Assembly: GCA_016214745.1 (NCBI GenBank)
Contig: JACRNW010000006.1
Location: forward strand, 13,367-77,366
Source: Candidatus Falkowbacteria bacterium
GTDB taxonomy: Bacteria; Patescibacteriota; Patescibacteriia; XYB2-FULL-38-15
Length of the DNA stretch: 64,000 nucleotides
Direction: 5' to 3'
This document shows, one piece after another, positions 1 through 64,000 of the stretch. The notes beneath the pieces are model-generated. The model had not been told where the DNA came from. It saw nothing but the letters and a program-made list of their open reading frames with translations, and did not search any database. Position 1 is the stretch's first letter. Each line of letters starts with the position of its first letter. The position numbers and the translations under genes were made by a program.

Positions 1-565
1 GCTCAAGAGCAATTTCCCTATGACGCCGAGGCACATCAAATGTTTTCCCGATTTTATATTGCTTACTGTATTGTTCTTTTACCATGTAAACAAATCCGTC
101 AGTTTTTTCTAAATCTGATATTTCAGAATTATCATCGTAAGTTGTTGGCTTGGTATCTGGTAAAAACTGAAGAATGTCTGAATATTCGCTATTATCAGTT
201 GCATAGTTTCTAACAAGCTCAAGTCGCTTGCTGGCATTGCCGAGGCGAAAAATAGCCTCATAGCTTGGGAAAGATTCATTTATCCTTTTTTCTATTTTCA
301 TGTCAGACTGTGCCGGAAATTGTTTGTTTTTTCGAGTTAATAAAATGATGCTATGAATCATGAACTCATTGCTGTAAGCTTTTTTCATTTCATTTTTTTC
401 GAGACCTGCTTCTTTGATAGCAGAGTTCCAGCTGCGCCAATATTTTCCCAACCAAGCACTATTTGGTATCCCAGTTAATTTACAAAATTTCCGTATGCCT
501 AATGGTTTGCCCCCATTTTCATCGGCGGTACGTTTGATTTCTAAAATTATTTCTTCTTTTGTCAT
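1..565 (-). CDS. T5orf172 (GIY-YIG-like) domain protein, C-terminally truncated by the window edge
   Basis: Minus-strand ORF starts at ATG (565-563) and is still open at position 1. Its C-terminal part reads GFVYMVKEQYSKQYKIGKTFDVPRRHREIALE, which fits the T5orf172 motif (G.VY...YKIG.T...R..E). It is missing from the supplied ORF track. Confidence 0.45.
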   Translation of the reverse strand, partial: MTKEEIILEIKRTADENGGKPLGIRKFCKLTGIPNSAWLGKYWRSWNSAIKEAGLEKNEMKKAYSNEFMIHSIILLTRKNKQFPAQSDMKIEKRINESFPSYEAIFRLGNASKRLELVRNYATDNSEYSDILQFLPDTKPTTYDDNSEISDLEKTDGFVYMVKEQYSKQYKIGKTFDVPRRHREIALE

Positions 566-593
566 ATTTAATCTATTATTTAGATGTTTTTTC

Positions 594-1142
594 TTACACT
601 TGCACTTCTTTGCCGCCGGTCGCGACTCGGCCGCCTTGCCACTGGCCGCGGTATTGGTTGCCTTCGCCCAAAACTTCGTGAAAAGTGATGTGAACAACGC
701 GCGCGCCGAAAGAAATTTTAATATTTGATTTTCCGAGATTGCAGAGTCCAAAAGTCAACTCACCCTGATACCCGGGTTGAACGATGCCATTAAAGAGTCC
801 CAGTCCGGAGCGGAAGAGAGTTGTGCGCGGGAAAATAATGCCGGAAACGGTAACGGGCAAATTTACTTTTTCCATCGTCTTTACCAAATAATATTTTCCC
901 GGTTCAAAAACAAAAGAATTATCGCGTTCGGATTTTCCTTCTTCATTTTTTGCCACCAATTTTATGGCCGGAGTGTTTCGTTCTTCCACTCCCAAAAATC
1001 CATCGCCCTCAAGTTCGTAAATTTCTCCGAGCCGCAAATCAAAACCTGCGCCTTCGGGATTATTTTTTTCCCGGTCGCATAAATTTTCCACCAAATTCAT
1101 TTCTTTAACCAATTCGTGTAATTTTTTTATTCCAAGAATCAT
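594..1142 (-). CDS. dcd: dCTP deaminase (Dcd/dUTPase fold)
   Basis: 182 aa with the Dcd-like motifs GFDLRLG...YEL and VQPGYQGELTFGL. The C-terminal 15 aa are encoded by an unusually GC-rich stretch. Confidence 0.65.
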   Translation of the reverse strand: MILGIKKLHELVKEMNLVENLCDREKNNPEGAGFDLRLGEIYELEGDGFLGVEERNTPAIKLVAKNEEGKSERDNSFVFEPGKYYLVKTMEKVNLPVTVSGIIFPRTTLFRSGLGLFNGIVQPGYQGELTFGLCNLGKSNIKISFGARVVHITFHEVLGEGNQYRGQWQGGRVATGGKEVQV

Positions 1143-1236
1143 ATTTTCTAATTACCGTGGAGTTCAGGCTTTAGCCTGTACGTTGCGGCGTTCGTAAAAT
1201 ACACCCTAAAGGGTGAACTCCTATCGATTATAAAGT

Positions 1237-1767
1237 TTATTTTGTAAAATCAATATTGCAATAAACCGGGCCGTCGTATTTCCTGATTTTAATTCCTCGT
1301 TTGTCGGCCAACTCTTGCGCTTCGTTTTCTTCTTCTTTTCCTTCGCCGCCGGTTTTTATCCGTTCGTATTTTTCAAAATAAACTATTTCTTTCACGCCAA
1401 CGTTGTTAAACGCTTTCATACAGTCGTAACAAGGATAAAGAGCGGTATAAACCGTTGCCCCGTTTAATCTTCTCGTATCCTGCGCGTTGATAATGCTATT
1501 TATTTCGGCATGCGCGCCGCGGCAGCGTTTTAATTTTTTAGTAATGGGATCGCCGTCAACTTTCGCGCAACCGACTTCTAAACAATGGTCATCGCCGGCG
1601 GTCGGACCGTTGTAACCCATAGAAACAATTCTTTTATTTGTATCAACCACGACAACTCCGGCGGTATGAAATTTACAGGCGGTGCGTTGCGCGACAATCA
1701 GCGCTAAATTCATAAAAGTTTCGTCCCAAGACAAGCGGTTTTTTCTAGGATTTTGTAAATTACCCAT
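1237..1767 (-). CDS. comEB: dCMP deaminase (cytidine/deoxycytidylate deaminase, zinc-binding)
   Basis: 176 aa with the HAE zinc-ligand motif (CRGAHAEINSI) and the PCxxC motif (YPCYDCMKAF). Confidence 0.8.
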   Translation of the reverse strand: MGNLQNPRKNRLSWDETFMNLALIVAQRTACKFHTAGVVVVDTNKRIVSMGYNGPTAGDDHCLEVGCAKVDGDPITKKLKRCRGAHAEINSIINAQDTRRLNGATVYTALYPCYDCMKAFNNVGVKEIVYFEKYERIKTGGEGKEEENEAQELADKRGIKIRKYDGPVYCNIDFTK

Positions 1768-1860
1768 ATAATTTTATATGTTAGTTAGTCCCTCTATTTT
1801 AGCAAAACGAAAAAGATTAGGCAATTAAAATCAAGGGGGTTGGATAGTGTTAAAATTAAC

Positions 1861-1895
1861 AAAAAAACACCCCGGTTTAGAGGGTGTTTTTCTAT
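1861..1895 (-). terminator. Rho-independent terminator downstream of rplA; hairpin flanked by A-run and T-run, so it can act in both directions
   Basis: aaaaaaacaccccggtttagagggtgtttttc: stem acaccc/gggtgt with a T-run when read on the minus strand. Confidence 0.5.
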
Positions 1896-1906
1896 AGAAA
1901 TTTTAA

Positions 1907-2584
1907 TTACACACTAAGTTTTATTGCCGGACCCATGGTCGTGCAGAGAACGGCGGTTTGGATGTAGACGCCTTTGGCCGCAGCCGGTTTGGCTTTTTTT
2001 ACCGCTTCAATAAACATCGTCAGGTTTTCCAAAAGTTTTTCTTTATCATAGGAAACCTTGCCGAGTAATTGATGGATATTTCCACCGTCGTCGTTTTTGA
2101 AATTAATTTTTCCCTTTTTCAGTTCACTGATGATTTTTTTGATATTTGGATTAACAGTTTCTGTTTTTGGATTTGGCATCAAACCCTTTGGACCCAAAAT
2201 TTTCGCGATTTGCGCCAATTTTGACATCATAGTCGGCGTCGCCACCGCGATTTCAAAATTAGCTCTTTCTGAAGATTTAATCTCTTTAATCAAATCTTCG
2301 CCGCCGACAATTTCCGCGCCGGCCTCTTTGGCTTCTTTTTCCAAAGCCGGTTCAACAAAAGCGGCGATTTTTTTGGTCTTGCCAATGCCGTGCGGCAAAA
2401 CTAAAGTACCGCGCACTAACTGTTCGCCCTTTTTAGGATCAATGCCGAGTTTGATGTGGACTTCCACGCCGGCATCAAATTTTTCCTTAGGGCCATTTTT
2501 GATTAGATCCAAGGCCTCCGCAAAAGAATAACTCTTTTTTGGATCAATGGATTTTTTTACTTCTTGATAGCGTTTTCCGCGCAT
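1907..2584 (-). CDS. rplA: 50S ribosomal protein L1
   Basis: 225 aa, L1 family throughout (MRGKRYQEVKK...GKTKKIAAF...ATPTMM). Confidence 0.9.
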   Translation of the reverse strand: MRGKRYQEVKKSIDPKKSYSFAEALDLIKNGPKEKFDAGVEVHIKLGIDPKKGEQLVRGTLVLPHGIGKTKKIAAFVEPALEKEAKEAGAEIVGGEDLIKEIKSSERANFEIAVATPTMMSKLAQIAKILGPKGLMPNPKTETVNPNIKKIISELKKGKINFKNDDGGNIHQLLGKVSYDKEKLLENLTMFIEAVKKAKPAAAKGVYIQTAVLCTTMGPAIKLSV

Positions 2585-2636
2585 AAGTTTTTTGGTGTGG
2601 TGTTAACGCCCCGAATGGAGCTCCCACTGTTATTAA

Positions 2637-2747
2637 CTACAAATTACAAATTTTGATACAAATATACAAATTCTTGCTTACATGTTGATCTAATAAAAAT
2701 ATACTTTATCGCTATTTGTATATTTGTAAATGATTTGTAATTTGTAG
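2637..2747. repeat. Palindromic intergenic element family P1, copy 1 (inverted relative to copies 2 and 4)
   Basis: The ends ctacaaattacaaat and atttgtaatttgtag are reverse complements. The internal sequence matches copies at 4763-4867, 34918-35026 and 58649-58772. Confidence 0.8.
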
Positions 2748-2752
2748 AGTTA

Positions 2753-3196
2753 TTAAACTTCTTTGTTGTTATTTTCTTTTGATTCTTTGGTTTCTTTGCT
2801 AATCATTTTCCAGTGCCACAAGAATAGGGGAATGGCGACAAGGAGCATGGAAATGTCGCGAACGGCATTTTTCTGTTTTCTCGCGACTTTCATAATTCCT
2901 TGTTGGTCCTGCCAATTTTTATAATCAACGAGCCAGTTTTGAATTTGTTGTTTTTCGTCGGCTGTTAAATCACATTTATCTGCGCAGCGTTCGGCTGTTT
3001 GGCCAAGTTTTATTTCAGATGTCATGAGGTACGGGACTGGCGGCGCCCAATCGTCGGCTTTATCCGCGGTTTTAAAAACCCAGGTTTTGAGCCCGAGATT
3101 CGCGAGATCAACTGTTCCCCAAACAATCATCATTAAAGCAATCAAGGCAATTAGGTAGAAATAAACCGTTCGGATTGAGCTTAGTTTAAAAGCCAT
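2753..3196 (-). CDS. hypothetical membrane protein (2 TM) inserted between rplA and rplK
   Basis: 147-aa ORF with hydrophobic N- and C-terminal segments. No family recognised. Confidence 0.4.
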   Translation of the reverse strand: MAFKLSSIRTVYFYLIALIALMMIVWGTVDLANLGLKTWVFKTADKADDWAPPVPYLMTSEIKLGQTAERCADKCDLTADEKQQIQNWLVDYKNWQDQQGIMKVARKQKNAVRDISMLLVAIPLFLWHWKMISKETKESKENNNKEV

Positions 3197-3199
3197 AGA

Positions 3200-3285
3200 T
3201 TTAGTTAAATAGTTAATCAGTTAAATGGTTAAGTAGTTTTGTCGAAGGCAGTCACCGATTAACTGAGTAACTGATTAGCCAACTA
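3200..3285. repeat. Palindromic intergenic element family P2 (gttaatcagtt...aactgattaac), copy 1
   Basis: Inverted arms agttaaatagttaatcagttaaatggttaag / cgattaactgagtaactgattagccaactatt. Related copies at 8956-9083 and 61178-61286. Confidence 0.7.
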
Positions 3286-3700
3286 TTTCCAAACCCATTT
3301 GCCGCGCCGTGCCTTCAATAATTCTCATCGCCGCGTCAATATCATGAGCGTTTAAGTCGGGCATTTTTTTCTCGGCGATTTCCCGGACTTGCGCCCTGGT
3401 AACCTTGCCGACTTTTTCCTGAAGCGGTTTTCCGGAACCCTTTTCAATTCCCGCGGCTTTTTTCAAAAGTTCGGCCGCCGGAGGGGTTTTTAAAACAAAG
3501 GTGTAGGTGCGGTCCTCAAAAACAGTGATTTCCGCCGGAATGATGTCGCCAGCCATTTTCGCGGTCGCGGCGTTGAACTTTGAGCAGAATTCAGCGATAT
3601 TCAAACCATGCTGGCCGAGCGCCGGGCCGATTGGCGGCGCGGGATTTGCCTTGCCGGCTGGGATTTGTAATTTTATTACTGTTTTAATTTTTTTAGCCAT
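3275..3700 (-). CDS. rplK: 50S ribosomal protein L11
   Basis: 141 aa: [35 protein letters not shown]. Confidence 0.9.
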
Positions 3701-3707
3701 AGAACTC

Positions 3708-3785
3708 GATGCGAATTTACGAATTAATGCGAATGAAACGAATAATTCGTATTATTCGTATACATTCGTATATTTGTATCGCTAC
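3708..3785. repeat. Cargo-less imperfect palindrome related to the termini of the GxxExxY cassette at 22285-22650
   Basis: gcgaatttacgaattaatgcgaatgaaacgaata + attcgtattattcgtatacattcgtata. The reverse complement of the left arm (tattcgtttcattcgcattaattcgtaaatt) nearly equals 22635-22665 (tattcgtatcattcgcattaattcgtaaatt). Confidence 0.6.
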
Positions 3786-3787
3786 AT

Positions 3788-4333
3788 TTATATTTTTTTA
3801 ACTTGTAAAAAATCTAATTCCACCGGAGTTTCGCGGCCGAACATGCTAACCAACACTTTAACTTTGCCGCGAGCTTCGTCAATGGCTGAAATTTTTCCTT
3901 CAAAACCTTTGAACGGTCCATCGTTAATTTTAACCGGCGCGCCAACCGTGACGTCAATTTTATATTGAGGTTCTTCTTCGCCCATTCTTTTCTGCAAAAC
4001 TTTTATTTCTTCATCGGAAAGGGGGGTCGGAATCGTGCCCGTACCGATAAATCCCGTAACGTTCGGAGTGTTTCTGACCACATACCACGAATCGTCGGTA
4101 ACGAGCATTTCCACCAAAACGTAACCCGGGAAAATTTTTTCAATGACCGTCCGGCGTTTGCCGTTTTTTATTTTTATCTTTTTCTCGGTAGGAATCAAGA
4201 CATTGAAAATCTTGTCCTGCATTGCCATGGATTCAATTCTTTGTTTTAAATTATGGGCGACGTTTTCTTCGTATCCGGAATAAGTGTGAATCGCATACCA
4301 GCGCCGGCCTCTTTGGGCTATTTGTTTAGGCAT
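3788..4333 (-). CDS. nusG: transcription termination/antitermination factor NusG
   Basis: 181 aa with an NGN domain and a C-terminal KOW motif (GPFKGFEGKISAIDEARGKVKVLVSMFGRETPVEL). Confidence 0.85.
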   Translation of the reverse strand: MPKQIAQRGRRWYAIHTYSGYEENVAHNLKQRIESMAMQDKIFNVLIPTEKKIKIKNGKRRTVIEKIFPGYVLVEMLVTDDSWYVVRNTPNVTGFIGTGTIPTPLSDEEIKVLQKRMGEEEPQYKIDVTVGAPVKINDGPFKGFEGKISAIDEARGKVKVLVSMFGRETPVELDFLQVKKI

Positions 4334-4334
4334 A

Positions 4335-4380
4335 AATAAAATTCAAAAGTCAAAATTCAAAATTCAAAAATTTTGGATTA
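4335..4380. repeat. AT-rich simple hairpin repeat (aaattcaaaa units), family P4
   Basis: aaaattcaaaagtcaaaattcaaaattcaaaaattttggatt. Similar low-complexity hairpins at 28741-28885 and 31021-31095. Confidence 0.5.
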
Positions 4381-4381
4381 G

Positions 4382-4576
4382 TTATTTTATGTACTTTTCC
4401 AAAAGCCAGGTGAAAAGAAAGTCCAGTGCTCCCAAAAAAGCGGCCACGCCCAAACTTATGCCAATCACAACCAGGGTGTGGTTTATTGTTTCCCGTCTTG
4501 TCGGCCAGACGACTTTTTTCAATTCCTGATACGACTCCCGAAGGTAATTTGTTAATTTGTTTTCAGCAAGTGTCAT
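4382..4576 (-). CDS. secE: preprotein translocase subunit SecE
   Basis: 64 aa with a single C-terminal TM, immediately upstream of nusG in the conserved secE-nusG-rplK-rplA order. Confidence 0.6.
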   Translation of the reverse strand: MTLAENKLTNYLRESYQELKKVVWPTRRETINHTLVVIGISLGVAAFLGALDFLFTWLLEKYIK

Positions 4577-4762
4577 TTATTTTTTCTGCGTTTTTCGGCG
4601 TTATTATCGGCGTTTTTCTGCGGGAATGATAATTTATAGAAGCAGATTTACGCGGATCAAAACGCGGATTTACGCGGAAGATTTTAAGGTTTTTAAAACA
4701 GCCCTGGGGGCTATTTAGGATTAGTATAGCACAGGTTAAAAATAGCGCAAGATCCACTCTGC

Positions 4763-4867
4763 GAATTACAAATTATTTACAAATTTACAAATAACGGAAA
4801 AATGAGTTTTACCAAATTAACGTGTTAGCAAGAATTTGTATATTTGTACCGAATTTGTAATTTGTAG
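4763..4867. repeat. Palindromic intergenic element family P1, copy 2
   Basis: gaattacaaattatttacaaatttacaaataacgg...aattaacgtgttagcaagaatttgtatatttgtaccgaatttgtaatttgtag, directly after the gyrB stop. Confidence 0.8.
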
Positions 4868-4871
4868 TTGA

Positions 4872-6956
<2,085 letters not shown>

Positions 6957-7043
6957 CTAATATTTATTAAGTTATTATAGCATAGAATATTTTATAAAAC
7001 AAGGGGACAAAAGCCCCTCTAAAAGAAGTTTTATAGATAAACT

Positions 7044-7097
7044 TGCCCAGCTTTCGCTGGGAATCCAGAAAAAACGGAATCCCGACGAAAGTCGGGC
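7044..7097. repeat. GC-rich double-hairpin unit G2 (cccagc-UUUC-gctggg ... cccgac-GAAA-gtcggg)
   Basis: gcccagctttcgctgggaatccagaaaaaacggaatcccgacgaaagtcggg. An almost identical unit and a half lie at 31891-31970. Confidence 0.7.
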
Positions 7098-7173
7098 AAT
7101 CTGCAGCCGTTCGCCCAGATTTTATTTTTTTGCTATAATGAAGATGTAATTTACAAATCTTGTTTTTAAAGAT

Positions 7174-8067
7174 ATGGCTACGGGAATTGAAGGAAGAATG
7201 GCCGCGGAGTTGGATCGCCGGCGGGTTTGGGGCTACACTGACGACGAAAATTTTAATCGGGAAATTGCTCAGCCGTGGAAGAGATCGGCGTTTGATCCGT
7301 ACGAGTTTATCGGCAAACCTTATCCGCGAGGGGAAGTGGAAGGAGATTTGAAAAAAATTGATGATATTAAAAAATCCCCGGATTTTAGGCATGAGCGGGG
7401 GAGCGAGACAGTCGCCCTGGAATATGTTTTGATGGATGGAATAAAAGTTCACGGTTGGTTTGGCGATGAAGTTGAATCAGTCCGGAAAACTTCAGAATAC
7501 GATGACGTAAAAAACGGAGTTGATTTTGTCGTAACTTTTTACGACGAAGAAAGCGGTCAGTTTGTTAATCTGGCCATTGACGCCACTACCGCCGTCGACC
7601 GTTTTGTTTTGGACAGGAAAAAAGAAAGAATTTTCAGAAAATTGGGATTTGGAGAAATGGCCAAAGTGAAATATTTTGAAGACCCGGACGGAAATCGGGG
7701 AAAAGTGGAAATGCCTTGCGTCGTTTTGGCTTTGGGACCCGAAAAAACTTTTGAACTTCAAAAAATGCTTGTTGCCGGATCGCGCGAGGAAAAATTTGCA
7801 CCGGAAATGTTTGATTTTTTGGATTCCGCGAGCGAGCAACTGTTTGGATTTATAAATTACACCTTGCATCGGCGCGGATTTTTGGCCCGCGAGAGAGAAC
7901 TTAAAAATTTGGGAGAGATAGCCGGGTTTATGGACCGGCATAGGGGAGATATTGATGAGCCGACGGAAAAAATTATTGACAGCCATTTTGCCGCGTTAAA
8001 AATTATTGGTATGGCCGCGGCGAGAAAGAGAATCGAGCGACAAATTACGCGGGAATCAATACATTAA
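7174..8067 (+). CDS. hypothetical protein
   Basis: 297-aa ORF with non-repetitive composition. No family recognised. Confidence 0.45.
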   Translation: MATGIEGRMAAELDRRRVWGYTDDENFNREIAQPWKRSAFDPYEFIGKPYPRGEVEGDLKKIDDIKKSPDFRHERGSETVALEYVLMDGIKVHGWFGDEVESVRKTSEYDDVKNGVDFVVTFYDEESGQFVNLAIDATTAVDRFVLDRKKERIFRKLGFGEMAKVKYFEDPDGNRGKVEMPCVVLALGPEKTFELQKMLVAGSREEKFAPEMFDFLDSASEQLFGFINYTLHRRGFLARERELKNLGEIAGFMDRHRGDIDEPTEKIIDSHFAALKIIGMAAARKRIERQITRESIH

Positions 8068-8085
8068 AAAAGTAATCATAAAAAT

Positions 8086-8955
8086 ATGGCCATCCAAGAT
8101 CAGCCGACAGATTTTTCCGAAGGTCAATTAAAATTCGCTTCATGGTACGTTTCCCACAAAATTTTATTGAAGAAAATTTTGATTGGTTTTTTGATATTTT
8201 TAAATGCCATTCTTTTGGGCTACGGACTTTACGGACTTGTAAACTACTATTTTATTGAAGGACCGAAATTCGCGGCGGAAATGAGGGAACTTTCCAGCCC
8301 CATTGATTATTCCGCCATAAATCAGGCCGCGGCGCCAAAGAATTTTGAAATCGGAACGACGACGATTTTTTCTTCAGGAAAAGAGAGATATGATTTTGTC
8401 GCGAAAATTTTTAATCCGAACAGCGGCTGGCGGGCCGAATTCACTTACGACTTTTTGGTGGACGGAACGGCGCGTTTGGAGAAGAATGGTTTTACTTTAC
8501 CGGGTGAAGAAAAATTTATTTTTGATTTGGGCGTTTCGGCAAAAAGCAAACCTCGCCAGGCGGTTTTAGAAATAAAAAATTTACAATGGAAGAGGATAAA
8601 CGTCCATGAAATTCCCGATTACGCCGCCTGGCAAGACGAACGCTTGAATTTCATTGTTGAAAATGTAAAATTTACGCCGGCCGCAGTTCAGGAAAATGCG
8701 CTTTCCATCAGCCGGGCTTCATTTACGGCGAGAAACGCCTCGGCCTTTAGTTTTTGGGACGTGGGTTTTGCCGTTCTTCTTTATCGCGGCAGTTCACTCG
8801 CGGGCGTAAATTACATAACTCTTGAAGAATTCCGTTCTGGACAAAACCGTCCGGTTGAAGTAAGTTGGTTTGAGACATTGCCGTCAATAAGCCAGGTAAA
8901 AGTCATGCCGGAAGTGAATATTTTTGATCCGAAAGTGTTCATGCCAGTGGATTAA
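8086..8955 (+). CDS. hypothetical membrane-anchored protein
   Basis: 289 aa with an N-terminal TM (ILLKKILIGFLIFLNAILLGYGLYGLV) followed by a soluble domain. Confidence 0.45.
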   Translation: MAIQDQPTDFSEGQLKFASWYVSHKILLKKILIGFLIFLNAILLGYGLYGLVNYYFIEGPKFAAEMRELSSPIDYSAINQAAAPKNFEIGTTTIFSSGKERYDFVAKIFNPNSGWRAEFTYDFLVDGTARLEKNGFTLPGEEKFIFDLGVSAKSKPRQAVLEIKNLQWKRINVHEIPDYAAWQDERLNFIVENVKFTPAAVQENALSISRASFTARNASAFSFWDVGFAVLLYRGSSLAGVNYITLEEFRSGQNRPVEVSWFETLPSISQVKVMPEVNIFDPKVFMPVD

Positions 8956-9083
8956 AGTCAGTTAATCTGTTAATCAGTTGATTAGTTAATCAGTTTTTGG
9001 TTTTGTTGGGTAGTTTTTGTTTGTGGCAATTTAGTCGCCATTTTTTTAACTGATTAACTATTTAACCATTTAACTATTTAACC
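8956..9083. repeat. Palindromic intergenic element family P2, copy 2
   Basis: gtcagttaatctgttaatcagttgattagttaatcagtt...ttaactgattaactatttaaccatttaactatttaacc. Confidence 0.7.
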
Positions 9084-9086
9084 AAA

Positions 9087-10181
9087 GTGCTCTCGCGGTA
9101 TTTTTCATTTTTAAAACGTTTTGACTGGGTACTCGCGACTTCAGTATTTTTGCTTATGGTTTTAAGTTTAGTCGCGCTTTACAGCATTTCTTTAAGCAAA
9201 GCCCCGCCGGATTTTTTAAATTTTAATAAGCAGTTGATTTTTATTTTTGTCGGCTTGGCGGGATTTTTTGTTCTTAGTATTTTGGATTATAAGTGGTTGA
9301 AATTTTACAGTTTTCCCATTTACGGTCTGGCGATGATTTTGTTAATCGCTGTTTTGATTTTTGGCCAGGTTATTCGCGGAACTCAGGGTTGGTTTGGTTT
9401 TGGTTGGTTTAATTTTCAGCCGGTGGAAGTGGCGAAACTTGCCATGATTATTTTTTTGGCGAAATATTTTTCCCGCGGGGCGCATGAAATTTTTAATTTT
9501 AAATATATCGCGATAAGCGGAGTTTTTTCAGGAGTTTTGATCGGTTTAGTTTTGCTGCAGCCGGATTTTGGTTCGGCGTTGGTTCTTTTTTTCTTGTGGC
9601 TCGCGATGTTATTTTTAATTGGAATAAAGAGATCGCACTTGATTTTACTTTTAGTTTTGGTTGCGGTGCTTCTCGCCGGTTCGTGGTTTTTTGTTTTTCA
9701 GGATTATCAAAAAGAAAGAGTTTTGAGTTTTTTTGACGCTTCGCGCGATCCGCTCGGCCGCGGCTACAATATTACTCAGGCGCAGATTGCCGTCGGTTCG
9801 GGCCAAATGCTCGGCCGAGGAATTGGTTTTGGACCGCAAAGCCAATTGCGTTTCGTTCCGGAAAGCCAGACGGATTTTATTTTCGCCGTTTTAGCCGAAG
9901 AATTGGGTTTTTTGGGCGCGGCGCTTATTCTTGCTCTTTGGGGCGTTATTTTTTGGCGGGTTGTCCGAATCGCGAGACGCGCCCGCGACGATTTCAGCTT
10001 ATTTTTCGCGGCCGGTACAGCGATTGTCTTTTTGATTCAGATTTTTATTAATATTGGTATGACAGTCGGAGTAGCGCCGGTGACCGGTATTTCTTTGCCG
10101 TTTTTAAGTTATGGCGGCAGCGCGCTGGTCGTAAATTTAGCGATGGTCGGGATTTTAGAGAGTATTGCGGCAAGATCGTAA
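9087..10181 (+). CDS. SEDS-family peptidoglycan glycosyltransferase (RodA/FtsW)
   Basis: 364 aa, polytopic, with conserved SEDS segments (QPVEVAKLAMIIFLAKYF; PESQTDFIFAVLAEELGFLG; LPFLSYGGSALV). Confidence 0.8.
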   Translation: MLSRYFSFLKRFDWVLATSVFLLMVLSLVALYSISLSKAPPDFLNFNKQLIFIFVGLAGFFVLSILDYKWLKFYSFPIYGLAMILLIAVLIFGQVIRGTQGWFGFGWFNFQPVEVAKLAMIIFLAKYFSRGAHEIFNFKYIAISGVFSGVLIGLVLLQPDFGSALVLFFLWLAMLFLIGIKRSHLILLLVLVAVLLAGSWFFVFQDYQKERVLSFFDASRDPLGRGYNITQAQIAVGSGQMLGRGIGFGPQSQLRFVPESQTDFIFAVLAEELGFLGAALILALWGVIFWRVVRIARRARDDFSLFFAAGTAIVFLIQIFINIGMTVGVAPVTGISLPFLSYGGSALVVNLAMVGILESIAARS

Positions 10182-10302
10182 ATTAGAAAATAGAAAGTAG
10201 AAAATAGAATTTAGAATCGGCCACTTGACGATTTCGGTGTTTGCTGCTAACATCTAATTATCGTATTTTTTAAAATAATTAATTCATAAATAGAGAATTC
10301 TT

Positions 10303-11019
10303 ATGACCTTTGGTCTGAATGTCAAAAAACGGGAAGTGACTGGTAAGGGAGTAAAGAATCTCCGTAAACAAAATTTGATTCCGGCCGTTATTTATGGAAA
10401 AGACGTGCCGTCCTTAAATTTGCTTGTGGAGTATCTTCCTTTCAGCAAACTTTACAAAGAAGCCGGAGAAAGCACGCTCATTGATTTAAAAGTTGATGAA
10501 GCGACGCCGGTCAAAGTTCTGGTTCAAGATGTACAACGAGATCCACTGACTGGGAAATTCGCCCACATTGATTTTCACCAAATCAAGATGACGGAAAAAC
10601 TTAAAGTGGACGCTTTGTTGAAATTTATCGGTGAAGCGCCGGCCGTGAAAGAACTCGGCGGTACTTTTGTTCACAGCATGGATAAAGTGGAAATTGAATG
10701 TTTGCCGCAAGATTTGGTTCATGAAATTGAAGTTGATATTTCCTCGCTCAAAACTTTTGAAGAGAGAATTCATGTCAAAGATTTAAAGGTATCTTCTGGC
10801 GTGAAAATTTTGGCTGATATGAACGCGACAATTGCCGCGGTTGAAGCGCCTTTAACCGAGGAAGAATTGAAGGCTGAACTTGAAACGCCGGTCGCGGAAA
10901 AAGTTGAAGAAGTTGAAGTTGTGGAAAAAGCCAAGAAAGAAGGAGAAGAAGAGGCCGCAGCCGCTCCGGAAGCAGCGGGCGAGAAGAAAGAAGAGAAAAA
11001 AGAAGAGAAGAAAAAGTAA
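10303..11019 (+). CDS. rplY: ribosomal protein L25/general stress protein Ctc with a long charged C-terminal tail
   Basis: L25 N-domain (GKGVKNLRKQNLIPAVIYGK) followed by a C-terminal E/K-rich extension. Confidence 0.75.
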   Translation: MTFGLNVKKREVTGKGVKNLRKQNLIPAVIYGKDVPSLNLLVEYLPFSKLYKEAGESTLIDLKVDEATPVKVLVQDVQRDPLTGKFAHIDFHQIKMTEKLKVDALLKFIGEAPAVKELGGTFVHSMDKVEIECLPQDLVHEIEVDISSLKTFEERIHVKDLKVSSGVKILADMNATIAAVEAPLTEEELKAELETPVAEKVEEVEVVEKAKKEGEEEAAAAPEAAGEKKEEKKEEKKK

Positions 11020-11036
11020 TAATAGAAATTATTATA

Positions 11037-12128
11037 ATGAAGGAATTATTCTCAAAAATAATTGCTTTTGTGAAGAAACAACCGCGCATTTGGCTGGTTG
11101 TTTCTTTGCTTTTAATTTCAGTTTTTGTGGTGGCCGGCGGAGGTTATTTGCTCCTTTCCAGAACTTCTTTTTTGGATTTTTTTTCCAGAAACAGTTCGGC
11201 GCAAGAAATTAGTAATGTGAATTCATCTTCGGAGAACGGATTTTACCGTTTGATTGACGGGGTGGCTGTTTCCGACGAGACAAAAATAAATCCGCCGCTC
11301 TTCGCCGTGCAGATTGAAAACATGGTTGACGCCAGGCCGCTTTCCGGAGTCTCCGGCGCCAGTTTGGTTTATGAAACTTTAGCCGAGGCCGGCATTACGA
11401 GATTGCTCGCGGTTTACGCGGCGGACGACGATGTGCCGGAAATCGGACCGGTCCGAAGCGCGAGACCATACTTTCTTGATTGGGCTGAAGAATATGGCGC
11501 GCTTTACGCCCACTCGGGCGGCAGTCCGGAGGCCTTGCGATTAATTCCGCAATACGACATTTTTGACCTGAATGAATTCGCAAACGGCAGATTTTTTTGG
11601 CGGTCAAAATCAAGATACATGCCGCACAATCTTTATACTTCAGTTGAACTTTTAAATGAAGCTTTCGCGGCGAAGAATGGCGAGGTAAAAATTTTCTCAT
11701 CTTGGCAGTTTAAAAATGAAGTTTTGGCGGAAGCGCGGCCGAGCGAAGAAAAACGGGCAAAAATTTATTTTTCCACAAAAACCTACGAAGTCGGCTGGCA
11801 ATATGACCGAGAGGCAAATGACTATTTGCGTTATCAGGCCGGCGTCATTCAGCAAGATAGAGACGGTTCCGAAGTTCGGGCAAAAAATATTATTGTTCAG
11901 CTTACTGACGTGATTGTTTTGGACGATGTCGGACGAAAAGATATTGAAACGCAGGGGAGCGGCGACGCGATTGTTTTTCAGGATGGCGTTAGAATCGACG
12001 GAACTTGGCGGAAAGAAACGCGGGGCGACCGGACGAAATTTTTTGATGCGACTGGCGCGGAAATAAAATTCAACCCGGGAGTGACCTGGGTTGAAGTAGT
12101 GCCGATAGATACTGAGGTCGAGTTTTAA
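11037..12128 (+). CDS. DUF3048-like secreted/membrane-anchored protein
   Basis: N-terminal TM, then RPLSGVSGASLVYETLAEAGITRLLAVYA, which resembles DUF3048 (YerB-like). Confidence 0.5.
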   Translation: MKELFSKIIAFVKKQPRIWLVVSLLLISVFVVAGGGYLLLSRTSFLDFFSRNSSAQEISNVNSSSENGFYRLIDGVAVSDETKINPPLFAVQIENMVDARPLSGVSGASLVYETLAEAGITRLLAVYAADDDVPEIGPVRSARPYFLDWAEEYGALYAHSGGSPEALRLIPQYDIFDLNEFANGRFFWRSKSRYMPHNLYTSVELLNEAFAAKNGEVKIFSSWQFKNEVLAEARPSEEKRAKIYFSTKTYEVGWQYDREANDYLRYQAGVIQQDRDGSEVRAKNIIVQLTDVIVLDDVGRKDIETQGSGDAIVFQDGVRIDGTWRKETRGDRTKFFDATGAEIKFNPGVTWVEVVPIDTEVEF

Positions 12129-12139
12129 TTTTAATTTCC

Positions 12140-12212
12140 GTAATTACCCAGTTACCCAATTACTTAATTACAATCTCGTAATTAAGTAACTAATAGTAAC
12201 TAAGTAATTAAA
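12140..12212. repeat. Palindromic element family P3 (taattaccc...gtaactaagtaattaa), copy 1
   Basis: gtaattacccagttacccaattacttaattacaatctcgtaattaagtaactaatagtaactaagtaattaa. Related copies at 36234-36335 and 54313-54358. Confidence 0.65.
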
Positions 12213-12221
12213 TTATTTTTT

Positions 12222-12290
12222 GGTCTCGATTTGTAATATAATAATTCGATCTCGGCCGGCGAGATCTTTTTTTACCCCCACACCAATGCA
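12222..12290 (+). terminator. Two consecutive hairpin terminators after the DUF3048-like gene
   Basis: gatctcggccggcgagatc + ttttttt, then the perfect hairpin acccccacaccaatgcattggtgtgggggt + ttatttc. Confidence 0.6.
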
Positions 12291-12337
12291 TTGGTGTGGG
12301 GGTTTATTTCTCTTTGACTTATGACAGAGGCGCAGTT

Positions 12338-13234
12338 TTATATTTTAAAAATAACAACTCTATTTCTTCCCGCCAGGTCTTGTTTAATCTTTATTTTCGC
12401 GGCGGGAAAACGGCGCTTGATTAGTTTTGTGATAGATTTTTTTTGCGATGGGTCAATTTCGAAGAAACATGAAATATGAAACTTAAAACTTGAAACTTGA
12501 AAATTTTTGATTTGTTTTAGGAGTTGGCGGTAGTAATTGAGGCCGTCAGAACCGCCGTCCAGAGCTTGCTTCGGTTCATATTTTTTAATTTCCGGTTGAG
12601 TATGTCGCCACTGCGTGGTAGTGAGGTATGGCAAATTGGCAACGATTATTAAGTTGGAGTAGCGCCCGTAAGGGCGCGCTTGTGACGCAGCCTCACGGCT
12701 GCTATTCCGCGATGGAATAGTCATCAATGGCTCAAGCAAATTGCCGTGTAGCAAAGTAACGGCGACTTTATGATGAAGAATATTTTTTCGCGCTACTTTT
12801 AACGCCGCCGCCGAAATTTCTGTGGCGAAGATTTTTGCTTTGGGAAGATGGTGGGCGAGTGTTATGGCGATGGCGCCGCTTCCGGTTCCGACATCAATGA
12901 TTGCAGTTGGATTTTTATCTATTGCGGCTTCAACTAATGTTTCCGTTTCGGGGCGGGGGATTAGAACATTTTTATCAACAAAAAAATCCAGGCCGTAAAA
13001 ATATTTGTGGTCCGTGAGGTAGGCGATTGGTTCATGCCGTACTCGCCGAGCAATAAGTTTTTTAAATTTAGCCAGTTGTCCCGCGGCCAATTTTTTTTTA
13101 GGATGCGCGTACAAAAATTCTTTTGGTTTTTTTGTAACAAAAGCTAAAAGAATCTCTGCATCCAAGGCAGGGGAGGAAATTTTATTTTTTTGTAAAATTT
13201 TTATTGCCTCAATGAGCGATTGCTTGATAGTCAT
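12338..13234 (-). CDS. prmC: release factor glutamine methyltransferase PrmC/HemK, carrying a roughly 20-aa in-frame GC-rich insert
   Basis: DVGTGSGAIAITLA (SAM motif I) and IVANLPYL (NPPY-type motif). I place the start at MTIKQSL because the upstream in-frame codons lie inside the terminator hairpin of the neighbouring islet gene. The insert is MTIPSRNSSREAASQARPYGRYS, encoded by hairpin-forming GC-rich DNA at 12655-12728. Confidence 0.75.
   Translation of the reverse strand: MTIKQSLIEAIKILQKNKISSPALDAEILLAFVTKKPKEFLYAHPKKKLAAGQLAKFKKLIARRVRHEPIAYLTDHKYFYGLDFFVDKNVLIPRPETETLVEAAIDKNPTAIIDVGTGSGAIAITLAHHLPKAKIFATEISAAALKVARKNILHHKVAVTLLHGNLLEPLMTIPSRNSSREAASQARPYGRYSNLIIVANLPYLTTTQWRHTQPEIKKYEPKQALDGGSDGLNYYRQLLKQIKNFQVSSFKFHISCFFEIDPSQKKSITKLIKRRFPAAKIKIKQDLAGRNRVVIFKI
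12655..12728. repeat. In-frame GC-rich palindromic mini-insert inside prmC
   Basis: Hairpins agcgccc-gtaa-gggcgcg and ctattcc-gcgat-ggaatag lie between the conserved HemK motifs, where homologs have about 7 residues. Confidence 0.55.
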
Positions 13235-13316
13235 AGCGTTATTATAACATAAAAAAAGGCCTGAGCACTTGCGCACTCAGGCACCTCCTTGGAATTCGTT
13301 CCGCGGTGGGCTACGT

Positions 13317-13853
13317 TCAGGTGGGCTTGCCGGCGGTGGGCTCGACGACCTCCAGCTCCTCCTCGACGACCTCGGCTTCCGGAGCGTCAGCTTCTTCCGT
13401 GGCGGCTTTCGTGGCCTCCGCTCGGCTCTCGGTGACACAAGCGTCGAGCTCACGGTAGGGGAAAGCGTTGACGAGGTTGCTCCACGTGACGGGGTGACCG
13501 TCGGAGTCTTCCGTGTGGAGGAACTCCTCGAAAGCCGTCACAGTTTCATCGTGAGGGATTCGCTTGAACAGCTCGTCGACGAACAACTTGAAGTCCTTGG
13601 TGGCCGCCTCGAAGAGAGTCAGATTGTCCTCCACGCTTCCATGCCAGCCGGCGTAGAAGGGTCCGACGATCTTCGCGAAGCCGTGCAGTCCGACGAGACG
13701 CTTCAGGCCGGCGACGAAGCTCGGCTTCAGGCCCTCGCCGGGGATGGCCAGGATCTTGGCCACGATGTCCTCGACCCTCAGGAACCCCGTCAGGTAAGCC
13801 TTCTCCAGGCCGTCCGCAAGAAATACCTTCGCCATTTCCCGTCTGTCTTCCAT
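13317..13853 (-). CDS. GC-rich islet protein A (hypothetical, acidic C-terminal tail)
   Basis: MEDRREMAKVF... of about 178 aa. It has its own promoter (TTGACA-17-TAATGT at about 13918-13946, minus strand), an SD (gaaggaaaacc) before the ATG, and a hairpin plus T-run terminator (13259-13285, minus). GC content is far above that of neighbouring genes. Confidence 0.5.
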   Translation of the reverse strand: MEDRREMAKVFLADGLEKAYLTGFLRVEDIVAKILAIPGEGLKPSFVAGLKRLVGLHGFAKIVGPFYAGWHGSVEDNLTLFEAATKDFKLFVDELFKRIPHDETVTAFEEFLHTEDSDGHPVTWSNLVNAFPYRELDACVTESRAEATKAATEEADAPEAEVVEEELEVVEPTAGKPT

Positions 13854-13917
13854 GGTTTTCCTTCGCTTGCCTTTGCCCGCGACACGCGGGGAATTTTGGC
13901 AAGACCTTTCTACCCGC

Positions 13918-13946
13918 ACATTAGTTTAAAAAATTTTGTTTGTCAA
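13918..13946 (-). promoter_or_regulatory. sigma70-type promoter of islet gene A
   Basis: Minus-strand read cTTGACAaacaaaattttttaaacTAATGT: 17-nt spacer, placed about 60 nt upstream of the ATG. Confidence 0.45.
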
Positions 13947-14122
13947 GATAAAAAAAGAGCCCGCGGACTGCCGGGAGGGGGTGGGAGGTCTAAGACCTTT
14001 CCACGCGGCAGTACGCGGGCTTCGCGCCGGGGCTCTCCTGTGGTTTCGGGAGGGGCGCGAATTTGGACGGAGAACGAGCGGGTTAGGAACTCGCAGCTCT
14101 CACGTTGTTCGGGGGTGGACTA

Positions 14123-14335
14123 CTACTGGTCGGTGCCGTGAAGGCGGTATTCGCGCGCCTTCCGCCTGGCTCCTTCGGCTTGGCGGCGTTCCTCCTCGTC
14201 GTCGGGGATGAACCCGTCGGCGCGGCGATGATTCGGCCGACGCCTCTCGATCACGAACGGCCCTCCGTCCGGAATGATGCGAGATCCGTCGCGCGAGAGA
14301 GGCGTGCCATCGTGCATGAAAACTCCCTTTGACAT
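14123..14335 (-). CDS. small basic GC-rich protein (about 70 aa)
   Basis: The SD GAGGAGG lies 6 nt upstream of ATG: MSKGVFMHDGTPLSRDGSRIIPDGGPFVIERRRPNHRRADGFIPDDEEERRQAEGARRKAREYRLHGTDQ. Confidence 0.3.
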   Translation of the reverse strand: MSKGVFMHDGTPLSRDGSRIIPDGGPFVIERRRPNHRRADGFIPDDEEERRQAEGARRKAREYRLHGTDQ

Positions 14336-14500
14336 CCCTGTCCTCCTCAACCTTCCCTACGATCTCTATTGACAACTCGTCCCGTCCATCGGGCCGAGAT
14401 GTAGGGCCACCTTCCTTGCGTTTTGACGCGTGTCAACGGCGCAAAGCCACCCTGTTTGTTGATTTCATAATATTACAAAAAGATTAATTTGTCAACCCCC

Positions 14501-14529
14501 TTGACAAATTTTTTAATTATGATAGAGTA
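14501..14529 (+). promoter_or_regulatory. sigma70-type promoter (TTGACA, 16-nt spacer, TGaTAGAGT extended -10) overlapped by the inverted repeat ttgtcaa-ccccc-ttgacaa
   Basis: Read directly from the sequence. No protein-coding ORF follows it. Confidence 0.4.
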
Positions 14530-14534
14530 TTACG

Positions 14535-14855
14535 GCAAGGGTAATGGGGAGTCCTGTTCGGCTGATGCCAGCAGCGCACTGGCGTCATGGGTAATCTTTT
14601 TTCATCCCAAATCTAGAGCCCCTGGTTGGCGAACAGCGCGTTGATGCGCGGCCGACCTTGAGGCAAAGGACCCACGGGGTGGTCAGCAGGAACCCGGTCC
14701 GCGAGCTGCCCGTGAAGCAGACGTGGACTGAAATCTCCCCCGCGTTTTCGATCCTCCAAATCCGCTTTTAGCGGGTAAGGAGGTCACCCTTCTTTGCACA
14801 CCGCTACGTTTCGCGTTGTGCCTGTCGGTCGAACACCTGTTCGGCCGACTCTTTT
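14535..14855 (+). ncRNA. Candidate structured GC-rich non-coding RNA of about 320 nt (identity unknown)
   Basis: A promoter at 14501-14529, no ORF longer than 10 codons, and a strong terminator at 14818-14855 (gtcggtcgaacacctgttcggccgac + tctttttt). About 60% GC in an AT-rich genome. I could not match tmRNA, RNase P or SRP signatures by eye. Confidence 0.3.
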
Positions 14856-14880
14856 TTATATCAAAATTTATATCAAAAAA

Positions 14881-15083
14881 CCGGCCTTGCGGCCAGTCAA
14901 TTTTCCCCTCTTAAGGTAAGAGGGGCTGGGCCTGCCCGCAACGCCAGCAACCTGCCCGCTAATGCAAGCATAGCGTTGCAGGCGGGGCTGGCTTGCGTGG
15001 CGGGCGGGGGCGTTATGAGCGGCGATTTTAAAATCCACGGTTCATAACGCCACCCAACCCCCCCTTATCTTAAGGGGAGGGGT
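14881..15083. repeat. GC-rich composite element G1, copy X (flanked by ccccttaagg-type mini-hairpins)
   Basis: The roughly 130-bp core (cccctcttaaggtaagaggggctgggcctgcccgcaacgccagcaacctgcccgctaatgcaagcatagcgttgcaggcggggctggcttgcgtggcgggcgggggcgttatga...) is nearly identical to the reverse complement of 33070-33200. The last hairpin encodes the prfA C-terminus and stop. Confidence 0.8.
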
Positions 15084-16122
15084 TCATTGTTTCTTTTTTC
15101 AACACTTCAATGATCGGGTCAAGTTCGCCATCCATCACGTTATTTATACTATGCCAACTTTCTTTAACGCGGTGATCGGAAACGCGGTCTTGAGGAAAAT
15201 TATAAGTTCTGATTTTTTCCGCGCGCATGGCCGAACCGATCTGCGAACGTCGCGCCGCGACTTCCGCCGCCTGGCGTTTTTCCTGCTCCATTACAAAAAG
15301 TCGGGCGCGCAAAACTTGCATGGCTTTTTCCCGATTTTGCTGCTGGGAACGTTCGTCTTGGCAGGCGACAACAAGGCCCGACGGAATATGAGTAATACGC
15401 ACGGCGGAATATGTCGTTTGCACGCTCTGCCCGCCATGGCCGCCGGATAAAAATGTATCAACGCGCAAATCTTTTGGTTCAATTTTAATATCAATTTCTT
15501 CAGCTTCAGGAAGGACGGCGACGGAAGCGGTTGAAGTATGAACCCGGCCGCTTTTTTCCGTTTCCGGAACGCGCTGAACGCGATGCACGCCGCTTTCAAA
15601 TTTTAAATTTCCCCAAGCACCTTTTCCGATAACAGAAAAAATAATTTCTTTAAAACCTCCAAGGTCAGTGCGGTTGGCCGAGATCAATCTTGTCTGCCAG
15701 CCCTTGCGCTCGGCAAAGCGCGAGTACATTCGGAAAAGTTCGGCGGCAAAAATTGCGGCTTCATCGCCGCCGGCGCCAGCCCGGATTTCCACAATAATAT
15801 TTCTTTTGTCCAACGGATCTTTCGGCGTCAGTTCTTCTTTGATTTCCGCTTCAAGCGCCGACTTTTCTTGCCTAATTTTTTCCAATTCTTCTTTGGCAAT
15901 GACAGCCAATTCGGGAATGTCTTGCGCAGCAACGGTTTCCGTGTCAGTTTCTTCCTTTTCCAGTTTATGAAATTTATTTATTTTTTCCATTACTTCTTTT
16001 AAGTCGCTGTATTCCCGCGAAACGGTTTTCAGTTTTTCCGGATTAGAAACCACCTCGGGGCGGGCGAGTTCGGCCTCGAGTTCGGCAAAACGTTTTTCAG
16101 CTTTAGCGATTTCAGGAATCAT
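15070..16122 (-). CDS. prfA: peptide chain release factor 1
   Basis: 350 aa with GGQ ([12 protein letters not shown]) and the RF1-type PxT-like tripeptide ([14 protein letters not shown]). Confidence 0.9.
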
Positions 16123-16221
16123 AAATTATTTAAACATCTAAACATTTAAACATTTTAACATAAATTCTAACATAAAAACATGATAACAAAAACGTTACCA
16201 TGTTTTATGCAAATTGAATAG

Positions 16222-16479
16222 CTACTTTGTTTTTTTGGCGCGCGGCTTCTTTTCTTTTTTCGTCGCGGAAATGGCCGCCTTCTTTTCCATTTTTTCTTTG
16301 AATTTTTCAACGCGTCTCGCCGAGTCAACAAGTTTCTGTTTGCCGGTATAGAACGGATGGCAGGCGGAACACAACTCAACCTTGATTTCTTTCATGGTTG
16401 ATCCAACAGTAAAAGCGTTGCCGCAGGCGCAGGTTACTTTTGCTTTTGGATAATATTCTGGGTGGAGGTCTTTTTTCAT
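16222..16479 (-). CDS. rpmE: 50S ribosomal protein L31 with a lysine-rich C-terminal extension
   Basis: [28 protein letters not shown]...[13 protein letters not shown]. Confidence 0.8.
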
Positions 16480-16488
16480 AATTATTGA

Positions 16489-16923
16489 TTATTGTTTTTG
16501 ATTAATATCTTGTTCTTTTTGATTATGCAGGAATTTGGACCTTTGTGTCAAGGCGAAGATGGAAAGAAGGGCAATGTAGGTCGCCGTGAATTCGGAAGGC
16601 ATTTTGTATTTTCCCCCGGAGACGATAGCAGTAATGATAAAGAAAAAAATTAAAATTGTCCAGAGAATAACAAAAAATTCGCCTTTGCGTTTTGAAAAAT
16701 GAGAATCTTGCCAGCGGTCAAATTCTTTGGTCCCGGCGTAAAGGCCTAGGATAGAGATATAAATAATGGAAATTGCCGCGGCGTATCCGCTGAATTTATC
16801 GTTAGTGAAAAAATCAAACATGAAAAACCCCATGGACGCGAAAGTCCAGAGATTGGTCAATTGCCTCCAGATTTTGTCGTTTGATTTTTCCGTTTGTAGC
16901 GGGTCCATATTTTTGACGAACAA
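16489..16923 (-). CDS. hypothetical membrane protein (4 TM)
   Basis: 144-aa hydrophobic ORF. Confidence 0.4.
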   Translation of the reverse strand: MFVKNMDPLQTEKSNDKIWRQLTNLWTFASMGFFMFDFFTNDKFSGYAAAISIIYISILGLYAGTKEFDRWQDSHFSKRKGEFFVILWTILIFFFIITAIVSGGKYKMPSEFTATYIALLSIFALTQRSKFLHNQKEQDINQKQ

Positions 16924-17117
16924 TCGCGTCTTTAATTTAGCACAGATAGGTTAAAGAATCAAGAGGCCCCCTTGCATTATTTTTAAATTCGTGTAAAATA
17001 AGCATAAAGTCATTAATTAACAGTAATCCCACATGTTTTGCCTTTAAAACTTGCTCCTGATCCGGCGCTCGCCGGACCCGCAAGTTTTGGCGAAACAGAG
17101 GCAAAAAGGAAAAAATT

Positions 17118-17885
17118 ATGCCGGAAATCCCGACAATGTTGGAAATGCTCCAGGCCGGTGTTCACTTTGGACACAAGGCCTCAAAATGGCATCCAAAAAT
17201 GAAGCCGTACATTTTTGGAGAACGGAGCGATGTCCACATCATCAACTTAGAAGAAACGGCGAAAAAATTAAAAGAGGCGTTAGATTTTATTAAAAAAACA
17301 ACAGCCGCGGGCGGAGTTGTTCTTTTTGTTGGTTCAAAAGAACAGGCCAAAGAAATTGTGAAACGCTACGCCAAAGACGCCGGCGCGCCCTACGTTGTAA
17401 CCCGCTGGCTCGGCGGAACTTTTACGAATTTCAAAACCATCAAGAGCGTGACCGACCGGTTTACCGATTTAAAAAACAAAACGGCGACCGGCGGACTTGC
17501 CAAATATACTAAAAAAGAGCAACTGAATTTCCAAAAAGAAATTGTGAAATTGGAAGAATTGGTTGGCGGCATAGAAACTTTGAAGAAATTACCGGAAGCG
17601 ATTTTTGTCATTGACGTCAGGGCGGAAAAAACCGCTGTGGCCGAAGCGAGAAAGAAAAAAGTGCCGGTCGTGGCGCTCTGCGACACAAACATTAATCCGG
17701 ACGACGTTGATTATCCGATTCCTTCAAATGACGATGCGGTTAAAACAATTGAAATGATGGTTGGTCTTGCCGCCGCGGCCGTGAAAGAGGGGAAAGCGGA
17801 GTTTGAAACGAAAAAAGTTTCCGCTCCGGAAAAACCGGCGGCTCCGGCCGTGAAAGCAGAAGAAGTGAAGGAAGAGAAAAAATAA
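17118..17885 (+). CDS. rpsB: 30S ribosomal protein S2
   Basis: MPEIPTMLEMLQAGVHFGHKASKWHPKMKPYIFGERSDVHIINL. Confidence 0.9.
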   Translation: MPEIPTMLEMLQAGVHFGHKASKWHPKMKPYIFGERSDVHIINLEETAKKLKEALDFIKKTTAAGGVVLFVGSKEQAKEIVKRYAKDAGAPYVVTRWLGGTFTNFKTIKSVTDRFTDLKNKTATGGLAKYTKKEQLNFQKEIVKLEELVGGIETLKKLPEAIFVIDVRAEKTAVAEARKKKVPVVALCDTNINPDDVDYPIPSNDDAVKTIEMMVGLAAAAVKEGKAEFETKKVSAPEKPAAPAVKAEEVKEEKK

Positions 17886-17961
17886 TTTTTATAAAAACAT
17901 ATAAACATCTAAACATACAAACAATTGTTTAAATGTTTAAATGTTTGAATATTTAAATATT

Positions 17962-18552
17962 ATGATCGTAAATCCAAAACTTGTTTCCGAGCTCCGCAAT
18001 GAAACCGGCGCCGGCGTTGTTGAATGCAAAAACGCCCTGGACGAAGCGAACGGAGACATCGCAAAAGCGATTGAAATTTTGAGAAAAAAGGGTGAGATTA
18101 AAGCCGCGAAAAAATCGGCCGAACGGACAACCAAAGAAGGTTTGATTCATGCTTATGTCCACGCGAACGGCAAAGTCGGAGCGATGATTGAAATGAGTTG
18201 TGAAACTGATTTTGTGGCGCGGAATGAAGAATTTCAGGCTTTGATTCATGATGTCGCGATGCAAGTCGCGGCGACTAATCCGTTGTACGTAAAACCCGAA
18301 GACGTGCCGGAAGAAGTGGTTGCAAAAGAAAAACAGATGTATCTTGAAGAATTGCAGGGGCAGGAAAAACCGCCGATGGTAGTGGAAAAAATTCTCGCGG
18401 GAAAATTGGAAAAATATTTTGAAGATGTTTGTCTCTTAAACCAGCCGTTCGTTAAAGACGAGGATATTACAATTGGAGAATTAATAAATCAAAAAATCGC
18501 CAAGATCGGCGAGAAGATTGAAGTGAAGAAATTTGTTAGGTTTCAGATTTAA
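17962..18552 (+). CDS. tsf: elongation factor Ts
   Basis: EF-Ts N-terminal UBA-like region (ELRNETGAGVVECKNALDEANGDIAKAIEILRKKG) and core. I place the start at ATG 17962 rather than the track's 17941. Confidence 0.85.
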   Translation: MIVNPKLVSELRNETGAGVVECKNALDEANGDIAKAIEILRKKGEIKAAKKSAERTTKEGLIHAYVHANGKVGAMIEMSCETDFVARNEEFQALIHDVAMQVAATNPLYVKPEDVPEEVVAKEKQMYLEELQGQEKPPMVVEKILAGKLEKYFEDVCLLNQPFVKDEDITIGELINQKIAKIGEKIEVKKFVRFQI

Positions 18553-18555
18553 TTT

Positions 18556-19347
18556 ATGAAGATAGTTGAGGTCCAATTTACGCCGTGGGGAAGGATTTAC
18601 GACTTTGATGCCGGAGAATTCAATTTTCCGATAGGTGATTTTGTGGTTGTGAAAACAGATCTCGGCGTGGAAATGGGCAAAGTGGTTGGCGCGAAAGAAA
18701 TTGGCGCGAAAGAAATTGAAACGGCCAAACTTGAAATCAAACCGATTTTCAGAAAGGCCAGCACGGCCGACATGATAAAATTCAAAGAAAAAGAAGGTCA
18801 GAAGAAAGAAGCGCTTTCGGTCTGCAAGCAGTTGGTTAAAAAATACAATCTGCCGATAAAATTAATCGACGTCCACTTTTCTTTTGATGGTGGGCGTGTT
18901 ACTTTTGCTTTTGTGGCCGACGGACGGGTGGATTTCCGCGATTTAGTCAAAGATTTGACCAGAATTTTTCAGAAATCAATCCGCCTTCAGCAGTTAGGTA
19001 TCCGCGACGAAGCAAAAATTTCCGGCGATGTCGGCGCTTGCGGCCGGAATCTTTGCTGCCAAAAATTTAAAAAAGATTTGGGAAATATTTCTTCGGATTT
19101 GGCCGACCTCCAGCAAATTGCTCATCGCGGTTCGGACCGTCTGACCGGTGTTTGTGGGCGGCTGATGTGTTGTTTGGCGTATGAGCAGAAAACTTACGAA
19201 GAAGCGGTAAAAAAACTTCCGCCGGTTGGCACGAACGTCCGGACGGACCGCGGCCGGGGAAAAGTAATCGGCTGGCATACCCTAAAACAGTCAGTTGATG
19301 TAAGATTAGAAGAGGGGACAATTATTGAAGTTCCCATCAAAAAATAA
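18556..19347 (+). CDS. PSP1 domain protein (YaaT/RicT-like)
   Basis: Conserved Cys-rich PSP1 C-terminal region ([10 protein letters not shown]...[13 protein letters not shown]). Confidence 0.65.
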
Positions 19348-19379
19348 TTTTAAAAAAATTAATTAAATTTGGAGGAAAT

Positions 19380-20390
19380 ATGCCAAAAATCAAAGTCGCG
19401 ATCAACGGTTTTGGCCGAATTGGCAGACAATTTTTTGCCATTGCCCAAGACCATCCGAATCTTGATGTCGTCGCGGTAAACGACCTAACCGATCCGGCGA
19501 CCCTGGCTCATCTTTATAAATATGATTCCGTCTACGGCGTGCATCCGGGAAAAGTGTCGGCCGGCAAAGATTTTATCCAGGTTGACGGACAGAAAATAAA
19601 AATTTTTGCGGAAAAAGATCCGGCCGCATTGCCCTGGAAAAAATTGGGCGTTGATGTGGTAGTTGAATCAACCGGTATTTTCACCGACCTGGAAGGCGCC
19701 TCCGCCCACATAAAAGCCGGTGCCAAGAAAGTGGTGGTTTCCGCGCCATGCAAAGGCGAGGTGCCGACTTTCGTCATCGGTTGTAATGAGGAAAAATATA
19801 ATCCTAAAACTGAACACGTAATTTCCATGGCATCTTGCACAACAAACGCCATGGCGCCGATCGCAAAAGTTCTGAATGATAAGTTCAAAATTTTAAAAGG
19901 CACGATGACAACCTGCCACAGCTATACGAATGATCAGCGATTGCTTGATTTGCCGCATAAAGATCTTCGCCGCGCCAGAGCCGCCGCTCTGTCCATGATT
20001 CCGACGACAACCGGCGCAGCCAAGGCGGTGGAAAAAGTTATTCCGGATTTGAAAGGAAAATTAAACGGTTTGGCCATTCGCGTGCCGACGCCAATAGTTT
20101 CTTTACTTGATTTTTCTTTGGTGGTGGGAAAAAACGTGACGGTAGATGAAGTGAACAACGCTCTTCGCACCGCCGCAGCCAAAGATTTGAAAAATATTTT
20201 AATGGTGAGCGATGAACCGCTCGTTTCAGTTGATTTTAAAAAAACAACTTTTTCTTCCATCGTTGACGCGGAATTAACAATGGTTGTCGGAGAAAATTTG
20301 ATAAAAGTGATTGCCTGGTATGATAATGAATGGGGTTACAGCACGCGGCTCGTGGAATTCGCGGAAATGGTGGGAGAAAAATTGAAGTAG
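19380..20390 (+). CDS. gap: glyceraldehyde-3-phosphate dehydrogenase
   Basis: NGFGRIGR Rossmann motif and active-site SCTTNAMAP. Confidence 0.9.
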
Positions 20391-20424
20391 CAAGTATTAA
20401 GTATAAAGTAGCAAGTATAAAAGT

Positions 20425-20455
20425 CCGCCAGAGGCGGACTTTTTTGTCGTTGTTT
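20425..20455 (+). terminator. Rho-independent terminator of gap
   Basis: aaaagtccgcc-agag-gcggactttttt. Confidence 0.7.
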
Positions 20456-20498
20456 TATGTTATAATAATATAATAGAATTATAATATATAGAATATTT

Positions 20499-21122
20499 AT
20501 GTTTTACCGCGCAATGAGAATTATTTTTTGGTCGGCTTTTTGGTCGGCCTTTGTTATGGCCGCCTTTTTCGGATGGCAAAAAGACGTGTTTGGCGTCGTA
20601 ACTTTTCTTTTGGGGGCCGTGGGTTTATTATTTTTATTTTTATTTCAAAAATCAAAATTATTTTTAAAATATTATAACCCCTCGTTCGGCGACACCCTTC
20701 TCGGGTTTAGCGGCATAATTTTCTTAATTGGCGATCTTGGAAATTTATACCTTTATGATAATTGGGCTTCTTATTGGTTTGGGTTTGACACCGTGGCTCA
20801 TTTTGCCATTCCTGCGCTTTTTATGATTGTGGGTGCTATGCTCTATGAACTTTTGCGGATAAGACGTGGCGTACCAAAAGCAGTTGAGGTAATTTTTGTT
20901 TGCGCTGTAACGGTCGTAGCATTTTCTTTTTTGTGGGAATTTTTTGAAAAACAAAGCGACGTTTGGTGGAGTACAAAAATGTTTTGGAATCCAACTCGAC
21001 CGATTGCCGTTGATACGGCCAGTGATTTAATCGCGGATTTTTACGGCGTGTTTGTGGGCGGCATTTTAATTTTTAAAAATTGGATTGGCTGGAATAAAAA
21101 ATGGCTGAAGAAAAACAGTTAA
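20499..21122 (+). CDS. hypothetical polytopic membrane protein
   Basis: 207-aa hydrophobic ORF. Confidence 0.4.
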   Translation: MFYRAMRIIFWSAFWSAFVMAAFFGWQKDVFGVVTFLLGAVGLLFLFLFQKSKLFLKYYNPSFGDTLLGFSGIIFLIGDLGNLYLYDNWASYWFGFDTVAHFAIPALFMIVGAMLYELLRIRRGVPKAVEVIFVCAVTVVAFSFLWEFFEKQSDVWWSTKMFWNPTRPIAVDTASDLIADFYGVFVGGILIFKNWIGWNKKWLKKNS

Positions 21123-21212
21123 CATTTAACAGTTAACAATTAACAGGCGATGACGGGTGCGGGTTTATGCCCGTTCTTTTTTATGTTATAATGTTTTAAT
21201 GTTAAAAATTTT

Positions 21213-22259
21213 ATGACGCATGCGGAGTTACAAAAATTCATAGCATTTTTGATGAAGCGCGGCTGGACAGTTTTTGCGCCGGAAAAACGGCCGGGAGAGG
21301 TTGTTTATGCCGAAGTGCAAGACGCCGCCAAAGTTAAGTTGATTTCCGAACCGCCGCTGCATTCATTTAAAAGATTTTTGGTTCCGCCCGAGGAAACGCT
21401 TTTTGAGTACGAAAAAGACAAACTGAACGAGGTTCGCGATGCGGGAATAAAAATTCCGAAGCAAGTGATTTTTGGCATTAATCCGGTTGATCTGAAAGCG
21501 ATTGTAATGTTAAATCAAATTTTTGAGCGAGATCCCTGGTATCAGGAACGGATGCGGCGGACGCTTATCATCGGCCAGAGTTTAATCCCGGCCGATGTTG
21601 AACATAATATTTTTCAAATTAAATACGAAGAAGACATTTTGGAACATCTGCAGTTTGATATTTTTTTGGAAGTGCAGCCCCTCACCCCTGCCCGCAACGC
21701 CAGCGCTAGCGTGGCAGGCGGGCCAACCCTCTCCCCAAAGGGGAGAGGGGCAGAGTATTTTGTCTACACCGGTTCGGAAGAAGGGCAAAGCAGTTTGGAA
21801 GATTTCGGTTATGAAGATTATGAGCACATCGCTTTCGCCGGACCGATCAGGGAAGAGGGTTTTGATCCCATGATGGTAAAATACCGCGACGCGCTCCGAA
21901 AAACTTACAAAAAAGAAATTTGGGAAAATGATATCGGCGCGCGTTGTATTGAGTGCGGCAAATGCACGCTTATTTGCCCGACCTGTTTTTGTTTTGATAT
22001 GAAAGATCAGCCGGATTTAGTGGGCGATGGCGGGGTGCGCAAGCGCGCTTGGAGCGCTTGTTTTTATAATGATTTTTCCGAAGTCGCCGGCGGGCATAAA
22101 TTTTTAAAAACTACGGCCGAGCGGATTCATTTTTGGTATTATCATAAATTTGTCCGAATTCCGGACCAGATTCAGATTATGGGTTGCGTCGGCTGTGGCC
22201 GGTGCGCCAAGGTCTGTCCGGTGAACATAAATATTTTTAAAGTTCTGGCGGCATTGTGA
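21213..22259 (+). CDS. hydB: [NiFe]-hydrogenase group 3b beta-like subunit (4Fe-4S; AsrA/HydB-like), carrying an in-frame GC-rich insert
   Basis: Two Cys clusters ([16 protein letters not shown]; [13 protein letters not shown]). The segment [26 protein letters not shown] is encoded by the G1-related GC-rich hairpin DNA at 21676-21752. Confidence 0.65.
21676..21752. repeat. In-frame GC-rich element inside hydB (a shortened G1 derivative plus the mini-hairpin ctccccaaaggggagagg)
   Basis: Shares cctgcccgcaacgccagc with G1 copies at 14925 and 33160. The local GC jump is visible in the sequence. Confidence 0.6.
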
Positions 22260-22272
22260 TTGCGATACGAAT

Positions 22273-22662
22273 ATGCCAATACATACGAATGATACGAATA
22301 AAATCATTTATAAAGAACTTTCTTATAAGATTAATGGTATTTTATTCAGGGCGCATAATGAGTTGGGTCGGTATTGTCGCGAAAGGCAGTACGCCGACAA
22401 ATTGGAAGAACTTTGGAAAGAAAATAAGATTAATTACAAAAGAGAAAAGAAAATGCTTGGCGATTTAGTGACAGGTAACATTCCCGATTTTTGTATAGAA
22501 GACAAGATATTGTTAGAAATTAAGGCAAAAAGTTTTATTGTCAAAGAAGATTATTATCAAATACAGCGGTATTTGCAGACAAATAAAATTAAGTTGGGGC
22601 TATTAGTCAATTTTAGAAATCGTTATCTCAAACCTATTCGTATCATTCGCATTAATTCGTAA
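22273..22662 (+). CDS. GxxExxY family protein (PD-(D/E)xK-like small protein)
   Basis: 129 aa matching the GxxExxY family pattern ([22 protein letters not shown]...[45 protein letters not shown]). Confidence 0.7.
22285..22650 (+). mobile_element. GxxExxY gene cassette bounded by 16-bp inverted repeats that overlap the gene's own first and last codons
   Basis: acgaatgatacgaata at 22285-22300 against tattcgtatcattcgc at 22635-22650 (15 of 16 complementary). It sits between hydB and the gamma subunit. A related cargo-less palindrome lies at 3708-3785. Confidence 0.4.
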
Positions 22663-22707
22663 ATTAGTATCGATTTTGGATTAGTCATCTATGGATAGCA
22701 GTTTTTT

Positions 22708-23520
22708 ATGCATAACCCATATCAAACCACGACTGTTAAAATTCTAAAAATTGAGGACGAGGGTTCGCGGTCTAAACTTTTTACACTTGAAGCGCCACGC
22801 GACTTTACGGTTCGGAGCGGCCAGTTTGTGGAAATTTCTCTGCCGGGATATGGCGAAGCGCCGATTTCTCTTTGTTCTGATCCGTCAGTCAAAAATAAAT
22901 TTGAGTTGTGCGTTCGAAAAGCCGGAATGGTGACGGGCGCCCTGCACGCCTTGAAAGTGGGCGATAAAGTCGGGGTGCGCGGGCCGTACGGCCGGCCGTT
23001 TCCCGCGGAAATTGGTAAACAAAGAAATTTGCTTTTGGTGGCCGGTGGTTTGGGTTTGGAACCGTTGCGTCCCGCGATTTGGGAAATCATGAAAAACCGC
23101 GAGCAGTATAAAAAAGTCCAAATTTTTTACGGTGCTTGCGACGAAAATGATTTGCTTTTTACAAAAGATTATGATGAGTTGAAGAAAAAAATTGATCTTC
23201 ATATAACATTAGACAAACCAAAAGGCCTTCAAACTCCGGTGGCTTGCGGCACGGGCGTGGTGACAACGCTTTTTGATCACGTTAAACTTTACGAAAATCC
23301 CGTAGCATTTTTGTGCGGCCCGCCCGTGATGTATAAATTTGTTATCAAAAAATTAAAAGAATTAGCTTTTTTGGACAGTGATATATATCTATCGCTTGAG
23401 CGGCGGATGCATTGCGGCGTCGGCGTCTGCAATCATTGCGCCGTCGGAAGTTTTTTTGTCTGCCAGGACGGTCCGGTTTTTTCCTGGGCCGAGTTGAAAG
23501 ATATAAAAGGAGCGATTTAA
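22708..23520 (+). CDS. hydG: [NiFe]-hydrogenase group 3b gamma-like subunit (FAD/NAD-binding oxidoreductase with a 2Fe-2S C-terminal region, PyrK-like)
   Basis: LVAGGLGLEPLRP (NAD-binding) and the C-terminal Cys cluster CGVGVCNHCAVG...C. Confidence 0.65.
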   Translation: MHNPYQTTTVKILKIEDEGSRSKLFTLEAPRDFTVRSGQFVEISLPGYGEAPISLCSDPSVKNKFELCVRKAGMVTGALHALKVGDKVGVRGPYGRPFPAEIGKQRNLLLVAGGLGLEPLRPAIWEIMKNREQYKKVQIFYGACDENDLLFTKDYDELKKKIDLHITLDKPKGLQTPVACGTGVVTTLFDHVKLYENPVAFLCGPPVMYKFVIKKLKELAFLDSDIYLSLERRMHCGVGVCNHCAVGSFFVCQDGPVFSWAELKDIKGAI

Positions 23521-23541
23521 TGTTTAAATAAAAAATTTGAT

Positions 23542-24813
23542 GTGTGCTTAACCATTCCCGGTAAAGTTATAGAAATTAAAGATCAAAATGCCTTACTCAA
23601 AACATCAAGTGGAGTAAGGCAAATTAATATTGGGCTCATATCACGCGTAAAAGTAGGTGATTGGCTTCTTGCTTCAATTGATTTAGCGGTCAAAAAAATA
23701 AAAGCGAAAGATGCGGAGGAAATTTTAGAATTACTCAGCGGAAAAAAAATAACAGATACAAATAACGTTAGTTTTAAATTTAGAGAAATTCTAAAAAATG
23801 CTCAAATTGGAGATTTAACAAAAGAAGAAATTATTTATTTACTTAAAACGGAAGGGCAAGAAAAGGAAGTATTATTTTCCGAGGCAGATGCGGTGTGTAA
23901 AGAAAATTTAAAAGATTTTATTTGCTTACATGCGATTGTTGAATTTTCAAATTATTGCGCAAATAATTGTTTTTATTGTGGGCTCCGGAGCGAGAATAAA
24001 ACTGTTGTCCGTTATAGAATGAGTATTTCGGAAATTGTTAAAGTCGCAAATGAAGCGGTCAACAAAATCGGCTATAAGATGATTGTGCTCCAGTCGGGCG
24101 CGGATATGCAATACACAGATGAAATGTTGGTTGAAATTATTAAAAAAATTAAAGCCAAAAGTCGGTGTTTTATTTTTATGAGTGTGGGGGAGCGAAGCGT
24201 TCAATGTTACAAAAAAATGAAAAAAGCGGGGGCGAATGGCGTTTTATTTAGATTTGAAACTTCAAATCCGAAACTTTATAATATTTTACATCCTAAAAAT
24301 ACTTTAAAGGGTGGGCTTCAAAATCGGTTGGCTCTTTTGCGAGAGATAAAAAAAATGGGATATTATATTTCATCAGGTCCGATTATAGGATTGCCCGGCC
24401 AGACTCTAGAAGATTTAGCAGATGATATTTTGATGATGAAAAAATTGAGCGTTGGCATGGCTTCAATGGGCCCGTTTATTCCGTGTGACGGGACACCCTT
24501 AGCGGGCGAGTCGCACGGCGATGTTGAACTTTCTTTAAAGACAATTGCTGCTTCTCGTCTTTTGATACCGAAGGCGCGCATTCCGGTAACAACAGCACTC
24601 GAAACACTTGATCCGCAAAACGCGCGTAAACGAGGATTGCAAAGTGGAGCCAATTCTTTAATGTTTAATTTGACTCCGGCGAAATATCGCAGTAAATACA
24701 AAATTTATCCAAATAAATTTCACGGGCGAGATAAAGATTTGGAAGATTTTGCCCTATACAAGGGAAAGGAGAGTTGGGAAATGCTCACAAGAGAATTTAA
24801 AAAATATATTTGA
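23542..24813 (+). CDS. HypC-like domain fused to a HydE-like radical SAM enzyme
   Basis: GTG start. Residues 1-70 read MCLTIPGKVIEIKDQNALLKTSSGVRQINIGLISRVKVGDWLLASIDLAVKKIKAKDAEEILELL (HypC/HupF signature MC.IP with Cys2). The radical-SAM core HAIVEFSNYCANNCFYCGLRSEN closely resembles HydE/BioB-family CxxxCxxC regions. Confidence 0.7.
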   Translation: MCLTIPGKVIEIKDQNALLKTSSGVRQINIGLISRVKVGDWLLASIDLAVKKIKAKDAEEILELLSGKKITDTNNVSFKFREILKNAQIGDLTKEEIIYLLKTEGQEKEVLFSEADAVCKENLKDFICLHAIVEFSNYCANNCFYCGLRSENKTVVRYRMSISEIVKVANEAVNKIGYKMIVLQSGADMQYTDEMLVEIIKKIKAKSRCFIFMSVGERSVQCYKKMKKAGANGVLFRFETSNPKLYNILHPKNTLKGGLQNRLALLREIKKMGYYISSGPIIGLPGQTLEDLADDILMMKKLSVGMASMGPFIPCDGTPLAGESHGDVELSLKTIAASRLLIPKARIPVTTALETLDPQNARKRGLQSGANSLMFNLTPAKYRSKYKIYPNKFHGRDKDLEDFALYKGKESWEMLTREFKKYI

Positions 24814-24815
24814 TT

Positions 24816-26189
24816 ATGGAAATAATTAATCAAGAAAAAATTTTTGATATTTTGGAAAAAACAAAAGACGCGAGCCAGAGCCGTTTTGAAGAAATAATTA
24901 ATAAAGCGAAAAAGATAAAAAGTTTAGATTTAGAAGAGGTGGGCATTTTGATAAATATTAGCGATGAAAAATTGATACAGAAAATGCAACAGGCGGCGCG
25001 CGAGATAAAAATGGCAATTTACGGGCCACGCCTGGTTTTGTTTGCCCCACTTTATGTTTCAAGTTTTTGTATCAACGACTGTGAGTATTGCGGTTTTCAT
25101 TGCCGGAATGCGACGCCGCGGAAAAAATTATCTTTGGATGAAGTGCGGCAGCAGGTGGAAATTTTGGAAGACATGGGGCACAAGAGATTGCTTTTGGAAT
25201 TTGGTGAAGATCCAAAAGAAAATCCGATTGATTATGTAACAGGTGTAATTAAAACAATTTATGCTACTAAAAAGGATCGCGGTTCAATTCGTAGAGTTAA
25301 TGTTAATATCGCCGCAACGAGCGTGGAAAATTATAAAAAATTAAAAGAAGCGGGGATCGGTACTTATCAACTTTTCCAAGAAACTTATCATCGGCCGACT
25401 TACGAAAAACTTCATTGCGGTCCAAAGGCGGATTACGATCGACAGATTACGGCCATGGATCACGCTTTTGCGGGAGGAATTGATGATTTGGGAATCGGTG
25501 TGCTGTTTGGTCTTTATGATTGGCGTTTTGAGGTTTTAAGTTTAGCGGCACACGCAGATTATATGGAGAAAACTTTTGGCGTCGGGCCGCACACTATTTC
25601 CGTCCCGCGCTTCCGTCCCGCGCCGACAGTTGATTTTAAATCAGAACACGAAGTCAGCGACAATGATTTTTTGAAACTTATCGCCATTTTACGTTTAGCA
25701 GTGCCATATACCGGAATGATTATGTCTACTCGCGAATCGCCGGAAATAAGGCGCCAGGCGTTTGAAATAGGAATTTCGCAAACGAGCGCGGGATCGCGTA
25801 CAACTCCCGGGGGATATAATGAAAAAAATAAAAAAGAAGAATTAGCTCAGTTCAATTTAAGTGATCACCGCACTTTAGATGAAATCGTCCGTGATATTTG
25901 TAAATTGGGATATTTACCGAGTTTTTGTACAGCCTGTTATCGAAGCGGCCGGACTGGCGATGACTTTATGAAGTATGCCAAAGCGGGAACGATACAAAAT
26001 TTTTGTCAACCAAACGCCATTTCAACTTTCAAGGAGTATCTTCTGGATTACGCAACGCCCGAAACGCGCGAGGTGGGGGAAGAAGTGATTAAAAGAGAAA
26101 TTAAAAAAATAAAAGACGCGCGGGTGCGTCAAAAGTTAGAAGAAAAACTCTCTCTGATAGAAAAAGGAAAACGCGATTTGTATTTTTAG
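24816..26189 (+). CDS. HydG/ThiH-family radical SAM tyrosine-lyase-like protein with a HydG-type C-terminal CX2CX22C motif
   Basis: N-terminal cluster FAPLYVSSFCINDCEYCGF. The C-terminal FCTACYRSGRTGDDFMKYAKAGTIQNFC has exactly 22 residues between the second and third Cys. Start placed at ATG 24816 (MEIINQ). Confidence 0.7.
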   Translation: MEIINQEKIFDILEKTKDASQSRFEEIINKAKKIKSLDLEEVGILINISDEKLIQKMQQAAREIKMAIYGPRLVLFAPLYVSSFCINDCEYCGFHCRNATPRKKLSLDEVRQQVEILEDMGHKRLLLEFGEDPKENPIDYVTGVIKTIYATKKDRGSIRRVNVNIAATSVENYKKLKEAGIGTYQLFQETYHRPTYEKLHCGPKADYDRQITAMDHAFAGGIDDLGIGVLFGLYDWRFEVLSLAAHADYMEKTFGVGPHTISVPRFRPAPTVDFKSEHEVSDNDFLKLIAILRLAVPYTGMIMSTRESPEIRRQAFEIGISQTSAGSRTTPGGYNEKNKKEELAQFNLSDHRTLDEIVRDICKLGYLPSFCTACYRSGRTGDDFMKYAKAGTIQNFCQPNAISTFKEYLLDYATPETREVGEEVIKREIKKIKDARVRQKLEEKLSLIEKGKRDLYF

Positions 26190-26265
26190 TAGGACTACAG
26201 AATCTAAATAGAGTGAGTTATTGGAAAATAAACGGAGGAAGCGGTACGACTTCCTCCGTAGTGGA

Positions 26266-26904
26266 TTAGCGAAAGATTTTGAGAATTTCGCCAAAATCTT
26301 TCGCTTCGTTGCCAAAATTCCGCCGAGCGTAACACTCAGCGATTTCGGGGCGTTCGATGAGTGTTGAGAGGGAATTTATTGGCACTTTGTGTTCTTCTGT
26401 TCCAACTGTTTTGGCGGCAAAAACAGCGGAATAACCTTTTGTGGAAGATGCCCGTTGTTTTACCCAAGTGAGAGCCCACCACTCGGCAACGGGAATGAAA
26501 CTTTTGTTTTCCTTCCGCAGTTTTCCGACTGTCTCGCCGGAAGAAATTACGTCGTCTATCACTACGACGGTTTTTATTCCGACCAAGACTCCAGGGTTAA
26601 TCCTGCCGACATAAGATCGGGGATTTTCTCCAGGAATCCAAACCCTTTTGGCGTGGGGAAATGCTTTCCATGGCCACTGCCAGAGCCAAAACGGGTCCAC
26701 TTTTTCAATGTACTTTTTGACAATCGACGCTCCGTTACCAGGCAGCACGATTAGTGTTGACCATGGATCAAGGTGTTCCCAGCCCTGCCACGCCAACAAA
26801 TTGCTTGTCATTTCTTGTGCGTCAAGAATTGTCAACCCGAATTTCCCGGCCAAAACTTCCTTGACACCGGCTTCTACACCAACATCAACGATCAAGTACC
26901 CCAT
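26266..26904 (-). CDS. phosphoribosyltransferase (type I PRTase)
   Basis: PRPP-binding motif VVVIDDVISSGETV. Start placed at MGYLIVD. Confidence 0.55.
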   Translation of the reverse strand: MGYLIVDVGVEAGVKEVLAGKFGLTILDAQEMTSNLLAWQGWEHLDPWSTLIVLPGNGASIVKKYIEKVDPFWLWQWPWKAFPHAKRVWIPGENPRSYVGRINPGVLVGIKTVVVIDDVISSGETVGKLRKENKSFIPVAEWWALTWVKQRASSTKGYSAVFAAKTVGTEEHKVPINSLSTLIERPEIAECYARRNFGNEAKDFGEILKIFR

Positions 26905-27075
26905 TTTCTTCCTCCTTTGTGCCTCTAGTTGGCAAAAGAAAAACCCCTTCTCTTTCAAGAAGGGGTTTATGGTCTTTGAGATCTTAGTAAATATATCAAA
27001 CACAACCAACCTCTTCTTGGAAGAGTCGATCGTGATGATGATTGGAAGTCGGAATTATGTCAGAGAATATTTTAT

Positions 27076-27612
27076 TCATACGGGGTTATTCAAAAGTTGC
27101 AAGGTTTTTTTAACTGCTTCTTCGGCGGTCTTAACGACATAGCAGGGAAAACTTTTGCGTCCTTTTAATTTTAAGCTACTCAAAATGTTTTCTCCGAAAC
27201 CTTTAATGAAAATTAATGGCTTTTTGTATCTATAAGCAATAGCCAGTTCAGCTAAAGTTCCTGCATCCCCGGGTAAAACAATAATTGCATCGCAACTTAA
27301 AATACCGGCAAAAAGAAAATCGCCAACATCAATTGGGGTACAGATTTCTATACTTACCCATGGATTTGACGAACCTCTTTCTCTCCCCGGAGTGCCTACA
27401 GTGATGCCACCAGCCTTATAAGCGGCTCGGCAAGCTGCTTCAACTACTCCGCTACAACCGCCGGTAATTAAAACAACATTATTTTTAGCCGCTGCCTTGC
27501 CTACTTTTCTGGCCACGTCTAACATCTTAATTCTCTCTTGCTTATTTTTTGGTAAATTAATTTCTTCGGGACCGATAATGCCAATTTGATATTTTTTTTG
27601 TGGTTTGTTCAT
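27076..27612 (-). CDS. Rossmann-fold nucleotide-binding protein, TIGR00725/LOG-like
   Basis: IGIIGPEE...VVLITGGCSGVVEAACRAA...PGDAGTLAELA pattern. Confidence 0.55.
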   Translation of the reverse strand: MNKPQKKYQIGIIGPEEINLPKNKQERIKMLDVARKVGKAAAKNNVVLITGGCSGVVEAACRAAYKAGGITVGTPGRERGSSNPWVSIEICTPIDVGDFLFAGILSCDAIIVLPGDAGTLAELAIAYRYKKPLIFIKGFGENILSSLKLKGRKSFPCYVVKTAEEAVKKTLQLLNNPV

Positions 27613-27825
27613 ATGTTTATTTTAAAATTAAAAATAAAAAACCTCTTGGAAAGAGGTGCAATTTCGTTGATTTAAATAAAATTTATTACCACGACAAGAC
27701 CTCTTTCCTAAGAAATGAAAGAGACGTGATGATGATAAATTTTATTTATATCTTTTTTCATGATTTTAATATACATGATATTAAATATTTTGTCAAATTT
27801 TTAGAGTAAATAGTTTTTGACAATC

Positions 27826-28728
27826 TCAGACAATACTCTTTTTTAGGACCGGCGCAGCGGAGATGATTTTTATTTTGGGAATTTGTTTTGCTTTTAGCAT
27901 GGGATAAGTGTCGGTTATCAAGACTTCCTTAATGGGTGATTTTTTTATTCTCGCGATGGCCGGGCCGGAGAGAACGCCGTGAGCGGCGGCGGCATAGATG
28001 GCGCGGGCGCCGGCACGGTGAAGTGCTTCGGCCGCGCCCGCGAGCGTCCCGGCCGTATCGATCAGGTCGTCAACCAAAACAATGTTTTTATTTTTAACGT
28101 CCGCGCCTTTTGGCAGTGAAATGCGAGCCACATTCGGCCGCGGTCTGTATTTTTTGCAATAGCCGACCGGACCAGCCAAGTTTTTCTTGCCATAAATTTT
28201 CGCGAATTGTTCGGCCCGATGAATCCCGCCTTGGTCTGGAGAAAAAATTAATAAATTATTAAGACACATTTTTTTAAAGTACTCTGCTAACGCCGGATAG
28301 GCACTTAAATGGACAAGCGGCTTGGTAAAAAATTTTTCGTTTTGTCCGCTGTGAAGATTAAAAGTTAAAATTTTGTCCGCACCGGCTGCGGCCAGCAAAT
28401 CAGCCATTAATTTTGCCGTAAGCGGCGCGTTCGGTTGGTCAATCCAATCCTGTCTGGCGTAGCCAAAATAGGGGATAATGACATTTATTTTTTTGGCGGC
28501 GGCGGTTTTTAAAGCATTAATTAAAATGAGTAACTTCAAAAGATTATCCGACGGCGGCATGGTGGAACCAATAACCCACGTCGCCTTGCTGCGAACTTTT
28601 TCTTTTGGCCGGACATAAAGTTCGCCATCGGAGAAATTTTTTATTTCTAAATGGCCGAGTTTGAGGCGGGCGTGGCGTACAAGTGCCTTAGTCAAATCGG
28701 GGTTAGTGTTTGTGGAGAAGAGAAGCAT
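27826..28728 (-). CDS. prs: ribose-phosphate pyrophosphokinase
   Basis: Prs N-terminus (MLLFSTNTNPDLTKALVRHARLKLGHLEIKNFSDGELYV) and the PRPP loop VLVDDLIDTAGTL. Start placed at ATG 28728. Confidence 0.8.
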   Translation of the reverse strand: MLLFSTNTNPDLTKALVRHARLKLGHLEIKNFSDGELYVRPKEKVRSKATWVIGSTMPPSDNLLKLLILINALKTAAAKKINVIIPYFGYARQDWIDQPNAPLTAKLMADLLAAAGADKILTFNLHSGQNEKFFTKPLVHLSAYPALAEYFKKMCLNNLLIFSPDQGGIHRAEQFAKIYGKKNLAGPVGYCKKYRPRPNVARISLPKGADVKNKNIVLVDDLIDTAGTLAGAAEALHRAGARAIYAAAAHGVLSGPAIARIKKSPIKEVLITDTYPMLKAKQIPKIKIISAAPVLKKSIV

Positions 28729-28740
28729 AAAAATTACAAA

Positions 28741-28885
28741 TCTAAAATTACAAATCCTAAATAAATTCAAAACTCAAATATCCAAATTCAAAACTTTTTG
28801 GATTTAGATATTTGATATTATTTGGAATTTGGTGCTTTGAATTTGGAATTTTAAAATTTTGCATTTTGATTTTTGATGTTTGATT
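28741..28885. repeat. AT-rich simple hairpin repeat cluster (family P4)
   Basis: caaatatccaaattcaaaac / tttgaatttggaattt inverted low-complexity units. Confidence 0.5.
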
Positions 28886-29544
28886 TATTCTTTGCCGAAT
28901 TTTTCCGATTGTTGAAGTAGGGAGACGACTTCCTCATCCATCGTCTGTCCAAACTCTTCATAAAATGCGCCGACGGCGCCGAAAAAGGCGGGGGCATCCA
29001 AATAGATCAATTCGTCGACTTCTTTTTTAATCAACTTCGCCGTGTCGGGCGGCGTGACGGGAATTGCCACAATAATTTTCGCCGCGCCGTAAAGTTTTAC
29101 CGTTTTAATCGCCGCGCGCATGGTGAGGCCGGTGGCTAAACCGTCGTCAACAATGACGACATTTTTATTTTTCAAATCGAGCGGCGGGCGCGTGCCGCGA
29201 TAGAGTTTTCGCCGCCGCTCCGCCTCAATTTTTTCTTTGGCAATTTCGTTGTCTAAATAACTCTGATTAATTCCGTAGGCGGCAATAGTTTGTTCATCAA
29301 AAATTCCCTCGCCGGTCTCGGTGATGGCTCCGATCGCAAACTCGGGATTTCCCGGTGCGCCGATTTTTCGAGGAACCACAATGTCCAGCGGCAGGTTTAG
29401 CGCCTCCGCCACTTTAAAACCGATGACCACTCCGCCGCGCGGCAGGGCCAGAATTATTGTGTTTGGGGCATTTTTGTATTTTTGCAGGACTTGGGCCAGT
29501 TTTTGTCCGGCGTCGAGACGGTCTTTGAATGTCATATTAATCAA
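28885..29544 (-). CDS. phosphoribosyltransferase (type I PRTase)
   Basis: 219 aa with VVIVDDGLATGLTM. Confidence 0.6.
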   Translation of the reverse strand: MINMTFKDRLDAGQKLAQVLQKYKNAPNTIILALPRGGVVIGFKVAEALNLPLDIVVPRKIGAPGNPEFAIGAITETGEGIFDEQTIAAYGINQSYLDNEIAKEKIEAERRRKLYRGTRPPLDLKNKNVVIVDDGLATGLTMRAAIKTVKLYGAAKIIVAIPVTPPDTAKLIKKEVDELIYLDAPAFFGAVGAFYEEFGQTMDEEVVSLLQQSEKFGKE

Positions 29545-29665
29545 TTATACCGTTTTTCATGGTTTTTAAAAAGTGGTATAATGTGATAAGGAATCGGGAA
29601 TCGGGAATTAAGGTTATTGCATTATTAAATTTTCCGTAATTCCTAATTCATAATTTATTTACAAT

Positions 29666-30499
29666 ATGCCAGCCAAACCATCCTTTAACGTAAAATTATT
29701 TTTAGAGGAGTTTGTGATTTTTGGTCTTGTTCAGGCCTTAAGCATTTGGGCCGGCCTTTACTTTTTCTCTCACGCCGACTTGGCCGAGATAAAAATTACC
29801 ACTTCTCTCTGGCAGTTTGTCATTGCTTTTGCCATTGCCACGGTTTTGATGATTATCGCCTTGCGGCTCGTGAAGGGAAGTTTATTTTTTAAGACGCTGT
29901 TTTTTTTGGTGAATTTTTTGGGAGCGGGAATAATTTTCGGCATTTTTTTGCCGATGCCCGTGGCCGCCGTTTTGGCGTTTGTTTGGGTTGCCCTCCGGTT
30001 TTTTGTGCCGCGCATTTGGTTGCATAATTTGACAATTATTTTGGGATTGGGAGGCGTTGCCGCGGTTTTCGGCTTGTCGCTGTCCATTGCCGCGGTTTTG
30101 GTTATTTTGTTTGTTCTCTCAATTTATGATTACATCGCCGTTTATAAAACAGAACACATGGTGGAAATGTTTCGGGAGTTGGTGCATCGGGGAGTGATTT
30201 TCGCGGCAATCTTGCCGCTTAAATTTAAAGGTTGGACGGCCGATCTGGCCGAGATTCGGCCGGGCGGTGATTTTATCTTTTTCGGAACGGGCGACTTGAT
30301 CTTACCCTCGATTCTTGCCGTTTCGGCTATTTCGTACGGTCTGGAGAGCGTGGCTTTTTCGGTGGGCGGATCATTTGTCGGGCTCGTAGTTTTGCACATT
30401 TTGTTTACCAGTCAGCGAAAGCGAGCTCCCATGCCGGCTCTGCCGCCGCTCGTATTGTTTTCCGCATTGGGTTTTGTCATTTCATTGTTGATAAAATAA
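29666..30499 (+). CDS. presenilin/signal-peptide-peptidase-like intramembrane aspartyl protease homolog (A22 family)
   Basis: Polytopic. YD motif (LSIYDYIAVY), GxGD motif (FFGTGDLILP) and a PAL motif (MPALPP) occur in the expected order. Confidence 0.55.
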   Translation: MPAKPSFNVKLFLEEFVIFGLVQALSIWAGLYFFSHADLAEIKITTSLWQFVIAFAIATVLMIIALRLVKGSLFFKTLFFLVNFLGAGIIFGIFLPMPVAAVLAFVWVALRFFVPRIWLHNLTIILGLGGVAAVFGLSLSIAAVLVILFVLSIYDYIAVYKTEHMVEMFRELVHRGVIFAAILPLKFKGWTADLAEIRPGGDFIFFGTGDLILPSILAVSAISYGLESVAFSVGGSFVGLVVLHILFTSQRKRAPMPALPPLVLFSALGFVISLLIK

Positions 30500-30513
30500 T
30501 CCGCAAATACGGT

Positions 30514-31020
30514 ATGAAGGTTTTAATGGTTATTGCGCAAAAAGATTTTCGCGACGAGGAGTTTTTTGAGCCGCGTGAAGTTTTTATTAAAAATGGTACG
30601 GAAGTGAAAGTCGCGAGCCAAAAGTTAACGGAAGCCCGCGGCCGATTGGGAGGCACAACCATACCTGACGTGACGATTGGCGAGGCGGAAGCTCAAGATT
30701 TTGCCGCCGTAATTTTTGTCGGTGGGCCGGGCGCGGCGGTTTATCTTAATGATTCGGCGGCGCATAAGTTAGCCAGAGATTTTTATGCCGCCGGTAAAAT
30801 TGTGGCCGCGATTTGTCTTGGTCCGTCCATTTTGGCCAATGCGGGATTGCTTCGCGGAGTGAGAGCGACTTGCACTCCGAGCGAGCAAGAAAATTTGAAG
30901 ATGAGGGGAGCGGAGTATACCGGAGCGCCGGTCGAAGTGGACGGGAAAATAGTGACGGCCTGCGGGCCCGAAGCGTCGAGGGAGTTTGGGAAGAAAATAG
31001 TCGAACTGCTAAAACAATAA
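30514..31020 (+). CDS. DJ-1/PfpI family protein
   Basis: 168 aa with the nucleophile-elbow Cys (AAICLGPSILANAG). Confidence 0.8.
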   Translation: MKVLMVIAQKDFRDEEFFEPREVFIKNGTEVKVASQKLTEARGRLGGTTIPDVTIGEAEAQDFAAVIFVGGPGAAVYLNDSAAHKLARDFYAAGKIVAAICLGPSILANAGLLRGVRATCTPSEQENLKMRGAEYTGAPVEVDGKIVTACGPEASREFGKKIVELLKQ

Positions 31021-31095
31021 ATCAAAACCAATATCCAATATCAAATATCAAATATCTTTTGGCGGATATTGGCTATTCGCTATTAGATATTAGAA
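31021..31095. repeat. AT-rich simple hairpin repeat (atatcaaatatc units)
   Basis: ccaatatccaatatcaaatatcaaatatc...gatattggctattcgctattagatatt inverted. Confidence 0.45.
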
Positions 31096-31108
31096 TAATT
31101 GTAAACGA

Positions 31109-31867
31109 ATGAATAAACCCACACTCGCTATTGCCAGTATGACTTGTTGCGAGGGTTGTCAGGTGGAGATTTTAAATTTAGGAAAACGACTTCTGGATCT
31201 TTTCCAAGTTTTTGATTTGGGAAATTTTTCCTGGGCCGAGGAAAAAAAGGAGAGGCCGAAATACGACGTGGCGGTGATCGAGGGAACTCCGCTCACGCAT
31301 GAGGATGTAAGATATTTGAAAGAATTGCGGAGAAAATCAAAAATTTTGGTTGCCATCGGAAGCTGTGCGCATTTGGGCGGAGTTCAGGAAATAAAAAATT
31401 ACGCCGAGAAAAATAAAAATGAAAAAGTAAAATACGTTTACCCAAAATATCAGCGGATACAAAATCCAACGGTCGTGCCGCTTTGGAAAGTGGTAAAAGT
31501 TGATTATACCGTGCCGTGCTGTCCGATTGATAAAGATGAATTTTTCCGGGTGATTTCCGATATTGCTTTTGGCCGCGCGCCAAAAATTCCTTTACGTCCA
31601 GTTTGCTTTGAATGCCAGACGAGCGGATACGAGTGTCTTTTGCAAAAAGGTCAGCCGTGTATGGGGCCAATTACGATCGGCGGCTGTAAAGCGATTTGTC
31701 TTCGGAGTAAAAGATTTTGTTATGGCTGCCGCGGGCCGCTTCCCGGAGCCGGGCCGCAGATTAAAAAACACTTGCGAAATATTGAAAAATTAGTTGGGAA
31801 AAAATATCTTCGCGAAATTATGGAAACCTACGGCGCGGAAGATGATTTTTTGCGAATTGAGAAATAA
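31109..31867 (+). CDS. hydD: [NiFe]-hydrogenase small (delta-like) subunit
   Basis: TCCEGC (proximal cluster), GSCAHLGG and the distal Cys motifs. Confidence 0.7.
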   Translation: MNKPTLAIASMTCCEGCQVEILNLGKRLLDLFQVFDLGNFSWAEEKKERPKYDVAVIEGTPLTHEDVRYLKELRRKSKILVAIGSCAHLGGVQEIKNYAEKNKNEKVKYVYPKYQRIQNPTVVPLWKVVKVDYTVPCCPIDKDEFFRVISDIAFGRAPKIPLRPVCFECQTSGYECLLQKGQPCMGPITIGGCKAICLRSKRFCYGCRGPLPGAGPQIKKHLRNIEKLVGKKYLREIMETYGAEDDFLRIEK

Positions 31868-31890
31868 GATATTTTGTTTGATATTTCAAC

Positions 31891-31970
31891 CGGAATCCCG
31901 ACGAAAGTCGGAAAATTGCCCAGCTTTCGCTGGGAGTCCAGAAAAAACGGAATCCCGACGAAAGTCGGGT
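31891..31970. repeat. GC-rich double-hairpin unit G2, 1.5 copies
   Basis: ggaatcccgacgaaagtcgg...gcccagctttcgctgggagtccagaaaaaacggaatcccgacgaaagtcggg. Compare 7044-7097. Confidence 0.7.
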
Positions 31971-32027
31971 TTTTGATTTCTCCCCTTAAGGTAAGGGGAG
32001 ATTAAGAGGGGTGAAATGGGGTTGACA

Positions 32028-32056
32028 AACTTGCTAAAATGTGTTATTCTAAATTG
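32028..32056 (+). promoter_or_regulatory. sigma70-type promoter (gTTGACAaac-17-TATTCT) preceding a hairpin-dense roughly 300-nt leader of islet gene D
   Basis: Read from the sequence. The leader at 32060-32360 contains at least 6 GC-rich hairpins (ctccccgaaggggagag, ctccctttaaaaaagggagag, cccccctttatcaagggggga and others). Confidence 0.35.
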
Positions 32057-32365
32057 TTAGTAAATAGTTCTTTTAAAGGTAAAACCCCCTCACTCCAACT
32101 CTCTCCCCGAAGGGGAGAGAGAGTTTCCTCGCCCCACTGGGGAGAGGACTAAGGTGAGGGGGCAACAAGTTCCCAGTTTTCTTTTGGCGGTTTTAAATCC
32201 CTCTCTAACTCTCCCTTTAAAAAAGGGAGAGAAATTCCCCCCTTTATCAAGGGGGGATTAAGGGGGATTTGCGAAGACCCCCAAAAGAAGGCTGGGAATT
32301 TCTCTCGGCCAGAGACAGCAACGTAGTCGCCGCGGGCGACCAGTTGCGAAGAAGGAGAACGAGTC

Positions 32366-32869
32366 ATGAGCGACGAGTTCAGGATGACGACGGGACAGGC
32401 GCATGAGTTGGCGATGGCCTTCGGTCGCAACGGCTGGACCAACGCCGACGTGAAGAAGATGTCTGAGGGCGATCTGCTCGCCCGACTGCTACCGGTCATC
32501 CGGGGGCAGGCCGACGTGAAGAAGCCGGAAATCCCGACCGAGATGACCGTCGGCGGCCGCGTCTACGAGATCCTCTCCTTCCTCCGGGAGGAGGACAACG
32601 GATTCGTCCGCGGCGACGTGATGGTCTCCCGGGCGAAGGAGCTCGGCGCCAACCTCGGCAAGGAGGACTGCGAGTTCCTCCTCACCCACCAGGACGAGAT
32701 TCCGCCCGCGTTGCGGGGCAAAGTCGTCTTCGTCTTCCCGGACTTGCGGCGCCCGGGCGACCGCGAGCACGTCGCGTACCTCCACTGGGACGACGGCGGC
32801 TGGTACCGGCACTGGTACTGGCTCTCGGACGACTGGGACGGCTACGATCGTCTCCTTCGCCGCAAGTAG
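32366..32869 (+). CDS. GC-rich islet protein D (hypothetical, W/D-rich C-terminus)
   Basis: SD gaaggag before the ATG. 167 aa with high GC3. Shares a weak DCEF/FEEF-L-x-T motif with islet proteins A and C. Confidence 0.45.
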   Translation: MSDEFRMTTGQAHELAMAFGRNGWTNADVKKMSEGDLLARLLPVIRGQADVKKPEIPTEMTVGGRVYEILSFLREEDNGFVRGDVMVSRAKELGANLGKEDCEFLLTHQDEIPPALRGKVVFVFPDLRRPGDREHVAYLHWDDGGWYRHWYWLSDDWDGYDRLLRRK

Positions 32870-33018
32870 TGTCCTTGGACCCTGGGTAACTCGGCCCTTC
32901 AAACCGGCCTGGTCGCTCGGACCCTCGGACACTTTGTCCCTTGGCCCCACTTCAAATCCAATGCTTCACAAAGCAAAGGAAATGAAGCGGGGCCGTTTTT
33001 TTATTTAAGATTTTAGAT

Positions 33019-33207
33019 TTTCTCCCCTTAAGGTAAGGGGAGACTAAGAGGAGTTATGAACGGTGGATTTTAGTGCTACGGTTCATAACGCCCCCGCCCG
33101 CCACGCAAGCCAGCCCCGCCTGCAACGCTATGCTTGCATTAGCGGGCAGGTTGCTGGCGTTGCGGGCAGGCCCAGCCCCTCTTATCTTAAGAGGGGAGCG
33201 TTATACT
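33019..33207. repeat. GC-rich composite element G1, copy Y (inverted relative to copy X)
   Basis: The reverse complement of 33070-33200 matches 14908-15040 almost base for base. Confidence 0.8.
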
Positions 33208-33265
33208 GATTTTTTTATTTATCTTTTTATGATATAATGAATAAAATTAGTGAAGAGAATAAATT

Positions 33266-34558
33266 ATGAAAATAAAAATAAGCCACCTCGCCAAAATTGA
33301 AGGGCATGCCAGTTTTTTTGCCGATATGCTCGCCGGCGATATCAAAAACGCCAAATTGAAAATTACGATTGGCGCGCGTTTGATTGAATCAATAATTTTA
33401 AACCGCAATTATATTGAAACGCCGATTGTGACCTCGCGCATTTGTGGCATATGTTCGGTGGCGCACAATATCACAAGCATTAAAGCGATTGAAAACGCAT
33501 TAAAAATAAAAATAAATCCTCAAATTGAACGGCTCCGAAAAGTTTTGGTTTTGGCCGAGCCGATCCAAAGCCACGCGGCGCATCTTTTCTTTTTATCTTT
33601 ATCCGATTTTTTCAAATATGAAAGCGACATTGATTTGATGAAAAAATATCCCGACCTCGCCAAAAAAATTATTTTGATTCGCGATTTTGGAAATAAAATT
33701 AAAGATGTGGTCGGCGGAAGAGATATGCACATGATCGTGACGGAAATCGGCGGGTTTAGAAGAGTGCTTGATGATAAAATAATTCAAAAATTAATTGATG
33801 AAACTGAAGGCGTGCTAGAAGCCGCGATTGGCGTGGCGAAATTTTTTCGGGCGCTTGATTATCCGAAATATGAACGGAAAGTGGAATTTGCGGGACTCAC
33901 CGCGCCGCGCGAGTATGCTTTTTATGACGGCGTAATTGGATCAACTATGGAGTCGGCACGTCCCGTGAAAAAATTCTATAAAGAACTTGTGGAAAAGCAA
34001 ACTGCGGACGATCCGACCAAGCGCGCGCGGCACGAGGGCAAAAGTTTTATGGTCGGCGCGATTGCGCGGTTAAATTTGAGCCACAAATTTTTAAATCCCG
34101 AAGCGAAAAAGTTTTTGACTTTTTTTGACAAATCCCTCTCCAACTCTCCCTTTGGAAAAGGGAGAGGGTCTGTTCTCACGTTTAACACTTTTCACAATAT
34201 TTACGCCCAGTCTGTGGAGCTCGTTCATTGCGTTGAAGAGGCGCAAAAACTGCTCAAAGAATATTTGCGCGATAAATCAAGAAATTTGATGGTAAAATAT
34301 ACTTTAAAAAACGGCGAAGGACTTGGAGCGACCGAGGCGCCGCGCGGCACGCTTTATCATTATTATAAAATTGATAAATATGGTGTGATTCGCGCTTGTA
34401 ATATTATTACTCCGACGGCGCAATTTTTGGATAATTTGGAAAATGATTTGGAAAAATATTTGAATGAGGCAAAAATCAAAGATGAGAAGGATAGAAAATG
34501 GAAAATAAATATGATGGTGCGCGCGTACGATCCTTGTATGACATGTGCTACACACTAA
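33266..34558 (+). CDS. hydA: [NiFe]-hydrogenase large subunit (group 3-like, about 430 aa), ending exactly at the C-terminal His
   Basis: N-terminal RICGICSVAH (L1 motif) and C-terminal DPCMTCATH followed by stop, so there is no cleavable extension. An in-frame hairpin insert lies at 34133-34170. Confidence 0.8.
   Translation: MKIKISHLAKIEGHASFFADMLAGDIKNAKLKITIGARLIESIILNRNYIETPIVTSRICGICSVAHNITSIKAIENALKIKINPQIERLRKVLVLAEPIQSHAAHLFFLSLSDFFKYESDIDLMKKYPDLAKKIILIRDFGNKIKDVVGGRDMHMIVTEIGGFRRVLDDKIIQKLIDETEGVLEAAIGVAKFFRALDYPKYERKVEFAGLTAPREYAFYDGVIGSTMESARPVKKFYKELVEKQTADDPTKRARHEGKSFMVGAIARLNLSHKFLNPEAKKFLTFFDKSLSNSPFGKGRGSVLTFNTFHNIYAQSVELVHCVEEAQKLLKEYLRDKSRNLMVKYTLKNGEGLGATEAPRGTLYHYYKIDKYGVIRACNIITPTAQFLDNLENDLEKYLNEAKIKDEKDRKWKINMMVRAYDPCMTCATH
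34133..34170. repeat. In-frame GC mini-hairpin element inside the hydrogenase large subunit
   Basis: tccctctccaactctccctttggaaaagggagagggtc encodes SLSNSPFGKGRGS. It is near-identical to the intergenic copy at 32208-32231 (tccctctctaactctccctttaaaaaagggagag). Confidence 0.6.
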
Positions 34559-34655
34559 AGTTAAAAGTTAAAAATTAAAAGTGCAAAGTTACAGTTTAAA
34601 GTTTAAAGGTTTTTTCAATAACTTTTAACTTTTCACTTTACACTTCTAACTTGTT

Positions 34656-34913
34656 ATGCATGACCTTCACGAAGCAGACAGAATTTTAAAATTAGTTTTG
34701 GATCACGCCGAGCGCCATAAGTTGAAGTCGGTGACAAAAGTCGTTATCGGACTTGGCAGCGTGATTGAGCATGGTTCGGAAATAAATCCGGAAAATTTAA
34801 AATTTAATATTGGCGTGCTGGCGCGTCAAACTATGGCGGAAAACGCGGAAGTGGTGGTTAAAAAAATAAAAGCCGATACTTGGGAACTTGAAGAAATAGA
34901 GGGGGATAAATAA
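34656..34913 (+). CDS. hypA: HypA-like N-terminal domain protein (nickel-insertion factor) lacking the C-terminal zinc finger
   Basis: MHDLHEADRILKLVLDHAERHKLKSVTKVVIGLGSVIEHGSEINPENLKFNIG matches the HypA N-domain pattern (MHE-type N-terminus). 85 aa with no Cys; the ORF stops immediately before P1 copy 3. Confidence 0.5.
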   Translation: MHDLHEADRILKLVLDHAERHKLKSVTKVVIGLGSVIEHGSEINPENLKFNIGVLARQTMAENAEVVVKKIKADTWELEEIEGDK

Positions 34914-34917
34914 ATAT

Positions 34918-35026
34918 CTACAAATTACGAATTCGGTACAAATGTACAAATTTTTTCTAACACGTTAATTTAAAAAAACGTAATTTGTCGTTATTTGTAT
35001 ATTTGTAAATAATTTGTAATTTGTAG
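34918..35026. repeat. Palindromic intergenic element family P1, copy 3 (inverted relative to copies 2 and 4)
   Basis: ctacaaattacgaattcggtacaaatgtacaaattttttctaacacgttaatt...ttatttgtatatttgtaaataatttgtaatttgtag. Confidence 0.8.
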
Positions 35027-35032
35027 TAGCAT

Positions 35033-36253
35033 ATGAAATTAAAAACCATAGATGAAATTAAAAATTTAAAAGGCAAGAAAGTTTTAGTCAGAGTTGATTT
35101 TAATGTTCCGCTAAAAAAATCCGGAGCGAAAATTGTCGTGGCCGAGGATACGAGAATTAGAGCAGCTCTGCCCACGATTAAATATCTCCTAGAACACGGC
35201 GCGAAAGTTATTTTGATGAGCCATCTGGGCGATCCGGGCGGAAAAGTTAAAGCGTCGCTCGGTTTAAAACCGGTTGGCGCGACTCTCGCGAAAATTTTAG
35301 CCATGAAAGGCGCGGCGCCGACAGATTGGGTCGGCAAAAAGGGCTTGGGAAAAATTGACGCAATGCGAAACGGCGAGATAATGCTTTTGGAAAATTTGCG
35401 TTTTCATCCGGGTGAAGAAAAAAATGACGTAAAATTTGCCGCGGGACTTGCAAGTTTGGCGGATATTTATGTGAATGATGCTTTTGCCGCCGCTCATCGG
35501 GCGCACGCTTCAATTACCGGCGTGCCAAAATTTTTGCCAAGTTTCGCCGGGCTATTAATGGAAAAAGAAATCAATGTTTTAGGCGGACTGCTCTCAAAAC
35601 CAAAAAGGCCATTTGTGGCTTTAATCGGCGGGGCAAAAATTTCCACGAAAATAAGAGTGGTAGAAAATTTGCTTAAAAAAGTTAATTTTCTTTTACTCGG
35701 CGGAGCCTTGGTAAATAATTTTTTCGCCGCGGCCGGTTATGGCATCGGCGCTTCAGTTTTTGAAAAAAAAGAATTAAAGACAGCAAAGAAATTTTTAAAA
35801 AATAAAAAAATAGTTTTGCCGGTTGATTTTGTGGTCGGCGATTTTAAAGGTAAAAAGGCCTGGGTCGCGCCAGTGGCGCCAAGGCGCAGTGTGCTTTGTA
35901 AGAAGCCATATGCACTTCTAGATATCGGGCCCGAGACAATAAAAAAATATTCCGGAATTGTCAGAAAATCACAAACTATTGTTTGGAACGGTCCGATGGG
36001 ATATTTTGAAATTAAAAAATACAGCCACGGAACAGTCGCGCTGGGCCAGTTAATCGCCGCCAGGTCAAAAGGAAAAGTTTTTGGCGTGGCCGGCGGGGGA
36101 GAGACAATTGAAGCGCTCGGGAAAACGGGCATGGCGGAATACATTGATCATATTTCTACCGGCGGCGGAGCGATGCTTGAATTTTTGGAAGGGAAAATGC
36201 TGCCGGGGATTAAACCATTATTAAAAAATAGTAATAATTACCTAATTACCTAA
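35033..36253 (+). CDS. pgk: phosphoglycerate kinase
   Basis: 406 aa with RVDFNVP and the C-terminal GGGA motif region. The last six codons (NNYLIT) lie inside P3 copy 2. Confidence 0.9.
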   Translation: MKLKTIDEIKNLKGKKVLVRVDFNVPLKKSGAKIVVAEDTRIRAALPTIKYLLEHGAKVILMSHLGDPGGKVKASLGLKPVGATLAKILAMKGAAPTDWVGKKGLGKIDAMRNGEIMLLENLRFHPGEEKNDVKFAAGLASLADIYVNDAFAAAHRAHASITGVPKFLPSFAGLLMEKEINVLGGLLSKPKRPFVALIGGAKISTKIRVVENLLKKVNFLLLGGALVNNFFAAAGYGIGASVFEKKELKTAKKFLKNKKIVLPVDFVVGDFKGKKAWVAPVAPRRSVLCKKPYALLDIGPETIKKYSGIVRKSQTIVWNGPMGYFEIKKYSHGTVALGQLIAARSKGKVFGVAGGGETIEALGKTGMAEYIDHISTGGGAMLEFLEGKMLPGIKPLLKNSNNYLIT

Positions 36254-36335
36254 TTACCTAATTACCAAACCATCAAAATATAAATTTAGATTGAAGAATG
36301 GGGTAACTAAGTAATTGATAGTAATTAAGTAATAA
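36234..36335. repeat. Palindromic element family P3, copy 2
   Basis: aattacctaattacctaattaccaaacc...ggggtaactaagtaattgatagtaattaagtaat. Confidence 0.65.
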
Positions 36336-36341
36336 AAATCT

Positions 36342-37118
36342 ATGGAAAACTGTTGTTGGCCATCGTGGAAAAATAATAAACTTTTTACCATCCTCATTGT
36401 GTTGGTAATGATTGGACTTTTTGGACTTTTAGCCACAATCGTTACAAACAATTTGAAGAGTTATAGATATATCGGAAAGCCGACGGCCGAGCGGGATACG
36501 ATTGCGATCTCCGGCGAAGGTAAAGTGACGGCCATCCCCGACATTGCTACGATTGATGTGGGTTTAATGACGGAAAAATCAGACGTGAAAAGCGCTCAGC
36601 TTGAAAATACGACAAAGATGAACAGGCTCATTGCGAATTTAAAAAATTTAGGCGTTGAAAGTAAAGATATTCAGACAAGTTATTATAATATTTATCCGCA
36701 GTACGATTGGCCGAATGGCAAGCAGGTTTTGCGCGGTTATCAAGTTAGCCAGGGCGTGACCGTTAAAATCAGAAATCTTGATAAAATCGGCGATATTTTG
36801 GCGGCGGCCGGAGAAGGCGGAGCAAACCAGGTGAGCGGATTATCTTTTAACATTGACGATCCTGAAGCTTTAAGACAAGAAGCAAGGGTTAAGGCGTTAG
36901 AGAATGCCAAGACAAAAGCTGAGGCGTTGGCAAAAGTGGCCGGCGTTGGGCTCGGCAAGATAGTTTCTTTCAGTGAATACGCGAGTACGCCGTACTCCGC
37001 ATATAAATCCATGGAAGCATTGGGTTTGGGCGGCGGCGGAGCAGCTCCTTCGCCCACAGTTGAAGCCGGGAGTATGGACATTGTGATAGACGTGACTGTT
37101 AGTTACGAAATAAAATAA
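36342..37118 (+). CDS. SIMPL/DUF541 (BP26/OMP28-like) periplasmic protein
   Basis: N-terminal TM, then a SIMPL-domain pattern (QVLRGYQVSQGVTVKIRNLDKIGDIL...EALRQEARVKALENAKTKAEALAK). Confidence 0.65.
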   Translation: MENCCWPSWKNNKLFTILIVLVMIGLFGLLATIVTNNLKSYRYIGKPTAERDTIAISGEGKVTAIPDIATIDVGLMTEKSDVKSAQLENTTKMNRLIANLKNLGVESKDIQTSYYNIYPQYDWPNGKQVLRGYQVSQGVTVKIRNLDKIGDILAAAGEGGANQVSGLSFNIDDPEALRQEARVKALENAKTKAEALAKVAGVGLGKIVSFSEYASTPYSAYKSMEALGLGGGGAAPSPTVEAGSMDIVIDVTVSYEIK

Positions 37119-37193
37119 GTTAGTTAGTTGTTGATAATAAATACAAAAAGTATAAAGTAGCAATATCTTTAGTTACTTTATGCTTTTAGTTTT

Positions 37194-38756
37194 ATGGCTA
37201 AAAATCATAAAAAACCGACAGTTCTCATCATCTTGGACGGTTGGGGCGTTGCGCCGCCGGGGCCGGGTAATGCCATTACTTTAGCTAAAACGCCAACTAT
37301 GTCCGCGCTTTGGAATGAATTTCCTCATACTTTGCTTTCCGCGCACGGCCGAGCCGTTGGTTTGCCGGGAGATCAGGAAGGAAATTCCGAGGCGGGCCAC
37401 ATGAATTTGTCAGCCGGATGGATTGTTAAGCAAGATGCCGTTTATATAAATGAGGGCATTAAAGATGGAACGTTTTTTAAAAACACGGCTTTTCTTGAAG
37501 CCCTGGAGCACTTAAAAAAATATAATTCAAAAGTTCACCTGATGGGTCTGCTTTCAAACGGCGAGAGCGCTCATTCCTTTCCCGACCATCTTTACGCCGT
37601 GCTGGATCTCCTGCATAAACACGAAGTAAATAAAATTTTTTTGCATTTATTTACTGATGGCAGAGACTCTTCCCGTTTTGCCGCGATTAAATTATTGCCG
37701 AAATTAAAAACCCATTTTCATAATGATGAAAAAATAGCGACTATTATGGGGCGGTTCTACGCCATGGATCGCATAAAAAAATGGTCAAGAATTGAAGCGG
37801 CTTACAACGCGATGACCATGGGCCATGGAGCGGCGGCCGAATCCGCCGAAGCAGCAATTTCTTCCGCTTACAATCGCGGTGAAACAGATGAATTTATTAT
37901 GCCGACCGTGATTGTTAATGACCACAAGCCATTAGCGACGATTGATGATAATGATGTGATAATTTTTTTCAATTTGCGATCTGACCGGGCTAGAGAAATT
38001 ACCAAGACATTTGTGCAAGAAGATTTCACGGAAAAAAATCCAGGTTCGTTTAAAAGAAAAAAAATTGCTAAAAATATCAGGTTCGTGGCCTTGACTGATT
38101 TCGGCCCGGATTTGCCGCACATTTTAACCGCTTATCCTTCCCGTGAAATTTTCTCCGCTCTGCCGGCGGTTTTTCGCGATAAAAAACAAATTTATATCGC
38201 CGAGGCGGAAAAATACGCCCACGTTACGTATTTTTTTAACGGAGGCAACGCTGACCCGCTTTACGGAGAAGAAAGAGTGAGAATTCCATCGCCGTCGGTG
38301 GCGCACTACGAAGAAAAGCCGGAAATGAGTGCGGAAAAAGTTACCGCAGAAGTTAGGCGCTGCATTGACGGCGGGCAATATGATTTTATTGCCGTCAATT
38401 TTTGTAATCCCGATATGATTGGTCATACGGGAGATTTGTCGGCTGGAATTAAAGCAGTAGAAGCGGTTGACGCATGTATCGGGAAAATTGTTAGAGGAGT
38501 ATTTAGGATGGATGGAACGGCGATCGTGACGGCTGATCATGGAAATATTGAGGAAATGATAAATGAAAAAAGCGGAGAAATTGACACTGAACATTCAATA
38601 AATCCGGTGCCGCTCATTATTATCGGACCGCGGTTTAAAAATTTAAAACGGAAAAAATTGCGAGGGGGAGTGCTCGCCGATGTGGCTCCGACCATTCTTG
38701 ATGTGATGGGAATCACGACACCGAGGGAAATGACGAGAAAAAGCCTACTTTCATAA
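37194..38756 (+). CDS. gpmI: 2,3-bisphosphoglycerate-independent phosphoglycerate mutase (paralog 1)
   Basis: ILDGWGVAP and the catalytic-Ser region NSEAGHMNL, with C-terminal metal-binding motifs. Confidence 0.85.
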   Translation: MAKNHKKPTVLIILDGWGVAPPGPGNAITLAKTPTMSALWNEFPHTLLSAHGRAVGLPGDQEGNSEAGHMNLSAGWIVKQDAVYINEGIKDGTFFKNTAFLEALEHLKKYNSKVHLMGLLSNGESAHSFPDHLYAVLDLLHKHEVNKIFLHLFTDGRDSSRFAAIKLLPKLKTHFHNDEKIATIMGRFYAMDRIKKWSRIEAAYNAMTMGHGAAAESAEAAISSAYNRGETDEFIMPTVIVNDHKPLATIDDNDVIIFFNLRSDRAREITKTFVQEDFTEKNPGSFKRKKIAKNIRFVALTDFGPDLPHILTAYPSREIFSALPAVFRDKKQIYIAEAEKYAHVTYFFNGGNADPLYGEERVRIPSPSVAHYEEKPEMSAEKVTAEVRRCIDGGQYDFIAVNFCNPDMIGHTGDLSAGIKAVEAVDACIGKIVRGVFRMDGTAIVTADHGNIEEMINEKSGEIDTEHSINPVPLIIIGPRFKNLKRKKLRGGVLADVAPTILDVMGITTPREMTRKSLLS

Positions 38757-38775
38757 ATTAATTTAATATTGTATT

Positions 38776-40350
38776 ATGCGTCCAAAACCAGTGGCTCTTG
38801 TTATCTTAGACGGATGGGGGATTGCTCCAAAGGGGAAGGGGAATGCTATTGCTGGCGCCAATACGCCGAATTTTAATAAATTGGTCGCCGCATATCCGGC
38901 GATGACCCTCAGAGCTTCCGGAGACGAGGTTGGACTTTCTTGGGGTGAAATGGGAACCTCGGAAGTTGGTCATTTAAACCTCGGTACGGGGCGAATTTTT
39001 TATCAGACACTTCCCAGAATTAACAAAGCCATTGGAGATGGTTCATTTTTTCGCAACAAAATTTTGCGGGAAGCGGCGGAGCGCGTCAAAAAACATAAAT
39101 CAAATCTTCATTTGATGGGCCTTACAAGCGTCGGGCGCGTGCATACCACGATTGAACACCTCTACGCTCTTCTAAAATTTGCCAAGGAACAAAAAATAAA
39201 AAATGTTTTTATTCACGTTTTTTTAGATGGCCGAGATACGATTTATAATAGCGGCATTGATTTTGTAAAAAAACTTCAGGAAAAAATTAAAGAGTACGGC
39301 GTCGGGCATATCGCCACGCTCTCCGGGCGTTTTTACGCCATGGATCGCGACAACCGTTGGGACAGAACGGAAAAAGCTTACAGGGCTATCGCTGAAGGAA
39401 AAAGTGATGAATATTTTTCCGATCCGGTGAAGGCGATAGAATCTTCATATAAAAATAAAGTTTATGATGAAGAGTTTGTCCCGGTTGTAATTTTGGAAAA
39501 GAAAAAGCCTGTTGCCACATTCGGAGAAAATGACGCCGTGATTTTTTTCAACTATCGCGCCGATCGGGCAAGACAGATGACTAAAGCCTTTATCACGGAA
39601 AATTTTTATAAATTTGAAAGAACACAATTTTTTCCGAAATTATTTTTTGCCACGATGACAGAGTATGAAAAAGATTTACCGGTTAAAATTATTTTTCCGC
39701 CGGAAGAAATAAAAATTTGTTTGGCGAAAGTTTTAAGCGAAGCCGGATTAAAACAGCTCCATATCGCGGAAACGGAAAAGTACGCTCATGTTACGTTCTT
39801 TTTTAACGGTATGAAAGAAGAAGAATTTCCCGGAGAGGACCGGATTATTGTTCCTTCGCCGCACGTTGCTTCCTACGACCAGAAACCGGAGATGTCCGCC
39901 AAAATTATCACCGAAAAGATAATTAAAGAAATTATGTCGCAAAAATATGATTTTATGGTGGTCAATTTCGCGAATGCCGATATGGTTGGGCACACGGGAA
40001 AATACGAGCCGACCGTCCGGGCCGCTGAAATGGTTGATAAATGCCTGGGCCAGATAGCTGATGTAATTTTGCCCATGGGCGGAGTTTTGGCGATTACCGC
40101 CGATCACGGTAATGCCGAAGAAGTTTTTAATCTGCAAACGGGCGAAATTGATAAAGAACACAGCACAAATCCCGTGCCGCTTATTTTAGCCGGCAAAGAT
40201 TTGAAAAATAATATGGCAGAATCCCAGGCGGCTGGAACTGACCTTAGTTTAATGCCGCCGGTTGGAGTTTTGGCTGATGTCGCGCCAACAATTTTAAAAA
40301 TTATGGAAATAAAACAACCGGGAGAGATGACGGGCACGGCATTGATTTGA
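38776..40350 (+). CDS. gpmI: 2,3-bisphosphoglycerate-independent phosphoglycerate mutase (paralog 2, about 45% identical to paralog 1 over the N-terminus)
   Basis: ILDGWGIAP and TSEVGHLNL. A tandem paralog. Confidence 0.85.
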   Translation: MRPKPVALVILDGWGIAPKGKGNAIAGANTPNFNKLVAAYPAMTLRASGDEVGLSWGEMGTSEVGHLNLGTGRIFYQTLPRINKAIGDGSFFRNKILREAAERVKKHKSNLHLMGLTSVGRVHTTIEHLYALLKFAKEQKIKNVFIHVFLDGRDTIYNSGIDFVKKLQEKIKEYGVGHIATLSGRFYAMDRDNRWDRTEKAYRAIAEGKSDEYFSDPVKAIESSYKNKVYDEEFVPVVILEKKKPVATFGENDAVIFFNYRADRARQMTKAFITENFYKFERTQFFPKLFFATMTEYEKDLPVKIIFPPEEIKICLAKVLSEAGLKQLHIAETEKYAHVTFFFNGMKEEEFPGEDRIIVPSPHVASYDQKPEMSAKIITEKIIKEIMSQKYDFMVVNFANADMVGHTGKYEPTVRAAEMVDKCLGQIADVILPMGGVLAITADHGNAEEVFNLQTGEIDKEHSTNPVPLILAGKDLKNNMAESQAAGTDLSLMPPVGVLADVAPTILKIMEIKQPGEMTGTALI

Positions 40351-40367
40351 ATCAAAAATTAAAAAAT

Positions 40368-42995
40368 ATGGATTGGCACGCGGAAGAAATTCATAAAATT
40401 TTTTTAGAACTTAAAACCACTGAAAGTGGTTTAAGTTTTGATGAGGCAAAAAAAAGACTTTTAAAATACGGTGAAAATAAATTGCCCGAAGAAAAGAGAC
40501 TGGCAAAATTAAAAATTTTCTTAAACCAATTTAAAAGTCCGTTGATTTATATTTTGCTTATAGCCGCCGCGATTACCTTTTTTTCCAAAAATTTTGTTGA
40601 TACGGGGGTGATTCTTGCGACGGTTTTTTTAAATACGATTGTTGGTTTTTTTGAAGAGAATAAAGCGGAACGCGCGATTGAGCAACTGAGGAAAGTTTTG
40701 GAATATAGAGCTACGGTTTTAAGGGGCGGGCAAGAGCATAAAATTAAAGCCGAAGAATTGGTTCCCGGGGATATAATTTTGGTTGAAGCCGGGGATAAGA
40801 TTATGGCTGACGCGCGCCTCCTGGACGCAAAAAATTTACAGGTTGTTGAAGCTGCGCTGACGGGAGAATCCAGCCCTTCCCGCAAAAATACTGACCTCTT
40901 GGATAAAGGCATTCCCTTGGCTGATCGAGAAAATATGTTGTATATGGGTACGACCATTGCCCGTGGTCGCGGCTTGGCAGTAGTGGTAGAAACGGGTCTT
41001 AATACGGAATTAGGTAAAATAGCGAAAGCATTAAGTGAAATTTCCGAGGAAAAAACTCCGCTGCAAAAACAGATGATTAATTTCGGCAAATGGTTGGCGA
41101 TTGTTTTTTTAATTGTTTCGCTGGTTCTTTTTTTGATTGGAATTTTTCAGGGCAGGCCCATTTTTGAAATGTTTTTAATAGTTGTTGCCGTAGCTGTTGC
41201 TTCGGTTCCCGAGGGGTTGGTTATTTCTCTGACAGTGATTTTAGCTGTTGGAATGCAGAGAATTTTAAAAGAGCAGGCATTGGTAAGAAAATTAATTGCC
41301 GCGGAAACCTTGGGGAGCGTATCAATTATTTGTTCGGATAAAACCGGAACGCTTACTCTCGGGAAAATGTTGGTAGATCATATTTTTACCGAAACCGGCA
41401 GTGAAAAAACAAAAGTCAAAGTTTTAGAAATCGGATTGCTCTGCAACAACGCAATTATTGAAAATCCGGAAAACGATCTTAAGGATTGGGTAATTTCGGG
41501 TGACCCGGTAGATCAGGCGTTATTTTTAGCCGCTGTCCAAATAGATTTGAGTAAAGCTGATTTAGAAAAAACCAAACCTCGGATAGATGAAATTCCTTTT
41601 GATGAAGAACGAAAGTACATGGCGACATTGCATAAAATCAGAAGTCAAAAATTTGAAACGAAAAATTTAATTTATGTCAAAGGAGCGCCAGAAAAAATTT
41701 TGGAAATATCGGGTAGTTTAGAATCGGATGGAAAAGTGGAAAAATTTACCCCCGCATTAAAGAAAAAATTCTATAAAGAAATAGATGATTTGGCGAAGAG
41801 AGGTTTGAAATTGTTGGCGGTTGGCTGGAAAGAGGCTCCGGGGGTAGAAAAATTAAACGATAATGGTTTGGAAAATTTGGTTTTGACTGGTTTGGTTGCT
41901 TTTAAGGATCCTCTCCGACCGGAAGCCCCGAGAGCCATACAGTTATGCCGGGAGGCGGGGATTAGGCCGATTTTAGTGACTGGCGATCATAAACTAACGG
42001 CCCAAACAATCGCCCGAGAAGTTGGTCTTATGGCAGAAGAAAAAAATATTTTGGAAGGAGCAGAGCTGGATAAAATCGGCGATGAAGAATTCGCAAAAAT
42101 TTTAAAAAATATTGACATTTACGCGAGAGTTGAACCGCGCCATAAATTAAGGATTATTGAGGCATGGCAAAAAAAAGGAGAAGTTGTGGCCATGACCGGC
42201 GACGGAGTTAATGATGCGCCAGCTCTGAAAAAGGCGGATGTCGGCGTTGCTCTCGGTTCGGGAACGGATGTGGCAAAGGAAGTTTCCGATATAGTTCTTT
42301 TGGACAATAATTTTAATGGTATTGTGAAGGCCGTAGAGCAAGGAAGGTCTATTTTTGAAAGTGTCAGAAAGATGCTTGTTTATTTTCTTTCAGATGGGTT
42401 TTGCGAAGTGATTCTTGTCGGAGGAAGTTTACTTTTAGGTTTTCCTTTGCCGGTTTTGGCCGCCCAGATTCTTTGGGTTAATTTAATTGAACATAGTATG
42501 CCGGCCATGACACTTGCTTTTGAGCCGGCAGAAAAAGAATTGATGCTTGAAAAACCGAGGAAAAAGCATGGACCGATTTTGGATCCGGAAATGCAAGTAA
42601 TTATTTTGTGTGCGGGAATTTTGACCGATCTTTTGCTTTTTGGCTTGTTCTATTTTCTCTGGAAAACAACAAATGATTTAGCTTATGCGAGGACCATGAC
42701 TTTTGCCGGCCTGGCGGTTGATTCACTTTTTTATATCTGGAGCTGCAAGAGTTTGCGATTTTCCATTTGGCAGAAAAATCCTTTTAAAAATAAATTTTTT
42801 AACATAAGCATAGTTTTAAGTTTTGCGATGTTACTTGTAGCCCTGTATCTGCCGTTTTTACAGAAGATTTTAAGAGTGACTAAGCTGGGATTGGGCGACT
42901 GGACGATATTGCTCGGGCTTGGTATTTTAAATATAATATTAATAGAGACGGTTAAATACTTTTTTATTTCCAGGAGAAGAATAATAACTGATTAA
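40368..42995 (+). CDS. P-type cation-transporting ATPase (type II-like)
   Basis: DKTGTLT phosphorylation motif and TGDGVNDAPALKKADVG hinge. Start placed at ATG 40368 (the track uses TTG at 40347). Confidence 0.85.
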   Translation: MDWHAEEIHKIFLELKTTESGLSFDEAKKRLLKYGENKLPEEKRLAKLKIFLNQFKSPLIYILLIAAAITFFSKNFVDTGVILATVFLNTIVGFFEENKAERAIEQLRKVLEYRATVLRGGQEHKIKAEELVPGDIILVEAGDKIMADARLLDAKNLQVVEAALTGESSPSRKNTDLLDKGIPLADRENMLYMGTTIARGRGLAVVVETGLNTELGKIAKALSEISEEKTPLQKQMINFGKWLAIVFLIVSLVLFLIGIFQGRPIFEMFLIVVAVAVASVPEGLVISLTVILAVGMQRILKEQALVRKLIAAETLGSVSIICSDKTGTLTLGKMLVDHIFTETGSEKTKVKVLEIGLLCNNAIIENPENDLKDWVISGDPVDQALFLAAVQIDLSKADLEKTKPRIDEIPFDEERKYMATLHKIRSQKFETKNLIYVKGAPEKILEISGSLESDGKVEKFTPALKKKFYKEIDDLAKRGLKLLAVGWKEAPGVEKLNDNGLENLVLTGLVAFKDPLRPEAPRAIQLCREAGIRPILVTGDHKLTAQTIAREVGLMAEEKNILEGAELDKIGDEEFAKILKNIDIYARVEPRHKLRIIEAWQKKGEVVAMTGDGVNDAPALKKADVGVALGSGTDVAKEVSDIVLLDNNFNGIVKAVEQGRSIFESVRKMLVYFLSDGFCEVILVGGSLLLGFPLPVLAAQILWVNLIEHSMPAMTLAFEPAEKELMLEKPRKKHGPILDPEMQVIILCAGILTDLLLFGLFYFLWKTTNDLAYARTMTFAGLAVDSLFYIWSCKSLRFSIWQKNPFKNKFFNISIVLSFAMLLVALYLPFLQKILRVTKLGLGDWTILLGLGILNIILIETVKYFFISRRRIITD

Positions 42996-43001
42996 TTTTA
43001 T

Positions 43002-43820
43002 ATGCCGGAATTACCAGAAGTGGAAACAATCAGACGGCAATTACTCGCGAGGATAAGGGGGAGAAAGATTAAATCAGTTGAAGTTAAACTGGCGAGAATG
43101 GTTAACGTTCCGGCCGCGGAATTTGAAAAAACGGTGGCCAACGCGAGCGTAAAAAATATCCGCCGGCGGGCGAAGATTTTAATTTTTGATCTTTCAAACG
43201 GCTGGAGTATCGCCGTTCATCTAAAAATGACCGGGCAGTTGATTTATGACGGTAAGGAAGGAATCGGCAAGTCGCACATTATTTATACTTTTTCCGACGG
43301 TCACAAGTTAAAGCATTATGATTTTCGCCTTTTTGGATATGCAAAGTTAATAAAAACCGATGAGATGGAAAAACTTTTGGCTAAAGAAAATTTTGGCCCC
43401 GAGATTTTGGACGGAAATTTTTCCTTGGTGATATTTAAAAATTTGTTGGCAAAGAAACCAAGGGCAAAAATTAAGCCGCTTTTAATGGATCAGAAGTTTA
43501 TTGCCGGTGTGGGAAATATTTACGCGCAAGAGGCATGTTTCTGCGCCAGAATTTCGCCGAAAAGAATTGTCGGCACCCTGGCCGCAGAGGAAATTAAAAA
43601 TCTTTATCAGTGTCTTCAAAAAATTCTCGCCGCCGCCCTCGCGCGAGGCGGTTCATCGGTTGACGCTTACGTCAACGCGCTGGGAGAAAAGGGCGGCTAT
43701 GTACCATTTTTAAAAGTTTATGGGCGGGAAGGCAAGCCGTGTATTGGCTGCCGCGGAAAAGTTAAAACAATTAAATTAGCCGGGCGAGGAACAAGTTTTT
43801 GCCCCAGCTGCCAGCGATAG
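43002..43820 (+). CDS. mutM: formamidopyrimidine-DNA glycosylase
   Basis: MPELPEVE N-terminus and the C-terminal zinc finger CxxC...CPSCQR. Confidence 0.8.
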   Translation: MPELPEVETIRRQLLARIRGRKIKSVEVKLARMVNVPAAEFEKTVANASVKNIRRRAKILIFDLSNGWSIAVHLKMTGQLIYDGKEGIGKSHIIYTFSDGHKLKHYDFRLFGYAKLIKTDEMEKLLAKENFGPEILDGNFSLVIFKNLLAKKPRAKIKPLLMDQKFIAGVGNIYAQEACFCARISPKRIVGTLAAEEIKNLYQCLQKILAAALARGGSSVDAYVNALGEKGGYVPFLKVYGREGKPCIGCRGKVKTIKLAGRGTSFCPSCQR

Positions 43821-43860
43821 TTATTAAGTTCATAAGTTTTTAAGTTTATAAATTTTTAAA

Positions 43861-44382
43861 ATGGATTTTTATTTTTTCCAACTCATTAATAATTTAGCTG
43901 GCCGATGGCAGCCGCTTGATTGGTTCGGTGTTTTTTGCGCGGAATACTTAATTTTCATTATGGCCTTTGCGATTATTGTTTGGACGATTTTTAATAAAAA
44001 TAATCAGCGCGCGGACGCGGTCATAATTTTAGAAATTATTTTAGCGTCTTTCTTGAGTTATCTTGTAAAAATTTTGGTTAATTTAATTTATTTCAGGTTG
44101 CGACCGTTTGTCGCTCACGACGTAAATTTGTTGATAGGAAAAATATCCGACGGTTCTTTTCCGTCGGCGCACACGTTTTTATCTTTTGTTATGGCTTTTG
44201 GAATTTATTATTACAATAAAAAATTAGGAATCGTTTTATTAATTTTGGCGGCGTTTGTCGGTATTTCCAGAATTTATGTCGGAGTGCATTATCCGTCAGA
44301 TGTTTTGGGCGGAATAATTTTAGCATGGCTTTCAGTATACTTAGTAAATAAGGTTAATTGGAAAAAATTATTAAAAATATAA
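43861..44382 (+). CDS. PAP2-family phosphatase
   Basis: SFPSAHT and GVHYPSDVLGG motifs. Confidence 0.65.
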   Translation: MDFYFFQLINNLAGRWQPLDWFGVFCAEYLIFIMAFAIIVWTIFNKNNQRADAVIILEIILASFLSYLVKILVNLIYFRLRPFVAHDVNLLIGKISDGSFPSAHTFLSFVMAFGIYYYNKKLGIVLLILAAFVGISRIYVGVHYPSDVLGGIILAWLSVYLVNKVNWKKLLKI

Positions 44383-44397
44383 CTTGAATAGTTATTT

Positions 44398-45459
44398 ATG
44401 AAAATTGTAATTCGCGCCGGCGGGTCAGGAACCAGGCTTTGGCCGGCCAGCCGCGAAAACAATCCAAAACAATTTCAGGCGTTGATTGGTAAAAAGACTT
44501 TTGTTCGCGACACCGTCGATCGCGTGAAGCCGCTTCTTAAAAATAACGGCGATCTTTTTATTTCAGTGAATCAAAAAATGGCCGGAAGATTAAAAAAAGA
44601 AATTTCGGAATTGCCGGTTAAAAATATAATTTTGGAGCCGACGGGGCGAAACACCGGGCCGGCGATGTGTCTTGAAAGTTGTTTTTTGGCTCGCCGTTTT
44701 GGAGAAGACGCGATTGTCGCGAGTTTGCCTTCCGATGATTATATTTCCGATGCAGTTTCTTTTCGCGCCATGCTCCGGGAGGCGGAAAAATTTTTGGAAA
44801 AAAATTCCGGCTACATTGTCACGCCGGGCGCGAGGCCGACTTACCCGGACGCGGGATACAGTTACATAAAAATTGGAGAGAAATTAGCCGGGGACAAAGA
44901 AACAAAAATTTTTAAAGTCGCGGACTGGGTGGAAAAGCCGGATGTTCATCACTGCAAAAAATTAATCCAGTCGAGAAAATATTTTTATCATACAGGAATG
45001 TATATTTGGGAACTGAAGACTGTTTTGGATTTATTTAGAAAATTTCAGCCGGAGATGTATGAAGTTTGCTCACTCGTTGCCGAAGGCCGTCGGGTCGGCG
45101 ATTACGAAAAATTACCAAAAATTTCGGTTGAGACGGCCATCACGAATAGAGCGCCAAAAATTGCCGTTGCTATTTCGGAAAAATTTGTCTGGAGCGATTT
45201 GGGTAAATGGCAGATCATAGCCGAGATGCTTTCTAAAGATGCGAAAGGCAACGTGACAAAAGGAAAAAATATTTTGATTGATACAAAAAATTCTTTGGTT
45301 TACGGCCCGGAAAATAAGTTGGTCGCCACGATTGGTTTGGACGGGATTGTTATTGTTTTAACGGAAGACGCGCTGTTAGTTTGTCCAAAAGATAGGGCTG
45401 GGGAAGTAAAAAAGATTGTGGAGGAGCTGGGCGAGAGAGGATTAAAAAAATATTTATAA
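44398..45459 (+). CDS. mannose-1-phosphate guanylyltransferase-like nucleotidyltransferase
   Basis: N-terminal IRAGGSGTRLWP motif. Confidence 0.65.
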   Translation: MKIVIRAGGSGTRLWPASRENNPKQFQALIGKKTFVRDTVDRVKPLLKNNGDLFISVNQKMAGRLKKEISELPVKNIILEPTGRNTGPAMCLESCFLARRFGEDAIVASLPSDDYISDAVSFRAMLREAEKFLEKNSGYIVTPGARPTYPDAGYSYIKIGEKLAGDKETKIFKVADWVEKPDVHHCKKLIQSRKYFYHTGMYIWELKTVLDLFRKFQPEMYEVCSLVAEGRRVGDYEKLPKISVETAITNRAPKIAVAISEKFVWSDLGKWQIIAEMLSKDAKGNVTKGKNILIDTKNSLVYGPENKLVATIGLDGIVIVLTEDALLVCPKDRAGEVKKIVEELGERGLKKYL

Positions 45460-45472
45460 TTTTTCAATTTTT

Positions 45473-46498
45473 ATGAAAAAAATTATTTTTTTGGGAATAC
45501 TTGTTATTTTAGTCATTACCGGCTGGACTATTTTTGTGCCGCCGTCGGAAGATCCCACGGAGAAAAATTTTGTTATTGGGAAGGGTGAGGGCGTTCATGA
45601 AATAAGCCAGCACTTGAAAGAACAAAATTTTATTAAAAATGAATTTGTTTTTGAAACTTACGTTTGGCTAAAAAAAGTCCAGAGTAAATTTATGGCTGGC
45701 GAACACGCGTTAAGACAGAACATGAGAGTTTGGGAAATTATTTCGGTTCTAACTTCGCCCGGCGAAACAAACGAGCGTGATATAAAAATTCTTGAAGGAT
45801 GGAATAACCGCGAGATCGCGAATTATTTAGACGGCGAGGGAGTGGTTAATAAAGATGTTTTTTTGGAAGCAGTTTTGAGTTATAAATTAGGAAATACAGA
45901 TTATGAATTTTTAGAGGATAAACCCGAAGGAGCTACGCTTGAAGGTTATCTTTTCCCCGACACTTACAAAATTTACAAAAAATTTCCGGCGGAACTTTTA
46001 GACGGCAAAGATGAAGCATCAGCCATGGCCAATCACATTATTAAAAAGATGCTGGAAAATTTCAATCAGAAACTATCAGCCGAAATGAGAGCAGAAATCG
46101 CCAAAAATAAAAAAACAATTTTTGAAATTATCACCATGGCGTCAATCATTGAAAAGGAAGCGCGCGGAGAAGATATGGCCATGGTGGCAGATATTTTTTG
46201 GCGAAGAATTGATGAAGGCATTGCCCTGCAGTCTGACGCCACGGTAAATTACGCGACCGGGAAATACGAAACTCAGCCGAGCTTAGACGATTTAAAAATT
46301 AATTCGCCTTACAATACTTATAAATATCGGGGCCTGCCCGCGGGACCGATCGGGAATCCGGGACTTGAGGCCATCCGGGCGGCGGTTTATCCCAAAGCCA
46401 ACAATTATTGGTATTTTTTACACACCAAAGACGGCCAGACAATTTATAGCCGGACATTTGACGAACACAAGGCAAATAAATTGAAATATTTACAATAA
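45473..46498 (+). CDS. mltG: endolytic murein transglycosylase MltG/YceG family
   Basis: N-terminal TM plus YceG-like conserved C-terminal region (LQSDATVNYA...YNTYKYRGLPAGPIGNPG). Confidence 0.7.
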   Translation: MKKIIFLGILVILVITGWTIFVPPSEDPTEKNFVIGKGEGVHEISQHLKEQNFIKNEFVFETYVWLKKVQSKFMAGEHALRQNMRVWEIISVLTSPGETNERDIKILEGWNNREIANYLDGEGVVNKDVFLEAVLSYKLGNTDYEFLEDKPEGATLEGYLFPDTYKIYKKFPAELLDGKDEASAMANHIIKKMLENFNQKLSAEMRAEIAKNKKTIFEIITMASIIEKEARGEDMAMVADIFWRRIDEGIALQSDATVNYATGKYETQPSLDDLKINSPYNTYKYRGLPAGPIGNPGLEAIRAAVYPKANNYWYFLHTKDGQTIYSRTFDEHKANKLKYLQ

Positions 46499-46619
46499 AA
46501 AAGATAAGCGGCGGTGAAGAGAACAATTTTCATCGGTAATGGGGCGGCCTTGCTAAGTGCCGCCTTTTCTGTTAATTTTCTTCGAAGGGGGCGCCGGGGT
46601 CAATGAAAGGAGGTAAGAA

Positions 46620-46946
46620 ATGGGTGGTCTTTCTCCAAAACAGGTTGGGAAGATTCTGAAGCGGAGATTCCCCGAGATGAATCGTCACACTCGTCAGGCG
46701 ATGGAAATTATCTTCAGCCATCTCGTTAACCGGCTGCCGCTTGTTCATCTTCCGTCAGATCTTGATTATCTGGCGCTTGTGGATCCGTCGCTTACCACAA
46801 GATGCCTCATTTGCCTCGTCTGCGGGGATCTGCGGGCCGGCGGCAATGCCCCGATTTACATTAAGGTGGAACCGATTATGGGGCAGGTAGGAGGAGACGG
46901 GGGCTGGCTTCAGATTGTTTCCCGGGAATGGCGGAGAGGGGGGTAG
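46620..46946 (+). CDS. GC-rich islet protein F (hypothetical)
   Basis: SD aaaggagg before the ATG. GC-rich 108-aa ORF bracketed by terminators at 46538-46568 and 46949-46981. Confidence 0.35.
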   Translation: MGGLSPKQVGKILKRRFPEMNRHTRQAMEIIFSHLVNRLPLVHLPSDLDYLALVDPSLTTRCLICLVCGDLRAGGNAPIYIKVEPIMGQVGGDGGWLQIVSREWRRGG

Positions 46947-46948
46947 TC

Positions 46949-46981
46949 CGGCGAACACATGTTTGCCGGCTTTTTTTACTC
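46949..46981 (+). terminator. Rho-independent terminator
   Basis: ccggcgaacacatgtttgccgg + cttttttt. Confidence 0.6.
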
Positions 46982-47030
46982 ATTTTTAAAAATATGATAA
47001 AATAAATAAACAAAATACCTATCCACAATT

Positions 47031-47213
47031 ATGGCAGAAGAAAAAAAATTATCTACGAGAGAAAAAATTTTGAAGGCAGAAGATGCTTATCAGAAGTTTT
47101 CCGATATTATGGCCAAATTATCGCGTCGCCAGAGAACAGTTTTGGAAAAGGCGATAAAGAAGATAGAAGCGCAACAGATAGAGAAGGTACGCAAAAATTT
47201 AAAACTTATTTAA
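47031..47213 (+). CDS. small lysine-rich hypothetical protein
   Basis: 60-aa ORF with helical, coiled-coil-like composition. Confidence 0.3.
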   Translation: MAEEKKLSTREKILKAEDAYQKFSDIMAKLSRRQRTVLEKAIKKIEAQQIEKVRKNLKLI

Positions 47214-47237
47214 ATTTATTATTTTAAAGTTAAAATT

Positions 47238-48680
47238 ATGGCACTTAGAGATTTTGGGGCGGACGAAGCTTTAGAAAAATATGGGAAAGAAAAAGGGACG
47301 GCCGAAAAGTCCGGCGAAGGCTGGACGGCGGATAGAAAGGAATTTGAAGCGGTCCGCAAAGAAAAAAAATTAAGAAAACCGGGGTCTGTTTCTAGATTTT
47401 TTAATCAATTTGGCATTGGAAAATATTGGGAGCGCCTGAATGATTATTTTGAGCAGGAAGAAAGAATGGAAAAGGAAGAGGCCGAAAGGGCGGCGGCCAA
47501 GGAAACAGCGGGGGATGTGAAAGCCGCGGCTGAGGAGAAAGTCGGCGCCATAAAAGCGGAAGGAACGGAAATGCCGAAAAAAATTGAAGCAAGCGCGGCG
47601 CGTGCCGGAGCCGAAGCGGCAGAAGCGGCGCCAATTGTTGCTGAAGCAAAAGCTGAAGAGACGCAAATTGAGCAAGAAGCAGAGGCGGCAAGGGCTGATT
47701 TGGGTGAAGAAGTAGAGATTCTTGAGCAAAGACCCCTAATGGATGAAGTCAAAGAAAAATATGAGAAAAAATATAAAGACACTCCGTTGCGGGAAATTGA
47801 CGTAAGGATTAAATATATTGAGCATCAGATGAAGGCGCAGGATAATCGCCATGATGAGATAGAGGAAGGTTTAAAAAGCGGTAAGCTTTTTAAATCGGAT
47901 GAGTTACGGGCCGAGCAGAAACAAATGGAAGAAAAGCGCGAGTGGTTTGAAACTGAACGGAAGATATTGCTCGAAATTAAAAAAGAAAAAACGCCAGCTA
48001 AGGCTGAAGTGAAAAAAATAAAAGCGGAAGAATCGCTCGCGTGGGAAGAGGCGGAAGAACCAGCCGTTGCCAAAGAAGCTAAAGAAGGGGCAGTGCCTTC
48101 GCCCGCGGAAGTAAAATCAGCTGAAGTTTTGTCTGAAGAAATAATTGAGCCGGCGGAAGAAGAAATGGAAAAAGCTAAGGTTAAACCAGTATCTTTGAAA
48201 AAGAAAAAAATCCAAGCCGGTCCGCCGTCAATTAAGGAGATAAAGCCAGTTGAAGTTTTAGGTGAGGAAGTTATTGGAGCTGAATCACTGACTCTATGGG
48301 ACGAAGTAGAACCGGCAACAATTTCCGTGACAGAAAGAAAAAAAATTGAAACTGGGCGATGGGAACCGAAAATTTCTGCCGAATTTAAGGCTCATGAACC
48401 TAAACTTTTTAGCGAAATGGAAAAGGCATTTTTTGCTAAAGGAGAAAAGGGAAGTAAGGCGCGGCTGGAGCGCATGTTGAGTTCTTTAGAAAAAGTTGGC
48501 GAGGCTTATGCAAAACAAAAGACAGAAAAAGAAATTTCCGCGGCCGACCTGAAGGCGTTAAAGAAATGGATCGCCGAGACGAAGGCGGCAATAAATGTAT
48601 TGCAACGGGCTCCAGAAGAAATGAAGCCGGTAAAAGTTGTGGAGTTGAAGAAAAAGAAGAAAGCGGGAAGAGCGGCCTAG
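47238..48680 (+). CDS. E/K/A-rich low-complexity coiled-coil protein
   Basis: 480 aa with strongly biased composition. Several antisense ORFs in the track are artefacts of this bias. Confidence 0.45.
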   Translation: MALRDFGADEALEKYGKEKGTAEKSGEGWTADRKEFEAVRKEKKLRKPGSVSRFFNQFGIGKYWERLNDYFEQEERMEKEEAERAAAKETAGDVKAAAEEKVGAIKAEGTEMPKKIEASAARAGAEAAEAAPIVAEAKAEETQIEQEAEAARADLGEEVEILEQRPLMDEVKEKYEKKYKDTPLREIDVRIKYIEHQMKAQDNRHDEIEEGLKSGKLFKSDELRAEQKQMEEKREWFETERKILLEIKKEKTPAKAEVKKIKAEESLAWEEAEEPAVAKEAKEGAVPSPAEVKSAEVLSEEIIEPAEEEMEKAKVKPVSLKKKKIQAGPPSIKEIKPVEVLGEEVIGAESLTLWDEVEPATISVTERKKIETGRWEPKISAEFKAHEPKLFSEMEKAFFAKGEKGSKARLERMLSSLEKVGEAYAKQKTEKEISAADLKALKKWIAETKAAINVLQRAPEEMKPVKVVELKKKKKAGRAA

Positions 48681-48740
48681 GGTCTTGCCAAAATTTTAAA
48701 TTTGTGCTATTATTGAATATTAATAAATTAACTTTTTAAT

Positions 48741-49145
48741 ATGTTTAGAGAAGGTGAAGTTCCGCCGGAAGTCGCGGCGGAATATGAAAAAATGGAAGGA
48801 AAAAATATGGAACCAAAACATGAAGCAGCTGCTGCAGTGGAAAGAGAAACTGATGTTGGCAGTTTACAAGCCGGAGTATTAAGCCCAGAAGATTTTGTGA
48901 AGTCGGTTTTAGCCCGCGAAGGCGGAGATCCGAGGAGAGCGGTAATGGCCACCCACAGCATAAAAGAATTTTGGATTAAACAACTTGATGAAGGAAATAT
49001 CACGCCCCAAGAATTTAGTGATGGCGTTTATAACGCCGCGGTCAAAATGCTGAAAGAGAGAAAGGGTCCGACAGAGAAAGAGAAAGCCAGAGAAGAGGCG
49101 CAGAAGGCAAGGCTTGAAAATATTCGGGGAAGACGAGCGGCTTAA
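48741..49145 (+). CDS. hypothetical protein
   Basis: 134-aa ORF followed by a bidirectional terminator at 49160-49200 (agcatcctcggaaagcggggatgct + tttgttttt). Confidence 0.4.
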   Translation: MFREGEVPPEVAAEYEKMEGKNMEPKHEAAAAVERETDVGSLQAGVLSPEDFVKSVLAREGGDPRRAVMATHSIKEFWIKQLDEGNITPQEFSDGVYNAAVKMLKERKGPTEKEKAREEAQKARLENIRGRRAA

Positions 49146-49223
49146 ATTTAAAAGAAAAAAAGAAGCATCCTCGGAAAGCGGGGATGCTTTTGTTTTTGCC
49201 TCCTTTCTTTGCTGGTCTCGACC

Positions 49224-49691
49224 TCATCGAGACAGCCTGACCATGCGAAGCAGCTTGGTGAAGGCGCCGCGGCAGTAAGCCTCTGCGCCGCCGTTTTCGA
49301 CAGGCGTGCCCTCGAGCAGTGTTTCGAACCCTTCGTACAGATCGTGCCGGAAGGTGTTCAGGGCGTGCGTGATTTCCCGCATTACTCGGGCACGGGCGTC
49401 GCGATTGCTCCATTCGCGAGTGGCCCGTTCGTAGGTTTCGCGGCTGATTACGGGCAGCGAATTTCCGGCCCGCATTCGTTCGACCGTCTCCAGAATCACC
49501 CAGAGGTAGTAGAGGAAGGCGAGATTTTCCCAAGTCTCGCCGGGATTCGCTCCGAAGATCTCGGCCAGACCATCCCGCACTTCTTCGAGCCAGTCGGCCG
49601 TAGCCGATTCGTCCGCTCGCAGGTCAACGATCAAACCGTTGAATTGGTCCCGGACAGAATTCCGACGCTTTTTGGCGTGTGTATCTTCCAT
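49224..49691 (-). CDS. GC-rich islet protein B (hypothetical; possible paralog of A and C)
   Basis: Promoter TTGACA-17-TAAGGT (49719-49747, minus) and SD aaaggagg. C-terminal LLRMVRL parallels ILRMIQL of protein C. Confidence 0.45.
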   Translation of the reverse strand: MEDTHAKKRRNSVRDQFNGLIVDLRADESATADWLEEVRDGLAEIFGANPGETWENLAFLYYLWVILETVERMRAGNSLPVISRETYERATREWSNRDARARVMREITHALNTFRHDLYEGFETLLEGTPVENGGAEAYCRGAFTKLLRMVRLSR

Positions 49692-49718
49692 CGTGTCCTC
49701 CTTTCCGAATGGACTCTA

Positions 49719-49747
49719 AACCTTAAATCATTTTTTCTTTTTTGTCA
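49719..49747 (-). promoter_or_regulatory. sigma70-type promoter of islet gene B
   Basis: Minus-strand read cTTGACAaaaaagaaaaaatgattTAAGGT. Confidence 0.45.
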
Positions 49748-49843
49748 AGGGTAAATATTTCTCGTTATCTACGCTCATTCGTTAATAAAATAAAAAAAGA
49801 GGCTAACCTTACCGGCGCCTCTTATTTCTTCCCCCCATCTTCT

Positions 49844-50305
49844 TCAGTCGGCTGCTCGCAGCTCCTTGCTTCGTGCGCGTTCAAGCTGGATCATTCTCAG
49901 GATTACGGCGAAGATGTGTTCAACCAGCCTTCTGACGTGAAGCGACGCGATTGACTCGTTGAGTGTCGGTCTGAACTCACAATCGATGGTCTCGCGAAAC
50001 TGGTCGAAACTTTCATCATCAAGTGCGTTGTTCGGAACTTCACCGAGTCCACGCCATGCCTCGCCGGACGAATTAGAGGAGATTCGCGGCAGTTGATGGT
50101 CCAGCAATTTCTCGACGCTTTGCAGGCCTTTGAACATCACCGACATCGCCTTCAGGAAGTCGGAAGAAGCCAACTCAGAACCCCGAGCTCTTGCCCTGTT
50201 GAAGGCTTTCGCGATTTCGGGGTTGCTTTCCTGGAAGTCCTGGAATTTCTGGAAGGCAAAATTGTGCGGTTCTGCCCTTTCGGACGATTCCTCCTTGTTT
50301 CCCAT
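49844..50305 (-). CDS. GC-rich islet protein C (hypothetical; possible paralog of A and B)
   Basis: Promoter TTGACA-17-TAAAGT (50330-50358, minus) and SD aaaggagg, with the same architecture as gene B. Confidence 0.45.
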   Translation of the reverse strand: MGNKEESSERAEPHNFAFQKFQDFQESNPEIAKAFNRARARGSELASSDFLKAMSVMFKGLQSVEKLLDHQLPRISSNSSGEAWRGLGEVPNNALDDESFDQFRETIDCEFRPTLNESIASLHVRRLVEHIFAVILRMIQLERARSKELRAAD

Positions 50306-50329
50306 ACTGCCCCTCCTTTTCGACTTTTA

Positions 50330-50358
50330 ACTTTAAGATACCATTTCGTTTTTGTCAA
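50330..50358 (-). promoter_or_regulatory. sigma70-type promoter of islet gene C
   Basis: Minus-strand read tTTGACAaaaacgaaatggtatctTAAAGT. The layout is conserved with the gene B promoter. Confidence 0.45.
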
Positions 50359-50414
50359 ACACGATTTTGTGATATGATTGCTAAATAGTTTGTTAAAAAA
50401 TTAACTAAAAGATT

Positions 50415-51065
50415 ATGAAACTTTGGAAAAAAATAGATTGGTTAATGCTCTTTTTTCTTCTTTTGATTTTTGCAGTTGGAATTTATATGGCACCGAATAT
50501 GCCGGACCGGGTTCCGACGCACTGGAATATCCGAGGGGAAGTTGACGGCTGGGGTTCAAAATACATCAATTTATTTTTGACGCCGAGTATTGCTTTAGCA
50601 ACATATCTTTTGATGTCTTTTTTGCCGGCGATTGATCCTTTCCGCAAAAATTATGAAAAATTCGCCAAACCGTATTTGTACTTTAAAATTTTCTTGGCGT
50701 TTTTCTTTGTTTATCTGGAAATATTTTTACTTTATTCCTCAGTCCGTTTTAGCCCGCCGCAGGGGAGTTTGATGTTCGCGATACCCTTTTCTTTACTTTT
50801 ATGTTTTATCGGATGGATTCTGCCGCAACTTAAAAGAAATTTTTTTATTGGCATCAAAACACCGTGGAGTCTTGTTTCCGACGATAATTGGAAAAAGACA
50901 CACGACTTCGGCGGTAAGGTGTTTATTCTGGCCGGCGTGGCGAGTTTAATCGCCGCCTTTTTTGGCAGCGTCGCGAGTTTCGTAGTTTTAATCGCCAGCG
51001 TTTTTGTTGCCGCGTTTGCCACCTTCATTTACAGTTATTTGATATATAGAAAGGAGAAAAAATAA
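50415..51065 (+). CDS. membrane protein, DUF1648/SdpI-like
   Basis: 216 aa, polytopic. The N-terminal region (PNMPDRVPTHWNIRGEVDGWGSKY) resembles DUF1648. Confidence 0.45.
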   Translation: MKLWKKIDWLMLFFLLLIFAVGIYMAPNMPDRVPTHWNIRGEVDGWGSKYINLFLTPSIALATYLLMSFLPAIDPFRKNYEKFAKPYLYFKIFLAFFFVYLEIFLLYSSVRFSPPQGSLMFAIPFSLLLCFIGWILPQLKRNFFIGIKTPWSLVSDDNWKKTHDFGGKVFILAGVASLIAAFFGSVASFVVLIASVFVAAFATFIYSYLIYRKEKK

Positions 51066-51066
51066 T

Positions 51067-51339
51067 ATGGCCAAAGAAAATTTTACCGCCGATGAGGCGA
51101 AAAAAATCGGCGAGGAGTTGGGTATTGATTGGAGTAAGTTTGACGTAGAGCAATTCAGAAAGGGGATGGATGTTGAATTGGAGCATGGCGCGCGCGATCC
51201 ACACACCAACGTCACAAATGATGATCCGCTGACGACCGGGAAAATCGCCCTGGCCCACCTGAATGAATTTCCCGACTACTACACGAGATTGGATAAGTTG
51301 GAAAAAGAAGCAGATGCGTTTTTTCAGAAACAAGTATAA
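51067..51339 (+). CDS. small conserved hypothetical protein
   Basis: 90-aa ORF. Its ATG overlaps the stop of the upstream gene. Confidence 0.4.
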   Translation: MAKENFTADEAKKIGEELGIDWSKFDVEQFRKGMDVELEHGARDPHTNVTNDDPLTTGKIALAHLNEFPDYYTRLDKLEKEADAFFQKQV

Positions 51340-51396
51340 AATTTTTAATCAAAAACACGGCTCCGGGTACGCGGGCCGTGTTTTATTTTGTTTTTG

Positions 51397-53256
51397 TTAT
51401 TGAACCGTTACTGAATAATCATTGCTGTAGAAAACACATCCACCTCCGCCGTTATAGGCGCAAACGCGGAAGTGGTAAGTGCCGGGATCCACGACGTCCC
51501 AGGTATAACTGCCTTTCATGTCAGGCGAGGAAAGATAAACATATTCATTGCCCGGATAAACGGGGTTTGGTTCAAGAGATTTCACCAATTTGTATCCGTA
51601 AGGCGAATTTCCGGAAAGTGCCCAGGAGAGGGTAATCATTCTTCCTGTTTTTATCCAACCGGTCAAGGCTAGAGTTCCATAAACTTCGCCTGAGGCCGCG
51701 CCGTTTGATTTAGCGGTGAGTTTTAAATCATTGCTGTAAGTGCCGCAAGCGCCGCCTTCATAGATGCAAATTCTAAAGTGCCAAACCTTTCCGTCGTTCA
51801 CCTGCCAGAGATAACTTTTGGTATCGGGATTTAAGTAAATCGCCGAATCTCCCGGGTAAGTCGGATAGGCTGTAAGCGATTTTACGAGTTTAAATCCTTT
51901 CGGCGCGGTAATGCCCGAAAGAGACCAGGAAAGATTAATACCGTCAGCGCCGACCCAACCTTTGAGATAAAGTGGCAATGCTTGAACCGCCTCGCCCTTT
52001 CTTGTTACGGTGATTTCTTTTGTCGTGGCATTACCAGAATCATCTTTGGCTTTAATCGCAATTTTATTGCCGCCGACTTTCAAATCAATAATTTTTTCAA
52101 ATGATCCGTCTTTGTTTTCCGCCAAAGCACCATTCACAAAGACTTTGGCTCCGGCCTCGGTCGTGCCGCGCACGGCCACGCGGAGTAATTCGGTTTCAAT
52201 TCCATCTAACGGTTCTCTGATATTTATTTCCGGCGCTGTCACATCAGACAAAACTCCGAGGGGATAAGATTTTTCACTGTCTTCTGTGCGGTTCCAGGCG
52301 TAAAATCCGTCTTGCGCAGTTTCTTCTTTGGGCAGAGGAATTTTTTTTGCCGTATCTTCAATCGGTTTTGTCATATCAACAATTAATTCTTCACCTTCGC
52401 TTACTTCTTTTTCCAAAGTTTCATCATTTTTTACAATTTTTACTTTGACTTTGCTTTCCACAACCTTGACGATAACTTTTTTCTCGCCCTTTTTAACCCA
52501 GTTTGAATTTTCTGTGGCTACGCCAAAAGCCGTGCCGAGCGCCGTTGTTTCTGTGTCGCTGGATTTAACTTTGTAGGTTAAACCAGAAGTTTTATTGACG
52601 CGGCTGTAGGTTTCACCAACCACTTGCGTGACAGAAATATTTTTGTTATTAATTTCTTCTAAAATTACATGAGTATTTTCATCAAGCCGAAGAGCGCTGC
52701 CTTCGTCAAATTCTAAAACTGCCTTGCTTGATTCTCCGGTTCTAAGTTGTGATTGGCCGGCGAGAGTTACGCCTACTGCCACAGGTTTCCATTCGCTGCC
52801 GTTCCAAATTTCAACTTGTCCGTCAGCCACGGAAAGATGCGCCGCCAGCGCGCCGTTAAAATTTCCGGCCGGACCACGGGTAAAATAAATTCCGAGAGCC
52901 AAGGCTATAACGACCACGGCCGCGCCGGCGAGCGCGAGAGTGACTCGACTTAAATTGAAAGGCAGGGTCATAGGAATTTCCTTTCTTGATTCTTGGGTTC
53001 TGGTCTGCTCGTTTATTAAATTTTTAGCAGTTGCTTTAGAACCGACAAGATTAAAATATTTATGATAAAAATTTTCTCTGATGCGGTTTTTTTCTTCCGG
53101 AGAAATAGAAACTTCGCCGGGTCTCGCGAGTCTGGCCGCTTGAATTTTTCCGGCCAGAGTATAGAGAATTTTTTCTTTTACTTCAAGTTCAGCCGGTTTT
53201 TTTTCTTCCCAGGCCTTGATAAATTTTTTTGATTTTTTATTTAAAAATTGAAACAT
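51397..53256 (-). CDS. putative anti-sigma factor with a single TM and two tandem C-terminal repeat domains of about 90 aa
   Basis: Located immediately downstream of the ECF sigma gene. TM LALAGAAVVVIALALGIYF. Repeats read ...GFKLVKSLTAYPTYPGDSAIYL...WHFRICIYEGGACGTYSND and ...GYKLVKSLEPNPVYPGNEYVYL...YHFRVCAYNGGGGCVFYSND. Confidence 0.5.
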   Translation of the reverse strand: MFQFLNKKSKKFIKAWEEKKPAELEVKEKILYTLAGKIQAARLARPGEVSISPEEKNRIRENFYHKYFNLVGSKATAKNLINEQTRTQESRKEIPMTLPFNLSRVTLALAGAAVVVIALALGIYFTRGPAGNFNGALAAHLSVADGQVEIWNGSEWKPVAVGVTLAGQSQLRTGESSKAVLEFDEGSALRLDENTHVILEEINNKNISVTQVVGETYSRVNKTSGLTYKVKSSDTETTALGTAFGVATENSNWVKKGEKKVIVKVVESKVKVKIVKNDETLEKEVSEGEELIVDMTKPIEDTAKKIPLPKEETAQDGFYAWNRTEDSEKSYPLGVLSDVTAPEINIREPLDGIETELLRVAVRGTTEAGAKVFVNGALAENKDGSFEKIIDLKVGGNKIAIKAKDDSGNATTKEITVTRKGEAVQALPLYLKGWVGADGINLSWSLSGITAPKGFKLVKSLTAYPTYPGDSAIYLNPDTKSYLWQVNDGKVWHFRICIYEGGACGTYSNDLKLTAKSNGAASGEVYGTLALTGWIKTGRMITLSWALSGNSPYGYKLVKSLEPNPVYPGNEYVYLSSPDMKGSYTWDVVDPGTYHFRVCAYNGGGGCVFYSNDYSVTVQ

Positions 53257-53266
53257 GTTTGTGAAA

Positions 53267-53836
53267 TTAGAAATTGATTTCCAAAAATTCCGGGTTGCCG
53301 ATCAGATGTTTTCTCATTAAACGCAAAGCTCGGTGAACTCTTACAGCCACGGCGCCTTTGCCGCATCCGACGATTTCCGCGATTTCATCGTTTGATAGTT
53401 CTTCAAAAAATTTTAAAGACAAAACGGTTTGATATTTTTCGGGAAGATTATTTATTGTTTTTCTAATGAATACTTTTCGTTCGTCGTCTTCAAGACTGGA
53501 AACTGCCTTTTTGCCGGTTTCAATTTGCGCCGGTTCGTAGGCCTCGACCGCGTCGGTTAGAATTTCTTTTTTCTTGCGGGTGTAATCAATCAAAGTATTC
53601 CTCGCGATTTTAAAAAGCCAGGCGGCAAAAGAAACGCCGCGGTCGTCATATTTTCCGAGATTCGCCAGGGCCTTAGCAAAAACTTCCGACGTTAAATCTT
53701 CGGCCAATTCTTTTTGCCCGGCGCGGTTTAGAAGAAAACCGTAGATTTTGGGGAGATAATGGTTGTATAATTCCTCAAAAGCGGCTACGTTTTCCTGAGC
53801 TTTTTTGATTAATTGTCGCTCAAGTTCGCGATCCAT
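53267..53836 (-). CDS. ECF-type RNA polymerase sigma factor
   Basis: Sigma-70 regions 2 and 4 (FAAWLFKIARNTLIDYTR; LSNDEIAEIVGCGKGAVAVRVHRAL). Confidence 0.8.
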   Translation of the reverse strand: MDRELERQLIKKAQENVAAFEELYNHYLPKIYGFLLNRAGQKELAEDLTSEVFAKALANLGKYDDRGVSFAAWLFKIARNTLIDYTRKKKEILTDAVEAYEPAQIETGKKAVSSLEDDERKVFIRKTINNLPEKYQTVLSLKFFEELSNDEIAEIVGCGKGAVAVRVHRALRLMRKHLIGNPEFLEINF

Positions 53837-53980
53837 ATTTGACTCCTTGTTTTAAGATAACGCAAGGTTTGATGAAAAATTACAGCTAAAAAGAGGTTTT
53901 TTAAATATTTATTTTATGTTATACTAATAAAGTAATAAAATCAATTTAAAATGCCGCACGGGCGGCTTAATGCAAAAAAT

Positions 53981-54316
53981 ATGGCACTTCTATTTCGTTG
54001 GTTAATTTACGCGGTGGCGATTATGCTTTTAACTTACATTGTGCCGGGCATTTCCGTAAAGAATTTCTATTCAGCGCTTTTAGCCGCGCTTGTTTTGGGT
54101 CTTGTGAACGCCGTAATTCGGCCGCTTATAATTTTACTGACTCTGCCGGTAAATATTCTGACTCTCGGTCTTTTTACGCTCGTGATTAACGCTCTGATGT
54201 TATGGTTTGTCGCTTCAATCGTTAAAGGTTTTGATGTTAAGAATTTTGTAGCTGCCTTTTTGGGCGCCTTGGTTTTATGGGCAGTCGGTTGGCTGACGAA
54301 CGCGTTGACGAAGTAA
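53981..54316 (+). CDS. DUF360-like small membrane protein
   Basis: About 111 aa with 3-4 TM. Start placed at MALLFRW. Confidence 0.5.
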   Translation: MALLFRWLIYAVAIMLLTYIVPGISVKNFYSALLAALVLGLVNAVIRPLIILLTLPVNILTLGLFTLVINALMLWFVASIVKGFDVKNFVAAFLGALVLWAVGWLTNALTK

Positions 54317-54358
54317 TTTGTAATTTGTAATTGGGTAACTAAGTAATTAAGTAATTAA
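54313..54358. repeat. Palindromic element family P3, copy 3 (short)
   Basis: gtaatttgtaatttgtaattgggtaactaagtaattaagtaattaa. Confidence 0.55.
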
Positions 54359-54362
54359 AAAT

Positions 54363-54845
54363 ATGAAAAAAATTATTTTTCTTACGGCGCTAATTTTAGC
54401 GGTTTTAGTTTTATCCGGAGCGGGATGCGCTTGGTTTCCATCCGAGAGGGAAGAGGCGACAAACGTGCCGCGAGAGACGGAAACAAACGTTAACGCGCCG
54501 GCCGATCCAACTGCCGGCTGGGAAGTTTATGAGAGCGTTCCATGGGCAATTGAAATGAAATATCCGTCAACATATAAAACTGTTATTGATACTTATGGCT
54601 GGCCGCATGCCCTGGTTCATTTTATTGAAGTGGCGCCGGGCGCGCAATCTTATCGGGCGCAGATTGAAACTTGGGATAACGAAGGAGATTTTCGTACAAC
54701 TTATGGCCGAGATCCGGCGTATATTGTTGAACACCTAAACGGTAAAAATTGGGTGACAGTTGATTACAACCCCAATCCGACAAATCCGGCCGTGGCCGAA
54801 GAATGGGAATTGATTATTTCCACTTTCCGTTTTACCGCGCCGTAA
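54363..54845 (+). CDS. putative lipoprotein
   Basis: Signal peptide with lipobox (LSGAGCAW). Confidence 0.45.
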   Translation: MKKIIFLTALILAVLVLSGAGCAWFPSEREEATNVPRETETNVNAPADPTAGWEVYESVPWAIEMKYPSTYKTVIDTYGWPHALVHFIEVAPGAQSYRAQIETWDNEGDFRTTYGRDPAYIVEHLNGKNWVTVDYNPNPTNPAVAEEWELIISTFRFTAP

Positions 54846-54867
54846 TCTAAAATCTAAAATATAAATT

Positions 54868-55077
54868 ATGCCAGACATTGATTCAATTTGGGAAGAACTG
54901 CTCGCGCGCTTTGATTATGTCGTGCCCGAAAGCCACGAAGCTTTTATTGAAGAGGCCGAGGCCGCGATCGGCGAACTCACCGAGCTTGGTAAAATTTCGC
55001 CCGAAGAAGACGTCAAAGCGATTATGGAAGCGCTTGAGGTAAGGTGGGATGATTATCTGAAAGAGAAAAAGGTTTAA
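54868..55077 (+). CDS. small acidic hypothetical protein
   Basis: 69-aa ORF. Confidence 0.3.
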   Translation: MPDIDSIWEELLARFDYVVPESHEAFIEEAEAAIGELTELGKISPEEDVKAIMEALEVRWDDYLKEKKV

Positions 55078-55079
55078 GT

Positions 55080-55415
55080 ATGGATGAGGCCAAGTTCAAA
55101 GAGTCCAGGGAATTTTTTTGGACCAAACACGCGATTGCCAAAATGTTTTTTTACGGCCTCGCGCCGAGTCGGGTAAAAAAGATTTTCCGCGCGCCAGATC
55201 GGACCGAAGAGGGAATCGCTCCTCGGACAGTGGCAATGATGCAAAAAGTCGGCAAGGGCAAAAGACAAACAGAGATTTGGGTAATGTGGCAAAAAGGAAA
55301 AAACGGACAGAAAAAAATCATCGCCGCCTGGCGGTATCCAGGGACCAGTCCCGTGAAAGAAATTCCCATCCCGCCAGAAATTTTGGCAGAGCTAAGCTCA
55401 GTTTTGAAGAATTAA
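55080..55415 (+). CDS. hypothetical protein
   Basis: 111-aa ORF followed by the terminator ccggacgcatcgtagtccgg + ttttttg (55433-55460). Confidence 0.4.
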   Translation: MDEAKFKESREFFWTKHAIAKMFFYGLAPSRVKKIFRAPDRTEEGIAPRTVAMMQKVGKGKRQTEIWVMWQKGKNGQKKIIAAWRYPGTSPVKEIPIPPEILAELSSVLKN

Positions 55416-55541
55416 ATAATAAAAAATAAAAACCGGACGCATCGTAGTCCGGTTTTTTGAAAATTTAAAATTTTATAAAAAAAGCCCGAACCGGAAGTGA
55501 GTCAGTCGTGACTCAACTTGTCGGTTCGGGCGCATGGCGCA

Positions 55542-55916
55542 CTACTCGGTCGCGATCATCTGGAACGAGAGTGGTTCTCCGCACTCGCTGCAGTGGAAGC
55601 GCTTGGTCGTTGGCTTGCCAAAGTTCTTGCAGGTAGCCCGTGAACAGGTGCCGATGAGGGCTGGAGTGCCCCGCGTGACCGTGAAGGGCACTTCGGTGAT
55701 CTTGAGTTCCCAGCCCTGCGGCAGAACTTCCCGAAGTTTTTCGGCATTCTTCCTGGCCGTGGCGTCGGAAGAAACTTGGCCGTCCGGCAGATCAGTGAAG
55801 AGAAATCGTCCAGAGCCGACCGGCACCTTGAGATCCGGCGCCTTCGGGTCGTCGCTTGGCCGATAGATTGTAATGTGGTACAGCTTGGGCGTTCCCGGCT
55901 GTGTTGATTCTCCCAT
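55542..55916 (-). CDS. GC-rich islet protein E with a C-terminal zinc-ribbon-like motif
   Basis: TCSRATCKNF...FHCSECGEPL (two Cys pairs). SD ggaaagggagg. Long hairpin terminator at 55470-55530. Confidence 0.45.
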   Translation of the reverse strand: MGESTQPGTPKLYHITIYRPSDDPKAPDLKVPVGSGRFLFTDLPDGQVSSDATARKNAEKLREVLPQGWELKITEVPFTVTRGTPALIGTCSRATCKNFGKPTTKRFHCSECGEPLSFQMIATE

Positions 55917-56039
55917 GATTTACCTCCCTTTCCCTCGCTTCATCTTGGCATTTTGGTTTGATTTTGTCAAGAGATATGGCGCGATAAAGAAAATTTTAGT
56001 ATAATTGATATTAGGGGAAGTAATTTTTAACCTAAATTT

Positions 56040-57959
56040 ATGTTTAAAAAGATTTTTTTCATTTTCGCAGCTTTGGCGATTTTTTTATTTTCCGGCAGTC
56101 AAGTTTTGGCGCAAGAAGAAAAATGGTGGGATTTTGGAAAATGGGCCGTGGATATAAACATCAATAAAGACAGCACTTTTGTCGTCCGCGAAACGCAGAC
56201 TTTTAATTTTCACGGCAATTTCCATTGGACACAGAGGGATATTTCAAAAAATAAATTGCGGGCGATTAGCGACGTGAAAGTTTTTGATGAAAATGGAAAA
56301 GAACTTTTGCCGCCAGAGATAGAAATATCGGAAGACGCAGCCCAGGTCAGTGTAAAAATTAATTTTGATTTAGTTGATACCCAGGCGACTTGGACTTTTG
56401 AATACAAAGTTATCGGCGGCCTTGGATATTTTGATGATCACGACGAACTTTATTGGAACGCGATTTCTGAAGATCGGGATGTGCCGATTAAAGAAGTGGA
56501 AGTTAGAGTTCATTTGCCTGAAGAAGCGTCGGTCGGAGACTTAGAACAGACTCTTTACACCGGGCCGGCCGGCAGTACGGATTCTTCGGGAAATTACAAA
56601 ATCATCGACGGAAAGACATTTAGATTTTGGGGCAGCGATATTGGGGCATACGAAAATTTTACGATTGTCGCCGGCTGGCCAAAGGAAATTGTTTTTGAAC
56701 CGGGCATTTTAAAAATTAATTCCGAGCCTATCGGTGCGGCTGTAATTTTGGATGGGCAAAAAATAAATCTTCGCACGCCAGCCGTTCTTGAAGAAAAGTA
56801 CGAGATTTCTTCCGGTGAGCATAAAATTTCCGTGGCCAAATTCGGCTGGGACGTGAAAGGAGAAGAAGAAAAAACCGTAAAAGTTGAAATGGGTAAAATT
56901 GATACTTTGGATTTTGAACTTAAAGAGACAACGTGGTTTTTTGCGCTGGAGAAACTAAGTTATCTTATTCCAATTTTAATCGGGATTTTTCTTTTTAGAA
57001 GATATAAAAATATTCCCAAAATAAAAAAGACGATTATCGCCCAATATGATCCGCCAAAAGATTTATTGCCCGCAGAAATGGGCGGGCTGGTTTATAACAA
57101 GGTTCGTCCCAAAGATTTTACAGCCACGCTAATCGATCTGGCCTATCGCGGTTATTTGAAAATAATAGAGAGAGAAGAAAAAGTTTTGTGGATGCAGACG
57201 AAAAAATACACTCTCGTGAAAAGGAAAGAATTCGCGAGCGATCCCGGTCTTTCAGATTATGAAAAAGAATTTTTAGAAGCAATTTTCGGAGCAGGTGAGA
57301 CAGTTGAGTTAAGCGATCTGCGAGATATGGCGAGCAAAACTTCTTTTCAAAAAATGATTACCAAGTTACCGAAAGAAGTTTTGGAAAAATTAGTCAAGGA
57401 AAAAGAATATTTTAGATCTATGCCCCTGGCTCGTGAAATGAGTTTTTTGTTGGCATTATTTGCGGCCGGTATTTTTATTTCAATGGTCGTAGTAATGTTT
57501 CCTAATTTTTCTTTTTCAATGTTAGTAGCGATTTTAATATCACTAGGTTTATGGTTTATTTATTTAGTTATTAAGCCCCCGCCGCTTACAGAAAAAGGAG
57601 TTGAGGTAAAATGGCACGCTTTGGGTTTTAAAGAATATTTGCAAGTGGCGGAAAGATTTCGCCTCGGCGCCTTGACGCCGGAAACTTTTGAAAAATATCT
57701 TTCTTACGCCATGGTTTTTGGAGTGGAGAGAAAGTGGGCCGAGAGATTTGCCGATATTTACAAAACGCAGCCGGATTGGTACGAAAGCGGAACGCCGATT
57801 AGCGGATTTAACAGCGTGATTTTTGCAAATTCTCTTTTAGGAATGAAGACAAGCGTGGATTCGGCCATAAGTTACAGTAATCCTTCCGGTTCGTCCGGAT
57901 TTGGCGGAGGAGGCGGAGCCGGCGGCGGAGGAGGCGGAGGAGGTTCAAGCGCCGGGTAA
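56040..57959 (+). CDS. DUF2207-like membrane protein with a C-terminal Gly-rich tail
   Basis: Signal peptide, internal TM pair, and the tail GFGGGGGAGGGGGGGGSSAG. Confidence 0.55.
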   Translation: MFKKIFFIFAALAIFLFSGSQVLAQEEKWWDFGKWAVDININKDSTFVVRETQTFNFHGNFHWTQRDISKNKLRAISDVKVFDENGKELLPPEIEISEDAAQVSVKINFDLVDTQATWTFEYKVIGGLGYFDDHDELYWNAISEDRDVPIKEVEVRVHLPEEASVGDLEQTLYTGPAGSTDSSGNYKIIDGKTFRFWGSDIGAYENFTIVAGWPKEIVFEPGILKINSEPIGAAVILDGQKINLRTPAVLEEKYEISSGEHKISVAKFGWDVKGEEEKTVKVEMGKIDTLDFELKETTWFFALEKLSYLIPILIGIFLFRRYKNIPKIKKTIIAQYDPPKDLLPAEMGGLVYNKVRPKDFTATLIDLAYRGYLKIIEREEKVLWMQTKKYTLVKRKEFASDPGLSDYEKEFLEAIFGAGETVELSDLRDMASKTSFQKMITKLPKEVLEKLVKEKEYFRSMPLAREMSFLLALFAAGIFISMVVVMFPNFSFSMLVAILISLGLWFIYLVIKPPPLTEKGVEVKWHALGFKEYLQVAERFRLGALTPETFEKYLSYAMVFGVERKWAERFADIYKTQPDWYESGTPISGFNSVIFANSLLGMKTSVDSAISYSNPSGSSGFGGGGGAGGGGGGGGSSAG

Positions 57960-58052
57960 AAAGTTTGCGGCAGAAAGGCCGCGCGGTTATTGCTCAAAGT
58001 TTGATTTGAGATTAGAATAAAAGAGAAAGCCGAACCAATCGCATTAAATTTT

Positions 58053-58646
58053 ATGAAAAAGAAGCTCGCAATATTTTTCGTTATAATTTTTTTGGCCAGC
58101 GCCGCCGCGATGTTTTATTGGTATATTGGCGGGATGAAAGAGGCATCGGCCGATTTAGAAGAGGCGAAGCAAGAAGCAAAAAAAGTTGAAGCGAAAGAAA
58201 CGACTGTAAAAGTATTTTTTGGCAATAAAAAAATGAATCAAAAGCAGGCTGATTGTAAGGTTGTTTTTCCGGTTGAGAGAATAGTTGATAATGATTTAAT
58301 TGTAAAAAGGCGGGCGTTTGAAGAAGTGCTTATCGGCCCAACCGCCTCGGAAGCGGCAGAAGGTTATTATTCGGCTTTTCCCAATAAAGACGAAGTGATA
58401 AAATATCGCGAAAGAATAAAACAAGAAACAGGCCAGGCTCCGTACGACGGCGATGAAATAAAAATAAGGAGCGTTAAAATTATGATTGGGATGGCTTACG
58501 TGGATCTTTCTCCGGAAATATTTTCTTACGATAAAGATAACTGCCGGGCCGAGATGATCCGAGAGCAACTTTCCCAAACCGCGAAACAATTTTCAAAAGT
58601 CGGCGGCGCGATTATCACCGTCGGTGGCGTGGAGAACGCGCTTTAA
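58053..58646 (+). CDS. hypothetical secreted/membrane-anchored protein
   Basis: 197-aa ORF with an N-terminal TM. Confidence 0.45.
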   Translation: MKKKLAIFFVIIFLASAAAMFYWYIGGMKEASADLEEAKQEAKKVEAKETTVKVFFGNKKMNQKQADCKVVFPVERIVDNDLIVKRRAFEEVLIGPTASEAAEGYYSAFPNKDEVIKYRERIKQETGQAPYDGDEIKIRSVKIMIGMAYVDLSPEIFSYDKDNCRAEMIREQLSQTAKQFSKVGGAIITVGGVENAL

Positions 58647-58648
58647 AT

Positions 58649-58772
58649 CTACAAATTACAACTCTACAAATTACAAATCATTTACAAATATACAAATAAC
58701 AGTGAAGTGTATTTTACAAAATTAACGTGTTAGTAAAAATTTGTATATTTGTACCGAATTTGTAATTTGTAG
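58649..58772. repeat. Palindromic intergenic element family P1, copy 4
   Basis: ctacaaattacaactctacaaattacaaatcatttacaaatatacaaataacag...aattaacgtgttagtaaaaatttgtatatttgtaccgaatttgtaatttgtag. Confidence 0.8.
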
Positions 58773-58785
58773 AATAGTAGAATGT

Positions 58786-58983
58786 ATGAAGAAATATTCA
58801 TGTGCACGTTGCGGAAAGGGGAGAACGCGCTACCGCACTCCGTCGCCTTTTAAAGTAATGGCGGCCGAACGGGCTAAAAGAGATAAAATATATGCCCCGT
58901 TAGAAGTTCAGCAACGTGCTTCTCAAGGCAACGCACAAAAGGCGAAGCCGACTTACGTCTCTCGTTACGTGGATAAAAGATAA
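58786..58983 (+). CDS. small basic protein with a single CxxC
   Basis: MKKYSCARCGKGRTRY... of 65 aa. Start placed after the P1 repeat. Confidence 0.3.
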   Translation: MKKYSCARCGKGRTRYRTPSPFKVMAAERAKRDKIYAPLEVQQRASQGNAQKAKPTYVSRYVDKR

Positions 58984-59010
58984 AACAATCTATAAACTTC
59001 TAACGGGGTA

Positions 59011-59148
59011 TGGGAAAAAGAAAATTTAGCCGCGGTGTGAAAAAATTTATTCGCGGGGAGAAAGCGCGTTTTCGCCGGGAAACCGCGGATTTGGGCGAGC
59101 AAAAAAGATTAATTGATGAACTCTACAAAAAATTTTCAAAAATATGAA
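59011..59148 (+). CDS. 45-aa basic peptide, translationally coupled (ATGA overlap) to the downstream radical SAM gene
   Basis: MGKRKFSRGVKKFIRGEKARFRRETADLGEQKRLIDELYKKFSKI. Its TGA stop overlaps the ATG at 59144. Below the ORF-track length cut-off. Confidence 0.25.
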
Positions 59149-60277
59149 AAAGATATTTGGTAAAATAAAAAAATTTTCTTTGGGGATTTTTAAATATCTG
59201 GGATTTATAATTAGCTATCGTTTTGGAAAATTAAAATACAACCATTTATTTCTAAATATCACCAGTCTTTGCAACTCTAACTGTGTTTTTTGCGAAGTGA
59301 AGGGTCTAAGTCACAAAGATGATTTAGAATTTGAAAGAATCAAAAAATTAATAAAAGAGGCCAAAGATTTGGGCGTAAGGGGAGTAACTTTTTCTGGCGG
59401 TGAACCATTTGTTTATTATAAAATTTGGGATTTAATAGATTATACTTTGGGTTTGGGCCTTGATTTAAATATAACTTCTAACGGTCTCTTGATTTATAAT
59501 TTTTCCGAAGAGCAGTTTAATGTTCTTAAAAAAATAAAAAATATTTTTATTTCTCTGGAATCGGCGGACGCCGAAACGCATAATCAATTGCGCGGCGGCT
59601 CTGATTTTTTTCAAAAAACAGTTTCCGGCATCAAAAAGTTAGTGGAAAAAAATATTAACGTCATCATCGCTTCGGTTATAAGCAATAAAAATTATTTAAA
59701 GATTGATGATTTGATAAAATTTACGGGTGAACTTGGGGTCCGGGAAATAGTTTTCCAGCCGCTGCACATTTGGACTAACTATGACAGCGTGGAATATTTA
59801 AAAAGCAAAGATCAGATGGTGCTGTCCCCGAAAGAGTCGGCTGATTTAAAAAAGAAAATGAAGGCGTCAATTAAATTGGCCGAAAAAATCGGAGTTAAAA
59901 ATAATTTGGCCAACATTGTCCCATGGATAGATAAATATTTTGAATTTCAAAAGCCGAATCCGGAAAAGGGGCGATGGATAAAAAATATTTTGCCCGGCTA
60001 TAAATGTTTGGAAATATTTACTAAAATTTTTGTCGGAAGCGATGGTGGACTCTTGCCTTGCGCGATGCTTTCGCCGCGCGATAACGTTAAAGACAAGAGC
60101 CTTGAACAATCGTTAAAAAGTCTTAATGAAATGAAGAGGGAAATAAGAAAAGGGCGGTTTCCCGCGGAGTGCGATAAATGTTCCTGCCAAGTCGCTTCAA
60201 ATTTTACATTCAGTCTGATTTTATCGCCGATTAAAAATTTTCGTTATCTGTTAGAATTTATTAAATATAAATTTTAA
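59144..60277 (+). CDS. radical SAM protein with a C-terminal Cys-rich (SPASM/twitch-like) region
   Basis: CNSNCVFC (Cx3Cx2C), GVRGVTFSGGEPF, and C-terminal C...C...CDKCSC. Confidence 0.65.
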   Translation: MKKIFGKIKKFSLGIFKYLGFIISYRFGKLKYNHLFLNITSLCNSNCVFCEVKGLSHKDDLEFERIKKLIKEAKDLGVRGVTFSGGEPFVYYKIWDLIDYTLGLGLDLNITSNGLLIYNFSEEQFNVLKKIKNIFISLESADAETHNQLRGGSDFFQKTVSGIKKLVEKNINVIIASVISNKNYLKIDDLIKFTGELGVREIVFQPLHIWTNYDSVEYLKSKDQMVLSPKESADLKKKMKASIKLAEKIGVKNNLANIVPWIDKYFEFQKPNPEKGRWIKNILPGYKCLEIFTKIFVGSDGGLLPCAMLSPRDNVKDKSLEQSLKSLNEMKREIRKGRFPAECDKCSCQVASNFTFSLILSPIKNFRYLLEFIKYKF

Positions 60278-60287
60278 AACATAAAAA

Positions 60288-60983
60288 ATGAATAATAATT
60301 CTAAAGGTGAAGTTTTGGTAATTTCTCTCGGCGGATCGGCAATCGTGCCAGATGAAGTGGACACGATTTTTTTGAAAAAATTTCGTGAATTTATTTTTAA
60401 TTTTATAAAAAACGGCGGGCGGGCGGTAATCGTGGCCGGCGGCGGCGGGACGAATAAAAAATATAATCAGGCGGCGCAAAAAGTGGCGAAAATTAAAAAT
60501 ATTGATTTAGACTGGCTGGGCATTGCCGCGACAAAGTTAAACGCGGAATTGCTCAGAGTTATTTTAGGAGAAAAGGCGTACGAAAAAGTGGTCGTAAACC
60601 CAACCGTTAAAATTAAAACCAATAAAAAAATAATTGTTGCCGCGGGTTGGCAGCCGGGATGTTCATCCGACAAAGACGCCGTTCTTTGGGCAAAAAGTTT
60701 TGGCGCGAAAAGAGTAGTTAATCTGACAAACATTGATTACGTGTACGACAAAGATCCGCACAAGTTCAGCGACGCCCGGCCGTTGAAAAATTTAAAATGG
60801 GCGGAGTACAGAAAAATGGTTGGGAATAAATGGATTCCGCGAATGCACGCGCCTTTTGATCCGATTGCTTCGCAGTTGGCGGAAAAGTGGGGGATGGAGG
60901 TTGTAATAATGAGAGGTAGCAATTTGGTTAATTTTAGGAGTTTTCTACAAGGAAAAGAGTTTAGGGGGAGTATTTTGGGTTAA
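60288..60983 (+). CDS. pyrH: amino-acid-kinase-family protein, archaeal-type UMP kinase-like
   Basis: VLVISLGGSAIVP and VIVAGGGG motifs; about 230 aa. Confidence 0.55.
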   Translation: MNNNSKGEVLVISLGGSAIVPDEVDTIFLKKFREFIFNFIKNGGRAVIVAGGGGTNKKYNQAAQKVAKIKNIDLDWLGIAATKLNAELLRVILGEKAYEKVVVNPTVKIKTNKKIIVAAGWQPGCSSDKDAVLWAKSFGAKRVVNLTNIDYVYDKDPHKFSDARPLKNLKWAEYRKMVGNKWIPRMHAPFDPIASQLAEKWGMEVVIMRGSNLVNFRSFLQGKEFRGSILG

Positions 60984-61177
60984 GGAATTTGTTTTGTGGA
61001 TAAAATTAGCTTGACAGGTTTTTCTGGGTATTGTAGTATAAATTAATTGACAAGCGAATGAGAGAAATGAATTTATTCATTTCCGAGTGAGCGCAGTCAA
61101 TATAGGGTAAAACCCTCTATTACCAAAGACAGCAGGCGTTTGCCCTAAAAGGCGACTCAATTTCCTGCCGAGGTAAA

Positions 61178-61286
61178 CTAGTTGATCAGTTAAATAGTTA
61201 ATTGGTTAAATAGTTATTGTCTCGTGGTAATTGCCACGATTTTTTGTATCCCGATTAACTAATCAACTGATTAACCAATTAACTGA
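61178..61286. repeat. Palindromic intergenic element family P2, copy 3
   Basis: agttgatcagttaaatagttaattggttaaatagtta...ttaactaatcaactgattaaccaattaactga. Confidence 0.7.
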
Positions 61287-61291
61287 CATAT

Positions 61292-61811
61292 ATGCCTAAA
61301 ACTAAAGAACAAAAGAAACAAACTCTCGCGGAACTTGAAGATAATTTCAAGAAAAGCAAAACGGCGGTTTTTGTTAATTTCCAGGGTTTGAATGTTAAAG
61401 ACACGACTGCCCTTCGTAATCTCTTGCGTAAAGAAAAAATTGAATATGAGGTGGCGAAAAAAACACTTTTGAAACTTGCCGTGGAGAAAATCGGCCAAGC
61501 TGGCGTTGATCCAAAAAGTTTTAATGGTAATATTGCCGTGGCCTTTGGCTTTGAGGATGAAGTGACGCCGGCTAAAGTGTTGAATCACGACCCACGATGC
61601 TTTAAAAATTATCGGCGGAACGCTTGAAAAGAAATTTATTGACGCCGCTAAAGTTATTGAGCTGGCGCAGATTCCTGGCAGACAGGAACTCTTGGCGAAA
61701 TTAGTTGGCAGTATCAATTCGCCGGTTTCCGGTTTTGTAAACGTCTTGGCCGGAAACTTGCGTGGTTTGGTTCAGGTGTTAAAAGCGATTTCAGAAAAAA
61801 AACCAGTTTAA
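61292..61811 (+). pseudogene. rplJ: 50S ribosomal protein L10 with an apparent +1 frameshift near 61586
   Basis: Frame 1 gives residues 1-98 (...EDEVTPAKVLN) and then reads HDPRCFKNYRRNA*. Skipping c61586 continues as TTHDALKIIGGTLEKKFIDAAKVIELAQIPGRQELLAKLVGSINSPVSGFVNVLAGNLRGLVQVLKAISEKKPV to the stop at 61809-61811, which is the expected L10 C-terminal half. Confidence 0.6.
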
Positions 61812-61844
61812 ATATAATTTAATAATTAATAATTTTAAAATTAT

Positions 61845-62252
61845 ATGGCAGACGAAAAAAAAGAAGTGCAAGTGCCGGAAAAATTTAAGGAGCTTGTCGA
61901 GCAAATTGAGAAATTATCAGTTTTGGATTTAGCCGAACTGGTAAAAGTCTTGGAAGAAAAGTTTGGTGTTTCCGCCGCTGCGCCAGTAATGGCCGTGGCC
62001 GCAGGAGCCCCAGCCGCGGGAGCAGCTCCGGCTGAAGAGCAAACCACCTTCAACGTTGAGTTGACTGACTCTGGCGCCAACAAGATCGGCGTCATTAAAG
62101 TGGTTCGCGAATTGACTCAGATTGGTTTGAAAGACGCGAAAGATTTGGTTGATGGCGCGCCGAAGATGGTAAAAGAAGGCGTTGGTAAAGCGGAAGCTGA
62201 AGAGATGAAGAAAAAATTAGAAACTGCTGGCGCCAAAGTTACCTTAAAGTAA
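61845..62252 (+). CDS. rplL: 50S ribosomal protein L7/L12
   Basis: 135 aa with an Ala-rich hinge and C-terminal domain. Terminator at 62262-62292 (acaccccgcaatgatgcggggtgt + ttttaat). Confidence 0.9.
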
Positions 62253-62299
62253 CAAAAATTAAAAACACCCCGCAATGATGCGGGGTGTTTTTAATACTT

Positions 62300-63943
62300 T
62301 TACTGCAGATGAGTCGCGGCAACTTCGTAAACGAAATCGCCGGAAAGCAAATAAATTTTCTTTTCTTTTTCCACCACAACGAAATCTTTCAGCTTATCAA
62401 ATTTTTCGGAAAAATATTGAGTATTGAGTTTGCCTTCTTTATCCAAAACAATCAGCCTTTTGGAAGACGGTTCAAAAACATAGATGAAAGAAGAATCGGC
62501 TGAAGTCCAAATTTTTATTTCCGACGAAAGCGCGGGATCAATTTCGGGCGTAAAATCAACCTGTCGGCCATTTGAAAATTTTAAAATTTTTCCATCCGTT
62601 TTGCCGACATAAATTGAACCGTCAATCGCGATGCTTTTAGCGTTCTGAAGATCAACATTGTCGCGGAGCCAGGCGGCGCCTCCCGCGAAGCCCGTGGCGG
62701 TTGCCAAGTGTTTAAAAATTTGATTATTTTTGGCGTCTAATACGTACAACTTTCCGTTGTAGACGGCAAAATCCGTAATGTCAGTTTCTTTTTCATTTAA
62801 GATTACCTCTAGTTCTCCCAAGACATCGGTCGTGAGATCAAGTTTAAAGAATTTTTTATCCGGCTGGTAAAGAAAGGCCGAGCTCTCGCTCTCCATAAAT
62901 ACTAATCCAAAATTAAGTCCGGAGATGCTTTGGCTCGCGGTTTCATTATTTGCTAAATTGATTTTATAAATAACCGAGGCGGCGCGGTCAAAGGCGTAAA
63001 TATTGTTGTTAGCGACAATAAATTTTAAAACTGAAGCATCGGGGCTGTAGCCGGGAAAATTAGCTACGGCAACCGGATTTTGAACATTTACGACGTGTCT
63101 TAATTTTTCGCGGATTGTCTCAATTTCCGCGGAAATATTTTGGTAAGCCTCTTTTTCTTTTTTAGTTTTTTGCGGGAATTCCGCCAAGAGCACGTCGGCT
63201 TCGGCGAGGGCCGTTTTTGCGCTCGCTTCGTCGTTATAAATCAGACTCGCTTCAATGGCGCTTTTTTTATTTTGAATAACTTCCACTTTTTGCTGCAGGG
63301 CTTTTGCCGCGAGACCATTTTGGTATCTGTAATAAAGCAAGCCAGTACTTCCCGCGAAAAGAGCGACAAAAATTACGGCGAAAATCAGGAGCGTTCTTGA
63401 AAGATTAGGCATTTTTTCCGTTTTCGGCAAGAGGCCGCTCCAGCTTTTTCCAAAATTTTCTGCGGCGCTCTTTAGAGCTCCGCTTCTTTGTCCTTTCCAG
63501 TTTGTTATCAAATAAAAAATAGTTTTTAAAAGATTAAAGAGAAACGAGAGGATGATTTTTATCAAAAAATATGGAATTCTAAGGATGGCCAAAAAGAAGA
63601 GGGAAAGAAATCTAAAGAATTTTTTTGTTCCTCTCGGCGGATGGAATTGCGAAGAGTAATACTCAAGGCGAGCATTATCTTTTATTTCATTTTTTCGAAA
63701 GAGACTTTTGAATCCGCCAAGGAAAGAAAAAATCCCTCCGCCGATATTAAGACCAAGCGACGGAGTGAGCATCTTTTCCGTGTCAGAGGCGGTTTTCAGC
63801 AATCCTTCCATGGAGTGTTGGGGTACGGAAATATGGTCGGTTTTGAGAGGCGCCGGAGCAGGGGATGAAACAGCTTTGATTACCGGAATTTCTTGACGCG
63901 ATTTTATAATCATGAAAGCGAAAGACGTTTCCGGATTAGCCAC
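62300..63943 (-). CDS. hypothetical membrane-anchored protein, possibly a beta-propeller domain
   Basis: 547-aa ORF. The N-terminal 180 aa are low complexity and the true start may lie at an internal Met (MPNLSRTLLIFAVIFVALFAG). Confidence 0.35.
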   Translation of the reverse strand: MANPETSFAFMIIKSRQEIPVIKAVSSPAPAPLKTDHISVPQHSMEGLLKTASDTEKMLTPSLGLNIGGGIFSFLGGFKSLFRKNEIKDNARLEYYSSQFHPPRGTKKFFRFLSLFFLAILRIPYFLIKIILSFLFNLLKTIFYLITNWKGQRSGALKSAAENFGKSWSGLLPKTEKMPNLSRTLLIFAVIFVALFAGSTGLLYYRYQNGLAAKALQQKVEVIQNKKSAIEASLIYNDEASAKTALAEADVLLAEFPQKTKKEKEAYQNISAEIETIREKLRHVVNVQNPVAVANFPGYSPDASVLKFIVANNNIYAFDRAASVIYKINLANNETASQSISGLNFGLVFMESESSAFLYQPDKKFFKLDLTTDVLGELEVILNEKETDITDFAVYNGKLYVLDAKNNQIFKHLATATGFAGGAAWLRDNVDLQNAKSIAIDGSIYVGKTDGKILKFSNGRQVDFTPEIDPALSSEIKIWTSADSSFIYVFEPSSKRLIVLDKEGKLNTQYFSEKFDKLKDFVVVEKEKKIYLLSGDFVYEVAATHLQ

Positions 63944-64000
63944 TTCGCCGAGAAGATTTTTAAGCGTTTCGGCCGCCTCTTCCGGATTTGTCGCGGAAAC

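Follow-up and report, generated by a model that had tools for sequence, protein, structure and literature searches.

The window analysed here, a 64-kb (64,000-nucleotide) stretch of a genome of Candidatus Falkowbacteria, within the candidate phyla radiation (CPR, Patescibacteria), contains a GxxExxY gene between two hydrogenase genes. The upstream gene (21213–22259, plus strand) encodes a sulfhydrogenase beta-like protein (HydB/ShyB-like), and the downstream gene (22708–23520, plus strand) encodes a hydrogenase gamma-like protein (HydG-like, FAD/NAD-binding). These assignments bear out an earlier, sequence-only reading of the window, which had placed the GxxExxY open reading frame (ORF) between hydB and the gamma subunit gene. 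The ORF is part of a 410-bp cassette (22263–22672, plus strand) that comprises a left arm, the GxxExxY ORF, and a right arm. The bounds of the cassette are set by its inverted repeat, by empty sites in relatives, and by a filled orthologous site in relative L081. The hydB stop lies 3 nt ahead of the left arm, and the hydG ATG lies 35 nt past the right arm. Two radical-SAM ORFs lie 3′ of hydG (23542–26189). The syntenic first gene past hydG in relative L084 (423 aa) has HupF/HypC and Radical_SAM matches and is followed by a gene with Radical_SAM and BATS matches; other relatives have a separate small HypC gene in place of the L084-type HupF/HypC–Radical_SAM gene.

The left arm (22263–22300, 38 nt, plus strand) consists of four tandem units (CGATACGAAT, ATGCCAAT, ACATACGAAT, and GATACGAATA); it includes the ATG at 22273 and encodes residues 1–9 (MPIHTNDTN). 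The right arm (22635–22672, 38 nt, plus strand) encodes IRIIRINS and the TAA stop and continues into a non-coding tail (aattagtatcg). Each arm has four tandem 8–10-nt units of the form nnAYRCNAAT (unit AYRCNAAT), and the two arms are complementary at 31 of 38 positions (82%). When the left flank is aligned by Smith-Waterman to the reverse-complemented right flank, the score is 41; shuffled flanks average 17.9 and never exceed 22. Inverted repeats overlapping the first and last codons had been noted before; they are present and are longer than described, with both the start and the stop codon inside the 38-nt arms. A sequence scan of the plus strand detected no sigma-70-like promoter or terminator within the cassette. 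Cassette expression would come from read-through of the host operon, and the position of the ATG, inside the left arm and 13 nt beyond the hydB stop, suggests that translation is probably coupled to the upstream gene.

The GxxExxY gene (22273–22662, 129 aa, plus strand) was identified by profile matches to TIGR04256 (GxxExxY; 61.2 bits against a cut-off of 35, E 1e-16) and PF13366 (PDDEXK_3; 67.8 bits against a cut-off of 22, E 1e-18). The window ORF matches no other Pfam or NCBIfam family and is not an HUH tyrosine transposase. Its product is 100% identical to an NCBI protein listed under Candidatus Falkowbacteria. A survey of the nuclease superfamily gives the function of PDDEXK_3 as ‘Unknown’ (Steczkiewicz et al., 2012; PMC3424549). 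Residues E37, D72, and K84 are invariant in 38 homologues, and position 82 is E or D; the window protein has E37, D72, E82, and K84. An AlphaFold2 model (pLDDT 84) has the PD-(D/E)xK alpha-beta-beta-beta-alpha-beta topology, and a Foldseek search of the PDB returned generic PD-(D/E)xK nucleases (Cas4, lambda exonuclease, EndA, and Hjc) at E 3e-3 or weaker. No solved structure matches by sequence. The protein is thus a putative nuclease that, judging from these alignments, keeps the PD-(D/E)xK catalytic residues and is under purifying selection (dN/dS 0.09).

Homologues across many CPR phyla keep the arm-encoded N-terminus (MH(T/A)NDTNK) and C-terminus (KPIRIIRI(D/N)S). Residues 1–9 are disordered in the AlphaFold2 model and are missing from several homologues. 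This predicted disorder suggests that the N-terminal overlap is an arm that has been compacted into the ORF. The last strand (residues 122–125, IRII) belongs to the modelled fold, and the C-terminal overlap of right arm and ORF is, on the model, shared coding. In CPR cassettes generally, compaction of this kind may have drawn the arms into the terminal codons of the GxxExxY gene.

We compared the window with hyd loci from relatives that have the gene order EF-Ts, PSP1, GAPDH, DUF2238, hydB, and hydG. Beta–gamma spacing, a comparison proposed in the sequence-only reading, reveals empty sites in which hydB and hydG overlap as ATGA with no insert; these were found in L082 (HydG 87% identical to the window), L086 and L087 (76%), L088 (74%), and L180 (87%). 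Relative L081 (HydG 86% identical) instead has a GxxExxY cassette at the identical junction point, with a protein 81% identical to that of the window. The L081 junctions read CTATAAG/CGATGC...GTATCG/ATTTAAGATGAAA (slashes mark the cassette bounds), compared with CTATGAAA at empty sites. Because relatives with the same gene order have the ATGA overlap without an insert, the cassette must be the inserted state. These alignments show the 410-bp unit as a discrete insert between hydB and hydG, bounded by constrained arms, that appears to have entered the ATGA stop/start overlap and to have been vertically inherited since.

The simplest reading of the shared junction point would be one old insertion inherited by the window genome and L081. 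The host phylogeny of the window, L081, L082, and L086 is star-like, with the relatives roughly equidistant, so a single insertion is not separable from an insertion with subsequent precise loss. The window and L081 copies of the GxxExxY gene give a dN/dS of 0.086 (dS 1.16), compared with 0.103 for HydG. The right arms are identical at 37 of 38 positions, non-coding tail included, despite the dS of 1.16. These values indicate that the protein and the arms are both under strong constraint.

The closest relatives at the hyd locus (L178 and L179, HydG 95% identical to the window) carry a different insert. Both match the window almost exactly over the outer 27 nt of the right arm and from there to hydG. 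Their cargo (at 1–520 in L178) is a gene for a DUF559 endonuclease-fold protein (PF04480, E 5e-34) instead of GxxExxY; the DUF559 gene runs into what is left of the right arm, its outer half, and carries a 20-nt inverted repeat of its own. The L178 and L179 contigs begin at one identical base by the cassette site, suggesting an assembly break at a repeat. In L084 (2352–4004) and L085 (HydG 81%), the hydB/hydG junction holds a 550-aa ORF that overlaps hydG by 4 nt and has no Pfam match. With GxxExxY, DUF559, or the 550-aa ORF found at one place, the hydB/hydG junction is an insertion hot spot. Judged by this comparison, the GxxExxY gene is dispensable there.

The window also contains a gene-less palindrome of the same arm family (hereafter a solo) at 3707–3781 (75 bp; minus orientation relative to its host genes). 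Its arms (3707–3744 and 3745–3781) abut. It falls in a spacer of 87 nt that runs from the nusG stop (3788) to the rplK start (3700), both genes being on the minus strand. Back-to-back arms without a gene had been reported between rplK and nusG, and the four arms in the window (cassette and solo) do align with each other, at 30–35 of 38 positions. At E<1e-8, a profile hidden Markov model (HMM) of the arm detects no arms in the 64 kb beyond these four, and the best remaining match has an E of 0.65. The claim that the right arm of the solo is near-identical to 22635–22665 needs correction: the arm nearest to the cassette right arm (22635–22672) is the solo left arm as its reverse complement (35/38), with the solo right arm at 32/38. 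The polarity of the solo relative to nusG and rplK is therefore the same as that of the cassette relative to hydB and hydG.

No such solo occurs between nusG and rplK in the closest relative, L089 (NusG 97% identical), or in L090 and L092. Their spacers consist of an unrelated 70 nt in L089, 37 nt in L090, and 15 nt in L092. Among these sequences, the nusG–rplK solo is lineage-specific. The L089 spacer (2047–2116) has a different hairpin, ACTACGTTGTTA...TTAACACGTAGA, where the solo would be, and part of it is common to L090.

Three further palindromes in the window belong to a second family, in which tandem TACAAAT arms surround a conserved 41-nt spacer. This family is related to the cassette arm family. 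One copy (4759–4867) lies 4 nt from the gyrB stop and is a weak arm-HMM match. Another (34918–35026), with the spacer reversed, lies 4 nt past an ORF stop at 34913 and 6 nt short of an ATG at 35033, and a third (58650–58786) lies 3 nt past the stop of an ORF that ends at 58646. No cognate gene for these solos was found in the 64-kb window. We also observed tandem-unit palindromes of TAAACAT, GTTAATCA, and CAAAT types at 17890–17959, 8961–9082, 28769–28859, and 32227–32306. A further inverted repeat in the window, of CCCCC...GGGGG type, is similar to those flanking the L178 DUF559 gene. The source genome thus seems to hold several tandem-unit palindrome families.

We identified 84 GxxExxY genes in 80 CPR loci from species-representative genomes. 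The loci were retrieved with three peptide patterns, one of which covers KPIRII and introduces a slight bias to right-arm-like codons; left arms, and many right arms past the stop codon, are independent of that pattern. For 81 of the 84 genes, the flanking inverted repeat scores above every shuffle (median 43, shuffle mean 17.6). An arm consensus, CGATRCNAAT-ATACNAAT-GNATRCNAAT-GATACNAAT, is common to many CPR phyla, with 4–5 units per arm at 8–10-nt spacing. In many loci the arms fall wholly outside the ORF.

The arm HMM detected 197 arms in the CPR loci, which resolve into 60 gene-sized pairs, 21 back-to-back solos, and 35 lone arms. All 60 of the ‘plus then minus’ arm pairs, whose arms are 315–455 nt apart, contain a GxxExxY gene. 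No other cargo was found between arm pairs in the 80 CPR loci; the sole other cargo at an arm remnant is the DUF559 gene of L178. Locus L146 has one dubious arm pair with no convincing ORF. Solos with mapped ends in other CPR loci (n=17) span 72–118 bp, and L004 contains six solos and one cassette within 17 kb. In all 13 testable cases, the cassette of the same genome ranks between first and sixth of 51 for similarity to the solo. By this measure, solos act like non-autonomous derivatives, each tracking the resident cassette of its genome. In L015 (1575–2222), a GxxExxY gene lies between two complete solo palindromes with loops of ~30–45 nt and not between single arms; RAYT genes with REPINs on both sides are described as arranged in this way.

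Cassettes are oriented with their hosts. We scored gene context for the 49 CPR cassettes with scorable flanks by a crude longest-ORF heuristic; the upstream neighbour is co-directional in 43 of 49 and the downstream neighbour in 42 of 49 (p about 1e-7). The host stop lies 0–7 nt ahead of the arm in 33/43 cassettes, and the host ATG lies 0–11 nt past the arm in 37/42. When the element is removed in silico, the host spacer has a median of about 9 nt, and several junctions become TAATG or ATGA overlaps. Solos keep their polarity relative to host transcription in 7/8 cases. As aligned here, both cassettes and solos are seen to lie in very short operon stop/start junctions. Selection in compact genomes, and not targeting, could account for this tight placement.

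The target-site duplications considered in the sequence-only reading are not found above chance at cassette or solo edges: of 68 elements, 4 have matching adjacent 2-mers (against an expectation of 5.4) and none matches over 3 nt or more, and when offsets are allowed the longest k-mers common to the two flanks equal the permuted expectation. GxxExxY paralogues within a genome are 30–64% identical, and each is nearer to copies in other genomes. We rejected recent transposition of gene copies on the basis that no genome has near-identical copies. Orthologous copies in L044 and L052 are 92% identical, and several divergent copies can share one genome. This pattern resembles that of the long-lived, vertically inherited RAYT type.

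GxxExxY cassettes also occur outside CPR. One lies in Bacteroides finegoldii, flanked by radA and a gene for an FAD protein; its 30-nt arms (TTCACCACAGAGGACGCAGAGGACACGGAG) show 90% complementarity, with the radA stop 1 nt ahead of its left arm and the following ATG 5 nt past its right arm. Among 53 distinct metagenome relatives with <80% identity to the B. finegoldii protein, 38 have flanking repeats that exceed their own shuffles, and solos are also present. Bacteroides-type arms have three tandem CRCNRAGG units; by clade, the arm unit is AYRCNAAT in CPR bacteria and CRCNRAGG in Bacteroidota and others. The two clades recognisably share one unit motif, AYACNAAK. A plasmid collection yielded four homologues (a clear cassette in Bacteroides, a weak 16-nt inverted repeat in Treponema, and two without repeats), and a phage collection yielded no GxxExxY homologue. 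The left-arm units of L097 (1925–1954) and of loci L098–L177 (CACAGAGGA and CACGAAGG) contain Shine-Dalgarno-like GAGG/AAGG on the sense strand, and the right arms of these non-CPR loci (L097–L177) contain the matching CCTC complements. In non-CPR cassettes, ribosome binding could thus be masked when the arms pair.

These data support the idea, raised when only the window had been read, that the gene and its repeats form a mobile cassette. Terminal repeats accompany other GxxExxY genes in CPR and in most of the Bacteroides-type clade, the 21 CPR solos add further gene-less copies, and the palindrome at 3707–3781 does align with the cassette arms. Insertion, terminal repeats, and solos are all found, but in the absence of target-site duplications the unit is not a classical MITE.

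On the best reading, a widespread family of miniature mobile cassettes would be represented in the window by one resident copy. Such a cassette consists of a putative PD-(D/E)xK-fold nuclease gene, about 125 codons long and lacking a promoter of its own, set between inverted arms of 3–5 tandem units. We consider it probable, with appreciable room for doubt, that this family is REPIN/RAYT-like or MITE/parent-like and that the predicted nuclease recognises the arm units. The nuclease would bind the tandem units, with several protomers per arm and symmetrically on both arms, and would cut at the outer CGAT ends or close by. New copies may then arise elsewhere through replication or repair by the host, in the manner of REP/RAYT systems or of gene conversion driven by an endonuclease, and not through DDE-type strand transfer. 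A 125-aa hydrolytic nuclease alone is incapable of strand transfer, which counts against this explanation.

A bolder form of this explanation is possible, and we put it forward tentatively. GxxExxY proteins might be the site-specific nucleases of the smallest self-contained bacterial mobile elements observed so far (~0.41–0.47 kb), an ancient analogue of REPIN/RAYT that uses an unrelated PD-(D/E)xK enzyme and occurs in CPR, Bacteroidota, and many other phyla. On this view the enzyme would bind to the octamer arms, with insertion targeted to operon stop/start junctions in a way that preserves host expression.

The closest known counterpart of GxxExxY cassettes is the REPIN/RAYT system, with the enzyme unrelated. 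In that system, REP doublets are mobilised by REP-associated tyrosine transposases (Bertels & Rainey; PMC3116915, PMC3337134). Both systems place a nuclease-type gene between inverted short repeats and have extragenic, gene-less, hairpin-forming doublets of the same repeats. In both, repeats and gene co-evolve within each genome, and identical gene copies and target-site duplications are absent; inheritance may be largely vertical in GxxExxY cassettes, as it is in REPIN/RAYT. The systems differ in that the GxxExxY gene encodes a 125-aa PD-(D/E)xK protein and not an HUH/Y1 (IS200/IS605-like) transposase, and in that each cassette arm has 3–5 tandem octamers in place of a single REP stem. Several divergent GxxExxY cassettes may also share a genome, and their polarity inside operon junctions is fixed. 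REPIN/RAYT systems are known mainly from Proteobacteria, whereas the hosts of GxxExxY cassettes are CPR bacteria and Bacteroidota. Overall, the GxxExxY system looks closer to REPIN/RAYT than to a recently active pair of insertion sequence and MITE.

MITEs and their autonomous parents (for example, Correia/NEMIS) offer a second comparison. MITEs are short, intergenic, non-coding palindromes that share the terminal inverted repeats of a longer coding copy and are co-transcribed with their neighbours. The solo at 3707–3781 is likewise non-coding and shares terminal inverted repeats with a longer coding cassette, and the 64-kb window has one solo of the cassette subfamily and three of the related subfamily. 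In contrast to MITE systems, GxxExxY elements have no target-site duplication and no recognisable transposase of a known class. The GxxExxY ‘parent’ is about 410–470 bp, below the smallest insertion sequences, which to our knowledge are about 600–700 bp.

An alternative that we regard as unlikely is that the cassette now works as an RNA-level module similar to a 23S rRNA intervening sequence (IVS). The paired arms would loop out the ORF, hide its start codon, and join the upstream stop to the downstream start, either as an RNase III site or as a translational-coupling bridge; solos would be the hairpin without cargo, and DNA mobility would be old, with a post-transcriptional function at present. 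Several observations are consistent with this possibility, including the strong co-orientation with hosts, the placement exactly at stop/start junctions, the ATG and stop codon inside the left and right arms, and the conserved polarity of 7/8 solos. The minimum-free-energy fold of 22250–22715 also includes a long-range stem between the arms. The pairing statistics, however, give no sign of selection on an RNA stem. Arms across the family are 84% Watson-Crick complementary, and their mismatches are dominated by transversions (187), with sense-strand G-U pairs (51) not in excess over A-C mismatches (84). At the variable unit position N, left and right arms match within an element no more commonly than among elements of the same genome, indicating no covariation beyond the genome background. 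Predicted folds are only weakly better than shuffles (z = -1.5 and -2.1), and the full palindrome of the solo is absent from its own minimum-free-energy structure. Rfam has no family for the cassette or the solo, the only match being a spurious miRNA hit on the solo (E 0.7), and the RNA-level explanation leaves the conserved, intact catalytic residues of the nuclease unexplained.

The dominance of transversions, the absence of covariation at N, and the weak folds are better explained by conserved sequence units, candidate protein binding sites spaced about one helical turn apart, than by selection for an RNA helix. ORF-bearing 23S rRNA IVSs (Leptospira and Coxiella type) contain an ORF of ~120 codons for a four-helix-bundle IVS protein. 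The cassette ORF is similarly enclosed by inverted repeats that are able to form a long stem in the transcript. Unlike the IVS, its host transcript is an mRNA operon with protein-coding flanks and no rRNA match, and its ORF encodes a PD-(D/E)xK protein.

The family could also consist of homing endonuclease genes, although we give this little credence. Under this explanation, a solo would be the site of a dimeric nuclease, and a gene at its centre would disrupt the site and spread by cutting empty palindromes, followed by gene conversion. A cassette does have the form of a solo with a gene at its centre, and the PD-(D/E)xK fold is compatible with such an enzyme. Free-standing homing-endonuclease genes, such as seg and mob of T4-like phages, are small, promoterless, and wedged between conserved genes. 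GxxExxY genes are likewise present or absent among close relatives between conserved genes, and one locus hosts different endonuclease genes among them, with GxxExxY in the window but DUF559 in L178. The empty hydB/hydG sites, however, have no palindrome at all, so the arms themselves had to be inserted. Cassettes also occur at many unrelated loci and not as one allele, and solos persist unconverted beside cassettes, such as the six in 17 kb of L004. The phage genes further differ from GxxExxY cassettes, which have their own inverted arms, gene-less copies, many loci per genome, and cellular hosts.

About as improbable is a domesticated DNA-binding or regulatory protein, for which the arms would be autoregulatory, operator-like sites, the solos would be regulon sites at operon junctions, and mobility would be historical. 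Long vertical persistence (dN/dS 0.09), the lack of recent duplicates, and tandem units whose helical-turn spacing resembles multimer binding sites all fit such a regulator. Against such a role, the catalytic residues are conserved and show no decay. The replacement of the gene by DUF559 in the closest relative (HydG 95%) implies that the host needs no GxxExxY at the hyd locus, and solos differ between very close relatives.

Coincidence, with the inverted repeat merely mirroring the coding of a conserved HTNDTN N-terminus and IRIIRI C-terminus, has a negligible chance of being correct: both peptides are conserved in homologues and IRII is a real beta-strand of the fold, but the arms reach into non-coding DNA, exist without an ORF, and lie wholly outside the ORF at many loci, and residues 1–9 are disordered and missing in several homologues. 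Separately, we ruled out an integron gene cassette: the gene has an arm at either end, its neighbours are of housekeeping type, and the ORFs and called genes examined around cassettes include no integrase.

We found no description of the GxxExxY cassette-plus-solo architecture in the searchable literature, database family notes and subscription journals aside. The cassette family is widespread and apparently undescribed. Its cassettes and solos define a repeat class in CPR genomes, which are extremely compact and in which selfish DNA is not expected. The arms account for the recurring low-complexity N- and C-termini of annotated CPR proteins, and the repeats may account for breaks in metagenome assemblies, as two closest-relative contigs end at the same base by the cassette site. 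Precise placement in translationally coupled junctions bears on how an operon tolerates a 410-bp insert.

The analysis also provides a testable hypothesis for the function of PF13366/TIGR04256, namely recognition, by the protein, of the tandem octamers on either side of the gene that encodes it. If the reading of GxxExxY as a site-specific nuclease is true, it would give this family a function and would explain termini of the HTNDTN/IRIIRI and TEDTE/SVSSV types, together with many tandem-unit palindromes. If such a nuclease were programmable via its clade-specific unit motif, it could be of practical interest.

Follow-up and report, generated by a model that had tools for sequence, protein, structure and literature searches.

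A HypC domain joined to a HydE-type domain

The window (the whole 64-kb stretch of DNA that was analysed) contains on its plus strand, at positions 23542..24813, a gene for a protein of 423 aa in which a HypC domain is fused to a HydE-type radical-SAM domain, as identified from profiles, structure matches and homologues. The protein begins MCLTIPGK, and both the reading frame with its GTG start and the MCLTIP N-terminus were present exactly as put forward in the original prediction. GTG 23542 is the earliest possible start past the in-frame stop codon upstream. The position of the start codon is kept in 77 of 77 related loci, 76 of which have ATG directly before the Cys codon where the window has GTG, and the in-frame stop upstream lies a median of 5 codons away in these loci. 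Because the relatives share the start position and the upstream stop is so near, Cys2 belongs to the real N-terminus of the fusion, and the objection that another start might be used, leaving out Cys2, does not hold. Across 53 fusion sequences, M1, C2, L3 and P6 were invariant. AlphaFold2 gave a confident model of the protein, with a pLDDT of 90.3 and a pTM of 0.89. Promoter-like sites were found at chance level only, and the sole match of an Rfam scan was an L10 leader, far from the fusion locus.

The HypC domain comprises residues 1–65, including Cys2 (23542..23736, plus strand). It matched Pfam HupF_HypC (PF01455) with 63.3 bits (cut-off 28.5) over model positions 1–65 of 65, and NCBIfam TIGR00074 with 54.3 bits (cut-off 48), which bears out the N-terminal HypC domain proposed earlier. 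T. kodakarensis HypC (2z1c) also matched this domain (E 5e-8). The earlier description of a 'textbook' HypC was correct for the Met-Cys start and the full-length profile match, but not for the conserved His, which is absent. Canonical HypC employs this His together with Cys2. At the position of E. coli His51, it is gone from 52 of the 53 fused HypC domains, where its place is taken by I, T, A, S or V, while it is present in 9/9 standalone HypCs encoded in loci that carry the fusion.

The HydE-type radical-SAM domain extends over residues 81–401 (23782..24744, plus strand). Its CX3CX2C motif lies at 23956-23979 (plus strand), and the three cysteines, C139, C143 and C146, are invariant across the fusion family. 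TIGR03956 (HydE) gave 281.4 bits against a cut-off of 254.6, for residues 90–394 of the fusion. PylB and BioB were considered as alternative identities and rejected, since their profiles scored 144 bits (cut-off 348) and 100 bits (cut-off 225), respectively. The HydE assignment, which the original prediction had proposed to check against these two families, therefore stands. When the sequences of solved structures were compared, T. maritima HydE scored 249 bits, PylB 90 and BioB 59, and a Foldseek comparison of the predicted model with T. maritima HydE gave TM scores of 0.85–0.91, with 42% identity and an rmsd of 1.2–2.1 Å (best-matching entries).

E58, K309, M224 and M291 are catalytic or iron-binding residues of HydE (PMC11826987). 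Their equivalents in the fusion, E134, K392, M306 and M374, are conserved in fused and unfused proteins. Only four positions were found to separate fused from unfused HydE, and three of them correspond to the cyanide-ligand contacts R54, T134 and R155. R54 is replaced by H130 (H in 23/23 fused, R in 113/119 unfused proteins), T134 by F212 (F in 19/23 fused, T in 104/119 unfused) and R155 by G233 (G in 20/23 fused, R in 104/119 unfused). In a simple neighbour-joining tree of 145 HydE representatives, built without support values, a single clade of 26 holds all 22 fused representatives.

HydG follows the fusion gene

By its sequence, the gene that comes after the fusion is a canonical HydG (radical-SAM tyrosine lyase; 24810..26189, plus strand). 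Its start, TTG 24810 or ATG 24816, overlaps or abuts the stop codon of the fusion. The score with TIGR03955 (HydG) was 600.1 bits (cut-off 312), and T. italicus HydG (4WCX) matched over the full length with 587 bits. A radical-SAM motif and a C-terminal CX2CX22C were present in 53 of 53 full-length HydG neighbours, as well as in the HydG of the window. Both this neighbour and the 85-aa HypA farther downstream had been overlooked in the original prediction.

HydG was also found in covalent linkage, in triple fusions (HypC-HydE-HydG), of which there are two, independent of each other and 881 and 906 aa long. Tblastn matches of about 1870 nt, which might have indicated inserts in the fusion gene, were alignments spilling into HydG.

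The hydrogenase genes of the window

Directly upstream of the fusion (21213-23520) lie two hydrogenase genes. The first (21213..22259, plus strand) encodes a beta-like iron-sulfur subunit resembling sulfhydrogenase ShyB or AsrA (Pfam Fer4_22, 110.5 bits). Its top NCBIfam models were sulfhydrogenase beta, below the equivalog cut-off, and 28 related loci have a beta-like gene next to gamma and the fusion. The second (22708..23520, plus strand) encodes a gamma-like subunit with an FAD/NAD-binding and an iron-sulfur domain (FAD_binding_6, NAD_binding_1 and DHODB_Fe-S_bind; NCBIfam scores 248 bits for PRK08345 and 222 bits for ShyC). The small and the large subunit are encoded 6.3 and 8.5 kb downstream of the fusion, past unrelated genes. 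The NiFe hydrogenase small (delta) subunit (31109..31867, plus strand) matched Pfam Oxidored_q6 and, as top NCBIfam model, sulfhydrogenase 2 delta; the large (alpha) subunit (33266..34558, plus strand) matched Pfam NiFeSe_Hases and, over its full length, sulfhydrogenase 2 alpha. The latter protein contains RICGICSVAH, and DPCMTCATH directly before the stop codon; it thus terminates at the motif His, without a C-terminal extension. The claim that the fusion sits within a [NiFe]-hydrogenase locus is accordingly right in that all four subunit genes are present, with the qualification that the locus is split by insertions.

Behind the large subunit lies a gene for a truncated HypA of 85 aa (34656..34913, plus strand), which matched Pfam HypA over positions 1–71 of 112 (37.5 bits vs 28.9). 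The N-terminal MHD/MHE nickel-binding end is kept and the zinc-finger part is missing. Short HypA proteins of 84–87 aa were also present in related CPR loci.

The hydrogenase of the window is of the group 3b type by content, with both cysteine motif pairs and the small, beta and gamma subunits. The best NCBIfam models, ShyA, ShyB, ShyC and ShyD, matched over their full length, though far below the cut-off (e.g., 254.7 vs 700). Such CPR hydrogenases have been placed in CPR-specific group 3b clades (PMC7304191).

Spread and neighbourhood of the fusion family

At 90% identity, the fusion family falls into more than 120 clusters, all of them fused and with both domains kept, from at least 80 GTDB species. 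Tblastn identified 130 confirmed fusion stretches in GTDB species genomes, and 80 of these loci were retrieved. By their record titles, the carriers are mainly Patescibacteria, and also Planctomycetota, Methylomirabilis and Thermodesulfobacteriota, many of the MAG labels being unreliable. In a plasmid collection, only unfused canonical hydE was found; its locus, from Cetobacterium, supplied HydF and HydA seeds and served as a control. For the neighbourhood, more than 90 loci with 10-kb flanks were considered, which together give about 1.4 Mb of flanking sequence; the simple ORF caller mislabelled the fusion at a few loci that are GC-rich or frameshifted (L057, L076).

Of 82 non-redundant loci, 52 have HydG at a distance of at most two genes from the fusion, and 45 have a NiFe large subunit within 10 kb. 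The 42 loci that extend 5 kb or more to either side include 26 with the large subunit. HydG was missing within 10 kb in 22 of the 42, and in nine of these 22 the NiFe genes directly adjoin the fusion; 13 of the 42 have no HydG and no hydrogenase nearby. The tight operon of locus L083 lacks HydG. Depending on the lineage, the fusion comes before or after the hydrogenase genes or is divergent from them, and the accompanying hydrogenases fall into two classes, one 3b-like and one group 1/2-like. The check on relatives therefore confirmed the link between the fusion and NiFe hydrogenases, which holds in different phyla, with different gene orders and for both hydrogenase classes.

The gene order of several operons illustrates this variety. 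In L001 and L009 it is beta, gamma, fusion, HydG, DUF6390, small subunit, GNAT acetyltransferase, large subunit, an unknown ORF and HypA, and in L038 fusion, HydG, HypA, HypB, small and large subunit. L087 has beta, gamma, small and large subunit, HycI, a cNMP-binding protein and a triple fusion. In L093, a gene for the nickel transporter NicO lies some 2.5 kb ahead of beta, gamma, small and large subunit, HycI and the fusion.

Most of the large subunits encoded nearby have intact metal-site motifs. Among those of at least 400 aa, 43/44 contained the N-terminal RxCGxC and 41/44 the C-terminal DPCxxCxxH, the exceptions being two that run off the contig end and one (L015) in which the pattern had no match. 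A standalone canonical HypC is encoded directly beside the fusion in nine loci. It lies upstream on the same strand in eight, where the next gene is the fusion and not hypD.

Genes of the classical and [FeFe] maturation pathways

The original prediction had stated that hypB, hypD, hypE, hypF and hydF are missing from the 64 kb, and this agreed with tblastn searches whose seeds came from E. coli and Cetobacterium. Two protein clusters drew attention by their size, one of 718 aa (c10) as HypF and one of 364 aa (c11) as HypD. Neither matched an E. coli Hyp seed; by eye, the former looks like a PilB/GspE-type ATPase and the latter pilin-like.

In the flanks of the fusion (1.35 Mb plus 94 kb), tblastn gave zero matches for HypD, HypE, HypF, HydF and the H-cluster domain of HydA, and the H-cluster motif did not occur within 10 kb of the fusion at any locus. 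As a positive control, the same tblastn recovered HypA, HypB, HycI and HypC in the flanks at 26–48% identity. In the control locus of E. coli, hypC, hypD and hypE are adjacent; in that of Cetobacterium, hydE, hydG and hydF are adjacent, and the [FeFe] hydrogenase is encoded about 8 kb past hydF.

Possible role of the fusion

In the textbook view, one universal machinery, HypCDEF, makes the Fe(CN)2CO unit for NiFe hydrogenases. The observations relevant here are the architecture of the fusion and its conservation, the neighbourhood it shares with NiFe genes and HydG, the substitutions specific to its clade, and the fact that HypD/E/F, HydF and HydA are locally absent. The placement in NiFe operons suggests, on genomic grounds, a second, undescribed route to an iron-carbonyl-cyanide centre. 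It had been proposed in the original prediction that radical-SAM chemistry of the FeFe type feeds a carrier of the NiFe type, an idea that gains support from the adjacent HydG, the triple fusions, the distinct clade and its clade-specific pocket. We lean, by a narrow measure, to the view that the fusion and HydG are a dedicated [NiFe]-hydrogenase maturase, in which a HydG-derived iron unit would be delivered via HypC.

Such a maturase might work as follows; we infer every chemical step, the hand-off by Cys2 and the dispensability of HypDEF. HydG would cleave tyrosine and build an iron unit with CO and CN on its auxiliary cluster, which is the established HydG reaction. The HydE-type domain would accept this unit and remove the cysteine scaffold with the aid of its SAM cluster, of the relay formed by E58 and K309, and of the two methionines that hold iron. 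In canonical HydE, two arginines and one threonine keep the cyanides of the di-iron product in place; because the pocket of the fusion has lost all three, the species freed would probably be a mononuclear iron-carbonyl-cyanide rather than a dimer meant for HydF. Cys2 of the attached HypC would capture it and pass it to the apo large subunit, a carrier role that is played by HydF for [FeFe] enzymes and by HypC-HypD in the classical Hyp route. Nickel would be added by the short HypA. Since the large subunit has no residues beyond the motif histidine in the lineage of the window, proteolysis would be unneeded there. That this chain, from the tyrosine-derived CO/CN of HydG through the remodelled HydE and the fused HypC to the large subunit, is a route independent of HypDEF is a tentative proposal, to which we would give a little less than an even chance.

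The HydG synthon is Fe(CO)2(CN) and the NiFe unit Fe(CO)(CN)2. This mismatch in CO and CN is accounted for by none of the steps and speaks against a maturase, as do the 13 loci with no HydG and no hydrogenase close by and, for one fed by HydG, the sizeable minority of loci from which HydG is missing. In loci with a standalone canonical HypC, moreover, the fused domain may not be the final carrier.

The stoichiometric problem would be avoided if the fusion and HydG were an accessory supplier to the classical Hyp pathway, with HypD/E/F encoded elsewhere in the genome. They would then furnish part of the iron unit, most attractively CO under anoxic conditions, and pass it to HypD or to a standalone HypC. 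We regard this as unlikely, though as a possibility to be taken seriously. It is in keeping with the His-keeping canonical HypC directly beside the fusion in nine loci and with the retention of classical HypA and HypB next to it, and the absence of HypD/E/F applies to about 1.4 Mb of fusion flanks only. However, HypA, HypB, the protease and standalone HypC do cluster in these 1.4 Mb where HypD/E/F do not appear, and the E. coli control keeps hypC, hypD and hypE together. The fused HypC, furthermore, is without the His of canonical HypC, and many of the carriers are CPR bacteria, which have very small genomes.

We think it improbable that the HydE-like domain carries out some other chemistry without HydG, for instance by modifying or supplying sulfur or another small ligand or by acting on the large subunit, with HypC serving only to dock it onto the apo large subunit. 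HydG is indeed not in the neighbourhood at many loci, tight operons included, three pocket residues are systematically swapped, and the TIGR03956 score is barely over the cut-off (281 vs 255). Yet HydG's position within two genes in 52/82 loci and its two fusions to the protein argue against this, as do the retention of the radical-relay and iron-binding residues (E58, K309, M224, M291) and the 42% identity and rmsd of 1.2–2.1 Å to T. maritima HydE (best-matching entries). Ordinary [FeFe] maturation for a hydrogenase encoded elsewhere, with NiFe proximity and HypC being incidental, would fit the NCBI name '[FeFe] hydrogenase H-cluster radical SAM maturase HydE' and the fully canonical HydG, but it is highly improbable in view of the lack of HydF, H-cluster motif and H-cluster domain in about 1.4 Mb of flanks (the control locus has both hydF and the hydrogenase), the NiFe linkage kept across phyla and gene orders, the invariant Cys2 of the HypC domain, and the separate clade, with its remodelled pocket, formed by the fused proteins.

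The fusion family ties HydG, which makes CO and CN, and its partner HydE physically and genetically to the NiFe chaperone HypC, in uncultivated anaerobes that number in the hundreds. If the fusion and HydG do act as a NiFe maturase, they would represent a new cofactor-assembly pathway, which would explain how hydrogenases are matured with three small genes in genome-reduced CPR bacteria and would link, mechanistically and in evolution, [FeFe] and [NiFe] maturation, which have been thought separate. The CO/CN ligands of NiFe enzymes would then derive from tyrosine in many anaerobes, namely CPR and, by record titles, anammox Planctomycetota and Thermodesulfobacteriota, and the genes would offer a compact set for heterologous production of NiFe hydrogenases. 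The source of CO for the NiFe site under anoxic conditions is a long-standing question in classical maturation, and a role restricted to CO supply would bear on it.

In the searchable literature we found no report of a HypC-HydE fusion, in agreement with the original prediction, nor any description of HydE or HydG acting on NiFe enzymes; PMC3812714 and PMC11216029 held nothing further on either subject. A family 'fam002' with HypC homology has been noted near CPR hydrogenases, HydE, HydG and radical SAM being unmentioned (PMC7304191).

Comparison with known systems

Free HypC proteins (HypC/HybG/HupF; PF01455, TIGR00074) have a beta-barrel followed by a C-terminal helix, an N-terminal Met-Cys, Pro6 and a GDW motif, all of which are found in the fusion, and their genes likewise sit inside NiFe hydrogenase operons. 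They are, however, proteins of about 80–90 aa, whereas HypC is here joined, as the N-terminus, to an enzyme of 340 aa. They also keep the conserved His (E. coli His51) that 52 of 53 fusion members have lost. Classical HypC is encoded and works with HypD, for which no gene was found near the fusion, in the window or in the more than 90 loci.

To our knowledge, HydE is known only from the assembly of [FeFe] hydrogenases. The fusion resembles T. maritima HydE in its TIM-barrel radical-SAM fold, with 42% identity and a score above the curated cut-off, in the CX3CX2C motif, in the residues of the relay (E58 and K309) and those that hold iron (M224 and M291), and in usually having HydG adjacent. It differs in its N-terminal HypC domain, which HydE lacks, in forming its own clade and in the replacement of the cyanide-contacting R54, T134 and R155 by H, F and G. 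HydE goes with HydF and [FeFe] hydrogenase, while the fusion is found with NiFe genes and never with those two nearby.

In the classical pathway, the Fe(CN)2CO unit is made by HypCDEF, plus HypX for aerobic CO (PMC9431212, PMC6802093). The end would be the same for the fusion loci, namely a NiFe large subunit loaded with an iron-carbonyl-cyanide unit, and some of their lineages retain HypA, HypB and the endopeptidase. HypCDEF takes cyanide from carbamoyl phosphate via HypF and HypE and assembles the unit on HypD; in the fusion loci HypD/E/F were not found nearby, and the tyrosine-cleaving HydG is in their place.

A parallel in design is HydEF of Chlamydomonas reinhardtii, in which HydE is covalently joined to HydF. 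In both proteins HydE would be linked to the carrier of its product. HydEF uses the GTPase scaffold HydF as this carrier and serves an [FeFe] hydrogenase, whereas in the fusion the carrier would be HypC and the target, as indicated by the genomic context, a NiFe hydrogenase.

The fusion protein

The predicted reading frame is real: it lies at 23542-24813 (+) of the window and encodes 423 residues from a GTG start, with MCLTIPGK as N-terminus. Because no other start lies between the upstream stop and this GTG, and because 76 of 77 relatives have an ATG at the same position, directly before the Cys, the start that yields Cys2 is secure. M1, C2, L3, P6 and the CX3CX2C cysteines were invariant in 53 sequences. 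Residues 1-65 matched the full Pfam HupF_HypC model (63.3 bits; cut-off 28.5), the protein passed the NCBIfam HypC model TIGR00074 (54.3 versus 48), and in a comparison with solved structures its N-terminus matched a crystallised HypC. The original prediction called this domain a textbook HypC, which holds for the profile scores and Cys2 but not for the conserved histidine (E. coli His51), which is missing.

The radical SAM part (Pfam Radical_SAM, residues 133-296) proved to be HydE-like, as had been proposed. The NCBIfam equivalog TIGR03956 matched residues 90-394 with 281.4 bits (cut-off 254.6), while the PylB (144 versus 348) and BioB (100 versus 225) models both failed; against solved structures, T. 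maritima HydE scored 249 bits, PylB 90 and BioB 59. Modelling with AlphaFold2 from 53 family members was confident (pLDDT 90.3, pTM 0.89) and predicted a beta-barrel with a helix, a short linker and a TIM barrel, the weakest internal stretch (residues 61-70) falling inside the linker. Foldseek ranked T. maritima HydE first (target-normalised TM 0.85-0.91, 42% identity), with PylB and BioB behind.

A word-indexed search returned >120 clusters at 90% identity; among the matches listed, identity reached down to 51%, Radical_SAM matched in all and HypC in all but one truncated entry. In an exhaustive search over 1.84 billion representatives, the top scorers were fused proteins, followed by ordinary HydE of ~350 aa at 40-48% identity. 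A HypC domain was found on 23 of the 154 representatives examined; its N-terminus was either of the MCLTIP or of the MCYAIP type. In GTDB species genomes, a scan led to 130 confirmed stretches, and 80 of these loci were fetched. Their titles, many of them unreliable MAG labels, were mostly Patescibacteria, the others being Kuenenia, Brocadiaceae, other Planctomycetota, Methylomirabilis and Thermodesulfobacteriota/Syntrophales.

Gene neighbourhood of the fusion

In the window, the fusion is directly followed by a canonical HydG (24810-26189; TIGR03955, 600 bits), absent from the original prediction, which matches full-length T. italicus HydG (587 bits) and has the C-terminal CX2CX22C. Beta-like (21213-22259) and gamma-like (22708-23520) subunit genes precede the fusion. 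The genes for the NiFe small subunit (31109-31867), the large subunit (33266-34558) and an 85-aa HypA (34656-34913) lie 5-9 kb beyond HydG, separated from it by unrelated genes. All four subunits best matched sulfhydrogenase-2 (group 3b type) models, below the equivalog cut-offs. L006, a close relative with 82% identity, shares these genes but lacks most of the insertions.

Beta and gamma genes adjoin in most relatives; in the window a PD-(D/E)XK nuclease-family gene (22273-22662; PDDEXK_3, 67.8 bits) is inserted between them. A ~1-kb segment between the small and large subunit genes (31870-33260) is bracketed by 36-nt direct repeats (31977-32012 and 33019-33054; 94% identical), each containing a palindrome. 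Its ORF (32366-32869, 167 aa) has 63-67% GC versus 43% for the window and gave no Pfam match. The segment resembles foreign or mobile DNA whose insertion split the operon. The ORFs in a second GC-rich stretch (~13200-15000; 52-64% versus 43% overall), at 13269-14141 and 14100-14375, all look odd, and Rfam matched nothing there; the sole Rfam match in the window was a ribosomal protein L10 leader (RF00557, 61105-61255; 47.7 bits, gathering score 44).

ORFs were called in all loci, clustered, and labelled with window seeds. HydG was found at most two genes from the fusion in 52 of 82 non-redundant loci and the NiFe large subunit was present in 45. In 42 loci the sequence reached 5 kb or more to either side of the fusion; 26 of these had the large subunit, 20 had HydG and 13 had neither. 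Depending on the lineage, fusion and HydG lie between gamma and small, after large, or divergent from the hydrogenase operon. This variation points to selection on proximity rather than to common ancestry of one arrangement.

In L001/L009, the order is beta, gamma, fusion, HydG, DUF6390, small, GNAT acetyltransferase, large, unknown ORF, HypA. Three loci titled Planctomycetota (L038, L026, L030) have fusion, HydG, HypA, HypB, small and large, their hydrogenases being group 1/2-like, not 3b-like. The MCYAIP subfamily showed the same pattern: beta, gamma, small, large, HycI, a cNMP-binding protein and a HypC-HydE-HydG triple fusion in L087; large, HycI, short HypA and fusion in L092; and, in L093, beta, gamma, small, large, HycI and fusion, with a NicO nickel transporter encoded ~2.5 kb upstream of them. 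The DUF6390 protein of L001/L009 (12781-13455) has a weak, sub-threshold HypC-like match at its C-terminus (21.4 bits versus 28.5). In a CPR group with the fusion beside a DJ-1/PfpI gene (L035, L047, L050, L056, L057, L069, L077, L080, L085), genes resembling, by eye, type IV pilus genes also adjoin, and there was no hydrogenase or HydG within 10 kb; the HypC part of L057 appears disrupted.

Both cluster motifs were kept in 53 of 53 full-length HydG neighbours. HydG is even joined to the fusion in two independent triple fusions, one in L081 (10001-12646, 881 aa), from a Falkowbacteria genome other than that of the window, and one in L087 (P0126, 10001-12721, 906 aa); in both, the cluster motifs are all intact. 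The two genes of the window overlap, the TTG start of HydG at 24810 running into the stop codon of the fusion, so that one minor mutation might suffice to merge them. HypC-HydE is a conserved protein, with HydG usually as the next gene and sometimes fused to it.

Large subunits and accessory maturation genes

Of the neighbouring large subunits, 44 were 400 aa or longer; RxCGxC was present in 43 of these and DPCxxCxxH in 41. The remaining three comprised two truncated where the contig stops and one (L015) that the pattern did not match. Thirty-two end at the motif His, with no protease gene in their loci; the window protein, with both cysteine motifs, ends exactly at the His of DPCMTCATH. Where a 7-14-aa C-terminal extension was found, a protease or protease-like gene was nearby in all but two cases. 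A 127-aa protein (cluster c28; L012, L013, L032, L052, L072) with a sub-threshold HycI match (17.2 bits versus 23) occurred in the examined loci only beside extended subunits and was absent where the His is terminal; it may be a maturation endopeptidase of minimal size.

The HypA of the window is one of several conserved mini-HypAs of 84-87 aa (also L006, L009, L010, L053, L055, L060, L061, L083) that keep the N-terminal MHD/MHE end and lack the zinc-finger half; in CPR loci, HypB was not seen near them. In the Planctomycetota loci, HypA is complete (114 aa) and accompanied by HypB. A canonical standalone HypC adjoins the fusion in L058 (3292-3522), L062 (5071-5301), L064 (10001-10231), L078 and L082 (5756-5986), where it has a His-rich C-terminal tail, and also in L019, L040, L059 and L065. 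It is upstream in all except L040. Some lineages therefore own free and fused HypC.

Maturation genes absent from the loci

As originally predicted, tblastn with E. coli HypB, HypD, HypE and HypF and Cetobacterium HydF revealed none of these in the 64 kb, nor did a Cetobacterium HydA seed find a match there. HypD, HypE and HypF gave zero matches in the 1.35 Mb made up of the window and 85 loci, and none in another 94 kb of loci. Sensitivity was adequate, since HypA (10 loci), HypB (8), HycI (4) and HypC were picked up by this search at 26-48% identity. The HydF seed, a real protein, had no match in the loci; the sole HydA match was a marginal 54-aa alignment (E 4e-4, seed residues 218-267), taken to be the ferredoxin-like part of the seed. 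H-cluster and HydF motif patterns, which recovered every motif in control proteins, found nothing in the loci. The fusion lies within operons for two classes of NiFe hydrogenase, in several phyla, and has no HypD, HypE, HypF, HydF or HydA gene around it.

Specialisation of both domains

A crude neighbour-joining tree of the radical SAM domain from 145 representatives, without support values, united all 22 fused ones in a single 26-member clade. Functional residues were taken from a mechanistic study of T. maritima HydE (PMC11826987), in which R54, T134 and R155 are said to contact cyanide ligands. The fused clade kept the equivalents of E58, K309, M224, M291, L157, V105 and T269. Only four domain positions cleanly separated fused from unfused proteins, and three were the cyanide-contacting residues: R54 was His in 23/23 fused (Arg in 113/119 unfused), T134 was Phe in 19/23 (Thr in 104/119) and R155 was Gly in 20/23 (Arg in 104/119). 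At the level of sequence, the predicted pocket is remodelled at these positions. In the fused HypC domain, Cys2 and Pro6 were invariant and the His51 equivalent was lost in 52 of 53, while 9 of 9 standalone HypCs beside the fusion kept it.

Proposed role in NiFe hydrogenase maturation

HydG would supply an iron-carbonyl-cyanide unit and the HydE domain would remove its cysteine scaffold. Missing two arginines, the remodelled domain would presumably neither form the di-iron dianion nor retain it; the mononuclear unit would pass to Cys2 of the attached HypC, which would take it to the large subunit, and HypA would add nickel. Judged from sequences and gene order, this whole chain is slightly more likely than not. 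Two points weaken it: the CO:CN ratio of the HydG synthon is the inverse of that of the NiFe site, and some loci have an extra canonical HypC. The main rival, rather unlikely in our view, is that HypDEF are encoded elsewhere and that the fusion module contributes no more than CO or part of the unit; the loci themselves gave no HypD, HypE or HypF. The absence of HydG from many neighbourhoods, the tight L083 operon included, is a further weakness of the HydG-dependent chain and would suit HydG-independent chemistry by the HydE domain, which we consider improbable given the adjacent or fused HydG elsewhere. Ordinary [FeFe] maturation, which the HydE and HydG homologies might suggest, is very improbable, as neither HydF nor an H-cluster motif was found in the loci.

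No description of a HypC-HydE fusion, or of HydE/HydG serving NiFe enzymes, was found in open-access papers and bioRxiv. One paper mentions in passing a protein family that is homologous to HypC and encoded beside group 3b hydrogenases of CPR bacteria, with no word on HydE, HydG or radical SAM (PMC7304191); another repeats the usual account, in which well-conserved HypCDEF make the Fe(CN)2CO unit (PMC9431212). Public annotations name the fused proteins HydE, biotin synthase or HypC. That the fusion marks a new maturation pathway is a tentative proposal, close to an even call. The control loci showed the canonical layouts: in E. coli, hypC, hypD and hypE are adjacent, and in Cetobacterium, hydE-hydG-hydF is found with a group A [FeFe] hydrogenase ~8 kb beyond.

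Follow-up and report, generated by a model that had tools for sequence, protein, structure and literature searches.

A HydG and a HypC–HydE fusion among group-3b [NiFe]-hydrogenase genes of Candidatus Falkowbacteria suggest a HypDEF-independent route to the active-site ligands

Background

[NiFe] and [FeFe] hydrogenases constitute a textbook case of convergent evolution, and the general view is that they are matured by two wholly separate machineries. The [NiFe] site requires Fe(CN)2(CO), and we know HypC from [NiFe] maturation only, with no other function than the handling of the Fe-CO/CN unit. To our knowledge, the anaerobic source of CO in standard [NiFe] maturation is not known. On the [FeFe] side, HydG carries a C-terminal auxiliary-cluster domain with a CX2CX22C motif, which is absent from ThiH; building an Fe-CO/CN unit is the only use known to us of this auxiliary-cluster and dangler-iron apparatus. 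In the known HydE pathway, the cysteine sulfur is adenosylated and the cysteine is stripped. According to the model summarised in PMC12501116, an iron bound to cysteine receives CO and CN derived from tyrosine and is then passed to HydE; the HydG product is described for [FeFe] maturation as Fe(Cys)(CO)2(CN), and the product proposed for HydE is a di-iron species. HypCDEF counts as the conserved core of [NiFe] maturation. PMC9431212 describes it as the part that is well conserved, and it would thus be unusual for HypCDEF to be replaced.

Two earlier descriptions touch on the gene family considered here. Jaffe et al. reported a family ('fam002') with homology to hypC near group-3b hydrogenases of CPR bacteria, and a preprint on Centrionella (bioRxiv 10.64898/2026.04.11.717937) mentions the fusion in passing, in a symbiont where HypA, HypB, and a protease adjoin it. 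Both concern the same gene family and the same operon context as the fusion analysed below; neither raises HydG, the missing HypDEF, or a function for the fusion. No paper linking either HydG or HydE to the maturation of [NiFe] enzymes, or proposing such a pathway, came up in a literature search.

Results and discussion

Gene content of the locus

The window (i.e., the whole 64-kb stretch of DNA that was analysed) contains a group-3b [NiFe]-hydrogenase gene set within which the HypC–HydE fusion and HydG are embedded, in the order beta, gamma, fusion, HydG, delta, alpha, and mini-HypA; these genes, as well as the PD-(D/E)XK and DJ-1/PfpI genes described below, lie on the + strand. All four group-3b subunits are present with best matches to ShyA, ShyB, ShyC, and ShyD, at scores that lie far under the equivalog cut-offs and thus denote family-level similarity only: the beta (Fe-S) subunit (21213–22259) scores 128 bits with NCBIfam ShyB and 118 bits with HydB, both below the equivalog cut-offs, besides 110 bits with Pfam Fer4_22; the gamma (FAD/NAD(P)-binding) subunit (22708–23520) scores 248 bits with NF006220 and 222 bits with ShyC, and matches Pfam FAD_binding_6, NAD_binding_1, and DHODB_Fe-S_bind; the delta (small) subunit (31109–31867) scores 178.8 bits with ShyD and 85 bits with Pfam Oxidored_q6; and the alpha (large, catalytic) subunit (33266–34558) scores 254.7 bits with ShyA.

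Among solved structures, the alpha subunit is matched best by the alpha subunits of sulfhydrogenase I from P. furiosus and T. kodakarensis (177 bits), with which its RxCGxC, EAPRG, ITPT, and DPCxxCxxH motifs align. The first and the last of these read RICGICSVAH and DPCMTCATH, and the protein terminates exactly at the latter, i.e., it has no cleavable C-terminal extension. It was singled out in a previous reading of the sequence alone (hereafter, the sequence-only reading) as the only hydrogenase catalytic subunit nearby, and it is indeed the sole one in the 64-kb window: neither HydA nor HydF was found there by Pfam searches of the ORFs of at least 150 aa judged to be real genes, combined with motif scans. 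The mini-HypA gene (34656–34913) encodes 85 aa without the zinc-finger domain (PF01155, 37.5 bits, profile positions 1–71 of 112). Its N-terminus, MHDLHE, resembles the nickel site, and an orthologue of 84–85 aa follows the large subunit in loci L001, L085, and about 10 others.

Several further genes are interspersed. A small PD-(D/E)XK gene between beta and gamma (22273–22662; PDDEXK_3, PF13366, 67.8 bits) is missing at the equivalent position in the close relative L085 and is probably a selfish insert outside the system. A DJ-1/PfpI-family protein (30514–31020; PF01965, 137.8 bits; TIGR01382, 124 bits) belongs to a family that adjoins the fusion gene in 11 loci, and is thus a recurrent neighbor. 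The window ORF at 26266–27009, as well as the DUF6390 gene and a 143-aa gene of L001, were considered as conserved parts of the operon and rejected, since all three are singletons without a family match. Exact-sequence look-ups with both start variants of HydG, the genes at the two ends of the window, and one further window protein gave no recorded entry by which the contig could be extended.

HydG

The gene at 24816–26189, with an alternative TTG start at 24810, encodes a radical-SAM tyrosine lyase with a C-terminal auxiliary-cluster domain; the ORF (24810/24816–26189) was confirmed in an ORF check of the window. Its assignment to HydG rather than ThiH in the sequence-only reading agrees with the profile scores. 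The NCBIfam equivalog TIGR03955 (HydG) yields 600.1 bits (E 2e-180), above the cut-off of 312.15, and residues 3–459 align to profile positions 9–470 of 470, i.e., from end to end, whereas TIGR02351 (ThiH) yields 300.7 bits, under its cut-off of 380, with a match that ends at residue 371 and so leaves the C-terminal cluster domain uncovered. The T. italicus HydG structure (PDB ID: 4WCX) is matched over the full length with 587 bits and 58% identity, and that from C. hydrogenoformans (PDB ID: 4RTB) with 403 bits; the other HydG that has been crystallised shares only 44% identity with the window protein. In the phylogeny, T. italicus HydG forms the sister branch to the fusion-linked HydGs, with the exception of the L037 protein, which is placed outside.

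Both motifs named in the sequence-only reading, the CX3CX2C at the N-terminal cluster and the C-terminal motif with its exact spacing, recur in the alignments. The radical-SAM motif, SFCINDCEYCGF, aligns to that of 4WCX and is kept in 55 of 55 HydGs. The auxiliary-cluster motif, FCTACYRSGRTGDDFMKYAKAGTIQNFC (FCTAC-X22-C), has 22 intervening residues by count and aligns with its counterparts in 4WCX and 4RTB; of its cysteines, two occur in all 55 HydGs and the third in 54 (the exception being one unread residue). The histidine of AAHADY, likewise conserved in 55 of 55, aligns with that of MLYHANH in 4WCX, which we take to be His265 of T. italicus HydG, the ligand of the fifth, 'dangler' iron. 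By these sequence features the window protein is a canonical HydG, not a ThiH, and it is predicted that it probably cleaves tyrosine to CO and CN.

The HypC–HydE fusion

The preceding gene (23542–24813) combines a HypC domain (residues 1–67) with a HydE radical-SAM barrel (residues ~81–401), as the sequence-only reading had proposed, and both parts score above their cut-offs: HypC (TIGR00074) with 54.3 bits against 48 over residues 1–67, PF01455 (HypC/HybG/HupF) with 63.3 against 28.5, and HydE (TIGR03956) with 281.4 bits against 254.6 over residues 90–394. Structures of T. kodakarensis HypC match the former part and those of T. maritima HydE the latter (249 bits, residues 81–401), the HydE part being roughly 40% identical to the crystallised HydE.

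The HypC domain starts with (f)Met-Cys-Leu-Thr-Ile-Pro (MCLTIP), and the radical-SAM motif corresponds to C139-X3-C143-X2-C146. Cys2 and these three cysteines are invariant among 25 homologs, and in a larger set of 75 fusions every one has Cys2. HypC forms the N-terminal domain in every fusion, so that its essential N-terminal cysteine remains free. An equivalent of E. coli HypC His51 was not found in the fused HypC domains, where the aligned position is occupied by Ala, Thr, Ile, Met, or Val; the fused HypC might thus serve for docking or as a scaffold, and not as the delivery chaperone. In 15 loci, a separate canonical HypC gene that keeps the His51-type histidine lies just upstream of the fusion.

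The fusion ends with TGA at 24811–24813. The sequence-only reading described an overlap with HydG (24810–24816) and took it to imply co-translation. The overlap, of 4 nt, exists only with the TTG start at 24810, whereas the ATG at 24816, whose equivalent is the start picked by the gene caller in an 85%-identical relative, leaves a 2-nt gap; either arrangement is compatible with translational coupling, for which 'co-translation' is an imprecise term.

Distribution and gene neighborhoods

At least 130 GTDB species representatives carry the fusion. Most are Patescibacteria with very small CPR genomes, but Planctomycetota/anammox bacteria, Desulfobacterota-type lineages, and Methylomirabilis are represented as well, Kuenenia being among the carriers. 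The module is also present in several closed or near-closed genomes, namely OY969931.1 (1.37 Mb), CAZNOH010000001.1 of GCA_964574655.1 (654 kb), JBAZNP010000001.1 (799 kb), and MFGA01 (Falkowbacteria RIFOXYA2_FULL_38_12). Both domains are present on nearly all of the best-scoring 120 protein clusters (90% identity). For the neighborhoods, 82 non-redundant fusion loci were sampled, with flanks totaling 1.25 Mb, and HydG adjacency was counted on those 76 whose downstream sequence was long enough. In 51 of them the next gene downstream is HydG, typically between 4 nt of overlap and 14 nt apart, while the other 25 (about one third) have no adjacent HydG; nine of the 25 fusions lie in 3b operons, and about twelve have no HydG and no hydrogenase within 10 kb. 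On L003, a 226-kb ENA contig, the fusion stands alone amid unrelated genes.

Unbiased clustering of the neighbors places the [NiFe] subunits at the top (alpha in 44 loci, delta in 40, beta and gamma in 28 each), and 16 of the 18 full-size loci with both fusion and HydG have a [NiFe] large subunit at most 10 kb away. The pair accompanies three types of [NiFe] hydrogenase in several phyla. In CPR and Desulfobacterota-type lineages the enzyme belongs to group 3b, L013 has a group-1-like hydrogenase that is TAT-exported, and Planctomycetota (L024, L028, and L036) have a cytoplasmic, sensor-looking hydrogenase with a histidine kinase and response regulators. The gene order in L023 and L042 is HypA-HypB-[HypC–HydE]-HydG-protease, the pair occupying the place usual for hypCDEF. 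A conserved 364-aa neighbor (cluster 12) was considered as the missing scaffold and rejected; this PilX-like pilin, which has a prepilin-type N-terminus and lies beside type IV pilus genes, is unrelated to the module.

The E. coli HypD, HypE, and HypF queries gave zero matches in the 1.25 Mb of flanks of the 82 loci, even at E up to 10, while the same method recovers HypB in 8 loci, HypA in 9–14, and HycI in 3–4. Neither the H-cluster motifs of HydA nor the cluster motif of HydF occur in any ORF of these flanks. Two motif hits were discarded: a HydA-like 'SSCCP' in L037 is part of a histidine-kinase region rather than of a hydrogenase, and a HypE-like C-terminal 'PRIC' in L057 has no HypE homology behind it. 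HydA, HydF, or HypDEF may be encoded beyond the window and the neighborhoods that were searched.

Proposed pathway and alternative explanations

The location of HydG and the fusion in a [NiFe] operon, the recurrence of this layout in more than 100 species, and the lack of HypD, HypE, and HypF nearby suggest an undescribed route to the CO and cyanide ligands. The sequence-only reading had suggested that the pair supplies a NiFe enzyme with CO/CN ligands through a repurposed pathway, and the wider survey lends support to this: the pair sits in or next to [NiFe] operons of many species, beside three hydrogenase types in several phyla, in some loci in the company of HypA, HypB, and the maturation protease, and with none of HypD, HypE, HypF, HydF, and HydA alongside. 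From sequence and synteny, which supply the support throughout, it seems rather probable that HydG and HypC–HydE replace HypDEF and provide the Fe-CO/CN unit to [NiFe] hydrogenases. On the wider proposition, that the two proteins make CO and CN from tyrosine for the [NiFe] centre as a second, HypDEF-independent route on which hundreds of species among the CPR, planctomycetes, and Desulfobacterota-type lineages would rely, our judgement is evenly balanced.

In such a pathway, HydG would cleave tyrosine and build an Fe-CO/CN-cysteine unit on the dangler iron, as in [FeFe] maturation. The HydE barrel of the fusion could take up this unit and process it by radical-SAM chemistry, and the resulting Fe(CO)x(CN)y fragment might be caught on the N-terminal cysteine of the attached HypC domain; in the 15 related loci, the separate canonical HypC may be the shuttle. 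The apo large subunit would then receive its iron unit from HypC. Nickel would presumably follow, via mini-HypA or, in non-CPR lineages, via HypA and HypB. The endopeptidase step would be dispensable for the window large subunit, as there is no C-terminal extension to remove.

Several points speak against the replacement of HypDEF. HydA, HydF, or HypDEF may lie elsewhere in the genomes. A third of the fusions (25/76) lack an adjacent HydG. The ligand counts do not match, as the HydG product, Fe(Cys)(CO)2(CN), differs from the Fe(CN)2(CO) of the [NiFe] site, and the large subunit retains the Arg of EAPRG and the Thr of ITPT, which presumably hydrogen-bond the two cyanides in standard enzymes. 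It is not obvious what need the [NiFe] site would have for the di-iron product proposed for HydE. Finally, the missing His51 equivalent makes it less certain that the fused HypC delivers the iron unit. In a bolder version of the proposal, the ligand set of these hydrogenases would itself be non-standard, e.g., Fe(CO)2(CN).

The pair could instead be an addition to the Hyp system, with HypDEF encoded elsewhere in the genome making the cyanides and the scaffold, and HydG and HypC–HydE giving only CO or boosting the ligand supply. The residues expected of a standard two-cyanide site would suit such a division of labor, as would the separate HypC with its His51-type histidine, which fits the normal HypC-HypD route. 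Moreover, the HypDEF searches covered neighborhoods, and carriers such as Kuenenia and the Desulfobacterota-type lineages, which have large genomes, could easily hold hypDEF at a distance. Nevertheless, hypC normally adjoins hypD, and none of the 82 loci has HypD, HypE, or HypF within 10 kb of the fusion, though several hold HypA, HypB, or a protease there. The hosts mostly have very small genomes, and the closed symbiont genome of the preprint lists no HypDEF (bioRxiv 10.64898/2026.04.11.717937). We therefore regard this explanation as unlikely.

It is more doubtful still that HydE and HydG form an ordinary [FeFe] maturation set serving a HydA and HydF elsewhere, with the HypC fusion and the position in a [NiFe] operon being incidental. 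Such a set need not be clustered, since hydE, hydF, hydG, and hydA are not clustered in every known organism; both HydG and the HydE domain are canonical in sequence and above their equivalog cut-offs, and the NCBI annotation of the fusion is just that of the [FeFe] maturase HydE. However, a coincidence would have to account for a HypC domain with an invariant N-terminal cysteine fused to HydE in at least 130 species, for a pair that lies between [NiFe] subunit genes, is usually translationally coupled, and accompanies three [NiFe] hydrogenase types together with HypA, HypB, and a protease, and for the failure to find HydF or HydA motifs in 1.25 Mb of flanks. The idea that the pair makes some other product than the active-site diatomic ligands (e.g., a different metallocofactor or a sulfur- or thiazolidine-type HydE product, with HydG acting just as a tyrosine lyase) draws on HydE having the least understood natural role of the three [FeFe] maturases (PMC12501116), on the fusions without HydG, and on the recurrent DJ-1/PfpI neighbor, which has no obvious place in ligand synthesis, but it is very improbable given that HydG retains its full auxiliary-cluster and dangler-iron apparatus and that handling the Fe-CO/CN unit is the sole known function of HypC.

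Should HydG and the fusion indeed replace HypDEF, widespread [FeFe]-type maturases fused to a [NiFe] chaperone would break the supposed separation of the two machineries and tie together the maturation of the two main classes of hydrogenase. Tyrosine would become one concrete source of CO for an anaerobically matured [NiFe] site, which is a long-standing question, and hydrogenase maturation in ultra-small CPR genomes would be explained. Made up of four or five genes, the pathway would also be a compact tool for the heterologous production of [NiFe] hydrogenases.

Comparison with known systems

With the HydE-HydF-HydG system the locus shares HydG and a HydE domain of orthologue grade, with all cluster ligands conserved, and probably the first steps as well, i.e., the conversion of tyrosine to CO and CN on a cysteine-bound iron and its transfer to HydE. 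It differs in that neither the HydF scaffold nor the HydA target was found in the window or the 82 neighborhoods, HydE bears an N-terminal HypC, and the genes lie inside [NiFe] operons. Whereas the [FeFe] system makes a dithiomethylamine-bridged di-iron cluster, the end product here must be a mononuclear Fe(CO)(CN)x.

The HypC-HypD-HypE-HypF system serves the same kind of client, an enzyme with standard RxCGxC and DPCxxCxxH sites, and likewise employs a HypC-type carrier with an N-terminal cysteine and the nickel helper HypA, here sometimes joined by HypB and sometimes by a protease. By contrast, the HypD scaffold and the HypF/HypE synthesis of cyanide from carbamoyl phosphate were not found near any fusion, the ligand source here would be tyrosine, and the fused HypC lacks the His51 equivalent.

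The third comparison is with HmdB/HcgA of the FeGP-cofactor pathway of [Fe]-hydrogenase. The fusion is not a member of the HmdB family, as it scores 68.9 bits with HmdB (cut-off 320.9) against 281 bits with HydE, and no Hmd or other Hcg context was found around it; the two cases are alike in that a radical-SAM enzyme of the HydE/BioB type appears to have been recruited to the cofactor of a hydrogenase other than [FeFe].

The HydG gene and its fused neighbour

The ORF at 24816-26189 on the forward strand is a real gene and encodes HydG, as the sequence-only reading had proposed: the protein matches the NCBIfam equivalog TIGR03955 from end to end with 600.1 bits (cut-off 312), whereas the ThiH model reaches 300.7 (cut-off 380, hence below it) and stops matching short of the C-terminal domain. 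Both motifs quoted in that reading, CX3CX2C and CX2CX22C, are exact. Full-length alignments to solved HydG structures score 587 bits for 4WCX of Thermoanaerobacter italicus and 403 bits for 4RTB of Carboxydothermus hydrogenoformans. When these two crystallised HydGs are aligned with 53 fusion-linked ones, the window's included (n = 55), five cluster cysteines are kept in 55/55 sequences and the sixth in 54/55, with one unread residue; all 55 also keep the histidine aligned with the T. italicus residue that presumably binds the dangler iron. Identity to the window HydG is 48-89% among the fusion-linked HydGs, 58% for T. italicus and 44% for Carboxydothermus. T. italicus HydG forms the sister branch of the fusion-linked HydGs, except that of locus L037 (L handles denote loci around related HypC–HydE fusion genes), which falls outside. 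By sequence, the window protein is placed deep within the canonical HydG family, a position that makes catalysis of the same reaction very probable.

The upstream gene (23542-24813, forward strand) is indeed a HypC–HydE fusion, with the HypC domain at residues 1-67 (54.3, cut-off 48) and the HydE domain at residues 90-394 (281.4, cut-off 254.6); the latter matches T. maritima HydE structures with 249 bits. An NCBI protein from 'Candidatus Falkowbacteria bacterium', of the CPR/Patescibacteria, is 100% identical to the fusion. The overlap claimed between HydG and the fusion stop codon (TGA, 24811-24813) was imprecise: it amounts to 4 nt if HydG starts at TTG 24810, while a start at ATG 24816, the codon picked by the gene caller in an 85%-identical relative, leaves a 2-nt gap. 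HypC is always N-terminal in the fusions, which preserves a free N-terminal cysteine; Cys2 and Pro6 occur in 75/75 sequences, and A, T, I, M or V stands where E. coli HypC has His51. A separate HypC of 67-86 aa with a His51-type histidine, in some cases with a His-rich C-terminal tail, is encoded besides the fusion in fifteen loci, whose organisms therefore possess two HypC modules; it is absent from the window. This gene lies directly upstream of the fusion in L012, L014, L017, L047, L056, L057, L060, L062, L065, L069, L073, L074, L076 and L080, L038 being the only exception.

The hydrogenase operon

The pair is embedded in a set of [NiFe] hydrogenase genes on the forward strand, comprising the beta subunit (21213-22259), a small PD-(D/E)XK insert (22273-22662), the gamma subunit (22708-23520), the fusion, HydG, five unrelated genes (26266-30499), a DJ-1/PfpI gene (30514-31020), the delta subunit (31109-31867), the alpha (large) subunit (33266-34558) and an 85-aa HypA lacking the zinc-finger half (34656-34913). 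The four subunits match group-3b sulfhydrogenase families best, and among solved structures the large subunit comes closest to sulfhydrogenase I alpha from P. furiosus/T. kodakarensis. The large subunit terminates exactly at DPCMTCATH, so that no C-terminal processing is needed. It retains the EAPRG arginine and the ITPT threonine, which in standard enzymes touch the two cyanides. Among 44 associated large subunits, 32 end exactly at the DPCxxCxxH histidine without extension; a protease-like gene occurs mainly in loci with a large subunit of another type.

HypA from CPR operons has 84-85 aa (window 34656-34913; L001 16433-16690; L085 16418-16675) and matches the HypA profile in its N-terminal, nickel-site half only, with no zinc finger. 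HypB was not seen among the CPR-titled loci inspected, its matches falling in loci titled Planctomycetota, anammox, 'Deltaproteobacteria', 'Proteobacteria' or simply 'uncultured bacterium'. These CPR operons may also rely on an unusually reduced apparatus for nickel insertion.

The delta and alpha genes are separated by a GC-rich insert (31868-33265; about 50% GC vs about 40% for the genome) with several short GC-rich palindromic repeats, such as ctccccttaaggtaaggggag and ggaatcccgacgaaagtcgg, and a much more GC-rich ORF (32366-32869, 167 aa) with no family match. Just two tiny ORFs lie at this place in the close relative L085. Its appearance is that of inserted foreign DNA or of a chimeric assembly. 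Small selfish-looking genes, including PD-(D/E)XK nucleases, '23S rRNA intervening sequence' four-helix proteins and GIY-YIG, stand at differing operon positions across species (window 22273-22662, L008, L051, L058, L059 and others), which suggests frequent insertion into the operon.

Elsewhere in the window, tandem paralogues of cofactor-independent phosphoglycerate mutase (37194-38756 and 38776-40350) follow PGK. A second radical-SAM protein (59144-60277, Radical_SAM and Fer4_12, 377 aa) adjoins an amino-acid-kinase-family gene, and nothing ties it to the hydrogenase genes. The sole Rfam match at gathering score is a ribosomal protein L10 leader (RF00557, 47.7 bits, 61105-61255).

Distribution and genomic neighbourhoods

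HypC and radical-SAM domains are both present in nearly all of the best 120 protein-database clusters, and a scan of GTDB, with each species represented by a single genome, yielded at least 130 relatives of the fusion, for 80 of which the loci were retrieved; counts were made over 82 non-redundant loci. The carriers are mostly Patescibacteria, joined by Planctomycetota (Kuenenia/Brocadiaceae/Wunengus and others), Thermodesulfobacteriota, Syntrophales, 'Deltaproteobacteria' MAGs and one Methylomirabilis MAG. Of the 76 loci that extend far enough downstream, 51 have HydG within 2.5 kb after the fusion, usually at a spacing between a 4-nt overlap and a 14-nt gap. The compact relatives L001 and L085 share the gene order beta-gamma-[HypC–HydE]-HydG-delta-alpha-miniHypA.

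Unbiased clustering of every neighbouring ORF in the 82 loci recovered families of [NiFe] alpha (44 loci), delta (40), beta (28) and gamma (28) subunits, response regulators (18), histidine kinases (12), DJ-1 (11) and mini-HypA (10). Among 35 loci with nearly full 20 kb, a [NiFe] large subunit is present in 16 of the 18 that carry both fusion and HydG. Beyond CPR, the pair adjoins other hydrogenase types and nickel-insertion genes: HypA-HypB-fusion-HydG-protease next to a 3b enzyme (L023), fusion-HydG-protease-HypA-HypB (L042), a TAT-exported group-1-like enzyme followed by HypA-HypB-fusion-HydG (L013), and fusion-HydG-HypA-HypB-small-large-histidine kinase-response regulators (L024, L028 and L036).

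The last three clusters are Planctomycetota/anammox-related (L024 15705-20782; L028 8372-14092; L036 5392-10157); their hydrogenase pair is cytoplasmic, with a small subunit of 328 aa without TAT signal and a large one of 484 aa, and resembles an H2-sensing regulatory hydrogenase. A gene of the DJ-1/PfpI family (window 30514-31020) recurs right beside the fusion in 11 related loci (e.g., L045, L048, L054, L055 and L075), even with no hydrogenase or HydG nearby.

A proposed role in [NiFe] hydrogenase maturation

The broad, independent synteny evidence supports, although it does not prove, the earlier suggestion of a CO/CN pathway repurposed for a [NiFe] enzyme, in which HydG and HypC–HydE would serve hydrogenase maturation. 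The usual neighbour of hypC is hypD, and therefore the two genes occupy the place expected for hypCDEF. Queries with E. coli HypD, HypE and HypF gave no match across the flanks (1.25 Mb), even with E-values up to 10 allowed, while the same searches detected HypB (8 loci), HypA (9-14) and HycI (3-4). These absences, like those of HydA and HydF, hold for the window and flanks, a scope that weakens the case for replacement of HypDEF; it is conceivable, if unlikely, that HypDEF is encoded elsewhere and the module merely adds CO or capacity. Location of HydA and HydF elsewhere, making this an ordinary [FeFe] maturation set, is a good deal less probable, as the conserved HypC fusion and its embedding in the operon argue against it. 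The H-cluster motifs of HydA in combination and the CxH...HCxxC motif of HydF occur in no flank ORF. Pfam scans of window ORFs of at least 150 aa judged to be real genes, which left out several overlapping opposite-strand ORFs, found no HydA, HydF, HypB, HypD, HypE or HypF, in agreement with the initial observation that the window holds no [FeFe] hydrogenase.

Supply of the Fe-CO/CN unit to [NiFe] hydrogenases by the pair also has to face the lack of an adjacent HydG for 25 of 76 fusions and the proposed product of HydE, a di-iron species; that the pair makes some other product altogether is highly improbable. A further objection is the ligand stoichiometry, Fe(CO)2(CN) being described vs Fe(CN)2(CO). 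Each unit consumes two tyrosines, from each of which HydG releases one CO and one CN, and the atoms would thus suffice for conversion of the former into the latter.

No paper that proposes a part for HydG or HydE in [NiFe] maturation emerged from full-text searches. Jaffe et al. 2020 described a family with 'homology to ... hypC' near CPR 3b hydrogenases, and the Centrionella preprint (bioRxiv 10.64898/2026.04.11.717937) mentions neither HydG nor HypDEF. In the mechanism judged most likely, HydG would convert tyrosine to an Fe-CO/CN-cysteine unit, which the attached HydE barrel would receive and free of its cysteine through a radical reaction, following the current model of [FeFe] maturation (PMC12501116). 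The HypC cysteine would then catch the iron fragment, in place of dimerisation and transfer to HydF, and deliver it to the [NiFe] large subunit, with nickel entering next via mini-HypA. HydG and HypC–HydE would thereby stand in for HypDEF in a maturation process of which HypCDEF has been described as the well-conserved part (PMC9431212).
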